Positions 1 through 42,010 of a stretch of DNA of 42,010 nt are shown here, piece by piece (the first letter of the stretch is position 1; each line of letters starts with the position of its first letter). The stretch is from an uncultured Rubrivivax sp. Lineage in GTDB: Bacteria; Pseudomonadota; Gammaproteobacteria; Burkholderiales; Burkholderiaceae_C. The notes under the pieces are model-generated. The model saw nothing but the letters and a program-made list of their open reading frames with translations. It was not told the origin of the DNA and did no database searches. The stretch is taken from contig CAYYYC010000001.1 of NCBI GenBank assembly GCA_964475695.1, positions 2,888 through 44,897 of the forward strand, read 5' to 3'. The position numbers were made by a program, and so were the translations under genes.

Positions 1-338
1 GCAGTGACCAGTTGCCGGTCGGCCAGTTGTCTCGATTGAAAGGGATGGAGCCGGGTCAGGCCGTGAAGCTTGAAGACCCTGCCGGTCTGCGGGTTTGGTG
101 GCTGCAAGCCGTGGCGGACCAGCCCGTGGAGTGGGACCGGGCCCAACCGGTGATCGAACGCCTTCTGGCCAATCAGTCTCGGGCCGAGCGTGTGCGCAGG
201 GAGATTGCGCGTTTGCGCGATCAGTCGAAGGTTGAATATGTGGGCGACTTTGCCCGCTGGGCCTCGGCGACGGAGACCCGGACAACCACGCCCGGTGACT
301 CTGCTCAAGCCAGGAATCCCGCGTCGACTGCACGATAG
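1..338 (+). CDS. 3' end of a gene entering from the left edge. Possibly an EpsD-family peptidyl-prolyl isomerase or SurA-like periplasmic protein (partial).
   Basis: The frame is open from the window edge (codons in phase with nt 3) to TAG 336-338. No catalytic motif is visible in the ~112 aa present. The assignment rests on position directly upstream of epsE-epsF-exosortase, the canonical EpsD slot in Methylobacillus-type eps loci. Confidence 0.35.
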   Translation, partial: SDQLPVGQLSRLKGMEPGQAVKLEDPAGLRVWWLQAVADQPVEWDRAQPVIERLLANQSRAERVRREIARLRDQSKVEYVGDFARWASATETRTTTPGDSAQARNPASTAR

Positions 339-343
339 CGTCG

Positions 344-1240
344 ATGAGCAGAAACCGAATTCCGGCAGGTCAGGCTGTGCCCACCCCCGGCCATCGGCTT
401 ACGCTTGGCGTTTTGGCGCTGCTGGTGGCCAGCGCCTGCTGCCCCGCTCACGCGCAGCCCCCGGCCGAGCGGGCCCCTGAAGGCGTCCATCAGCAAGCCA
501 CCCTTTCGGCGGCGGCCGACTATGTGCTGGCGCCAGGAGACCTCCTGCGCATCCTGGTCTACCAGCAGCCGGACCTTTCGATGGAGATCCGGGTTCAGGA
601 CAACGGCCAGTTGAGTTATCCGCTGATCGGGCCCCTGGCCGTGGCCGGGCTGTCTGTCTTCGACGCTGAGCGGCGCCTGGAAAACGGGCTTCGGGAGGCG
701 AAATTCCTGCGCAATCCGCAGGTGAGCATCACCGTGATGCAAGTGCGCGGGAACCTGGTGAGCATCCTGGGCCATGTCCAGCGTCCAGGGCGCTTCCCGA
801 TCGAAAAGCCTGGTCTGCGCTTGACGGAGCTCCTCGCCCAGGCCGGCGGCATCACGGCCATCGGGTCCGATGGCCTGGTCCTGATGGGGGTGAGGCAGGG
901 CGTTCCCTTCAGGCGCAAGCTTGAACTTCCGGCCCTGTTCGATGCAGACGATCCCCAGAACGATCCGGTGCTTGTCCACGGTGACGTGATCTTCGTTGAC
1001 CGCGCCCCCGTGGTCTACCTCTACGGAGAGGTTCAGCGGCCAGGCCCGGTCCGACTGGAGCGCCAGATGACCGTGCTTCAGGCGCTGGCCGCCGGAGGGG
1101 GGCCGACCCCAAGGGGCACGAGTCGTGGCCTGAAGCTGACCCGACGCGCGCTCTCCGGTGAGTTCAAGACCTGGACACCGGAGCTGGCCGCCCCGCTGAT
1201 GCCCGGCGACGTGCTGCACATACCGGAGAGCCTGTTCTGA
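344..1240 (+). CDS. epsE: Polysaccharide export outer-membrane protein, Wza/EpsE family (Poly_export + SLBB)
   Basis: ATG at 344. Signal/lipobox-like N-terminus (LALLVASAC). Poly_export signature YVLAPGDLLRILVY. Two SLBB-like repeats (VSILGHVQRPGRF, VYLYGEVQRPGPV). Confidence 0.8.
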   Translation: MSRNRIPAGQAVPTPGHRLTLGVLALLVASACCPAHAQPPAERAPEGVHQQATLSAAADYVLAPGDLLRILVYQQPDLSMEIRVQDNGQLSYPLIGPLAVAGLSVFDAERRLENGLREAKFLRNPQVSITVMQVRGNLVSILGHVQRPGRFPIEKPGLRLTELLAQAGGITAIGSDGLVLMGVRQGVPFRRKLELPALFDADDPQNDPVLVHGDVIFVDRAPVVYLYGEVQRPGPVRLERQMTVLQALAAGGGPTPRGTSRGLKLTRRALSGEFKTWTPELAAPLMPGDVLHIPESLF

Positions 1241-2538
1241 TGGATGACTCTTTGAGTGGCGGCAAAGCCATGGGGTCGCTTCTGGCGCGCCGCTGGGGCG
1301 TGATCCTTTCCGTCTGGCTTGTGGTCATGGCAACCAGCGCCGCAGTGACCGCCCTGCTGCCGCGCCAATACCTGGCCACCGCCTCTCTCGTTCTGGACAT
1401 CAAGCCAGACCCGATCGCCGGCTCCTATCCGGGATTGGTCTCCAACACCTTGGTCACCACCCAGGTGGATGTGCTGATGAGCGAGCGGGTGGCGCGTCGT
1501 GTCGTGCGGAATCTGCGACTGCTGGACAACCCCACGCTCAAGGCCCAGTGGGAGGCCGAAGTGGAGGCGGAGCAGCCGATGGAGCAGTGGCTCCTGGAGC
1601 TGTTGAAGAAGCGGGTCGATGTGAGGCCGTCCCGCGAGTCCAATGTGATTCAGGTGTCCTACCGGGCGAACGATCCGAAAACAGCCGCCGCGCTGGCCAA
1701 CGGATTCGTTCAGGCCTACCTCGACACCGCCTTGGAGCTCAGAGTGGATCCGGCGCGGCAATTCAGCAGTTTCTTCGATGAGCGCTCGCGTGAGGCCCGT
1801 GCGGCACTGACTGCGGCCCAGGGCCGTCTGGCCAGCTTCGAGGCCCGTCAAGGCCTGCTGGTGACCGATGAGCGCATGGATGTGGAGAACGCTCGCCTGG
1901 CCGAGCTCTCGAGCCAGGTCGCCGTGGCGATGGGCCAGCGCAGTGATGCGGCCAGCCGTCTGGAGGCGGTGCGGATTCGGCCTCTGCAGGAACTGCCCGA
2001 TGTGCTGTCGCACAGCGTGGTCTCCGGCCTTCGGGCCGAGCACAGCCGCATGGCCGCTCGCCTGCAGGAGATGGATGCCCGCCTCGGACCCGAACACCCA
2101 CAGCGGCAGGAGGCGGCAGCGGGCCTTGCCGAGCTGGAGCAGCGAATCGTCGCAGAGTCCCAACGCGTTGGGGCGGGCATCGAGTCGCACCACCTGATTG
2201 CCCAACGCCGCCTGGCAGGATCGCTGGCGCAATTGGCCGGCCAGCGGGAGCGGGTGCTGCAGATGAAGGCGGCCCGAAATGAGGCCAGCGTCCTGAGCCG
2301 GGAAGTCGAGAATGCCCAGCGCGCCTACGATGCGCTCGTCGGAAGGCAGCAGCTGACCCAGCTTGAGAGCCAGACCACCCAAGGTCAGGCGAACTGGCTG
2401 AGTGCGGCGGTCCCTCCGTCCCAAGCCGACTCTCCCCGCCCGGTGCTCAACCTGCTCCTGGCCGCCTTCTTCGGCGCGGTGCTGGCGCTGGCCGTGGCCT
2501 GGATCCTGGAGAGCCGAAGGTCAACGGGTGTGGCATGA
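1240..2538 (+). CDS. epsF: Polysaccharide co-polymerase / chain-length determinant, EpsF-like (Wzz domain, no kinase domain)
   Basis: The ATG overlaps the epsE stop (TGATG). N-terminal TM plus Wzz-like LPRQYLATASLVLDIKPDPI, a long coiled-coil-like middle and a C-terminal TM (LLLAAFFGAVLALAVAWIL). No Walker A motif seen. Confidence 0.75.
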   Translation: MDDSLSGGKAMGSLLARRWGVILSVWLVVMATSAAVTALLPRQYLATASLVLDIKPDPIAGSYPGLVSNTLVTTQVDVLMSERVARRVVRNLRLLDNPTLKAQWEAEVEAEQPMEQWLLELLKKRVDVRPSRESNVIQVSYRANDPKTAAALANGFVQAYLDTALELRVDPARQFSSFFDERSREARAALTAAQGRLASFEARQGLLVTDERMDVENARLAELSSQVAVAMGQRSDAASRLEAVRIRPLQELPDVLSHSVVSGLRAEHSRMAARLQEMDARLGPEHPQRQEAAAGLAELEQRIVAESQRVGAGIESHHLIAQRRLAGSLAQLAGQRERVLQMKAARNEASVLSREVENAQRAYDALVGRQQLTQLESQTTQGQANWLSAAVPPSQADSPRPVLNLLLAAFFGAVLALAVAWILESRRSTGVA

Positions 2539-3479
2539 CGGCCCATCAGGCGCGGCCCGGGATCGTTTCGGGCTGGATGCAAGGTCGCTGGGGGTGGGTG
2601 CTTCTGGGCGCCGGATTCCTGGCTCTGGCCACCCCGACCCTATGGCGCTTGTCCCAATGGGTCTGGCCATCGGACGACCAGGGCCACGGGCCTCTGGTTC
2701 TGGGCGTCTCCACCGTGCTGCTGATCCGGCGCTGGCGGAAAGCCCGCTCGGTGGCCGAGGCGGTCGAGGGACCGGCTGGACACACCTCCGACAGCATCGT
2801 CGCCTGGGCGGTGATTGTCTTTTCCCTTCTGCTGTACTTCGTCGGCCGGTCTCAGGCGATCCTGATGGCCGAGGTGGGCTCGCTGACAGCGCTCCTGTCG
2901 GCGCTGCTGCTCCTGCATCTGGGGCGCGCGGGCCTGAAGGTGCTGGCCTTTCCCTTGGCCTTTCTGCTGTTCATGATTCCGTTGCCGGAGGCCTTGGTGG
3001 CCACCTTGACGGCACCCATGAAATCGGCGGTGTCCAATGTCGCGGCAGCCTTGCTTCAGGCGATAGGACAGCCGGTTGCGCGATCGGGCGTGATGCTGAC
3101 CGCAGGCCCATACCAGCTGCTCGTGGCCGATGCCTGCGCCGGATTGACCACGCTGTTCACGCTCGAAGCCCTGGGCCTGCTCTACCTCCACCTGCGGGGC
3201 TATGCCTCCTGGGGGAGGAATGCCTTGATGGCTCTGATGGTCGTGCCGATTTCGTTCATGGCCAATGTCCTGCGGGTGATGACTCTGGTGCTGGTGACCC
3301 TGTATTGGGGTGATGCGGCCGGCCAGGGATTTGCCCACGACTTTGCCGGCATCTCGCTGTTCCTGGCCGCCCTGGTGCTGCTGATCCTGGCCGATGCCGG
3401 CATCGAGCTGATGACCGTCACCTGGCGCCGCTGGTCCGGGAAACGACCCGGCTTCAAGTCTGTAGGACAGGCATCATGA
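2535..3479 (+). CDS. xrtB: Exosortase (EpsH family). Subfamily B (XrtB) is inferred from context.
   Basis: ATGA overlap with epsF. Polytopic membrane protein with exosortase motifs: GHGPLV, MIPLPEAL, the Cys in LLVADACAGLTTL, the Arg in FMANVLRV and the His in FAHDFAG. The subfamily call rests on a separate EpsI gene downstream and EpsE/EpsF upstream. Confidence 0.8.
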   Translation: MTAHQARPGIVSGWMQGRWGWVLLGAGFLALATPTLWRLSQWVWPSDDQGHGPLVLGVSTVLLIRRWRKARSVAEAVEGPAGHTSDSIVAWAVIVFSLLLYFVGRSQAILMAEVGSLTALLSALLLLHLGRAGLKVLAFPLAFLLFMIPLPEALVATLTAPMKSAVSNVAAALLQAIGQPVARSGVMLTAGPYQLLVADACAGLTTLFTLEALGLLYLHLRGYASWGRNALMALMVVPISFMANVLRVMTLVLVTLYWGDAAGQGFAHDFAGISLFLAALVLLILADAGIELMTVTWRRWSGKRPGFKSVGQAS

Positions 3480-4177
3480 ACCGCCGGGGTGCAGTGCTTG
3501 CCGGCGCCATGCTGGCCACCGCCGGATTGAGCGAATGGGCTACCCCGCGCCGCCTGATGGCGGTCGAGTCCCCGATCCCGCCGCTGAGCGACCTCCTGCC
3601 GCTCAACTTCGGCGCCTGGCGGGGCGAGGACGCGTCTGGACACCAGCTGGTGGCGGCCGATGTGCAGGCGGTCCTGGACCATCTGTACCAGCAGACGCTG
3701 TCGCGGTTCTACCGACATCCACGGCTCGGTGTCACCATGCTTTCCGTGGCCTACGGCGGCGATCAATCAGACGCCACCCGGGTGCACCGACCCGAGGTCT
3801 GCTACCCGGCCCAAGGGTTCGTGATCGGCCCTCTGCGCCGGGAGCGGCTGACGCTGGGAAACCCGCCGCATCGGCGGCGGCTGCCGATCAGCCGGGTCAC
3901 GGCGAAGTTGGGCTCGCGCAACGAGCCGATCACCTACTGGATCACGGTGGGGTACCGTGTGGCGACCCGCTCACTGGAACAGAAGGCCATTCAGATTCGA
4001 TACGGGCTCACCGGGGTGGTTCCCGATGGGCTTCTGGTCCGAGTCTCCTCCCTTCACCGCGATTCCGAGGAGGGTTGGTGGATGCAGAACCGCTTCATTG
4101 ACGGCCTCTTCATGGCCCTGTCCGGCCACCACCGCGATCGGGTGTTCGGCGCACCACTCGAGAGTGATCACGCATGA
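3476..4177 (+). CDS. epsI: EpsI-family exosortase-associated protein
   Basis: ATGA overlap with the exosortase stop. Single N-terminal hydrophobic anchor (AVLAGAMLATAGL). EpsI-type signature HRPEVCYPAQGF. Confidence 0.75.
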   Translation: MNRRGAVLAGAMLATAGLSEWATPRRLMAVESPIPPLSDLLPLNFGAWRGEDASGHQLVAADVQAVLDHLYQQTLSRFYRHPRLGVTMLSVAYGGDQSDATRVHRPEVCYPAQGFVIGPLRRERLTLGNPPHRRRLPISRVTAKLGSRNEPITYWITVGYRVATRSLEQKAIQIRYGLTGVVPDGLLVRVSSLHRDSEEGWWMQNRFIDGLFMALSGHHRDRVFGAPLESDHA

Positions 4178-5811
4178 CGCGGTGGTCGCGGGTCTGGCCG
4201 GATGCGGCCGTCGTGGCTCCGGCTCTGATGGTGGCGGTGCTGGTCGGCATGGCCATGGCTTTTCTGCCGCTGCAGTCCAGCATCCTTCTGTTGTCCCTGG
4301 GCGCGCTGGCCTTGGTGCTCATCGCCTCCTGGCCGGTCCTGTTCTGGTCATTCATGTTTGTCCTGGGCTGCATCGTCGGGCCGCTGCAGTATCTCGGGGG
4401 CTTCACCAAGGCATTCTGGCTGCCGCACCTGATGGGTGTGCTGATGGCCGCACGGATCATGAGCGAGCAGATGGCAGGCAGCGCAAGCCGAGCGCCGAAT
4501 CCCAACCTCCAGCGCGTGTTTCCGGTCGCAGCCCCTCCCGTGGGTTCCGGCCTGCCGTTGCCCCTGGGCAGCCTGGACCGAAAGATTTCGCTGGGCATTG
4601 GCCTGGCGCTCGGCATGGCGGCGGTGTTTGCGATCACGCTGCTCCTGTCAAGCCTGGCCCATCGAGCCGGCGTCATGCAGGCCCTGATCGGCGGCAAGGA
4701 ATACCTGTTCCTCCTGAGCCTGCCGATGGCATTCGGGCTCGGCTTGCTGAAGACAAAGCAGCTCTGGCTTCTTTGGCCGGCCCTGTCTGTTTGGCTCAGT
4801 GTCCAGGCGCTGATGGTTCTTTGGCAAAGGTTTGTGATCGCCCCCCGACGGGGTGGCGATGCGCCTTGGGATGCGGTGGTGGGACTCTTTGCCGGGAAAG
4901 CCAATGGCGCCGGAGGGAGTGGAACCATGGCCATGGTGTCCTTGTGGGCGGCCTTCGGGGTGTTCACGGCGTGGCGCAGCGGACTGTTGCGCTGGCCGTG
5001 GGCCTTGCTGGCCAGTCTCAGCGCCTTGCTGGCCTGCGCCTTGGCCGAAGTGAAGATCGCGGTTGTGCTGCTGCCGTTGCTGGCGCTGATTTCGGTGGCC
5101 TCCAATCCACCCGGTGAGGCCGCCTTGGCTCCAAGCCCTGCAAGCCGCCGCAGGCCGTGGATGCAGGCCTTGTTCCTGGCCTGTGTTGTGGCCCTCTCGG
5201 CGCTGCTGCTGCTGGCGCACCAGCAGCAATTCACGGCGTCTGGCAGTGCAGCATCCAGGTCGCCTCTGGACTACCTCGAGACGACGATCGACCGCAACCT
5301 GGATGCCCGAGCCTGGGCGGACTCCCATGGGCAACTGACGCGCCTTGGCGCCATTCAGTATTGGTGGTCTCGTCAATCGGGAAGTGACATCCCCGGATGG
5401 CTGATCGGGCACGGCGTCGGCGCGGTGCGCCGCTCCGCCCTGGCCCCCAGCGATCTGCTGCAAGGCCTTCGATTCGAGCCCGGTCGAAGCACCGCAGTCA
5501 TCCTGCTTTGGGAAACCGGCATTCTGGGACTGGCCGCGTGGCTCCTGTCCTCGCTTGCATTTCTGCGGGTGGGCACTCTCCTGCTGAAGGCCGAGCAGGA
5601 CGGCAGAGAGGCCGTGTTCCTGCGCGCCGCGGTGGCCGCCATCGCCATCACGCTCCTGAGCCTTCCCTACGGCGCAGACTGGTTTGAGGCGCCCCACCTG
5701 GCGACGATGCACCTCCTGGGCATCGGGTGGATCTGTGGCGCCTGCCGCCGACACCGGCTGCCCGAAGCGGCGCCCTGCCCTGCGCCCGTCGGTGCGCATG
5801 GACCGACATGA
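4174..5811 (+). CDS. Polytopic membrane protein of the O-antigen ligase/polymerase (Wzy_C-like) family. Probable EPS polymerase or exosortase-system O-glycosylation ligase.
   Basis: ATGA overlap with epsI. Ten or more hydrophobic segments. Wzy_C-like loop and helix (LIGHGVGAVRRS ... ILLWETGILGLAAWLL). Confidence 0.55.
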   Translation: MTRWSRVWPDAAVVAPALMVAVLVGMAMAFLPLQSSILLLSLGALALVLIASWPVLFWSFMFVLGCIVGPLQYLGGFTKAFWLPHLMGVLMAARIMSEQMAGSASRAPNPNLQRVFPVAAPPVGSGLPLPLGSLDRKISLGIGLALGMAAVFAITLLLSSLAHRAGVMQALIGGKEYLFLLSLPMAFGLGLLKTKQLWLLWPALSVWLSVQALMVLWQRFVIAPRRGGDAPWDAVVGLFAGKANGAGGSGTMAMVSLWAAFGVFTAWRSGLLRWPWALLASLSALLACALAEVKIAVVLLPLLALISVASNPPGEAALAPSPASRRRPWMQALFLACVVALSALLLLAHQQQFTASGSAASRSPLDYLETTIDRNLDARAWADSHGQLTRLGAIQYWWSRQSGSDIPGWLIGHGVGAVRRSALAPSDLLQGLRFEPGRSTAVILLWETGILGLAAWLLSSLAFLRVGTLLLKAEQDGREAVFLRAAVAAIAITLLSLPYGADWFEAPHLATMHLLGIGWICGACRRHRLPEAAPCPAPVGAHGPT

Positions 5812-6890
5812 CCGGCGTATCGATCGTGATCAAGTGCCTCAACGAAGAAAAGAAGATCGACGAGGCAATCCGCTCAGCGCTTGCCGCCGCTGCGGAGCTC
5901 GGCCCCCTGCCATTGGAAGTGGTGGTGGCCGACGGCCTGTCCACGGACCACACCATTGCCCGCGCCACCCGCTGGGCGAAGTCTGCGCCGGTGCGCGTTG
6001 TCCAGCTCCTGCGCAAGGAGGACAGGGGATGCGGCGCCGGCGTGGAGCTTGGCTTCATCCGGTCCAGGGGCGACCGGGTCCTCTTCATGGACGGCGACAT
6101 GACTCTTCTTCCCGGCTTTCTGGGCCGGGCCATGCGCTATCTCGATGAGCATCCGGATTGCGCAGGCGTGGCTGGTCTGATGTTCGAGGCCACCGTCATC
6201 AATGGCACAGACAGGATTCGCACCCGGCAGGGCCTCAACAGTCGCTCGGGAGACCAACCCTGGTTGAATGGAGGCGGACTGTATCGCCGTGAAGCGCTGC
6301 AGTCGGCCGGAGGTTACGCCGGTGATCCCCGCCTTGCCGCCTACGAGGAGGCAGATCTGGGCCTGCGGCTGCAGCGCGCCGGCTGGCGACTGCACCGACT
6401 CGACGAGCCCTCCATGCAGCACGCGGGCCATGCCATGCCCACCTGGAAAGTGCTGATGTCGCGCTGGCGCGGACGGCGATACGAGGCCGCGGGAAGGCTG
6501 CTCAAACTCCACGGCTCCAAGCCCAATGGCAGCCGCGCCTGGCGTCTCCTGGCCCACCCGGTGAGCCTGATCGCGGTCTGGCTTCTGCTGGCGGTTCTGG
6601 TTCCGGTTGCCTGGATGATGCAGGCCACCGCGCCGATCCAATGGGCATCGGCCGGTGTCGCCGCCGTGCTGCTGCTGCAGATCGCGATCAAGCGAGACCT
6701 CAGCCACATCCTGACCTCCTGGGTGGATTGGCACCTGCTGATGGCCGGCATCATGCTCGGCTGTCTGCGCCCGATGCGCCGGCGTCATGCCCGGATCGAT
6801 CACCGGGTTCTGGCCGATGGGACTGCGTCACCGCTGGCGGGCCGTCTCGATCACGCCCGCCCGAGACACCTCAAAGTCGCGGCCGCGTGA
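5808..6890 (+). CDS. Family 2 glycosyltransferase with a C-terminal membrane tail
   Basis: The internal ATG at 5808 overlaps the upstream stop (ATGA). GT2 N-terminus VSIVIKCLNEEKKIDEAI and the DxD-type FMDGDM motif. Two or three C-terminal TM segments (LIAVWLLLAVLVPVAWMM, GVAAVLLLQIAI, LLMAGIMLGCL). Confidence 0.75.
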   Translation: MTGVSIVIKCLNEEKKIDEAIRSALAAAAELGPLPLEVVVADGLSTDHTIARATRWAKSAPVRVVQLLRKEDRGCGAGVELGFIRSRGDRVLFMDGDMTLLPGFLGRAMRYLDEHPDCAGVAGLMFEATVINGTDRIRTRQGLNSRSGDQPWLNGGGLYRREALQSAGGYAGDPRLAAYEEADLGLRLQRAGWRLHRLDEPSMQHAGHAMPTWKVLMSRWRGRRYEAAGRLLKLHGSKPNGSRAWRLLAHPVSLIAVWLLLAVLVPVAWMMQATAPIQWASAGVAAVLLLQIAIKRDLSHILTSWVDWHLLMAGIMLGCLRPMRRRHARIDHRVLADGTASPLAGRLDHARPRHLKVAAA

Positions 6891-8476
6891 TGGAGCATGT
6901 GCGAAAGGCACTGGGCCGTCTGGTCCTGGGCAAGGCCCTGACGGTTCTGCTCGGCCTTTTGGTCCTGGTGCTGCTCTGGCGGCGGGTCGCGCCCTCCGCC
7001 TATGGCCAGTATCTGAGTCTTCTGGCGGGGGCGGAAATCTTGTCCGCCATCAGCTCCCTTGGCCTTTCCACGGTGGCCCAGCGACACCTTCCGGTCTGGA
7101 TTGCGCACGCCCAGAGTCCCGGGCAGGCCTGGGGACGGATCGCTTGGATCCTGCTGCTGCGGATCGTTCTGGCCGGGATCTTCCTGGTGATTTTCCTGGC
7201 GTTCGCCTCGTCCCGGTGGTTTCCGTGGCCCGAATTCCCGGCGCCACCGGATCCGACTCCCGCGCTGGCATTGGTCCTGGCCACCATCCTGATGCGCAGC
7301 CTCGAAGAGATCCAGGCCGCCCTGCTGATGCAGGCGTGGATCCAGGGGCTCGCGACAGCGGCTCATGGCGCCAGGTTGCTTGCGCTGTCCTCATTGGGCT
7401 CGGCGGCGCCGGCAGATCTCGATTGGCTGATATCCCTCGAGCTGTCGATCGCCGGCACCGTCGCTGCGATCGGCGTTCTGGCCACGGTTCTGCGGACATG
7501 GCACAGGCCGGGCTCGGAAAAATCACTGCTCAATGAGGCCCCCTGCCCCTGGTTCGCCGCATGGCGCCGGTCTCTTGAGTTCTGGGTGATTCAATGCCTT
7601 GGCCTGGCCTGGAGTCTTCATGTGCTGCGCCTGATGCTCCACGCGGTGGCGGGCCCGATGGCGGTGGCGGTGCACAGTGTGGCCTTCTCGATGGCGGAGT
7701 CTCTGCGTCAGGCCACACCCCTGGTCTGGATGACGGGCTGGCTTCGGGCAGCCATGCTTCACCTTCAGGCTGAGCAGCCGCAAGGCCCGATGGCCCTTGG
7801 CCTTGCGTCCGCCGTTCATCGGCTGAGCCTGCTCATGTTGTGGCCCGTGGTCTGCGCCTGGTGCGTGGAGCCCGCCGCCTGGTTTCGATGGGCCGGCGGC
7901 ACGGAGATGTTCAACATGGCGCAGGACTTGAGCCGCGATCATCCGCTGGCGCCCGCAGCCACAGGGCTTCTGGCCGCCACGGCCGTGCTGGCGCCAATCC
8001 AGAATCGCCATCTCCTCCTGTCACTGTGGGCCACAGTGCTGCAGAGGCCCGGCTGGGGTGTTCCAGCCAGCGTCGGAGCGGCACTCGCCGTGTCGTCTTT
8101 CGCCGGCTTGTGGCCCCTGCTGGGCCTTTGGAGCGCGCCGGCAGTCATGGTGTTGGCTGAAGTCCTGTGGATCACAACAGCCAGCCGGGGTTGGGTTGAG
8201 GCTCGGCTTGACGCGACCCGTCGATGGCACGCCGCGGCTCTTCCCTTGGTGGCGCTCACCGCGGCTGGCATGGCCAGCCTCGCGCTCGATCAGGTGCCCG
8301 GTCACCCGGCTGAACTGCGCTTGTTCATTCCCCTCATCTGTGCCCTGGCGGCGACGGCGCTTCTGAGCTGGGCCCGCTCGCCATGGACCCCAGAAGAAAG
8401 GGCGGCGCTGGCGCATGTCCTTCCACCCGGCTTCGTCGCCCTGCCCTGGCGATGGCTGCGGAGATCCTCATGGTGA
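6890..8476 (+). CDS. Polytopic membrane protein, probable Wzx-type oligosaccharide flippase (MOP superfamily)
   Basis: ATG at 6890 overlaps the GT2 stop (GTGATGG). About 12-14 hydrophobic segments. The N-terminus resembles the Polysacc_synt family (ALTVLLGLLVLVLLWRRVAPSAYGQYLSLLAG). The call rests partly on context. Confidence 0.5.
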   Translation: MEHVRKALGRLVLGKALTVLLGLLVLVLLWRRVAPSAYGQYLSLLAGAEILSAISSLGLSTVAQRHLPVWIAHAQSPGQAWGRIAWILLLRIVLAGIFLVIFLAFASSRWFPWPEFPAPPDPTPALALVLATILMRSLEEIQAALLMQAWIQGLATAAHGARLLALSSLGSAAPADLDWLISLELSIAGTVAAIGVLATVLRTWHRPGSEKSLLNEAPCPWFAAWRRSLEFWVIQCLGLAWSLHVLRLMLHAVAGPMAVAVHSVAFSMAESLRQATPLVWMTGWLRAAMLHLQAEQPQGPMALGLASAVHRLSLLMLWPVVCAWCVEPAAWFRWAGGTEMFNMAQDLSRDHPLAPAATGLLAATAVLAPIQNRHLLLSLWATVLQRPGWGVPASVGAALAVSSFAGLWPLLGLWSAPAVMVLAEVLWITTASRGWVEARLDATRRWHAAALPLVALTAAGMASLALDQVPGHPAELRLFIPLICALAATALLSWARSPWTPEERAALAHVLPPGFVALPWRWLRRSSW

Positions 8477-9402
8477 ATCGCGCCTCAGGCATCCGCCGGA
8501 CCGTTCGCAAACTCAGGAATCTTTGGGCGAACTTTCATGCGCATCTCCAAGACGCCAGGCACTTTGCCTCGGCCAGCGGCCTTCTGGGCGACCAGCGGTC
8601 CGCCGTGCGAGCCGCCCATGTGCTCAAGACTGCACACCGTCTGGACAAGGGCTTGGCTCTGCCCTTTCCCAAGCCGACATTCGGCTCCCACGCCGCCCGA
8701 TTGCTCGACAGCCAGCTCAAGCGTCACTTTGAGATGAATGGCGAAGACTGGATCTGGCAGCTGGGCCGGGACGCCTTGAGCCGCCATCGCAGCCATGCCT
8801 GCGGTTCAGCAGCCCAGGCGCTGAGCGTTTCCATGAGCGCCAGCCAGGTTCAAGCCGCCGCGCGCGGGCCCTTCCCCGACCTGGTCAGGGCAAGACGAAG
8901 CGTTCGTCAATTCGCTGCGGGCGCCTTGCCCGCCGGCAGCCTGCGAAGGGCCGCGGAACTGGCGGCTCAGTCCCCATCCGTGTGCAACCGATCCGGAGCC
9001 AGGGTCTGGGTGGCTACCGATCCTGAACACCGGCGGCAGGTCCTCGCCCTGCAGGATGGCCACCAGGGGTTCGGAGACCAAGCCTCAGCCGTGGCGGTGG
9101 TTACCGTGGACATGTCGGTCTTCCATACGGTGGGCGAACGGCATCAGGCCTGGGTGGATGGAGGCCTCTTCGCGATGACCTTCATCTATGCCCTGCACCA
9201 CGAAGGCTTGGGAACCTGTTGCCTGAATTGGTGCGTCGACCCAAAGACCGACCAGGCATTCAAGCAATCACTGGGCCTGGCGCCACAGGAAACCGTGGTG
9301 ATGCTGCTGGCCATTGGCCGCCTGCCCGAAAGATTCACCGTCGCCCACAGTCCGCGCAGACCGCTGTCCGAAGTTCTTCGAAATCTGGAGAGAGCCGATT
9401 GA
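8470..9402 (+). CDS. Nitroreductase-family flavoprotein with an ~140-aa N-terminal extension
   Basis: ATG at 8470 overlaps the upstream stop (ATGGTGA). Nitroreductase-like core: RRSVRQFAAGALP, SPSVCNRSGARVWV, AWVDGGLFAMTFIYALHHEGLGTC. Confidence 0.7.
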   Translation: MVNRASGIRRTVRKLRNLWANFHAHLQDARHFASASGLLGDQRSAVRAAHVLKTAHRLDKGLALPFPKPTFGSHAARLLDSQLKRHFEMNGEDWIWQLGRDALSRHRSHACGSAAQALSVSMSASQVQAAARGPFPDLVRARRSVRQFAAGALPAGSLRRAAELAAQSPSVCNRSGARVWVATDPEHRRQVLALQDGHQGFGDQASAVAVVTVDMSVFHTVGERHQAWVDGGLFAMTFIYALHHEGLGTCCLNWCVDPKTDQAFKQSLGLAPQETVVMLLAIGRLPERFTVAHSPRRPLSEVLRNLERAD

Positions 9403-10694
9403 ACATCCTCATCACGGGCCATCACAGCCTGGGCAATCGGGGCTGCGAAGCGCTCCTGCGCTCAACAGTCGGCATGATCCGAAAGCGGCACCCTTCGAGT
9501 CGTTTCTGGGTGCCTTCCAGCCGGCCTTCAGCCGACGCCTCGCAGTGGCCCGAACACGCCGACAGCGGAGTCGAGTTCATCGATGTCCCGAAAAGCAGCC
9601 TGCTCCTGCGGAGCTGGGCCCGCGCCTGCGAAACGGCGCCACTGCTGTCGCGGGCATCCTGGCCCAGGGTGGAGCCGCCCGCGTCGTGGCGCCGGGTCAT
9701 TGGGCAAGTGGAGCTGACACTGTCCATCGGCGGGGACAACTACACGCTTGACTATGGGTTGGAGTCGCTGGCCTACCACGCCGGCGTGAACTCGTGGTCG
9801 ATCCGGCAGGGGGTGCCGGTCGTCCTTTGGGGGGCCTCGATCGGCCCGTTTTCGCGGGCGGATCTCCATGCGCGATCGATCGGGATCTCCATGCAGCGGC
9901 ACTTGGGCAGGCTCGCCGGGATCTCGGTGCGTGAATCTCTGACACAACGCCATCTCGATCAGATCCTGGGTACCGGGCCGGCTCCCTCGGGCGGGTTGCC
10001 GCGCGGTCGACGCCTGGTGACGGACCCCGCCTTCAATCTGGAGGCCCACCCCGCCGAGCTCCAGCGCTACTGGCCCGAAGGGGACGCACCCGTTGTCGGG
10101 CTCAACATCAGTCCCTACATGGTCGCAGGCCAAGGCGGCACGCACAGCGACGATCGAGCCGCGGGCGGCCTCGGCCTGGACGAGCTTGCCGGACTCGTCC
10201 GACAGCGATGCGAGTCGGGAGAGTTCAGATTCGTGCTCATTCCCCATGTCACCGCCCGAAATGCCGAGGGGGTTGATGTCCACTCGATCGGACCCGGCGC
10301 GGATGATGAAGTCCTGCTGGATCGCCTGTCGAGTCGTCTGGCGGGTGTGCGTGGGGTGGGACGGATTCCGGCCTGGGATGCGCCACGCCTGAAGTACGCC
10401 ATCGCTGCCTGTGATCTGTTCATCGGTGCTCGCACCCACTCGGTGATCGCGGCGCTGTCGAGCATGGTTCCGACCGTCGCGCTGGCCTACAGCGTCAAGG
10501 CCCACGGAATCCACCGAGACCTGTTCGGCCATGAGGACGGCGTCCTCGACAGGGCGGGGTTGAGCAAGGACAGTCTCGACCATGCGCTGAGCCGGCTGGC
10601 GCTGAGGTCCACGGCGGAAAAGGCACGGTTGTTGACCTTGATTCCCGACTGGCGCGCCAAAGCCATGCACGCTATGGATCTTCTTTCGCCATGA
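9399..10694 (+). CDS. Polysaccharide pyruvyl transferase family protein (PS_pyruv_trans, WcaK/CsaB-like)
   Basis: TTG at 9399 overlaps the nitroreductase stop (TTGA). N-terminus NILITGHHSLGNRGCEALL, plus IGGDNYTLDYG and GARTHSVIAALSSMVPTVALAYSVK. Confidence 0.7.
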   Translation: MNILITGHHSLGNRGCEALLRSTVGMIRKRHPSSRFWVPSSRPSADASQWPEHADSGVEFIDVPKSSLLLRSWARACETAPLLSRASWPRVEPPASWRRVIGQVELTLSIGGDNYTLDYGLESLAYHAGVNSWSIRQGVPVVLWGASIGPFSRADLHARSIGISMQRHLGRLAGISVRESLTQRHLDQILGTGPAPSGGLPRGRRLVTDPAFNLEAHPAELQRYWPEGDAPVVGLNISPYMVAGQGGTHSDDRAAGGLGLDELAGLVRQRCESGEFRFVLIPHVTARNAEGVDVHSIGPGADDEVLLDRLSSRLAGVRGVGRIPAWDAPRLKYAIAACDLFIGARTHSVIAALSSMVPTVALAYSVKAHGIHRDLFGHEDGVLDRAGLSKDSLDHALSRLALRSTAEKARLLTLIPDWRAKAMHAMDLLSP

Positions 10695-10704
10695 AATTCG
10701 CCGG

Positions 10705-11877
10705 GTGATCGGTCGACGCCAAACTTCAGCCCAGCCGCCTGCGGCCATCGCCATCGTCGGCTCCGATCCGGCCGCCCCGGGTGGAATCAGTCGTGTGATC
10801 CAACTCACGCTCAAGAGCCCATTGGCGGCGTGTTGGCGGCTGATCATGGTGCCCACATGGGTGGAGGGCTCGAGTCGGAAGCGGGCCTGCGCCTATCTGG
10901 GCTCGCTGGCGCAGATCTGGTGGATGGCGGCGGCAGGTCGGCTTCAGGCGGTTCATCTCCACATGGCTGCGCGTGGAAGCTTCTGGCGCAAATGGCTCAT
11001 CGGCATGCCGCTCACGCGTTCGGGCGTGCGCGTGATCGTCCATATCCACGATGGAACGCTCGCGAGCTGGCACGCGGCCCAGCATCCTTGGACACAGGCG
11101 CTGTTCCGGCGCTTCGTCGAGGATGCCGACGCCGTCATCGCCTTGAGCCCGGCCTGGAGGCAAGCCCTGGCACCACTGGCTCCGAAAGCCCGTTGGCTGG
11201 TGGTCTGCAATCCGGTGGCCATTCCCCGCTCGACGGCATTCTCCGCGCCATCCCCGAGCGACGGGAGCTTGTTCGCTTCCCCTTCCGACGCCGCTGGAAG
11301 GACCATTCTCTTTCTCGGGCGCCTCCGGGAGGAAAAGGGCCTGGAGGAACTGCTGTCCGCAGCCGTTGAGCTCGCCCGGATCCGGCCGGCTGACCGCTGG
11401 CTCCTGGGTGGCGATGGAGACATCGCTGCCGTCGGGCGCAGGCTCGCCGAACTTGGACTCACCCAGACGGTTCGGCTGCTCGGGTGGTTGAACGAGGAGC
11501 AGAAGAGCCGCGCACTTTCCTCGGCGGACCTGCTGACACTGCCTTCACACGCCGAGGGCCAGCCTCTGGCGGTTCTGGAGGCGATGGCCTGGGGGATCCC
11601 GGTGGTGGCCACCGACGTGGGGGACATCCCTCACCTCCTCGCCTGCGGCGCCGGCATTTCGGTGCCCCCAGGGGACCCACCCGCCCTCAGCGCTGCGGTG
11701 CTCCGCGTCTTGCAGGACCCTGAACTCTCGCAGCAGATGGGCGCCTGCGGTCGGCGCCATGCGTTTGAACACCACAGCGTGGAACGGGTGGCCTTCGAAC
11801 TCGACGCCCTGTATCGCCGGCTGGGACTTGTGCCCACGGCAGGCCCTCTTCTTCCTCCCCGGCAGGTCCGGAGCTGA
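10705..11877 (+). CDS. Family 4 (GT-B, Glycos_transf_1) glycosyltransferase
   Basis: GTG start 10 nt after the upstream stop. ILFLGRLREEKGLEELL, and the EX7E region PSHAEGQPLAVLEAMAWGIPVVATDVGDI. Confidence 0.8.
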   Translation: MIGRRQTSAQPPAAIAIVGSDPAAPGGISRVIQLTLKSPLAACWRLIMVPTWVEGSSRKRACAYLGSLAQIWWMAAAGRLQAVHLHMAARGSFWRKWLIGMPLTRSGVRVIVHIHDGTLASWHAAQHPWTQALFRRFVEDADAVIALSPAWRQALAPLAPKARWLVVCNPVAIPRSTAFSAPSPSDGSLFASPSDAAGRTILFLGRLREEKGLEELLSAAVELARIRPADRWLLGGDGDIAAVGRRLAELGLTQTVRLLGWLNEEQKSRALSSADLLTLPSHAEGQPLAVLEAMAWGIPVVATDVGDIPHLLACGAGISVPPGDPPALSAAVLRVLQDPELSQQMGACGRRHAFEHHSVERVAFELDALYRRLGLVPTAGPLLPPRQVRS

Positions 11878-11879
11878 TC

Positions 11880-13868
11880 ATGTGTGCGATTGCAGGCGTC
11901 TGGGCAAGGGAGCCCTTCAGCGCAGATCAGGTCCGACATTGGGCACTGGCCATGGCGGAGTCGATGCGACATCGCGGGCCGGATGGCGGGGGCGTCTGGG
12001 TTGATCCTGCCGCGGGTCTGGCCCTGGCCCATCGCCGCCTGGCCATCCGCGACCCGGGCCAGGGCGCCGCCCAGCCCATGGTTGACCCGGGGGACGGACA
12101 GGTCCTGGTCTTCAACGGCGAGATCGACAACCACCAGTCCTGGCGGACTGAACTGGCCCGACAAGGACGGCAGTTCGGCCATCTCGATCGGGCGACCAAC
12201 CGCCTCGGCTCGAGTCCTGGGGACACCGAGTCGCTGTTGCACGCCCTGAGCGCGTGGGGGGCGGATGCCGCTTGCCGACGGTCGCAAGGGATGTGGGCAT
12301 GGGGATGGTTCGAGCGGGCTTCGCAACGGCTCACCCTGTCGCGGGATCGAATCGGCAAGAAGCCCTTGTATTGGCTCGAAGCCGATTGGGGCATGGCGTT
12401 TGCATCCCAGATTCAGGCTTTCCGGCATCTCCCGATGTTCCACCCGGCCATCCACCCTCCAGCCCTGTCGCACTATTTGCGGTGGGGATTCATCGAAGGC
12501 CCCGACACCATGCTTGAGCGGGTGCATCGGGTGGAGCCGGGCCAGATCGTGACCTTCGAACGGGCAAAGCTGGCGTCCCGTCGCCGATATTGGAGCGTCA
12601 ATGAGGCCGTCGTCAACGGCGTTGAATCCAGGCTCGACTCGCCGGCCCTCGCTGAGCGGGAGTTGCTGCAGACACTCAGGCAGGCAGTTGCCGAGCGCAT
12701 GAGCACAGATGTGGAGGCCGGCGCCTTTCTCTCCGGCGGCATCGACTCGGCGTTGGTGGTGGCGTTGATGCAGGAGACCGCCGGCCAGACCCGAACCTGG
12801 TGTGTCGCCTTTGACGATCCGCAGCACGACGAATCTTCGCAGGCCCGCACGATTGCCGGCCTCCTCGGGACTCGCCATGAAACGGTGAGGGTGGACGGTC
12901 GCGCCGCAGCGGCTGTCTTGCCGAGTCTCTGCCAAATCATGGACGAGCCGATGGCCGATGCATCGCTGATTCCCACCGCGCTGCTTTCCCGGCATGCCGC
13001 GCAGCATGTCAAGCTGGTCCTGACCGGCGACGGCGGTGATGAGAATTTCGGGGGTTATCCGCGCTACCGCATGCACGGCGCGCTGATGAGGCGGTTGGGC
13101 GCGCTGCCCGCGGGCTCGCGCAGGGCCTTGGCCTGGACACTGGAACGCCTGAGCCCTGCCGAATGGGCGCAAGCGGCCCAATGGCTGCCACCGGGTTGGC
13201 GACCCACTCTGCCGGCCTCGAAGGTCGACAAGCTGGCTCGCTGGCTTCGTTGCGCCGACGACCAGGCGCGATCGCAGGTGGGACTGACCCGCTGGGAGCC
13301 TCGTCAACTCTGGCACGACGCGCCTGAAGACTCTCCCCTGCCCGAGTCGCTCCAGTGCGTTTCGGCGCCGATGGATTCGGCCATTCTTCGACTCGCACCC
13401 TCCGAGCAGATGCAGCGGATCGAGACGGCGCATTACCTGTGCGGCGACCTGCTGGCCAAGATGGACCGCGCAACGATGTGGAGCTCCCTGGAGGCCAGAA
13501 GCCCGCTGCTTGACCACCGTGTGGTTGCGACAGCCTGGCGGATCGCCCCAGGCCTCAAGGCCGATGGGCCGCGATTGAAGGAGGTGCTTCGCCGCTGTGT
13601 CGAGCACTACCTTCCCCGGGCGCTCATGGATCTGCCCAAGCGAGGATTCACTCCGCCCTTGGACCGATGGCTGCGTCATGACCTCAGGCCGGCGGCCAAA
13701 GAACTGCTCGAGGGGCTGATCGACCACACCAGGGATCGCTGGAATGGGGCCCTGGTGCGTGAGGCCTGGGCGATGCAGCAGACGGGAACCCGTCATGAGG
13801 TGGACCGGATCTGGACCCTGCTGGCCTTGGAAATGTGGCGCCGGGAATGGCGAGTGGATCTCCCATGA
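11880..13868 (+). CDS. Asparagine synthase (glutamine-hydrolysing) family amidotransferase, of the EPS/exosortase-locus type
   Basis: Ntn-type N-terminus MCAIAGVW. GATase-II region LVFNGEIDNH. PP-loop FLSGGIDSALVVALM. 662 aa. Confidence 0.85.
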   Translation: MCAIAGVWAREPFSADQVRHWALAMAESMRHRGPDGGGVWVDPAAGLALAHRRLAIRDPGQGAAQPMVDPGDGQVLVFNGEIDNHQSWRTELARQGRQFGHLDRATNRLGSSPGDTESLLHALSAWGADAACRRSQGMWAWGWFERASQRLTLSRDRIGKKPLYWLEADWGMAFASQIQAFRHLPMFHPAIHPPALSHYLRWGFIEGPDTMLERVHRVEPGQIVTFERAKLASRRRYWSVNEAVVNGVESRLDSPALAERELLQTLRQAVAERMSTDVEAGAFLSGGIDSALVVALMQETAGQTRTWCVAFDDPQHDESSQARTIAGLLGTRHETVRVDGRAAAAVLPSLCQIMDEPMADASLIPTALLSRHAAQHVKLVLTGDGGDENFGGYPRYRMHGALMRRLGALPAGSRRALAWTLERLSPAEWAQAAQWLPPGWRPTLPASKVDKLARWLRCADDQARSQVGLTRWEPRQLWHDAPEDSPLPESLQCVSAPMDSAILRLAPSEQMQRIETAHYLCGDLLAKMDRATMWSSLEARSPLLDHRVVATAWRIAPGLKADGPRLKEVLRRCVEHYLPRALMDLPKRGFTPPLDRWLRHDLRPAAKELLEGLIDHTRDRWNGALVREAWAMQQTGTRHEVDRIWTLLALEMWRREWRVDLP

Positions 13869-14365
13869 GCCCTGAGTCCAGGCCGGTGACCGTGTTGGCG
13901 ATTGCCTCCGGAGGGGGGCACTGGCTTCAGCTGTCTCGCCTGGCGCCGGCCTGGGCTGGCTGCCGCGTGGTCAGCGCCTGCGCGGCAGAGGCCCCGCCCC
14001 TGCCGGGAGGGGTTCTCAGCCACCACAGGCTCAGGGATGCCACCCGATGGAATCCCCGCGATGCCCTGGTGTTGGGTGCGCAGGTCGCTGTGCTGATCCT
14101 CAAGGCAAGGCCGGACATTGTGGTGACCACTGGGGCCCTGCCCGGTCTCTTTGGCGTGCTCTGGGGTCGACTGATTGGAGCGCACACGGTCTGGATCGAC
14201 AGCGTGGCCAATGTCCGGCGGGTTTCGGGTTCAGGCCGGATCGCCGGCCTCATCGCGCATGAATGGTGGACACAGTGGCCGCACCTCAGCCCCGGGCAGC
14301 GTGAGCCCTCCACCCGAAAGCATCCATTGGGCAGGAGGCCGGATTACCGTGGTTCGGTCTGGTGA
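13865..14365 (+). CDS. Alg14-like glycosyltransferase accessory subunit (PssD/CpsF-like)
   Basis: ATGA overlap with the amidotransferase stop. VLAIASGGGHWLQL, VVTTGALPG, VWIDSVANV. Confidence 0.65.
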   Translation: MSPESRPVTVLAIASGGGHWLQLSRLAPAWAGCRVVSACAAEAPPLPGGVLSHHRLRDATRWNPRDALVLGAQVAVLILKARPDIVVTTGALPGLFGVLWGRLIGAHTVWIDSVANVRRVSGSGRIAGLIAHEWWTQWPHLSPGQREPSTRKHPLGRRPDYRGSVW

Positions 14366-14915
14366 ACGGATCCGCGTCTTCCTGACCGTTGGATCGCAAA
14401 TGCCCTTCGACCGTCTGGTGGCTGCGGTTGCGGCGTGGGCCCAAGCCCGGCCGGCTGTGGCGGTGGTGGCTCAGGTCGGACAATCATCCTTGCCGGCGGG
14501 CACCCTTGAACAGGTGAATGCGCTTGAGAGCCTGCCGCCGGCAGCGTATCTGGACCAATGCCGCCTGTCGGATCTGATCGTGGCTCACGCCGGCATGGGG
14601 TCGATCCTGACGGCGCTGGAGCTCGACAAGCCCTTGGTGGTGATGCCCCGCCGCGGCGCTCTTCGGGAAACGAGAAATGACCACCAGTTCGACACGGCTC
14701 GGCACTTGATGCTGCGGGAAGCCCGTGCGGGGAAGAGCGCCATCAGCGTGGCGATGCAGGAGGATGCGCTGCCCGATGTGCTGGACCGGGCCTGTGGCCC
14801 TCGGCCTGGGCATTGCCCGGCGCTCCGGTCGAAAGGTCCGGCACCGGAGTCGGCAGCGCAGGCGGCACTGCGCGAGAGTCTGCGCGCCGTGATCCTGCGA
14901 AGGCGTCGTCTTTGA
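14349..14915 (+). CDS. Alg13-like / Glyco_tran_28_C catalytic subunit (PssE/CpsG-like)
   Basis: GTG at 14349 is the only canonical start upstream of the conserved N-terminus IRVFLTVGSQMPFDRLV. It overlaps the Alg14-like gene by 17 nt. IVAHAGMGSILTALE, and PRRGALRETRNDHQ matches the family pattern. Confidence 0.65.
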   Translation: MVRSGERIRVFLTVGSQMPFDRLVAAVAAWAQARPAVAVVAQVGQSSLPAGTLEQVNALESLPPAAYLDQCRLSDLIVAHAGMGSILTALELDKPLVVMPRRGALRETRNDHQFDTARHLMLREARAGKSAISVAMQEDALPDVLDRACGPRPGHCPALRSKGPAPESAAQAALRESLRAVILRRRRL

Positions 14916-14972
14916 GCCCTTGACTGTGGCCCGTGGCGGAAATCACGCAGCAGGCGCCCGCGGTGCATCCGG

Positions 14973-16328
14973 TCAGCGAAGGCGCCAGCGCAGACTGCAT
15001 TGCCACTGCCTGTCTCGCCACAGCACAAGGTCAGGGTCCTGGCCGGGCCAGTCATCGTCGAAACCTCGGCCCGACCGCAGTTCTCGCCGGACGACACAAC
15101 GCGCAGTCACCCTGTTCGTCAGATCCCAACTGAGCCCCAAGGATCGTCGATCGAGTCGATCTCGCCACCGCAGCATTGGTGTGGGAAGCCATGGCTGATT
15201 GATGCCGAAAAGCCAGGACTGCGATCCCAATCGATCGATCACATGCCAATCCATGCGCAGCTGCAGGCGAAATCCCAGATCCCACTGAACCCCGACCCTG
15301 GCCTGGCGCACCTCGTTGGCGCCCTGCAGGAGGAAGCCTGCTCCGCCGATCCCGGTCTCATAACCCTGGGACTGCTGTCCGCGGTCTCTTGACGCAGCCA
15401 GATTCAGGCTCCACGGAACAACCGGCCGCCAGCGGATTTCCGTTTGCAGGCTGTGGATGGCCGATTCGGTGGAGGCCTGCGACAGGGAGTCGGCCATGGC
15501 CTGCACCTGTGCGCCCGCCGCCGACAACAGCCATCGACGCTGCCCCCTTCCCATGGACATGCGCAGAGTCCACCCGTCTCCCGGGCGAGGCACCCAGCTC
15601 CACTCGGCGTCCCACACGGCCAGCCGGTAGTCCACCTCGGGGGAGGCGCCTGATGGCGTGACCACGGCCGTCTGCGTGCCTTGCAGCAGGCGGCGACCCA
15701 GGCTCCAGAAAAGGGTCTGCGCGAATTCGCCGCGAGCCAGAAGTCGCCATGTGTCCTGCCCATACCCGGGCCACCAGGTCTGCGGTCGATTGGGCTGCAA
15801 CTCCTCGCGTTGCCACTGGGCCTCCAGGCTCCATGCCCTCTGCACGCCCCACTGGAAAGCGGCTCCGCGCTGCTCGAAGGTCTGCACCCGCCTCTCGCCC
15901 GTGGTCGGATCCAGCCGAAGCTGTCCCTCCAGCGCGTCCTGCTGGCGCTGCCAGCTCAACCTTGCTCCCAGGTCGGCCGCTGTCTCCAGATCAAGGCGCG
16001 CACCCACTCGATAGGCCTGGTGGTCCAGAGCGCCCTCGTTGGCATAGTGGGTGTTCGCCAGGCGCCCGAATCCGACAAGCCGCTGCCGGCCCCACCCGTG
16101 GCGATAGGTGCCATCCAGGATCGAGATGGAAGCGGTGTCGGGCGATGTGGGAAGGCCAGGACGGGCCTGCAGCGGATTGGCTTCCTGCAGAACGGCCTGC
16201 TCGATGGCCACGCTCAGGCCCTCCTGCGAGGCGGCCGGAGCGGCGCCGGGATTCGTCTGGGCCAGGGCGATCCCGACATCACCCAGGACGGCCAGAGACA
16301 GGCCGGCAACGAGACGCCGCGCTGGCAT
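14973..16328 (-). CDS. Outer-membrane beta-barrel protein, EpsL-like / PEP-CTERM-system-associated barrel
   Basis: The internal ATG at 16328 sits 4 nt after the upstream stop. Signal peptide MPARRLVAGLSLAVLGDVGIALAQ. Many alternating amphipathic strands rich in W/R/Q (AFQWGVQRAWSLEAQWQ, VGVQWDLGFRLQLRMDW). Family call is by context. Confidence 0.5.
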   Translation of the reverse strand: MPARRLVAGLSLAVLGDVGIALAQTNPGAAPAASQEGLSVAIEQAVLQEANPLQARPGLPTSPDTASISILDGTYRHGWGRQRLVGFGRLANTHYANEGALDHQAYRVGARLDLETAADLGARLSWQRQQDALEGQLRLDPTTGERRVQTFEQRGAAFQWGVQRAWSLEAQWQREELQPNRPQTWWPGYGQDTWRLLARGEFAQTLFWSLGRRLLQGTQTAVVTPSGASPEVDYRLAVWDAEWSWVPRPGDGWTLRMSMGRGQRRWLLSAAGAQVQAMADSLSQASTESAIHSLQTEIRWRPVVPWSLNLAASRDRGQQSQGYETGIGGAGFLLQGANEVRQARVGVQWDLGFRLQLRMDWHVIDRLGSQSWLFGINQPWLPTPMLRWRDRLDRRSLGLSWDLTNRVTARCVVRRELRSGRGFDDDWPGQDPDLVLWRDRQWQCSLRWRLR

Positions 16329-16332
16329 GAAG

Positions 16333-17868
16333 TCACCAGGCCTTGGCATCTTTGAAGACCAATCCAACGGTCCGCAGGACGATCTGGAAATCCAGCGACA
16401 GCGACCAGTTTTGGAGGTAGAAGAGGTCATGCTCCACCCTTCGGCGCATCTTCTCCACGGTCTCCGTTTCCCCTCTGAAGCCATTGACTTGCGCCCATCC
16501 CGTGATCCCGGGACGAACCTTGTGGCGGAGCATGTAGGCGATCACCAGACCCCGGTACTGCTCGTTGTGGGCCAACGCATGCGGCCGTGGACCGACCACA
16601 CTCATGCGGCCCTGCAGGACATTGATGAACTGAGGCAGCTCATCCAGGGATGTGCGCCGCAGGAATCTGCCGAGCCGGGTGACTCGGGTGTCTTCGCGGG
16701 TGGCCTGTCGGACATTGCGGCCGTCTTCCATCACGCTCATCGTCCTGAACTTCCAGACCTCGATGACCCGACCATTCAGCCCGAGTCGCCTTTGGCGAAA
16801 GAGGGCAGGCCCGGCGGACTCAAGCCGCACCGCGATTCCGATGAGCAGCATCAGGGGCGAGAGGATCAGGAGTGCCATGGACGCCAGGGCCAGATCGCTG
16901 AGTCTCTTGGCCGCGCCATCAATGCCGCCGTAGGGTGACTCCGTCAGGCCGATGAGCGGCAGCCCGTCGAGGGTGCCGATGTTTCCCTGCACAACGGTGC
17001 CCTTCAAGACATCGGGAACCCACCTGACCGTCACCGTGCTGTCTGCGATGGCTCGCCACATTCGAAGGTCGGCCTGTCTCTGCGGTTGCGCGCCCTGTCT
17101 TTCATCGGATGGCGTGGTGAGATAGAGCTCGTCGAGCAATCCATGCTTCAGATGCGACTCCAGTTCCCGGATACCGCCCAGCCGGCGGCTCCTGGCGCCG
17201 CCGTGCCCTACCCCACCGCGCCGACTCGAGGGCCCGTCGGCAAGATCAAACCAGCCCATGAATCGACGCGCCTGAACTCCCTTCAGACGCCGAAGGGCCC
17301 TTGCGGTCCGCAGGCCCATCGGGCCGATGCCGACGACCGCGGCATTGGGCATTTGCGCCCTCAGCAGCCAACGAGCCCAGGCCGCCGCCACGACAGCGAT
17401 CAGTCCCTGATGAACCACAGGCGCAGCCACCAGCCATGACGCCCACAGCGGCAGGTTCATGCTCAGCAGCCCCCGGGTCGCCCAGGCGCAGAGTGCCAGA
17501 ACCAACGCCAGCATCACACCGTTGAAGGCGGCGGTGCTCCAGCGCAGCCATCGGCTGGCGAACAGATGGTCGGGCGCCGGGAAAGTCAGCGCCAGGACCA
17601 ACAGCAGCAGCCCCCAGTCGACATCCCCGATCGTCTGGAATGGGCTCGGAACTGTCCGCTCACCTTGCGCTTGGGCAGACTGGGGCGCCGCAACCCCACC
17701 CCACTGCGGCCCGAGCAGGCTCTGGATGAAGGCCAGCAGCAGAAACACCGTCACGAAGACGAGCGGCTCCAGCACAGCAGACACCCATGCCGATCCGGCT
17801 GCAGGCGCTGGCCTGAACAGCAGGGGCCGAGAGGGTTGGGTGGACGCGGTCGAATCTGGCCGATGCAT
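16333..17868 (-). CDS. Undecaprenyl-phosphate hexose-1-phosphate transferase (WcaJ/EpsB-type priming glycosyltransferase)
   Basis: N-terminal TM bundle plus a C-terminal Bac_transf domain: LILSPLMLLIGIAVRLESAGPALFRQRR, KFRTM, DELPQFINVLQGRMSVVGPRP, PGITGWAQV. Confidence 0.85.
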   Translation of the reverse strand: MHRPDSTASTQPSRPLLFRPAPAAGSAWVSAVLEPLVFVTVFLLLAFIQSLLGPQWGGVAAPQSAQAQGERTVPSPFQTIGDVDWGLLLLVLALTFPAPDHLFASRWLRWSTAAFNGVMLALVLALCAWATRGLLSMNLPLWASWLVAAPVVHQGLIAVVAAAWARWLLRAQMPNAAVVGIGPMGLRTARALRRLKGVQARRFMGWFDLADGPSSRRGGVGHGGARSRRLGGIRELESHLKHGLLDELYLTTPSDERQGAQPQRQADLRMWRAIADSTVTVRWVPDVLKGTVVQGNIGTLDGLPLIGLTESPYGGIDGAAKRLSDLALASMALLILSPLMLLIGIAVRLESAGPALFRQRRLGLNGRVIEVWKFRTMSVMEDGRNVRQATREDTRVTRLGRFLRRTSLDELPQFINVLQGRMSVVGPRPHALAHNEQYRGLVIAYMLRHKVRPGITGWAQVNGFRGETETVEKMRRRVEHDLFYLQNWSLSLDFQIVLRTVGLVFKDAKAW

Positions 17869-17959
17869 GAGCAGATCCCAGTTTCATGCAGCGGCCATAG
17901 CCTGCTGGCCACATTTCTCAAAGTCGGCAGCCAAACAGCGAAGATCATCGGGTCCCCCG

Positions 17960-17988
17960 TTGCCGCACGGCTGATGCCGTCAAAGATT
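17960..17988 (+). promoter_or_regulatory. Candidate sigma70-like promoter for the tviB-like gene (TTGCCG - 17 nt - AAGATT)
   Basis: Hexamer spacing read directly in the 179-nt divergent intergenic region. Both hexamers are imperfect. Confidence 0.15.
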
Positions 17989-18014
17989 CATCATCCCGAG
18001 CCCGCAGCACAACA

Positions 18015-18031
18015 CCTCAGCAGTCCTGAGG
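18015..18031 (+). promoter_or_regulatory. Small 5'-leader hairpin CCTCAG-cagtc-CTGAGG 17 nt upstream of the tviB-like ATG
   Basis: 6-bp inverted repeat read directly. No SD-like sequence is evident between it and the ATG. Confidence 0.15.
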
Positions 18032-18047
18032 CGCATCCCACCACGCA

Positions 18048-19322
18048 ATGAACCTCCAGAGCATTCGACTGGCCGTCATCGGCCTTGGCTATGTCGGCCT
18101 GCCGCTGGCCGTGGAATTCGGCAACCAGAGGCCGGTCGTCGGATTCGACATCTGCGAGCGTCGGGTGCGCGAGATCAACGATGGACAAGACTCCACTGGC
18201 GAGATCCCCGAGGAGGCAATCCGACGCTCCACGGGGCTGGTCTGCACCCACCGGCCGGATGATCTGAGGCCCTGCAACTGCTACATCATTGCGGTGCCCA
18301 CACCCGTGGACCGGCACAAGAGGCCAGACCTCTCAGCCCTGATCAGCGCAAGCCGGACGGTGGCTCAAGTGCTCAAGCCAGGGGACATCGTGATCTATGA
18401 GTCGACGGTCTATCCAGGCTGCACGGAAGAGGATTGCGTTCCCGTCCTGGAGCAGAAGTCCGGGCTGAAGTTCAACCGCGACTTCTTTTGCGGCTACAGC
18501 CCGGAGCGTGTCAATCCCGGCGATCGGGAACGCCCCATTTCCAGCATCACCAAGATCACCTCGGGTTCGACCGCCGAAATCGCCGATCTCGTCGATGGCC
18601 TGTACCGGCAGATCATCAGCGCCGGCACCCACAGGGCCGAGAGCATCCGGATTGCCGAGGCCGCCAAGGTGATCGAGAACGCCCAGCGGGACCTCAACAT
18701 TGCCTTCGTCAACGAGGTCTCACACATCCTGAGTCGAATGGGGATCGACACCGAGGCGGTTCTTCGCGCCGCATCCACCAAGTGGAACTTCATGAAGCTG
18801 CAGCCGGGTTTGGTGGGCGGGCACTGCATCGGCGTCGATCCCTACTACCTGATCCACAAGGCCCACGCCGTAGGCTACACACCCGAGGTGATGCTGGCGG
18901 GCCGGCGGGTGAACGAACGAATGGGCGCCCATGTGGCGGATCGGCTCATCGATGCGCTGCGGGATCGAGGCCTGGAACTCGACGAAGCCCGGGTGTTGGT
19001 GCTGGGGCTCGCCTTCAAGGAGAACTGCTCCGACCAACGAAACACCCGGGTCGCCGACATCGTCCAGGGGCTGTGCGCCAAGGGCTGCCAGGTGGATGTG
19101 TTTGATCCCTGGGTCACCCGCGGCATCGGTCATCAGGACCACGGCATCCTGCCCGTCAGTGCCCCGGAAACCGGAGCCTATGACGCGATCGTCGTGGCAG
19201 TGGCCCACCGTCAGTTCAAGGAGATGGGCTTGACCGGCATTCGGCGGTTCGGCAAGGAAAAGGCGCTGATCTACGACCTGAAATATGTCCTGCCGGCCGC
19301 ACAGGCCGACTTGAGGCTGTGA
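18048..19322 (+). CDS. tviB: UDP-N-acetylhexosamine 6-dehydrogenase (TviB/WbpO-type nucleotide-sugar dehydrogenase)
   Basis: Rossmann N-terminus RLAVIGLGYVGLPLAVEFG...VVGFDI...R...INDGQDSTGE. Catalytic region GLVGGHCIGVDPYYL. 424 aa. Confidence 0.75.
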   Translation: MNLQSIRLAVIGLGYVGLPLAVEFGNQRPVVGFDICERRVREINDGQDSTGEIPEEAIRRSTGLVCTHRPDDLRPCNCYIIAVPTPVDRHKRPDLSALISASRTVAQVLKPGDIVIYESTVYPGCTEEDCVPVLEQKSGLKFNRDFFCGYSPERVNPGDRERPISSITKITSGSTAEIADLVDGLYRQIISAGTHRAESIRIAEAAKVIENAQRDLNIAFVNEVSHILSRMGIDTEAVLRAASTKWNFMKLQPGLVGGHCIGVDPYYLIHKAHAVGYTPEVMLAGRRVNERMGAHVADRLIDALRDRGLELDEARVLVLGLAFKENCSDQRNTRVADIVQGLCAKGCQVDVFDPWVTRGIGHQDHGILPVSAPETGAYDAIVVAVAHRQFKEMGLTGIRRFGKEKALIYDLKYVLPAAQADLRL

Positions 19323-19372
19323 GCCCCAACAGGAAGAAGCAATGCATCGAGTTCAGGCTGCAATCCGATCGA

Positions 19373-19765
19373 TCAGCGCTTCCGCCCGTCGGGCGCTCCC
19401 TCATGGTTCAGGACATGGTCAATCACGCGAAGGAGTTCCTCGTCACTCGCACGTCGCGGGTCACAGGGGCTCATCCGAATCGGCGCGTAGTTGCCGACAG
19501 CGCCGCCACGCAGCCTTTGAACCAGCAACGCACGCTCTTCAGGCGCCATTCCACGGTTGTTCTTGGCAATTTCCTGAAACGAGGGACCTATCCATGGGCG
19601 GTCCGACCTGTGGCACATCAGACAGCCGGCGCGCCTCATGATCTCATTGACGCGCTCAGTGTCATGCGAATTCCCGCCTGCCGCCCCCGCCGTCATCCAC
19701 GGGATCATGCATGCAGCAGTGAACGAGGCGGTGATTCGTGCGGCGGGAAGGAATTTCATGCTCAT
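19373..19765 (-). CDS. Small periplasmic c-type cytochrome (c551/c552-like)
   Basis: Signal-like N-terminus. Single haem motif GCLMCH followed by the c551-like pattern WIGPSFQEIA ... GGAVGNYAPIRMSP (distal Met candidate). The start may be ATG 19765 or ATG 19759. Confidence 0.7.
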   Translation of the reverse strand: MSMKFLPAARITASFTAACMIPWMTAGAAGGNSHDTERVNEIMRRAGCLMCHRSDRPWIGPSFQEIAKNNRGMAPEERALLVQRLRGGAVGNYAPIRMSPCDPRRASDEELLRVIDHVLNHEGAPDGRKR

Positions 19766-19795
19766 GGAGTGCCAAGCATCGCCGACCCAGTCGCT

Positions 19796-21409
19796 TCAGA
19801 TTCTGAGCACCTGCAACAGAACCACGATTTCCGAACTCAGTCTCTCAGAGGAGCGCGAACCCAGGCCCAGCCAGCCCCTTTGACGGCTTTCGGTTTGGCT
19901 TGACTCGTTCAGCCCACCCAACATCAGCACTTCGCCCGAGCGGGCCACGACATCGGTTCTGAAGGCCCTGCGCAGCTTGGTGGGCGTGCTCGACAAGCCT
20001 GTCTCCGTCTTGGCGAAAGAGGAAATCTCCTGCCAGATCATCAGCCGAATAGACTCGTTGAGGATGTTGGGACTGACATTCAGCAGCACGCCGGCGCTCT
20101 GATAAGCCACGCTTTGCTGCACAGCCCCGCTGAAGGTGATGATGGAGCCCAAGGTTGGCGTGTCGGTGCCGATGGTCACCGATGCGGTGCTCCCATCGGC
20201 AACCCGAAGGGTCGGACTCGAAACCAGGCGCACCCGGCTGTCTCCGGTCAACCGCGAAATGGCCAGAGACATGTCTCGTCCGCCCAGGAAGATCCGGTTC
20301 AGCTCGGACGGCACGACGCCAATGTCGATGGTGAGCCGTTCCGACAGGAGATTCATCAGCAGCTGAACCGCGCCGCTTTGGCTGTGTTGATCGCGCACCT
20401 CCAACACATACATCCTCAACTGGACTTCGGGCAACGGAATGTCGACGCGTTCCATGAAGGCCTGGAGCTGTGCAATGTCCCTCGGCAAGCCCCTCACGAT
20501 CAGAAATGAAGGGTCGCCGATGCCCGCAGCGGATCCGGTGAAGGTGGACGTGTTGTAGCTGGCGGTCGTGGAAGGCGTCAGAGTCCCCAGGCCAGGGAAG
20601 GCAGCCCCCCCGGCGGACGGTGATGGGCCCCACGATTCATTGGCAGGCCACCCGGAGGATGGGTTGGCCATTGAACTGGCCGGCTGCATCAAGCCGGAGC
20701 CCGATGTCGGATCCGACCCATGGGATCGAGGCGATGCCACCGGCGCATAGATGAAGCGAAGCCTCGGAAAGTTCGGAAAGTAAGGCGCCAGGCTGTGGAT
20801 GGGCCGATTCCTTGGTGAGTACACCCAGGTCTCTTGCTGATCCTCCGCCGGATCAAGTTCACGACGCAACTGGATGATGGTCACGCCCGAGGACTCGACC
20901 ATCTCCAGTCCAAGGTTCTGCAGGACCAGCCGGACCAATTCCTGCGGGTCCGCGAGCTCAGCGCCCGCAAGGTCACCAATGAGGCCGATGGGCTTGTCCG
21001 CGAGTCCAGGCATCAACAGGTAGGGCCTGTCGGACGTGCGTCCCAGGGTTCGCTTGAGAAACTCGGGCAGGCTGATCGGTTCTGGCGCCGCGACACGGGG
21101 AGGGCGTCCACCCGCCCCATTGGGCGCAGGGACTGAAGCAGCAGGTGCACTGCCCGGCTTTTGTGCCGTGGCAGGCGCGCCAACGGGAGCGGCGGAACCC
21201 CGCGCGGCCGCAGGAAGTGCCGGCTGGGTTCGCACGACCCACCAGGCCGGGGGTGGGGGAGGCGTATTGACGGGTTGTGGCGGTGCGGTAGTGATCTCCG
21301 GTCGTGCGGATTCGCTGGCTGTCAACAGCATCATCAGGACCAATGCCGCAACCCCTCCCGCCTTGATTTGCGGCCGACCGCCAAGGCACTTTTCAGGGCA
21401 GATTGACAT
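19796..21409 (-). CDS. Secretin-family outer-membrane channel with minimal (N0 + one ring domain + secretin) architecture
   Basis: C-terminal secretin domain: VRLVSSPTLRVADGSTASVTIG, VAYQSAGVLLNVSPNI, RTDVVARSGEVLMLGGL, EIVVLLQV. N3-like element FLIVRGLPRDIAQLQAFMERVD...EVQLRMYVLEV. Start is uncertain: ATG 21409 gives a signal-like peptide, ATG 21433 has a GGGG SD-like upstream. Confidence 0.7.
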   Translation of the reverse strand: MSICPEKCLGGRPQIKAGGVAALVLMMLLTASESARPEITTAPPQPVNTPPPPPAWWVVRTQPALPAAARGSAAPVGAPATAQKPGSAPAASVPAPNGAGGRPPRVAAPEPISLPEFLKRTLGRTSDRPYLLMPGLADKPIGLIGDLAGAELADPQELVRLVLQNLGLEMVESSGVTIIQLRRELDPAEDQQETWVYSPRNRPIHSLAPYFPNFPRLRFIYAPVASPRSHGSDPTSGSGLMQPASSMANPSSGWPANESWGPSPSAGGAAFPGLGTLTPSTTASYNTSTFTGSAAGIGDPSFLIVRGLPRDIAQLQAFMERVDIPLPEVQLRMYVLEVRDQHSQSGAVQLLMNLLSERLTIDIGVVPSELNRIFLGGRDMSLAISRLTGDSRVRLVSSPTLRVADGSTASVTIGTDTPTLGSIITFSGAVQQSVAYQSAGVLLNVSPNILNESIRLMIWQEISSFAKTETGLSSTPTKLRRAFRTDVVARSGEVLMLGGLNESSQTESRQRGWLGLGSRSSERLSSEIVVLLQVLRI

Positions 21410-22331
21410 GAACGGCCAGATCAGCAGGACCATACTGACCCCGACTGTCCAATGCGAGCACCGCACGCCGGAAGTGGACGGTTCGCTGCGGCATGGTCAT
21501 GTCCCACGGATTCAGGTTGGTCCAGTGATAGATGCCATGCTTGATGTAGGGCTGAGCCGTCGGGGTGTTGTAGCCGACGGGGCCGCTGTAGTTCACGACA
21601 GGCTGGCCATTGATCCATGTTTGAAGGCGTGGGCTTGCCGCCGCTTGGGTCGAGACAAGCGCGCGGGTCACGAAGGTCAGCCATGTGTTGGGTGGCCAGC
21701 CATTGCTGCTCCACAGCACGCGAGTGACGGTGGTGTTTCGGCTGGGCGTGGTCGCCGTGTCGTAACGCATGACCAGCCGCATCTGTGGTCCGCGAACCAG
21801 AAGGCTGTAGATGGGCTGCAGCCCTGTGGTGTCTCCTGCATGCCACTGCATGAGTTGCTGCTCATCGGTGGTCTTTCGCCAGTCTGGAATCTGGATCGCA
21901 AAGGCATGCCAGAAGACCTTGCCGATCGGCAGTCCAGTGGCCCCTGGGCTGAAGGTGGTTTCGCACCGAGGCGCTCCTGCCGTGGGAGGGTCTGAAGGAA
22001 TGACCGTCATGCGCAGTGACACACGACCGGCTTCGGATGGATCCGGTGCCCGGCCGAATCGAAGAGTTCCGCCCAGAGGAAGCACGGATCCGTTGATTCC
22101 TCCCTCAGCCAGCTTTGCCATCGGGACAAAGAGTCCGTAGCACTGGGCAACGCCCCATGGCTGCAGACTGAATGGCGCCGAGGGAATGAGCTGTACGACG
22201 ATGTCTTCCCGCATCAGAGTGGCAGATTGGACAGCAACAGGGACCCACATCAGGGGCGCCGTGACGAGCATCGTCGCTGCCGCGCGGAATATCGAGTCTC
22301 CGCAGGAGATCTTTCGCCGAAGAAACTTCAT
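21393..22331 (-). CDS. Secreted concanavalin-fold polysaccharide-lyase-like protein (PF14099 / heparinase-I-like)
   Basis: ATG at 22331 is preceded by GAGGGG 6 nt upstream. Signal-like N-terminus. The lyase-family pattern is read by eye: RCETTF, FWHAFAIQIP, QLMQWHAGD, WLTFVTRALV, LQTWINGQPV, PYIKHGIYHW, VHFRRAVL. Confidence 0.5.
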   Translation of the reverse strand: MKFLRRKISCGDSIFRAAATMLVTAPLMWVPVAVQSATLMREDIVVQLIPSAPFSLQPWGVAQCYGLFVPMAKLAEGGINGSVLPLGGTLRFGRAPDPSEAGRVSLRMTVIPSDPPTAGAPRCETTFSPGATGLPIGKVFWHAFAIQIPDWRKTTDEQQLMQWHAGDTTGLQPIYSLLVRGPQMRLVMRYDTATTPSRNTTVTRVLWSSNGWPPNTWLTFVTRALVSTQAAASPRLQTWINGQPVVNYSGPVGYNTPTAQPYIKHGIYHWTNLNPWDMTMPQRTVHFRRAVLALDSRGQYGPADLAVHVNLP

Positions 22332-22436
22332 GGGTAACCCCTCGGATAGTCGAAGCATGATCCACGAGACGCTTCAGCGCGGGTTGAGAGGTCTCAATCT
22401 CCCGGGAGCCGAATGTCCACCGCCCCATCGAATCGA

Positions 22437-23453
22437 TCAACCGCCGAAGCCGTTGGGGTTGAGGGACTGCCAGCGCCAGGCATCCCGCAGCATCTCATCC
22501 AGACCTCGCATGGCTTTCCAGCCCAACTCTCTTTGCGCCTTGGTGGGATCAGCGTGGCATATCGCGATGTCTCCAGGTCGGCGCGGCGCCATTCGGCAGG
22601 CCACGGTCCTCCCGCTGACGGCTTCGAAGGCAGCCACCATCTCCAGCACGCTGTAGCCTCTGCCGGTGCCCAGGTTCCACACATGGACGCCGCACTGGCG
22701 TTGCAACGCCTGCAAGGCGCGCAGGTGGCCCTCAGCCAGGTCCATCACATGGATGTAGTCGCGCACCCCAGTGCCGTCCGGCGTCGGATAGTCGTGGCCG
22801 AACACCGTCAGCGCGGGCACCGCCCCCGCGGCAACCCGGGCAATGCAAGGTAACAGGTTGTTGGGGATGCCCTTGGGGTCTTCGCCGATCAGCCCGCTTT
22901 CATGGGCGCCGACCGGGTTGAAATATCGCAGGATGGCGACACGCCAGCGCGGATCAGACCGAGCCAGATCGCTGAGCATGTCCTCCACCACAAGCTTGGT
23001 TCGGCCATAGGGGTTGGTTGGCCTGCCCACGGGACATGTCTCCGAAATGGGCATCTGTACTGCATCTCCATAAACCGTGGCCGAGGAACTGAAGACAACG
23101 CGGAACACACCCGCATCGGCTGCGGCCTCAAGCAGCACTTGGCTCCCGTGGACATTGCTGCCGTAGTAGCGCATCGGGTGGGCAATGCTTTCTCCGACAG
23201 CCTTCAGCCCGGCAAAGTGCAGCACGGCATCGATGGAGTACACCGCAAACAATCGGCGCAGCAGTGCGGAATCGCGGATGTCTCCCTCAATGAAGACAAG
23301 ATCCCGCTCCGCAAGCCGGGACACTCGAGTGATCGACTCGCGCGAACTGTTGCAGAGACTGTCCAGAACGACCATCTCGATGCCCGCCTGCAGCAGGCAC
23401 AAGGCCGTGTGCGAGCCAATGTAGCCTGCCCCACCTGTCAGCAATACCCGCAT
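22437..23453 (-). CDS. galE: UDP-glucose (or UDP-HexNAc) 4-epimerase
   Basis: Internal ATG at 23453 gives MRVLLTGGAGYIGSHT. The YxxxK region is PYGRTKLVVEDML. 338 aa, typical of GalE. Confidence 0.85.
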   Translation of the reverse strand: MRVLLTGGAGYIGSHTALCLLQAGIEMVVLDSLCNSSRESITRVSRLAERDLVFIEGDIRDSALLRRLFAVYSIDAVLHFAGLKAVGESIAHPMRYYGSNVHGSQVLLEAAADAGVFRVVFSSSATVYGDAVQMPISETCPVGRPTNPYGRTKLVVEDMLSDLARSDPRWRVAILRYFNPVGAHESGLIGEDPKGIPNNLLPCIARVAAGAVPALTVFGHDYPTPDGTGVRDYIHVMDLAEGHLRALQALQRQCGVHVWNLGTGRGYSVLEMVAAFEAVSGRTVACRMAPRRPGDIAICHADPTKAQRELGWKAMRGLDEMLRDAWRWQSLNPNGFGG

Positions 23454-23506
23454 CGCCCACGGCCTGAAGAAAAGCGCGAGCCTGTCACCCCGGGAAGCCT
23501 TGGGGC

Positions 23507-23525
23507 TTGAGGAGGCTCTCCTCAA
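23507..23525. promoter_or_regulatory. 19-nt inverted repeat TTGAGGAG-gct-CTCCTCAA in the divergent galE / OM-barrel intergenic region (candidate operator or RNA hairpin)
   Basis: Perfect 8-bp arms with a 3-nt spacer, read directly. It lies 54-72 nt upstream of galE ATG 23453 and 67-85 nt upstream of ATG 23592. Confidence 0.25.
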
Positions 23526-23591
23526 CGCGGGAAAGACGCCCCGAATTCGATACGATCTCCTGGCTTGCGGGATTCGACTCAAGGAGCTTTG

Positions 23592-24254
23592 ATGCATCAC
23601 TCGCCAACACGCAGCCTGTCGATGGCTTGCGTCATCCTCGGGATCTGCCTTTGGGCTCCGGCCCACGCCGGCCGGCCTCTCACGGTGGACGACGCCGGCA
23701 CCAATGCCCAGGGCCAGGGCCATGTGGAAGCCTGGTTCGGGCGCATGCCGGGCCATTCCAACACCTGGAACCTGTCGCCCGCCTACGCCCCTGCCGAAGG
23801 CCTTGAGTTCTCAGCGCTGGTGATGCGCGATGGCACCCAGCGCGCCGACGCCCAGGCGCTGCAGGTCAAGTGGCTGCTCAACCCGCAATCCGATGAGGGC
23901 TGCAACAGTGCCGTCGTGGTGGGCACAGCCTGGGCCCGATCGTCGGGCGCGGCGCAGTCCACCCCCTACCTCAACGGCCTGCTGAGCTGCCGCAGCGGTT
24001 CCTGGGCCGCTCACGCCAACCTCGGCGGCCAGAAGCCTCAGGGGCAGCCCACGACACCCACCTGGGGACTGGCGCTGGAGAAGGCCTTGGGCAAGGTCAC
24101 TGCCCATGCAGAGGCCTTCGGCGAGCGCCATGGCAGGCCGACGCGACAGGTGGGCCTGCGCGGCGACCTGCGCCCCGGCCTGCAGCTCGACGGCACGCTC
24201 GGCCGGGGCCAGGGCTTTGCCGTGTACAGCCTGGGGATCAAACAGTCGTTTTGA
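23592..24254 (+). CDS. Small outer-membrane beta-barrel protein (MetA-pathway/'transporter' PF13557-like)
   Basis: AAGGAG lies 5 nt upstream of ATG 23592. Signal peptide ending APAHA. RPLTVDDAGTNAQGQGHVEAWF resembles the family N-terminus. C-terminal ...YSLGIKQSF ends in Phe. Confidence 0.45.
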   Translation: MHHSPTRSLSMACVILGICLWAPAHAGRPLTVDDAGTNAQGQGHVEAWFGRMPGHSNTWNLSPAYAPAEGLEFSALVMRDGTQRADAQALQVKWLLNPQSDEGCNSAVVVGTAWARSSGAAQSTPYLNGLLSCRSGSWAAHANLGGQKPQGQPTTPTWGLALEKALGKVTAHAEAFGERHGRPTRQVGLRGDLRPGLQLDGTLGRGQGFAVYSLGIKQSF

Positions 24255-24328
24255 CGCAGCGCGGAAACACGGGGGCCTTCCGGCGCAGTGCGCCTTCACC
24301 AAGCCAACACCAGAGGCAGGGCGGCCAG

Positions 24329-24347
24329 GCACGCCATGCCGGCGTGC
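24329..24347 (+). terminator. Hairpin GCACGCC-atgcc-GGCGTGC about 75 nt downstream of the small OM-barrel gene
   Basis: 7-bp GC-rich stem with a 5-nt loop, read directly. No following T-run. Confidence 0.2.
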
Positions 24348-24525
24348 ACGATCAATCGATCCGGGTCGGTGTAGAGAGATTGCAGGACTTTCAATTCGGG
24401 CCTCCTGGGTCTGCGGTGGCTCCAGTGTCACGGCCCAGGGGCTCATGGAATGAGCCACCGCTGGCCGGCACAGACCCTGTGCGCCAGATTCCTATACTGA
24501 GCCCCGACCCTCACGAAAGACGGCC

Positions 24526-25773
24526 ATGGCCCTGAACATCATCTGGATTGCCTTCATCCTCGTGGGCTTTGCCGTGGCGGCGTTCAAGGTCGCCATGGGC
24601 CAGACGGCCCTCTTCGGGCAGATGCTCACCGGGCTGTTCGACATGGCCAAGACGGGCTTTGACATCTCGCTGGGCCTGGTGGGCGTGATGACCTTGTGGC
24701 TCGGGATCATGAAGATCGGCGAGCAGGCGGGCGTGATCGAAGTCTTCGCCCGGGGCGTGGCGCCTTTCTTTCGCCGGATCTTTCCCGGGATCCCCCCGGG
24801 ACATCCGGCCAGCGGCAGCATCGCCATGAATGCCTCGGCCAACATGCTGGGCCTGGACAACGCGGCCACGCCGCTGGGCCTCAAGGCCATGCGCGAGCTG
24901 CAGGAGATCAACCCGGACAAGAGCACCGCCTCCAACCCGATGATCATGTTCCTGGTGCTCAACACCGCGGGGATCACGCTGATTCCCACGTCGGTGATCG
25001 CCATCCGCCAAAGCCTGGCCGTGGAGCAGGGGCTGGCCAACTTCAATGGCGCCGACATCTTCCTGCCCACACTCATCGGCACCTTCATCTCCTTTGCCGC
25101 CGGGCTGCTGGCAGTGGCCTGGGTTCAACGCATCAACCTGCTGTGTGCGCCGGTGCTGGCCTTCTTCGGCGGCTTTGCCGCGCTGATGGCGGCACTCTTC
25201 CTCTGGCTCAACGGCCTGCCGGCCGCAGAGATGACCACTGCCATCGCCGTGCTGGGCAGCGGCATCATCCTGGCCATCATCGTGCTGTTCGTGGCCGCAG
25301 GCGCAGTGCGGAGGATCAATGTCTACGAGGCCTTCGTGGATGGGGCCAAGGAAGGCTTCGGCGTGGCCGTTCAGATCATTCCCTACCTGGTGGCGATGCT
25401 GGCGGCCATCTCGGTCCTTCGCACCAGCGGGTGCATGGACCTGATCGTGCAGGGCATCGGTGCGGGCGTGCGGGCCCTGGGCCTGGACGACCAGTTCGTG
25501 CCGGCCTTGCCGGTGGGCCTGATGAAGACGATGTCAGGCAGTGGGGCACGCGGCCTGATGGTCGATGTGCTGAAGACCTACGGCGTCGATTCCTTCGAGG
25601 GGCGGCTGGCCAGCATCATCCAGGGCTCCACTGAAACCACCTTCTATGTGCTGGCGGTCTACTTCGGCAGTGTCGGAATCAAGAAGACCCGGCATGCGCT
25701 GGGCTGCGCTCTCACCGCCGATGCGGTGGGCCTGGTGGGGGCGATTGTCGTGGGCTACGCCTTCTACGGCTGA
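24526..25773 (+). CDS. Nucleoside-recognition (Gate) domain membrane protein, fused SpmA/SpmB-like
   Basis: 415 aa and polytopic. N-terminus MALNIIWIAFILVGF and the internal repeat organisation resemble SpmA+SpmB fusion proteins. Confidence 0.55.
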   Translation: MALNIIWIAFILVGFAVAAFKVAMGQTALFGQMLTGLFDMAKTGFDISLGLVGVMTLWLGIMKIGEQAGVIEVFARGVAPFFRRIFPGIPPGHPASGSIAMNASANMLGLDNAATPLGLKAMRELQEINPDKSTASNPMIMFLVLNTAGITLIPTSVIAIRQSLAVEQGLANFNGADIFLPTLIGTFISFAAGLLAVAWVQRINLLCAPVLAFFGGFAALMAALFLWLNGLPAAEMTTAIAVLGSGIILAIIVLFVAAGAVRRINVYEAFVDGAKEGFGVAVQIIPYLVAMLAAISVLRTSGCMDLIVQGIGAGVRALGLDDQFVPALPVGLMKTMSGSGARGLMVDVLKTYGVDSFEGRLASIIQGSTETTFYVLAVYFGSVGIKKTRHALGCALTADAVGLVGAIVVGYAFYG

Positions 25774-26693
25774 GCGATGCGGCCGCAGAGGTAGGTCCAA
25801 ACGAAGTGGGCGGCGGCCATGCTGGTGAGCTCGGCATGGTCGTAGGGCGGGGACACCTCCACGCAGTCCATGCCCACGAAGGGCAGGCCGGCCCATCCCT
25901 CGAGCAGCGTCATCACCTGGGCGGTGGTCAGCCCGGCGGGCTCGGGCGTACCGGTGCCCGGCGCGAAGGCAGGATCCAGGCAATCGATGTCCAGCGTGAG
26001 ATAGACCGGCGGGCGACCGAGCTCGTCCATGCGATGCACCACCGCGTCGATCACAGCCTGCAGCTCCTGCAGGCGATGCAGCCCGCGCAGCGAGCGGCCG
26101 TCGAAAACCAGGCCGCCCTCCCGACTGACCCGCTCGCGGCTGGCCCTGTCGGCCGAAGACCGGATTCCCAGCTGGACAAACCCGCGCGGGTCCACCAAGC
26201 CTTCGCTCAGCGCCTCATGCGCCCAAGTGCCGTGTCCGCTGGGCTCGCCGAAATGGTCGGCCCAGGTGTCGCAGTGGGCGTCGAAATGGATGAGGGCCAA
26301 CGGGCGGCCGAGCTTGGCGTGGTGGGCGCGCAGCAGCGAAAGCGTCACCGAATGGTCGCCGCCGAGCCAGACCATGTGCTGGCGCTCGATCAGCTGCCTG
26401 GCGGCCGGCTCCAACACCGCGCGCATGGCCTGCAGCTGGGTGTTGGGCAGGGCGATGTCGCCATGGTCCTCCAGCAGGCCGATCGGGGAGCGATCGAAGT
26501 GCGGATGCACCGCATCGCAGAGCATCTGGCTGGCCTGGCGGATGGCCGCGGGCCCAAAGCGTGCGCCCGGCCGGTTGGTCACTGCCCCGTCCCAGGGCAG
26601 GCCGGCGATGCCGTAGGGCGCCGGGCCTTCGGGCGCAGGCACCCGCAGGAAACTGCCGTTGCCGCCAAAGGGGAAAGTCGTCATGCGCTGCAT
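25764..26693 (-). CDS. speB: Agmatinase / guanidino-acid hydrolase (arginase family)
   Basis: Mn-binding motifs GGDHSVT, HFDAHCDTW, TLDIDCLDPAFAPGTGTPEP. The 3' end overlaps the convergent Gate gene by 10 nt. Confidence 0.8.
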   Translation of the reverse strand: MQRMTTFPFGGNGSFLRVPAPEGPAPYGIAGLPWDGAVTNRPGARFGPAAIRQASQMLCDAVHPHFDRSPIGLLEDHGDIALPNTQLQAMRAVLEPAARQLIERQHMVWLGGDHSVTLSLLRAHHAKLGRPLALIHFDAHCDTWADHFGEPSGHGTWAHEALSEGLVDPRGFVQLGIRSSADRASRERVSREGGLVFDGRSLRGLHRLQELQAVIDAVVHRMDELGRPPVYLTLDIDCLDPAFAPGTGTPEPAGLTTAQVMTLLEGWAGLPFVGMDCVEVSPPYDHAELTSMAAAHFVWTYLCGRIAQP

Positions 26694-26730
26694 GGTCGGG
26701 CCGTTGTCTTCAGGACGGCCACCTTACCCC

Positions 26731-28038
26731 ATGACGCTCCTCCTGGGGGAATCTGCGCACCGACGCAGCGCAGGTTTCGTGTTTTGCGAAACTCGCCGGG
26801 TGCCGACTCCAGCCAAGCCACCGATCACCCACGAGCAACTCGAGCGGGCGCTGGTGGGCGCGCTGGTCCAATCCCTGGCCATGGCTCCCCGCCTGGATCC
26901 CCCGCCGACTCTGGATCTCGCGGTGGTCGCCTTCACCCCAACCGGCGGGGCCGTGTGGGCCAACGCGGTGATCAACCGGGAACACCCTCATGGCCTGGTG
27001 GCGCGGATCGGCGCGGACGCCTCAGCCGTGCAGAACATCATGTACCTGGCTGATCCAACCGACGACCAGCGGCGATCGATCGCATGGCAGCCCGGCGCCG
27101 ACTGGACCCGGCTTTCGGGGCTGGAAATCCTGCAGGGCAGCGGGCCCGCCCGCTCGATCGCACCCTACCCGGCTTCACTGGTCAAGCTGATGGTGGCCAC
27201 AGGCGTCGGGCTGCTTGTCGACCAGGGCCAGGCTTCATGGGACGAACCCTGGCGCTGGGGCACACGCCGGCGGACCGTCAGGCACTGGGCTGACGGCATG
27301 ATCACCGAGAGTCGAAACGACGACACGCACGCTCTGGTGGCCCTGCTCCATGCCCGCGGGCTGATCCAGCAGGATGGCCAAGGCCTGGAGACGCGCAACC
27401 GGCTGCATGAAGCCTTCTCGGCGGTGGGCCTGGCCACGCTGCGGTTGGCCAGAACACGGCCCGATGGCGGATGGCTCAACCGCGATGGCGCGGGGGTCGG
27501 CCACCTTCAGATGACAGCCTGGGACACGGCGCGGCTGCTGTGGCTGCTGCTGCCGGCCGTGATGCCGTCATGCCCGCGGGCGCCGTGGCTCGGTGAAGGC
27601 CAGGGACCGCTGCTCTCGCCCAGCAGCGCTGCGGTGATCTGGGACCTCCTGCACCAGCAGGCCCTGCATGAGGCCCTGTCCTCCACGGTGGCTGTGGGAC
27701 TGCCCGGGTGGCGCCCGGGCATTCCGGCGCGGGTGCCAGACCGCTGGGTGGGCCCCGATGGCCGAGTCCGCGCCGCCGATCGCTCCTGGCCCGGGGACAT
27801 CCGACCCGCGCAGGAAGCCGCGCAGGTGCTGTTTGCGCACAAGACGGGAACCACCGAAAACTACCTCTCGGATGCCGGTTGGGTGCACAGCCCAGCCGCG
27901 GACGGCCGCAGCTACCTGGTGGCGCTGCTGAGCACCCTGGGTTCACGCCATGCCAGCCACCCGCTGCTGGCCACGAACTGGTGTGTGGCCGAACTGGGCG
28001 CTCGCATTGACGGCTGGCTGGCCGAACATCTGGGCTAG
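26731..28038 (+). CDS. Class-A beta-lactamase-fold serine hydrolase (Beta-lactamase2-like) with no evident signal peptide
   Basis: SxxK (ASLVK), SxN (ESRND) and KTG (HKTGTT) motifs occur in the correct order. Start chosen as the first ATG that does not overlap the divergent speB; this is uncertain. Confidence 0.6.
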   Translation: MTLLLGESAHRRSAGFVFCETRRVPTPAKPPITHEQLERALVGALVQSLAMAPRLDPPPTLDLAVVAFTPTGGAVWANAVINREHPHGLVARIGADASAVQNIMYLADPTDDQRRSIAWQPGADWTRLSGLEILQGSGPARSIAPYPASLVKLMVATGVGLLVDQGQASWDEPWRWGTRRRTVRHWADGMITESRNDDTHALVALLHARGLIQQDGQGLETRNRLHEAFSAVGLATLRLARTRPDGGWLNRDGAGVGHLQMTAWDTARLLWLLLPAVMPSCPRAPWLGEGQGPLLSPSSAAVIWDLLHQQALHEALSSTVAVGLPGWRPGIPARVPDRWVGPDGRVRAADRSWPGDIRPAQEAAQVLFAHKTGTTENYLSDAGWVHSPAADGRSYLVALLSTLGSRHASHPLLATNWCVAELGARIDGWLAEHLG

Positions 28039-28048
28039 CGTGTTTACC

Positions 28049-28125
28049 CCAAGGCGTCTCGCGGACCAGGCTGGGCTACAGTTTTCCATGGGTCCGTTGG
28101 CAGTCTCGTTGCAAACCACGCCTTG
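28049..28125 (+). promoter_or_regulatory. Possible nested stem structure in the leader of ddpX
   Basis: Outer arms are CAAGGCGT (28050-28057) and ACGCCTTG (28118-28125). Inner arms are CGGACC (28062-28067) and GGTCCG (28091-28096). Paired by eye only. Confidence 0.15.
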
Positions 28126-28137
28126 TGGCGGCGACCG

Positions 28138-28749
28138 ATGAACAGCGCCATCGATTGCGCCGACGTTTCGAGCCACCCGGACTTTGTTCCGCTGTCCGAG
28201 GTGCCGGGAATCGCCGTGGACATCCGCTACGCGAGCCCTTCCAATTTCAGCGGCCGCCGGCTCTACGAAGGTCTGGACTGCGCCTGGCTGCGTCGGCCCG
28301 CCGCCCAGGGGCTGGCAATGGCGGCGCAGTGGCTGGGCCGGCATCGTCCAGGCTGGCGATTGCTGGTGCTTGATGCCCTGCGGCCGCAGCGGGTGCAAGA
28401 GGCCATCTGGCGGGAGGTTCGACACACGCCGATGGCCGCGTACTTCGCCGATCCGGCGCGCGGGTCCATCCATTCCTTCGGCATGGCTGTGGATGTGACC
28501 CTGCTCGACGCGCAGGGGCGCGAGTGCGACATGGGCACGGGCTACGACGAAATGAATGATCGATCGCATCCGGCGCTGGAGACGCGGCATCTGGCCCTGG
28601 GGCTGCTGCAGCCCAGCCACCTGGCGGCGCGGGGCTGGCTTTATGAAGCCATGGCCGCCGGTGGGTTCCACGGCATTCCCACCGAGTGGTGGCACTTCGA
28701 CCATGGCGACAGACAACAGGTTCGCAAGGAGATGCAGCGTGTGTACTGA
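28138..28749 (+). CDS. ddpX: D-alanyl-D-alanine dipeptidase (VanX/DdpX, peptidase M15D)
   Basis: DIRYASPSNFSG, the zinc motif SIHSFGMAVDV and EWWHFD. Confidence 0.8.
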   Translation: MNSAIDCADVSSHPDFVPLSEVPGIAVDIRYASPSNFSGRRLYEGLDCAWLRRPAAQGLAMAAQWLGRHRPGWRLLVLDALRPQRVQEAIWREVRHTPMAAYFADPARGSIHSFGMAVDVTLLDAQGRECDMGTGYDEMNDRSHPALETRHLALGLLQPSHLAARGWLYEAMAAGGFHGIPTEWWHFDHGDRQQVRKEMQRVY

Positions 28750-29815
28750 CCCGTGTTCTGCGCCCCGCAGGCGCCTGCTGGGGCTTGGCGCAGCAGCGGC
28801 GGCTGCGGCCTTCAGCGTCACAGCCCGCTCGCAGGAGGCGCCACCCCGCGCGCCACCGATGCCCACGCCGCTGATCCGGCCGCCCCGCCTGCAGAGTGGC
28901 CAGACGATCGGTCTGGTGGCACCTTCAGGCGCGATGCCCGAGCGCATGCCGCTGGAGGCGGCCATCGACACCCTGACCTCGCTGGGCTTTCGCATCAAGG
29001 AAGCGCCGAACCTGCGGGCGCGGCGCGGGCACTTCGCGGGCACCGACGCGCAGCGTGCGGCGGGCCTCAATGCGATGTTCGCGGATCCTGAGGTTCACGG
29101 GATTCTGGCGATCACCGGCGGCTCCGGGGCCAACCGCATCCTGCCCCTGCTGGACTACGCTCAACTGCGCCGCACACCGAAATTCGTGGGCGGCTTCTCC
29201 GACATCACCGCCTTGCTTCATGCGGTGCACTGCCGCAGCGGCCTGGTGACCTTCCACTGCCCGGCGGGCGCCTCGGAATGGAACGAGTTCAGCTGGAGAC
29301 ACTTCAAGGGCGTGGCCATGGACGCCACGCCCGTGATCATGCGCAACGAGCCCGACAAGGGCGCGCTGCCGGCGCCTCGGGAAGACAGAACCCTGACGAT
29401 ACGCTCGGGGCTGGCGCGCGGGCCGCTGTTGGGCGGCAACCTCGCCGTGCTGTCTTCGCTCTGCGGCTCGCCCTACCTGCGCCCGTTCGATGGCGCGATT
29501 CTCTTTCTCGAGGAAATCAACGAGTACATCTACCGGGTGGACCGAATGCTCTCCACGCTCAAGCTCGCTGGGGTGCTGGACCGCCTGTCGGGTGTCATGC
29601 TGGGTGCCTTCACCAACTGCACCCCTGGCGACGGTTTCTGGACTTTGACTCTGGACGAGGTGTTCGAGGACTATTTCGGCGGCTTGGGCATCCCGGTCTA
29701 CCGCGGCGCATCGTTCGGCCACATCCGGCGCAAGTTCACCCTGCCGTTGGGGACGCAGGCCGAAATCGATGCGGGCGCGGGAACGGTCCGTCTGCTCGAG
29801 CCGGCCGTGGCCTGA
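28739..29815 (+). CDS. ldcA: LD-carboxypeptidase (peptidase S66, LdcA-like) with a twin-arginine signal
   Basis: S66 motifs: GLVAPSG, the nucleophile GGFSDITAL, FLEE and SFGH. The N-terminus PRRRLLGLGAAAAAAAFSVTARS looks like a Tat signal. Start is GTG 28739 or ATG 28703; both overlap ddpX. Confidence 0.75.
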   Translation: MCTDPCSAPRRRLLGLGAAAAAAAFSVTARSQEAPPRAPPMPTPLIRPPRLQSGQTIGLVAPSGAMPERMPLEAAIDTLTSLGFRIKEAPNLRARRGHFAGTDAQRAAGLNAMFADPEVHGILAITGGSGANRILPLLDYAQLRRTPKFVGGFSDITALLHAVHCRSGLVTFHCPAGASEWNEFSWRHFKGVAMDATPVIMRNEPDKGALPAPREDRTLTIRSGLARGPLLGGNLAVLSSLCGSPYLRPFDGAILFLEEINEYIYRVDRMLSTLKLAGVLDRLSGVMLGAFTNCTPGDGFWTLTLDEVFEDYFGGLGIPVYRGASFGHIRRKFTLPLGTQAEIDAGAGTVRLLEPAVA

Positions 29816-29867
29816 GGCGCGGCCAACCCCATCGCCCCGCCACCGAAGCGCAGCCTCGCAGCAGGGC

Positions 29868-31457
29868 CTAGCGTCCCCGCGGGCTCAGGCCCCCGGCGGC
29901 CACCCAATCGGCGATCGCATCAAGCACCGGACGCCCACGCATCGGCGCCTCATCGTGGTTGACCATGGCCGCCATCACCCAGCGTCGCCCGTCGGGATCA
30001 TCCACATAGCCCGCCAACGCCACCGCATTTCGCAGGGTTCCCGGCTTGAGGCGGGCGCGGGCACGCGCCGGAGATTCGGTCATGCGGTTTCGCAGAGACC
30101 CGTCGATGCCGGCGATGGGCAAGCTCATCATGAGCTCGGGCGAGTGCAGCTGTCCATGGGCTGCTCTGAGCACGAGCGCGAGCTGGCGTGGCGTGATGCG
30201 CTCGCTGCGGGACAGCCCGGAGCCGTTGTCCATGACCAGGCCCTCCTGCGCAATGCCCTGCTCGGAGAACCAGCGCCGAACCGCAGCGTCGGCCCAATCG
30301 CGTGTGGGTCTGTCCGGCATCGACTGTCCCGCCGCAGCCGAGCGCCGCGCCTCTTCGACGCCGATGAGCAGGTAGAGGATGCGGGTGGCCACATTGTCGG
30401 AATTCTTGTTCAGCGGGCGCAGCCATTCGCCCCAGGGTCGCGCCTCGCGGCGCGCCAGCAGCTCGGTGGGCCTGCCCTGCCCAGGCGCATCCTTGGGTGT
30501 GGCGTCGTGCCGAAACTCGCCAGGAGCCGCCTCGCGCACACGACCGCTCCACTGACCGCCAAGCTCACTCCAAACCCAGGCCAGCTGCGCCTGCGCCAGG
30601 CGGTTGCGCTCCATGAGCTGCATCGGCTGGCGGTGGACACAGTCGGCCGGATAACGGCCGCTGAGACGAATGATGACGCGTCCGTCAGGCTGTTCGACGG
30701 CCTGGGGCGGCAACCATCCACGGCTGCTCCATTCCCGGCAGCTCACCTCGCCAGGCGGGTGGACCTGGAGCTGGTTGTCGATGGCCACCCCGGGCAGCGC
30801 GGGCCGCAGGCGGGCGGCCACCTGTCGGCGATCCGACTGCAGTTCCAGCACATGCAGGTTGCCGGCAAGCTGCAATGCATCGGGAATGACGTTGTAGGGA
30901 AACTCCGGCGACTCGTCGAAGGGCGCAACCCCCAAGTCCATGCGGGCCGGCGAGAACAGATGGCGATCGAGAACGATGTCGCCTTCCAGATGCCGGATGC
31001 CCGACTCACGCAGCTCAAGCATCAGCGCCCACAGCTGCGGCAAGCCCAGCTCGAGGTCAGCGCCGCCGCGAAGCACCAGGTCGCCGACCAACCGTCCATC
31101 GCGGGACACGCCTGCACTCCTGAGCTCGGTGAAGCCGCGCCCGTTGGGGCCCAGGCTGTGGAGCCCGACGGCGCTGGTCACCACCTTCATGGCTGAGGCC
31201 GGCTGCATCGGCCGGTCGGGCTGGTGCAGCAGCCCTTGGCCTGCGCTGGTCCCATCGGCCGCCAGAGGCAGCACCGCCACGGCCAGTGCCTGCGGGCCCA
31301 GTCCCGCCTTGGCCAGGGCCTGCTCGATGGCGCCGGGCAGCGTCAGGGGCGGCGCGCCGGCGGGGGATTGGTCAGCCCCAAAGGCCACGGCGGGGCACCC
31401 AGCGGCCAGGCCAGCCCAGACGATGGCGACGGACAAAAGTCGGTATTTGCGGATCAT
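29868..31457 (-). CDS. dacB: D-alanyl-D-alanine carboxypeptidase/endopeptidase (PBP4, peptidase S13)
   Basis: Signal peptide MIRKYRLLSVAIVWAGLAAG. SxxK (ASAMKV), SxN (NSDN) and a KTG-like motif (LKPGTL). Confidence 0.8.
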   Translation of the reverse strand: MIRKYRLLSVAIVWAGLAAGCPAVAFGADQSPAGAPPLTLPGAIEQALAKAGLGPQALAVAVLPLAADGTSAGQGLLHQPDRPMQPASAMKVVTSAVGLHSLGPNGRGFTELRSAGVSRDGRLVGDLVLRGGADLELGLPQLWALMLELRESGIRHLEGDIVLDRHLFSPARMDLGVAPFDESPEFPYNVIPDALQLAGNLHVLELQSDRRQVAARLRPALPGVAIDNQLQVHPPGEVSCREWSSRGWLPPQAVEQPDGRVIIRLSGRYPADCVHRQPMQLMERNRLAQAQLAWVWSELGGQWSGRVREAAPGEFRHDATPKDAPGQGRPTELLARREARPWGEWLRPLNKNSDNVATRILYLLIGVEEARRSAAAGQSMPDRPTRDWADAAVRRWFSEQGIAQEGLVMDNGSGLSRSERITPRQLALVLRAAHGQLHSPELMMSLPIAGIDGSLRNRMTESPARARARLKPGTLRNAVALAGYVDDPDGRRWVMAAMVNHDEAPMRGRPVLDAIADWVAAGGLSPRGR

Positions 31458-31508
31458 GGGGTCCATCATTTCACGTTCGGCGGCAAACACGGGCCACAAT
31501 CGGAGCCC

Positions 31509-32348
31509 ATGAAGTGCATGTCACGCCTTGGGGCTGGAGTGGCGTCCTGCCTCTGGAAGCTGCCTGGCGCAGCGCTCATTGTGGCCTTGGCCGGCTGCGC
31601 CGGACCACGCATCGACTCGCAGACCTACCGCTCGGTGGGGCAGGACAGTCGCGCCCAATTCCTGATCATTCACTACACCGCGGTCGACCTGGAGACCTCA
31701 ATCCGGCTGCTCACCCAGCACAAGGTGTCGTCCCACTACCTGGTGACCGACGAAAAGCCGGTGCGGGTGTACCGGCTCGTCGACGAAGACCGTCGGGCGT
31801 GGCATGCCGGGGAAAGCCATTGGGACCGGCACAGCATGCTCAACGGCAACTCGATCGGCATCGAGATCGTCAACCCGGGCAACAGTCCGCGGCCCGACGG
31901 ACGGGCAGACTTCGAACCCTACCTGCCCGAGCAGATCGACCGGGTGGTGGAGTTGGTGCGCGAGATCGTCAAGCGCCACCAGATTCGCCCCGACCGAGTC
32001 CTGGGGCACAGCGACATCGCACCGCAGCGCAAGGTCGATCCAGGCCCGCTCTTCCCTTGGAAGCGTCTGGCGGACGAAGGCCTGATCCTGTGGCCCGACG
32101 AAGCGGCCGTGCGCAAGGCTCTGCCCGATCATCAGGCCCAGCTCCCCCCGGTGAAGTGGTTTCAGCAGGCGCTGGCCCGGCACGGCTTCCTGGTGGCTGA
32201 CCATGGTGAGCTTGACGCCCCCACACGGCGTGTGATTGCGGCCTTTCAGATGAAGTACCGCCCGGCCAAATACGACGGCCTGCCCGACGCGGAAACGGCC
32301 GCCCTGCTCACGGCGCTGACCGGGCTGCGCAACGAAGTGCCGCGCTGA
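31509..32348 (+). CDS. amiD: N-acetylmuramoyl-L-alanine amidase, lipoprotein AmiD type (Amidase_2 + PG_binding_1)
   Basis: Lipobox VALAGC. Amidase_2 motifs IIHYTA, SSHYLV, RAWHAG, NSIGIEIV, GHSDIAPQRKVDPGPLFPW. C-terminal PG-binding-like VKWFQQALARHGF. Confidence 0.8.
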   Translation: MKCMSRLGAGVASCLWKLPGAALIVALAGCAGPRIDSQTYRSVGQDSRAQFLIIHYTAVDLETSIRLLTQHKVSSHYLVTDEKPVRVYRLVDEDRRAWHAGESHWDRHSMLNGNSIGIEIVNPGNSPRPDGRADFEPYLPEQIDRVVELVREIVKRHQIRPDRVLGHSDIAPQRKVDPGPLFPWKRLADEGLILWPDEAAVRKALPDHQAQLPPVKWFQQALARHGFLVADHGELDAPTRRVIAAFQMKYRPAKYDGLPDAETAALLTALTGLRNEVPR

Positions 32349-32364
32349 ATCGTCGGGGGCGTCC

Positions 32365-33255
32365 ATGAGCGTCTCACGCACCGAGTCCACCAACCCCGCA
32401 CACGCCGAGCTCGACCGGTACGACACCGCACAGCTCGTGTCGGTGCTTGTGGATGACCACTGGGTCGCGGTGCGCGCGGTGCAGGCCGCCGTCCAGTCCA
32501 TCGGCCGCGCGGTCGACGCCACCGCCGAGCGGCTGGCCCGGGGTGGTCGCCTCATCTATGCGGGCGCAGGCACAAGCGGGCGCTTGGGCGTTCTCGATGC
32601 CGTTGAGCTGAATCCGACATTTTCATGGCCCCGCCATCGAGCGCCGGCTTTGCTGGCCGGCGGCGAGGGGGCGATGTTCCTGGCGGTCGAAGGCGCCGAG
32701 GACGACGGCGCTCAGGGGGCACAGGACCTTCACCGCCTGGGGCCCACCGAGGACGACACCGTCTTTGCAGTCGCAGCCTCGGGCACGACGCCGTTTGCCC
32801 TGGGCGTGATCACCACGGCCCGCTCCCTGGGCTGCCTGACCATCGGGATGGCCAACAACCCCGATTCCCCGCTGCCCAACGCCGCCGAGATCGGCATCGT
32901 GCTGGACACCGGGCCGGAGATCCTCTCGGGCAGCACCAGGCTGAAGGCCGGAACGGCGCAGAAGGTGGCGCTCAACAGTTTTTCCACCGCAGTGATGGTG
33001 CGACTGCACAAGGTGTACGGGAACCTGATGGTGGATCTGCGGGCCACCAACATCAAGCTCGTGCAGCGGGCGGTGCGGCTGACCATGCAGGCCAGCGGTG
33101 TGGGCCAGGCCCAGGCCGAAGCCGCATTGCGCGATTGCGGCTACCAGGTCAAGGTGGCGGTGGTGATGCTGCGTCGCGGCCTGCAGGCCCAGGAGGCACA
33201 GGCGCTGCTGGAACAGTCTGCAGGCAGCCTCAGGGCAGCCCTGGGTGAGGCCTGA
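32365..33255 (+). CDS. murQ: N-acetylmuramic acid 6-phosphate etherase
   Basis: TESTNP...LD, and the SIS domain GRLIYAGAGTSGRLGVLDAVELNPTF, AVAASGTTPF, GSTRLKAGTAQK. Confidence 0.85.
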   Translation: MSVSRTESTNPAHAELDRYDTAQLVSVLVDDHWVAVRAVQAAVQSIGRAVDATAERLARGGRLIYAGAGTSGRLGVLDAVELNPTFSWPRHRAPALLAGGEGAMFLAVEGAEDDGAQGAQDLHRLGPTEDDTVFAVAASGTTPFALGVITTARSLGCLTIGMANNPDSPLPNAAEIGIVLDTGPEILSGSTRLKAGTAQKVALNSFSTAVMVRLHKVYGNLMVDLRATNIKLVQRAVRLTMQASGVGQAQAEAALRDCGYQVKVAVVMLRRGLQAQEAQALLEQSAGSLRAALGEA

Positions 33256-33271
33256 GATCGGGCCTCAGGCC
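33249..33271. terminator. GC-rich hairpin GGCCTGAG-atcgggc-CTCAGGCC between convergent murQ and dadA (possible bidirectional terminator)
   Basis: 8-bp perfect stem. The left arm contains the murQ TGA (33253-33255) and the right arm contains the complement of the dadA TGA (33265-33267). There is no U-tract, so intrinsic-terminator status is weak. Confidence 0.3.
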
Positions 33272-34527
33272 GAGAAGTCCAGGCCCCGCAGCGGCTCAGG
33301 CATCGGCTGGCCGGCCATCTGCGCAGCCAACAACTCAGCACTGGCACAAGCCAAGGTGAAGCCCAAGGCCCCGTGCCCGACATTGAGCCACAGGCCAGGC
33401 ACCGCACAGGGCCCGACGATCGGCGCACCGCTGGGCGTGGCAGGGCGCAGCCCCGCCCACGGTTGCGCCCGGCTGTAGTCGCCCGCCTCCGGCAGGTCTG
33501 TCCGGCCCACCCGGAGCAGGGAGTCCAGCCGCCGCTGGTCGATGCGCGGATCGTGGCCCACCAGATCCACCATCGCCGCCACCCGCAGCCGCCCATCGAT
33601 GCGGGCGTAGAGCACCTTACGCTCCAGGTCCGTGATGCTGGCCCGGGGAGGCCGGTGGCCCGCCTCGATGGGCATGTCCAGGCTGTAGCCCTTGAGCGGA
33701 TAGAGCGGCAGGCGCACCCCCAGGGGTGCGGCAAGGCTCACGCTGGCGATGCCCGCAGCCAGCACCACCGCGTCGGCCGCCAGCGGCTCGGCGATCGAGG
33801 GCGAGCTGCCCTCCTGCAGGCTCAGTTCCATCCGGTCGTGTCGTCGGCGAATCCCAAGGACACGGCCCACAGACAGTCCCCTGAAGTTCGGGTGCGACTC
33901 AAGGCGGCGCATCAGCGATCGGCAGAAGGCGTGGCAATCGGCCACCGCCTCGTCACCGCTGTAGATCCCGCCGGCGATCCGCCCGGCCAAGCCCTCAAGC
34001 ACGGGCTCATGCTGCAGGCAGCGCTGGGCATCCCACAGTTCCTGGCTTTCATCCATTCCCCTGGCCGACTGCCGCAGCGTCAAGGCGCTGCGGTGCAGCA
34101 CCAGCTTGCCTGCCTGCTCCCAGCCGAAGCCCTCCACCCCATGCTCGTGCATGAGCCTGTGCAGGCACTGGCGGCTGTACTGGCCCAGACGGGCCAACCG
34201 GTGGGCGGTGGCAGCGTGGTCACGCCGGTTGCACAGGGCCAGAAAGCGCAGCAGCCACGCCCACTGCTGACCGTCGAACGCGGGACGCCAGCGCAAGGGC
34301 CCGTCGCGCTGCATCAGCCAGCGCAAGGCCTTGAGCGGCACGCCCGTGTCGGCCAGTGGGGCCACATAGCGGTAACTCAGCTGCCCGCCGTTGCGCAGGC
34401 TGGTTCCCAGCCCCACCCCATGCGAGTCCAGCAGTTCGACACGCCAACCCGATTCAGCCAGGGACCACGCGGTGGTGACGCCCACCACGCCGGCCCCCAG
34501 CACGATGGCGCTCCCCCGGTGGGTCAT
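33265..34527 (-). CDS. dadA: FAD-dependent D-amino-acid dehydrogenase-like oxidoreductase (DAO family)
   Basis: Internal ATG at 34527. Dinucleotide fold AIVLGAGVVGVTTAWSLAESGWRVELLD. C-terminal LWLNVGHGALGFT is typical of DadA-type enzymes. Confidence 0.65.
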   Translation of the reverse strand: MTHRGSAIVLGAGVVGVTTAWSLAESGWRVELLDSHGVGLGTSLRNGGQLSYRYVAPLADTGVPLKALRWLMQRDGPLRWRPAFDGQQWAWLLRFLALCNRRDHAATAHRLARLGQYSRQCLHRLMHEHGVEGFGWEQAGKLVLHRSALTLRQSARGMDESQELWDAQRCLQHEPVLEGLAGRIAGGIYSGDEAVADCHAFCRSLMRRLESHPNFRGLSVGRVLGIRRRHDRMELSLQEGSSPSIAEPLAADAVVLAAGIASVSLAAPLGVRLPLYPLKGYSLDMPIEAGHRPPRASITDLERKVLYARIDGRLRVAAMVDLVGHDPRIDQRRLDSLLRVGRTDLPEAGDYSRAQPWAGLRPATPSGAPIVGPCAVPGLWLNVGHGALGFTLACASAELLAAQMAGQPMPEPLRGLDFSA

Positions 34528-34555
34528 GGCACGCCCCCGCGCGACCGCCTGGGCA

Positions 34556-35530
34556 TCAGTCGTGCTGCGCCAGACGCTGGCTGGGTTGGGCCAGATAGAA
34601 CCATTCCTGCCGGGCCACTGCGGCCGCGTTGGGAAACATGATGCGGCCCGCGGCCGGCGCACGCACCTCCTGCCCATCGTGGCGCACCCCGATGAGGTCT
34701 CCTGCCTGCAGGACATCAAAGCTCTGCCACTCGCGGGCGAACCGGTCCTGAGGGTGCCGCTTGTCCACCACCTCGTGCATGGTCAAGGCCTCGATGTCCT
34801 GTTGGGCCGGCGGCGGGGCCTCGTCGGTCAGTCCGAAGTGCGCCAGGGTGTTGCGCACCGCAGTCCAGGCCACCTCGGGAGCCTGCGGGTCCTGGTGCTG
34901 CCCGCACTCCAGGGTGATCGCGCGACCGCCCAGGGACCGCATGTGCTCGGTGGTGCCCACGCCGTAGTTGGGGTTGAGGTCCAAAGTGCCGGCGCGGTCA
35001 CCGGCTTCCTCGCGACGCCGGGCCACGCCACGCACATAGGTCGACAGCCAGCCATCGACCACCCGGCCCACCCCCAGCACCCGAACCCAAGCCTCTTCCT
35101 CGGCGGCATGGGCGTAGGGCTCGGTCACGCCGCGGTTGTTGCGCGGGCCAAGCATCGCAAACGGCTTGCCCTGCGCATTGAAGGAGTGCAGGTCCAGCAG
35201 GATGTCGTGCGCCGCCATCAGCGGACACAGCCAGTTGGCCACATGGTCCTCAAACTCTCGCGGCACCGCGGCCGGCCCCAGGGCCCGGTTGAGGTTTCGC
35301 TCCCCGTTGCGGGTGCCTTGCCGATAGGCCAGCGGATTGGTCACGGGCACCACCGTCAGCACCCCGCGGGCGATCTGAATCTGGCCTGCATCGATCGCCT
35401 CGATCAGGCGGCGCAGCGCCAGGGTGCCGCAGGTCTCGTTGCCGTGGACAGCTCCGGTGACCAACAGGCGCGGGCCCGGAGCGCGGCCGGCGTAGCTGAC
35501 CGACTTGAAGGGATGCAGAGGCTCGCTCAT
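34556..35530 (-). CDS. M14-family zinc carboxypeptidase/amidase (succinylglutamate desuccinylase/aspartoacylase superfamily; possible MpaA-like murein peptide amidase)
   Basis: Internal ATG at 35530 (MSEPLHPF). Zinc motif GAVHGNETCG. Downstream: NPLAYRQGTRNGERNLNR, LDLHS. Confidence 0.65.
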   Translation of the reverse strand: MSEPLHPFKSVSYAGRAPGPRLLVTGAVHGNETCGTLALRRLIEAIDAGQIQIARGVLTVVPVTNPLAYRQGTRNGERNLNRALGPAAVPREFEDHVANWLCPLMAAHDILLDLHSFNAQGKPFAMLGPRNNRGVTEPYAHAAEEEAWVRVLGVGRVVDGWLSTYVRGVARRREEAGDRAGTLDLNPNYGVGTTEHMRSLGGRAITLECGQHQDPQAPEVAWTAVRNTLAHFGLTDEAPPPAQQDIEALTMHEVVDKRHPQDRFAREWQSFDVLQAGDLIGVRHDGQEVRAPAAGRIMFPNAAAVARQEWFYLAQPSQRLAQHD

Positions 35531-35605
35531 GGGCGAATTGTCACCGGAGCGGGCCAAGGGGAACAACTGCTTGACTTCTAAACTAATTGCGCCAACATCA
35601 CCGCC

Positions 35606-37987
35606 ATGAAGATCGTCTGCCTGGGCGGCGGCCCCGCCGGCCTTTACTTTGGCCTGCTGATGAAGAAGCAGGACCCCTCCCGCGAAGTGGTCGTGGTCGA
35701 GCGCAACCGTCCCTACGACACCTTTGGCTGGGGCGTGGTCTTTTCCGACCAGACCCTGGGGCGGCTTCAGCAGGCCGACCCGGAATCGGCCTCGCAGATC
35801 CTGCAGGCCTTCAACCACTGGGATGACATCGAGGTCAACATCCGAGGGGCGCGGGTGCGGTCCGGCGGCCACGGCTTCTGCGGCATCGGGCGCAAGCGGC
35901 TGCTCAACATCCTGCAGGCGCGCTGCGAGGCGGTTGGCGTGGAATTGCGCTTCGAGCAGGACACTTCCGACGAAGACCACGCCGACGCCGACCTCATCAT
36001 CGCCAGCGATGGCCTGAACAGCCGCATCCGCCAGAAGTACGCCGCCACCTACCGGCCCGACATCGACCTGCGTCTGTGCCGATTCGTCTGGCTGGGCACA
36101 ACGCGCCTGTTTGAAGCCTTCACCTTCGACTTCCAGGAAACGCCCCACGGGTGGTTCCAGGCGCACGCCTACCGCTTCGATGAACACACATCCACCTTCA
36201 TCGTGGAGGCGCCGGAGCCGGTGTGGCGGGCGGCCGGCCTGGAGGCGATGGACAAGGAGGAGGGCATCGCCTGGTGCGAGCGGCTGTTCGCCGATGTGCT
36301 GCAGGGCCACCGGCTGATGAGCAATGCCTCCCACCTGCGGGGCTCGGCCCAGTGGATTCGATTCCCTCGTGTGGTTTGCCGCCAATGGGTGCATCACAAC
36401 GGACGCGCCCCGGTGGTCCTGATGGGGGATGCGGCGCACACGGCCCACTTTTCCATAGGCTCAGGCACCAAGCTGGCGCTGGAGGATGCGATCGAGCTCG
36501 CGCAGCGCATCGCAGAGCACCCGACAGACCTCGAGCAGGCGCTGGGCGTCTATGAGGCCACCCGTTCGGTCGAGGTGCTACGCATTCAGAACGCCGCGCG
36601 CAACAGCACCGAATGGTTCGAGAACGTGGAGCGCTATGCCCACCTGCCGCCCGAGCAGTTCGCCTACACCCTGCTGACCCGAAGCCAGCGCATCAGCCAT
36701 GAAAACCTGCGTGAGCGCGACCGCGCCTACCTTGAAGGCTTCGAGCGCTGGTGGGAGCGCCGTTCGCGGGAGGCTTTGGATGCCGACACAGCCCCTTCGG
36801 CTGGTGCAGGTCGCCCCACACCACCCATGCTCACTCCCTACCGGGCCCGCGGGTGCACGCTGAAGAACCGCATCGTGGTTTCGCCCATGGCCCAGTACAT
36901 GGCGCATGACGGACTGGTGGGGGACTGGCACCTGATGCACCTGGGTTCGCGCGCTGTGGGCGGCGCCGGACTGGTGATGGCCGAAATGACCTGCACCAGC
37001 GCGGACGCCCGAATCACCCCGGGTTGCCCAGGGTTGTGGAATGACGCCCAGGGGGCCGCCTGGAAGCGCATCGTTGACTTCGTGCATGCCCACAGCGACG
37101 CCAGGATCGGAATCCAACTGGGCCACGCCGGGCCCAAGGGCTCGACCAATGTGCCCTGGGAGGGCGCCGGCATGGACACGCCGTTGGCGCCCGACCATGC
37201 GCAAGGCAATTGGCCGCTGCTGGCCGCCAGCGCGCAGGCCTATGTGGACGGCGTCAACGCCGTGCCGCGGGCCATGACGCCGCAGGACATGCAGCGCGTC
37301 TGCGATGACTTCGTCAAGGCAGCGCGGCGGGCTGCGGCCTGCGGCTTTGACTGGCTGGAATTGCACTGCGCGCACGGGTATCTGCTGTCGTCCTTCATCT
37401 CACCGCTGACCAATCACCGCGCGGACGATTGGGGCGGCAGCCTTTCCAATCGGCTGCGCTATCCGCTTGAGGTCTTTGCCGCCGTCCGGGCCGCATGGCC
37501 TCAGGAGCGTCCGATATCCGTGCGGATCTCCGCGCACGACTGGGTGGAGGGCGGCATCACCCCCGACGACGCCGTGGAGATTGCCCGAGCCTTCAAGGTC
37601 GCCGGGGCCGACCTCATCGATTGCTCATCGGGCCAGGTCAGCGCCGAGCAGAAGCCTGTCTACGGGCGGATGTACCAGACACCCTTTGCCGACCGCGTCC
37701 GCAATGAAGCCGGCATCGCCACCATCGCGGTGGGGGCGATCACCGACGCGGATCAGGTCAACGGCATCATCGCGGCCGGCCGCGCCGACTTGTGCGCTCT
37801 GGCACGGCCGCACCTGGCCAATCCGGCATGGACTCTGCAGGAAGCCGCGCGCTGGGGCCAACAGTCCATTGAATGGCCGATGCCCTATCTCTCGGGCAAG
37901 CAGCAGATGGAGCGCCTGTTCGAGCGGGAAAAGGCGCAGGCCCAGTCGGCCATCGGGCCGGTTGCCCCGCGCGAGATGGGAGCCTGA
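35606..37987 (+). CDS. Fused FAD monooxygenase + OYE-type NAD(P)H:flavin reductase (2-aminobenzoyl-CoA monooxygenase/reductase or salicylyl-CoA 5-hydroxylase type)
   Basis: N-terminal [14 protein letters not shown] and [22 protein letters not shown] (aromatic hydroxylase). C-terminal OYE motifs [44 protein letters not shown]. Confidence 0.75.
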
Positions 37988-37990
37988 GGC

Positions 37991-38572
37991 ATGGCGCGCC
38001 GCCCCAACCCGGCACGGCCGTCGCCCTTGCACCTCAACCGCCTTCGGCTGGGCCTGGAGGCGCGGGCTCAGGCCGAGGACCACCTGGACACGCGCATCTG
38101 GCTGCGTCTGCTGGCCTGCAGCCTGGACATCGAGCGGGTGGTGCGGCAGCGACTGCGGAAGCGATTCGGCACCACGCTGTCGCGGTTCGACTATCTGGCG
38201 CAACTGGAGCGATATCCCCAGGGGCTGCGAATGAGCGAGCTCTCGCGCTGCCTGATGGTCACCGGAGGCAATGTCACCGGCCTGACCGACCAGTTGGTGC
38301 AGGAAGGCTGGGTGGAGCGCGCCGGCGACCCCAAGGATGGGCGCGTGTGGCGCGTGCGCCTGACCGAAGCCGGTCGCTTGCGATTTGCCCAGATGGCCGT
38401 GGAGCACGAGTCCTGGTTGCGGGAGCTCTTCCACGGCATGCCCTCAGCCGACAAGCGCGCCCTCTTCGAACTGCTCGGAAGCCTGCGCCAAGGCCTGGAG
38501 CAGCGCAGTCGCGCCGGCGCCAGCCCCAACCGCGCCTCTTCACCCATCACCCACGCAAGAGCCACCGCATGA
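37991..38572 (+). CDS. MarR-family transcriptional regulator
   Basis: Winged-helix region [48 protein letters not shown]...[13 protein letters not shown]. Confidence 0.8.
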
Positions 38573-39426
38573 CACGCCCAGCACCCCTCGATCCCGCCTT
38601 GGCCCAGGGCAATCGCCGACCGATGGCCGACCACGCCGCGCAGCACTTCCTCTGGCGCTGCCAGGATGGCGTGGCCACGATCACCCTGAACCGGCCCGAG
38701 CGCAAGAACCCGCTGACATTCGACAGCTATGCGGAGCTGCGCGACCTCTTCCACGATCTGCGCCTGGCCCATGATGTGCACGTTGTGGTGATCGAGGGCG
38801 CCGGCGGCAACTTCTGCTCGGGCGGCGATGTGCACGAGATCATCGGCCCCTTGGTCAAGCTGCCTGCGCCCGAGCTCTTGATGTTCACCCGCATGACCGG
38901 CGACGTGGTCAAGGCCATGCGAACCTGCCCGCAACCCATCATCGCGGCCATCGATGGCGTCTGCGCCGGTGCTGGGGCGATCCTGGCCATGGCTTCGGAC
39001 CTGCGGCTGGGCACGGCGCGCAGCAAGACGGCGTTCCTCTTCAACCGCGTGGGTCTGGCCGGCTGCGACATGGCGGCCTGCGCCATCCTGCCGCGGCTCA
39101 TCGGCCAGGGACGGGCCAGCGAACTGCTCTACACCGGGCGCGTGATGGGTGGCGAGGAAGCCGAACGCTGGGGCTTCTTCAACCGGCTGTGTCTGCCGCA
39201 GGACTTGCAGGAGCAGGCCCAAGGTCTGGCGCGCGATCTCCGGGCCGGGCCAACGTTCGCCAACGGGATCACCAAGACGATGCTGCACCAGGAGTGGTCG
39301 ATGACGATCGAGCAGGCTTTGGAGGCCGAGGCTCAGGCCCAGGCGATCTGCATGCTCACCCAGGACTACACCCGCGCCTATGAGGCCTTCGTCAAGCGTG
39401 AGAAGCCGGCTTTTCAGGGGAACTGA
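38569..39426 (+). CDS. Enoyl-CoA hydratase/isomerase (crotonase) family protein
   Basis: ATGA overlap with mar[53 protein letters not shown]. Confidence 0.8.
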
Positions 39427-39428
39427 GC

Positions 39429-40610
39429 GTGAGCGACCATCATCCCAGCCTCGCCCATCTGGAGTGGCCCTTCTTCGACGACGGCCACCGGTCCTTTGTC
39501 CAGGAACTGGCGCGATGGACCCAAGCCCAGCCGGCCCATGAAGACCACCTCGGCGCCGACGGGCAGTGCCGCGCCTGGGTGCGGCGCTTGGGTCAGGCCG
39601 GATGGCTGCAGCCCGTGGTGGCCCTGGCCGAGGGCCAGGCGCTGGACACACGCAAGCTTTGCCTGCTGCGCGAAACGCTGGCCCAGCACGACGGTCTGGC
39701 CGACTTCGCCCTGGCCATGCAGGGCCTGGGTTCAGGCGCAGTCAGTCTTCATGGCACCCGCGAACAGCGTGACCGCTGGCTGCCCCAAGTGGTCAGCGGC
39801 CAGTGCATCACCGCCTTCGCGCTGAGCGAGCCCGACGCGGGTTCGGATGTCGCTGCGATGCGGTGCCGGGCGCACCAGGAAGGCCAGGCCATCGTGCTCA
39901 ACGGCGAAAAGACCTGGATCTCCAACGGCGGCATCGCAGACCTGTATGTGGTCTTCGCCCGGGACGCCGATTGGACTGCGGCTTCCGGCGCCAAACCTTC
40001 CCAGGGCATCTCGGCCTACCTTGTGCCCGCCGATGCCCCGGGCCTGGTGGTGGCTGAGCGCATCGAGGTGATCGCGCCGCACCCGCTGGCCCTCCTGCGC
40101 TTCGACAACTGCCGCATTCCGCTGAGCCACCGCATCGGGGCCGCCGGCGAGGGATTCAAGATCGCGATGCGCACGCTCGATGTGTTCCGAACCTCGGTGG
40201 CCGCTGCAGCCCTGGGGTTTGCGCGCCGGGCGCTGGCCGAAGGCCTCGCTCGGGCCCGGTCCCGAGAGATGTTCGGCGGTGTTCTGGCCGACCACCAGCT
40301 CACCCAAGCCCGCCTGGCCGACATGGCGGTGCAGGTGGATGCTGCGGCACTGCTGACCTATCGCGCCGCGTGGCGCCGGGATCAGGGCCACACCGTCACG
40401 CGAGAAGCCGCCATGGCCAAGCTCACCGCCACCGAGAATGCGCAGCGGGTGATCGATGCGGCGGTGCAGCTGTGGGGCGGCATGGGCGTGGTCAGCGGAC
40501 AGACGGTGGAGCGGCTCTACCGCGAGATTCGAGCCTTGCGCATCTACGAGGGCGCCAGCGAAGTGCAGCAGCTGATCATCGGCCGGGAACTGCTGCGCCA
40601 CGGGCCCTGA
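39429..40610 (+). CDS. Acyl-CoA dehydrogenase
   Basis: GTG start 2 nt after the upstream stop. [41 protein letters not shown]. Confidence 0.85.
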
Positions 40611-40671
40611 GCACCAGGCCAGAGTCCGTCCTGTCCACCGCTTCAAGAAAACTTTTCGCCCGGAGTCGCCC

Positions 40672-42010
40672 ATGCCCAGCGCTCATGTCGACACCTTCGC
40701 CGCCGATCATCTGCCCCCGACCGACCAATGGCCTGATCTGATTTTCGAGGGCCCCGCCCTGCAGGCCCTGGCAGCGCGCGGCACCCTCAACTGTGCGGCT
40801 GAACTGCTGGATGGCGCAGTGGCCCGAGGCTGGGGCGAACGCCCATGCCTGGTCTCGGACACCTTGGCCTGGACCTATGCGCAGCTGCTGGCCCAAAGCA
40901 ATCGTGTGGCCCAGGTTCTGGTGCGCGACATGGGGCTGGTGCCGGGCAATCGGGTGTTGCTTCGCAGCCCCAACACTCCGATGATGGCCGCCTGCTGGCT
41001 GGGCGTTGTCAGGGCCGGCGGCGTGGCCGTCCCAACGATGCCGCTGCTGCGCGAGCGCGAGCTGAGAGTGATCATCGACAAGGCAAAGATCAGCCACGCC
41101 CTGTGCGACGTGACGCTGGCCGAGGCGCTGAACGCCGCCGCTCAGGGCAGCACGCTGACGCAGATCAAGTGGATCCACACCGATGGAGCCCAATCGCTGG
41201 AGGCGGCGATGGCGCGCCACAGCGATGGCTTTGCCGCGGTGCAGACCGCCGCCACCGACACCGCCTTCCTCGCCTTCACCTCCGGCACCACCGGCGTGCC
41301 CAAGGCCACGATGCACTTCCACCGTGACGTGATGGCCGCCTGTCTGTGCTGGCCCGAGCATGTCCTGCGGCCCACGGCCGAGGATGTGTTCATCGGCAGC
41401 CCGCCCCTGGCCTTCACGTTCGGCCTGGGCGGCCTGCTGCTGTTTCCTTTGCACGCAGGCGCAAGCGCCGTCCTGCTCGCGCAGGCCTCGCCGCCAAACC
41501 TGATCGACGGCATCCGGCGGCACCGCGCCACGGTGGCCTTCACCTCGCCCACCTCCTACCGCGCGATGGCCGCGCGCGGCAACGAACTGCGCGGCGGCAG
41601 CCTGCGTCACTGCGTCTCCGCCGGGGAGGCACTGCCTGCGGCCACCCGGGAGCTCTGGCGGCAAGCCACGGGACTGGGCATGATCGACGGCATCGGCTCC
41701 ACTGAAATGCTGCACATCTTCATCTCGGCCACCGCCGAGCAGTCGCTGCCCGGAGCCACCGGGCAGGCCGTGCCGGGCTATGAGGCCCGCATCGTCGATG
41801 AGCAGGGGATGCCTGTGCCCGACGGCACCACCGGCCGACTGGCGGTGCGGGGCCCCACCGGGTGCCGCTATCTGTCCGATGAGCGGCAGCGCAACTATGT
41901 CAGCCGGGGCTGGAACCTCACGGGCGACGCCTACTGGCGCAATGCCCAGGGCTTTTTCCACTATGTGTCCCGCACCGACGACATGATCGTGTCCTCGGGC
42001 TACAACATCG
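40672..42010 (+). CDS. Aryl-CoA ligase (AMP-binding; 2-aminobenzoate/benzoate-CoA ligase type). The 3' end lies outside the window.
   Basis: Not in the ORF track because no stop is reached; I translated it by hand from ATG 40672 (MPSAHVDTFAADHLPP...). AMP-binding motif LAFTSGTTGVPKATMHFHRD. The frame stays open to nt 42010. Confidence 0.75.
   Translation, partial: MPSAHVDTFAADHLPPTDQWPDLIFEGPALQALAARGTLNCAAELLDGAVARGWGERPCLVSDTLAWTYAQLLAQSNRVAQVLVRDMGLVPGNRVLLRSPNTPMMAACWLGVVRAGGVAVPTMPLLRERELRVIIDKAKISHALCDVTLAEALNAAAQGSTLTQIKWIHTDGAQSLEAAMARHSDGFAAVQTAATDTAFLAFTSGTTGVPKATMHFHRDVMAACLCWPEHVLRPTAEDVFIGSPPLAFTFGLGGLLLFPLHAGASAVLLAQASPPNLIDGIRRHRATVAFTSPTSYRAMAARGNELRGGSLRHCVSAGEALPAATRELWRQATGLGMIDGIGSTEMLHIFISATAEQSLPGATGQAVPGYEARIVDEQGMPVPDGTTGRLAVRGPTGCRYLSDERQRNYVSRGWNLTGDAYWRNAQGFFHYVSRTDDMIVSSGYNI

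Follow-up and report, generated by a model that had tools for sequence, protein, structure and literature searches.

A phage-type secretin gene overlapping a polysaccharide-lyase gene beside an exopolysaccharide locus in Rubrivivax: a candidate outer-membrane gate for a single enzyme

Introduction

To our knowledge, every secretin studied so far forms the outer-membrane end of an energy-driven machine, whether in type II secretion (T2SS), type III secretion (T3SS), type IV pili (T4P) or phage assembly. The locus described here raises the question of what a secretin does when its gene is joined to that of one enzyme. It lies within a stretch of 42,010 nucleotides from an uncultured Rubrivivax sp. 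(the window), in which a polysaccharide-lyase-like gene runs into a secretin gene at the edge of an exopolysaccharide (EPS) locus. In keeping with an earlier note on this DNA, the secretin has no gsp or pil neighbours in the window, no T2SS, T4P, Tad, T3SS or phage-assembly genes were found among the main ORFs of its 42 kb, and no ATPase, platform, pilin or pilotin gene among those ORFs accompanies the cassette. In the literature searched, neither a description of this lyase-secretin arrangement nor a report of a host taking over an inovirus morphogenesis gene was found, and neither secretins nor inoviruses are mentioned in a review on how prokaryotes recruit mobile elements (PMC8987985).

The Lyase Gene and Its Product

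The first gene of the cassette (21393-22331, minus strand) encodes a 312-aa protein that combines a polysaccharide-lyase fold with a Sec-type signal peptide, a Shine-Dalgarno-like GAGGGG being located 6 nt 5′ of its ATG (22338-22343, minus strand); the reading frame, coordinates, ribosome-binding site and signal-like N-terminus that had been read previously all hold. The assignment to the polysaccharide lyases has likewise been borne out, with residues 94-283 matching the Pfam profile PF14099 (Polysacc_lyase) at E = 2e-20 and 74 bits against a gathering cut-off of 29.9 bits. The AF2 model was confident (pLDDT 88) and adopts a beta-jelly-roll fold, the best Foldseek matches being the PL20 glucuronan lyase 2ZZJ, the PL13 heparinase I 3IMN and the PL7 structures 7NDE and 5ZQI (E from 4e-11 to 2e-8, target-normalised TM-scores 0.44-0.71), while a search of the lyase sequence against the PDB gave no sequence-level match. 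Among 31 homologues R122, E124, Q162, Y262, K264, G266, Y268 and the Cys64/Cys123 pair are invariant and H164 is nearly so, being replaced by Asn in two members. The family thus keeps the motifs R122-x-E124 (R-x-E), Q162-W-H164 (Q-x-H) and Y262-x-K-x-G-x-Y268, which resemble the PL7 signatures RxELR, QIH and YFKAGxYxQ and hold the candidate catalytic Arg, Gln, His and Tyr. From the profile match, the fold and the conserved motifs, the protein looks like an active enzyme.

The Secretin and Its Overlap With the Lyase Gene

The lyase stop codon (21393-21395) falls within the first secretin codons (junction 21393-21433, minus strand), and the overlap previously proposed is real and read directly from the sequence. 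In-frame starts for the secretin are found at ATG 21409 (537 aa), ATG 21433 (545 aa) and GTG 21466, with the ORF ending at 19796, such that the lyase stop lies 17 nt into the secretin ORF for the start at 21409 and 41 nt into it for the start at 21433. A putative signal peptide is obtained only when these upstream starts are used. In subclade 2 of the family the junction is a conserved GTGA overlap of 4 nt, the same kind of junction as that between Zot and pIV in inoviruses.

The 537-aa product (19796-21409, minus strand) matched Pfam PF00263 (Secretin) at E = 7.2e-18 and 65 bits, above the cut-off of 27.5, and the top 39 PDB matches of its AF2 model, a monomer, were all secretins, which supports the earlier assignment. 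The modelled domain pattern also agrees with the minimal N0-N3-secretin layout suggested before. A putative signal peptide, placed by its hydrophobic segment and the homologue alignment, would span approximately residues 1-35 and end at SESA|RPE (21305-21409), followed by a Pro/Ala-rich N-terminal extension (residues 36-110, 21080-21304) defined by the alignment and by pLDDT below 50. A predicted alpha/beta N0-like periplasmic domain (residues 111-222, 20744-21079, pLDDT 72-90) is joined by a Ser/Gly/Pro-rich disordered linker (residues 223-299, 20513-20743, pLDDT about 30) to a single N3-like ring domain of beta-alpha-beta form (residues 300-345, 20375-20512, pLDDT 86-95). The beta-barrel and gate occupy residues 346-537 (19799-20374), with the Pfam match covering residues 408-529, no S-domain following and the C-terminus coinciding with the last barrel strand; all these features are on the minus strand. 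The Pfam profile search gave no match to PF03958 (Secretin_N) in the secretin, and the alignments to the HofQ and SctC profiles begin at residue 322. The barrel and gate region is the best-conserved part of the family, being without indels between the lyase-linked and phage clades, and the window secretin is full length with every family-invariant residue kept.

Ancestry of the Secretin

The secretin matched the PHROG family phrog_1012, ′protein IV of M13′, at E = 2.4e-62 over residues 112-537, covering profile positions 29-400 of 403. Among GenBank phage records its matches were to Inoviridae only, relatives of about 450 aa lay directly 3′ of Zot in inovirus gene arrays in all five examined, and each of the 32 sampled next-nearest representatives also matched pIV. 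The lyase-linked secretins are monophyletic (bootstrap 94-100%) and placed among Zot-linked lineages, with their nearest relatives lacking a lyase link all encoded immediately after Zot/pI in filamentous-phage genomes. Models of cellular secretins scored far under their cut-offs, the best being the partial match to the GspD model TIGR02517 (E = 2.7e-20, 72 bits against a cut-off of 351); the PilQ model TIGR02515 reached 56 bits against 284, and the SctC NCBIfam model was also far under its cut-off. On these sequence comparisons the secretin truly belongs among the inovirus pIV proteins, which goes beyond the pIV-like layout noted before; phage ancestry itself had not been part of the earlier reading. 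Membership of this family, together with the Zot neighbours of the nearest relatives in phage genomes, leads us to reject the suggestion that the gene might be a displaced gspD or pilQ paralogue. A Roseateles prophage at locus L001 (loci are given by L numbers) represents a related inovirus infecting the same bacterial group.

The lyase-linked and phage clades have nineteen conserved N0 positions in common. Conservation of N0 and of the gate regions is as strong as among phage pIVs, clade-fixed differences numbering only five. The sequence gives no hint of a self-opening channel or of a new docking surface.

Conservation of the Cassette

The earlier note had named absence of the lyase-secretin adjacency from relatives as a result that would refute it; the adjacency is conserved at no fewer than 17 loci, the lyase lying directly 5′ of the secretin at 17 fetched loci and in the window, in at least five genomic contexts. 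For lyase and secretin, pairwise protein identities are closely correlated (r = 0.95), indicating from sequence that the two are co-inherited, and the secretin has kept the same partner across clades sharing only about 52% identity. Within subclade 2, dN/dS was 0.05-0.11 for the secretin and 0.07-0.15 for most lyase pairs, two near-identical lyase pairs giving 0.215 and 0.689, and for the window against L028 the values were 0.12 and 0.27. Judged by these ratios (about 0.05-0.27) both genes are under purifying selection, and as such the secretin is not decaying in the window.

The cassette is lower in GC than its surroundings and patchily distributed with frequent losses. The lyase is deleted at L007, the secretin is a 29-aa remnant at L022, the junction between the two genes is deleted at L032 and L033, and the N-terminus is truncated at L030. 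These decayed cassettes show that neither gene is indispensable and that the lyase is able to persist alone.

Genomic Surroundings

An exosortase-B (XrtB)/PEP-CTERM exopolysaccharide locus occupies 3-19322 of the window, encoding Wza, PCP, XrtB, EpsI, glycosyltransferases, a pyruvyl transferase, AsnB, Alg14/GT28C, an EpsL-like protein, an initiating transferase and a TviB-like dehydrogenase, the last of which points to a uronic-acid polymer. The EPS neighbourhood described earlier recurs elsewhere. At L013 and L006, which belong to a distant subclade, the cassette adjoins an orthologous XrtB EPS locus at the opposite end to that in the window, the first part of the window locus being syntenic with the locus directly 3′ of the cassette there. 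Likewise, the outgroup lyase at L034, which is of lipoprotein type and without a secretin, lies at the edge of an EPS locus beside an AsnB-Alg14-GT28C block common to L034 and the window. In three other cassette contexts no EPS genes were seen within the available flanks.

A co-directional galE-like epimerase gene (22437-23450, minus strand) lies 5′ of the lyase; a scan found no terminator-like site between the two, and co-transcription of galE with the cassette is possible. The inverted repeat TTGAGAGGTCTCAA (TTGAGA-GG-TCTCAA, 22384-22397) that had been put forward as an operator exists as an exact match, but nothing supports the operator role: in the window, perfect 6-bp repeats occur 16 times with a spacer of 2 nt and 132 times when spacers of 0-6 nt are allowed, and the repeat is absent from all 30 loci L001-L030, indicating that it is no more than would be expected by chance.

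Function of the Cassette

The best explanation, to which we give about an even chance, is that a domesticated phage secretin provides a gate reserved for a lyase directed at EPS. A Burkholderiales ancestor would have acquired from an inovirus the gene for the pIV exit pore, the captured gene losing its partner Zot/pI and becoming operon-coupled to a resident lyase associated with EPS loci. Both proteins would be exported by Sec, with the lyase folding in the periplasm, where the invariant Cys64-Cys123 pair may stabilise it, and the secretin, which like phage pIV would need no pilotin, assembling by itself into a multimeric, gated pore of the outer membrane. The folded lyase of about 30 kDa, as the presumed cargo, would leave via this pore and outside the cell could trim or depolymerise the uronic-acid exopolysaccharide that the exosortase-B locus probably produces, most likely in order to remodel the matrix or disperse flocs. 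The functional basis for such a gate is the analogy with the T2SS and GspD. The decayed cassettes, the three contexts without EPS genes and the conserved gate count against it.

The gate would presumably open without an ATPase. That the cassette is in fact a self-contained secretion device, in which the phage-captured secretin opens for the folded lyase with no pseudopilus, platform or pilotin, is possible but doubtful. Against a dedicated gate of any such kind, we know of no secretin that lets cargo through unless an ATPase and a platform in the inner membrane take part. The gate of f1 is believed to open only when pI/pXI act on it via N0 (PMC8563730).

The secretin may instead be a channel for sugar and not for protein, with the lyase periplasmic, a reading that we consider unlikely. 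Either polysaccharide would be exported with the lyase clearing or trimming it, as AlgL does with AlgE, or poly- and oligouronates would enter for periplasmic degradation. Enzymes of the PL7, PL13 and PL20 types are mostly extracellular, the neighbouring EPS locus has its own Wza-type exporter, the cassette occurs also far from EPS genes and the gate is intact and conserved, all of which weigh against a polymer conduit. Set against this, no energy source for moving a folded protein would be needed, the cassette recurs beside an EPS biosynthesis locus, exopolymer slime secretion is reported to require secretins in cyanobacteria and myxobacteria (PMC12475490), and maltooligosaccharides pass leaky pIV variants (PMC8563730). 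It is also rather improbable that the secretin depends on inner-membrane machinery encoded elsewhere, be it the platform of a T2SS or T4P system or pI/Zot supplied by a resident inovirus without pIV, with the lyase as a T2SS-like substrate or as an EPS-clearing helper. N0 contacts pI/pXI in f1 and many inoviruses borrow host secretins (PMC8563730), the shared N0 positions link the secretin to Zot-associated pIVs, and inoviruses such as the Roseateles prophage infect the same bacterial group. However, the window shows no machinery genes up to 19-20 kb away, tblastn detected no Zot homologue in those of the lyase-linked loci numbered L003-L030, the GspD and PilQ models fall far short, and service to a phage leaves the strict coupling and co-inheritance with the lyase unexplained.

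A role in phage conflict, in which a chromosomal pIV copy hinders superinfecting inoviruses, for example through mixed non-functional multimers, or acts in some other defence, appears very improbable. The phage ancestry of the secretin and the patchy, often lost, lower-GC cassette would fit, as accessory and defence genes often have this character, but none of the three proteins gave a PADLOC match, and no role is left for a tightly coupled, highly conserved lyase or explanation for the EPS association. Least probable of all, and scarcely credible, is a decaying prophage remnant without present function in the window. The origin of the secretin in a phage gene and the clearly decayed copies in relatives speak for it, while the full-length window copy with its family-invariant residues, the low dN/dS and the partner retained across divergent clades speak against it. 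Of the degenerate remnant of a larger system considered in the earlier note, descent from such a system, here a phage assembly machine, stands, whereas degeneration does not, given purifying selection and no decay in the window.

Comparison With Known Systems

Among the closest known systems, pIV of Ff/inoviruses (f1 pIV, PDB 7OFH, PHROG 1012) shares with the window secretin its family, the N0-linker-N3-secretin layout, and the lack of both an S-domain and a pilotin gene, the published layout matching N0, a single N3 and the secretin domain (PMC8563730). The overlap-type junction with an upstream gene is also shared with inovirus pIVs. Unlike these, the window secretin lies outside a phage genome, is chromosomally inherited under purifying selection, has a lyase and not the pI/Zot ATPase as its upstream partner, and has a longer Pro-rich N-terminus and N0-N3 linker. 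In the T2SS of Dickeya (Out), folded Sec-exported polysaccharide lyases similarly cross the outer membrane via a secretin, although around 12 further genes are needed (ATPase, platform, pseudopilins and often a pilotin), and GspD has an N0-N1-N2-N3 array with partner genes that are not found nearby here. Orphan or borrowed secretins, such as XqhA of P. aeruginosa and the host EpsD or PilQ used by CTXphi-type phages, are likewise apart from their machine, but are of GspD/PilQ type and work with a complete machine elsewhere; in the present case the direction is from phage to host and an enzyme gene is joined to the secretin.

At the EPS loci of synthase-dependent systems, the pairs AlgL/AlgE, PelA/PelB and BcsZ/BcsC also join the gene of a polysaccharide-cleaving periplasmic enzyme to that of a channel in the outer membrane. 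AlgE, PelB and BcsC are monomeric beta-barrels of 16-18 strands, in contrast to the predicted multimeric gated secretin, and their enzymes belong to other families (e.g., PL5) at loci that include the synthase, whereas the window has a Wza/exosortase EPS locus. Two-partner secretion (TpsA/TpsB) follows the same logic, its two-gene operon combining a single cargo with its own transporter in the outer membrane and no ATPase, yet there is no homology, TpsB being an Omp85 barrel that threads unfolded cargo where the secretin would pass a folded protein.

A secretin long kept by selection with one enzyme gene alone suggests that such gates may be opened by their substrate, or that a partner lies beyond the cassette. 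The secretin gene documents the acquisition of an inovirus gene for morphogenesis by a bacterial host. Should the cassette prove to be a self-contained device without an ATPase, protein export across the outer membrane would gain a new and minimal class, and domestication of such a phage gene by its host would be clearly exemplified; the system, of only two genes, is small enough for expression in E. coli. The lyase is in addition a candidate matrix-remodelling enzyme tied to exosortase/PEP-CTERM EPS loci, which have been linked to flocculation in members of the Burkholderiales and whose matrix turnover is, as far as we know, poorly understood.

A Third Gene

The third co-directional gene (19373-19765, minus strand) encodes a class I c-type cytochrome of the c551/c552 type, with the motifs CLMCH (the CxxCH haem site) and IRMSP (the distal Met). 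The cytochrome c assignment is borne out by the solved c551/c552 structures 1DVV and 2PAC, which match at E = 2.6e-9 to 5e-9, the score against Pfam PF00034 (17.3 bits) being under the cut-off of 21.3. No cytochrome gene was seen in subclade 2. Homologues are found immediately 3′ of the secretin at L030 (47% identity) and at L032 and L033 (58% identity), and by sequence the subclade of the window has kept the cytochrome c gene as the third member of the cassette, an aspect absent from the earlier reading.

Organization of the Cassette

Between a TviB-like UDP-sugar dehydrogenase gene (18048-19322, plus strand) and a galE-like gene (about 22437-23450, minus strand) stand three genes, all reading in the same direction on the minus strand. 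The first (21393-22331) encodes a 312-aa protein with a hydrophobic signal-like N-terminal segment, its ATG lying 6 nt 3′ of a GAGGGG sequence, that matches the Pfam family PF14099 Polysacc_lyase (E = 2e-20, 74 bits against a cut-off of 29.9). The second, ending at 19796 with in-frame ATGs at 21409 and 21433, matches PF00263 Secretin (E = 7e-18), with no Secretin_N domain detected by Pfam. A signal peptide for the secretin, ending ...KAGGVAALVLMMLLTASESA before RPE, is obtained only from these upstream starts, so that the secretin gene overlaps the lyase stop codon (21393-21395) by 17 or 41 nt. The product of the third gene (19373-19765), 130 aa long, has a signal-like N-terminus and a CLMCH haem motif and clearly resembles c551/c552 cytochromes of solved structure (E = 2.6e-9). 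When the main ORFs of the 42-kb window were scanned with Pfam and NCBIfam, no genes for a T2SS, type IV pilus, Tad, T3SS or phage assembly were detected, and with this every particular of the three-gene layout described in the earlier note was borne out, from the ORFs and their families to the overlap and the lack of machine genes.

The GC content dips to 0.62-0.64 over positions 18000-24000 against 0.65-0.70 elsewhere, being 0.62 in the cassette itself, with GC3 values for the three genes of 0.69-0.73 against 0.75-0.88 in neighbouring genes, a composition compatible with horizontal acquisition from a foreign source. A search for flanking direct repeats or att-like sites returned only matches of 12-21 nt, no more than expected by chance. 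No terminator was predicted between galE and the cassette, while the promoter scan gave a single promoter-like site, within the cytochrome gene, and nothing useful. The inverted repeat at 22384-22397, earlier proposed as an operator, is present, but its regulatory reading was dropped as perfect 6-bp repeats occur 16 times in the window with a 2-nt spacer (132 times with spacers of 0-6 nt) and the motif was not found in the 30 related loci searched (L001-L030). The galE ORF (22437-23756) is open for 439 codons with homology beginning at about residue 102 (MRVLLTGGAGYIG), such that the true start is probably near 23450, leaving about 100 nt of additional intergenic space before an ORF at 23565. 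The 229-aa product of this divergent ORF (23565-24254) starts with a signal-like segment and matches nothing in Pfam or NCBIfam; it is possibly a small outer-membrane or periplasmic protein.

Phage Ancestry of the Secretin

The suggestion in the earlier note that the secretin is a displaced gspD or pilQ paralogue is rejected, both on NCBIfam scores far under the cut-offs (GspD 72 against 351, PilQ 56 against 284, with SctC, MshL and HofQ likewise) and on its phylogenetic placement among the pIV proteins, the outer-membrane secretins of inoviruses; it is neither a GspD nor a PilQ. Public annotations of the cassette family proteins read "GspD" or "hypothetical". Against PHROGs the protein matched phrog_1012, "assembly (protein IV of M13)" (E = 2.4e-62), with residues 112-537 aligned on profile positions 29-400 of 403, a much better and longer match than to any cellular secretin model. 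A tblastn search of 50,697 GenBank phage records found secretin matches in just 14, all of them inoviruses (Dulem viruses, human saliva inoviruses and Vibrio fs2/VFJ). No close relatives were found in IMG/VR viral contigs.

The secretin was modelled with AF2 (pLDDT 62 on average, 72-95 where folded). After a signal helix that precedes residue 36, the model is disordered and rich in Pro and Ala over residues 36-110, folds into an N0-like alpha/beta domain at 111-222 and continues through a likewise disordered Ser/Gly linker (223-299) into a single N3-like unit (300-345), from which the barrel/gate region runs to the last residue. The same layout, likewise lacking an S-domain and a pilotin, is known for f1 pIV (PMC8563730), and all of the top 39 Foldseek matches of the model in the PDB were secretins. 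By sequence and layout the protein thus belongs to the inovirus pIV family, yet it differs from those proteins in context, as it is not a phage assembly component encoded beside pI.

In a search of 5.8 billion proteins the relatives of the secretin formed a compact family (about 40 clusters), after which E-values jumped from 1e-72 to 1e-11, or from 1e-129 to 1e-27 in a profile search, before GspD-type proteins appeared. Short members of the family, which run to about 445-460 aa and share 38-48% identity with the window secretin, were examined in five contexts, those of P0032 (a Roseateles asaccharophilus prophage), P0033, P0017, P0037 and the metagenomic locus L016, and in all five the secretin gene lies directly 3′ of a gene for Zot/pI, the inovirus assembly ATPase, within a canonical inovirus array that leads from the replication protein through small genes, a gene of pIII size (about 555 aa) and one of 98 aa to Zot and the secretin. 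The long members (500-550 aa) include the window secretin. HMMER, run exhaustively over 1.84 billion representatives, returned 501 relatives at E ≤ 1e-30, the next-nearest being proteins of 400-450 aa aligned along the entire profile, of which 32 of 32 sampled matched phrog_1012.

Neighbour-joining trees with bootstrap were run twice, the second time with more outgroups, and placed the long secretins in one clade (94%, then 100% support) that splits into P0001-P0006, with the window secretin, and P0008-P0015 (subclade 2). Rooted on more distant pIV-like proteins the long clade falls among Zot-linked lineages, with weak backbone support (12-39%). As all tree neighbours and outgroups are pIV proteins, the parsimonious reading would be that a cellular lineage captured a phage pIV once, the window secretin being, on the evidence of its sequence, a true descendant of an inovirus pIV. 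The gate regions and N0 of the long clade are conserved to the same degree as those of phage pIVs, and the five differences fixed in the clade give no hint of a new function.

The nearest source of a phage-type secretin in an isolate genome is an apparently intact inovirus prophage of R. asaccharophilus (L001 5699-17354, JAVDXV010000006.1), located between two RadC-like genes and carrying Zot, pIV, Phage_GPA, a MazE-like antitoxin gene and a large serine recombinase. On an inovirus-like contig of 11 kb, one gene (L024 203-2794, 863 aa) joins a Phage_GPA replication initiator to a UvrD-type helicase, an architecture unusual for a filamentous phage.

Conservation of the Lyase-Secretin Pair

The cassette is real and conserved. 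Wherever a long-clade secretin has sufficient upstream DNA (L003-L006, L008-L011, L013-L015, L019-L021, L028-L029 and L031), a lyase homologue is present directly 5′ of it, which answers in the affirmative the question raised earlier of whether the adjacency holds in relatives. The junction in subclade 2 is invariant (...CCGTGA, a GTG start and TGA stop overlapping by 4 nt), a 4-nt overlap also seen at the inovirus Zot-pIV junction; there is a 12-nt gap in L028. The surroundings of the cassette vary: at the edge of an XrtB (exosortase-B) exopolysaccharide (EPS) locus beside galE in the window, between putA and an XrtB EPS locus in L006/L013, with GT2 and PMT_2 glycosyltransferases in L003-L005, between asd/truA/trp and hydantoinase/DctPQM in L019-L021, and beside rhodanese/DUF2237 near the rplQ-rpoA ribosomal cluster in L028-L033 and L022.

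Pairwise identities of lyase and secretin correlate across 12 loci (r = 0.95). Nei-Gojobori dN/dS values in subclade 2 are 0.05-0.11 for the secretin and 0.07-0.15 for most lyase pairs, the exceptions being two pairs of near-identical sequences at 0.215 and 0.689; between the window and L028 they are 0.12 for the lyase and 0.27 for the secretin, with dS near saturation. Such low values in a full-length secretin that keeps all family-invariant residues argue against a decaying prophage scrap, and the degenerate remnant envisaged in the earlier note is rejected for the window copy.

The Lyase and the EPS Locus

The lyase family is tight (31 homologues, 44-86% identity over the alignment). The AF2 model is a confident beta-jelly roll (pLDDT 88, pTM 0.84), whose best fold match in the PDB is the PL20 endo-beta-1,4-glucuronan lyase 2ZZJ (E = 4e-11, target TM 0.68), followed by PL13 heparinase I and PL7 glucuronan and alginate lyases; at the sequence level there was no match to solved structures at E ≤ 1 and a single chance match at E ≤ 10. 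Conserved in the alignment are R122-C-E124, Q162-W-H164 (H164 being Asn in two members), Y262-x-K264-H-G266-x-Y268 and the pair Cys64/Cys123. The PL7 signatures are RxELR, QIH and YFKAGxYxQ, which we take the three lyase motifs to resemble, and the cysteine pair would fit a disulfide made in the periplasm. A phage origin for the lyase was discarded in the absence of any tblastn match in the 50,697 phage records or any PHROG match, with predicted viral structures (BFVD) giving generic jelly-roll matches only.

A complete-looking XrtB/PEP-CTERM EPS locus occupies window 3-19322, starting with a PPIase gene of which the window edge leaves only the C-terminal part. In addition to XrtB (290 bits against a cut-off of 275) it encodes a Wza-like Poly_export/SLBB protein, GNVR co-polymerase, EpsI, GT2, GT4, pyruvyl transferase, AsnB-type amidotransferase, Alg14/GT28C, an initiating sugar transferase, the TviB-like dehydrogenase and a weakly EpsL-like ORF (14973-16484); two large ORFs (4174-5811 and 6641-8476) had no family match. 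In L013 and L006, loci from freshwater Betaproteobacteria MAGs with a secretin about 52% identical to that of the window, the cassette is followed by a PEP-CTERM protein gene, a PPIase gene and then Wza-PCP-XrtB-EpsI-orf545-GT2-orf611, the order of window 3-8476 at 48-79% identity, so that the cassette flanks an orthologous EPS locus in both, at opposite ends. The most divergent lyase homologue, P0074 (416 aa, with a lipobox-like LSAC and without a secretin), has a gene that converges on an AsnB/Alg14/GT28C block sharing 42-47% identity with window 11880-14915. Three independent arrangements thus tie the lyase family to this type of EPS locus and the link is probably real. No EPS genes were found within the available flanks of the other cassettes, whose genomes may carry the locus elsewhere.

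The gene for the PEP-CTERM protein of these MAGs (313 aa, C-terminus VPEPGSTALLMAGLSVLGFVGRRRRL; L013 11559-12500, L006 7901-8839) immediately follows that of the secretin and precedes the EPS locus. Since to our knowledge the route of PEP-CTERM proteins across the outer membrane is not known, this juxtaposition may be worth a look.

Possible Function of the Cassette

From these findings we infer a function to which we give about an even chance, in which an inovirus pIV, captured by a Burkholderiales lineage, would have become coupled to a lyase of an EPS locus. Lyase and secretin alike would take the Sec route, the secretin would self-assemble in the outer membrane as pIV does, and the folded lyase would leave through it and act on a uronic-acid-containing matrix polysaccharide. 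The data above bear out the descent of the secretin, the coupling of the two genes, the selection on them, the lyase fold and the EPS neighbourhood, whereas cargo, gating and substrate are inferred. The cassette would then act like the outer-membrane step of a T2SS for a lyase and would be alike in logic to a two-partner system, the arrangement as a whole being homologous to neither. The chief difficulty of such autonomous export is energetic, the gate and N0 having stayed as conserved as those of phage pIVs with just five clade-fixed differences; in f1 the opening of pIV is thought to depend on pI/pXI (PMC8563730). A periplasmic lyase with the secretin carrying poly- or oligosaccharide out or in is unlikely; there is a precedent in that slime secretion needs secretins (PMC12475490). 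Slightly less likely still is a non-autonomous secretin, served by a partner T2SS, type IV pilus or phage pI encoded elsewhere in the genome, none being detected among the main ORFs of the window. A role in phage conflict is very unlikely, with no PADLOC match to anti-phage defence, and an inert remnant, in view of the selection on both genes, is extremely improbable.

The full-text literature searched held no description of a lyase-secretin cassette or a domesticated pIV, and a review of mobile-element recruitment mentions neither the cassette nor a domesticated pIV (PMC8987985). Were it true that two genes alone move the lyase, the cassette would be categorically new, and its phage ancestry together with the recurrent EPS-locus link makes it more interesting than first described.

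Loss of the Cassette in Related Genomes

Decayed copies of the cassette do occur in relatives. Most of the lyase is gone in L007, L022 has kept the lyase with the secretin down to a 29-aa piece, L030 is without a lyase and its secretin lacks the first 187 residues, and L032/L033 share a deletion spanning the lyase-secretin junction, which together indicate an accessory cassette that is repeatedly lost. The cytochrome persists even at loci with a damaged secretin: the gene that comes next after the secretin in L030 (47% identity) and L032/L033 (58%) is a homologue with CxxCH intact; in L031 its position is taken by a different gene, the contig ending 38 codons in, and it is absent from subclade 2. 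The cytochrome would appear to be a subclade-specific companion with no obvious link to lyase or secretin.

At 2351-2570 of L031 the secretin keeps its conserved N-terminal motif (QVTTAPPQPVNTPPP), but out of frame with the nearest ATG past the lyase stop, which suggests a frameshifted secretin start, whether real or an assembly error. A single chromosomal site, that beside rhodanese/DUF2237 near rplQ-rpoA (L022, L028-L033), shows a decay series, with the cassette intact in L028 and apparently so in L031, and as such offers a natural experiment on the dispensability of the cassette.
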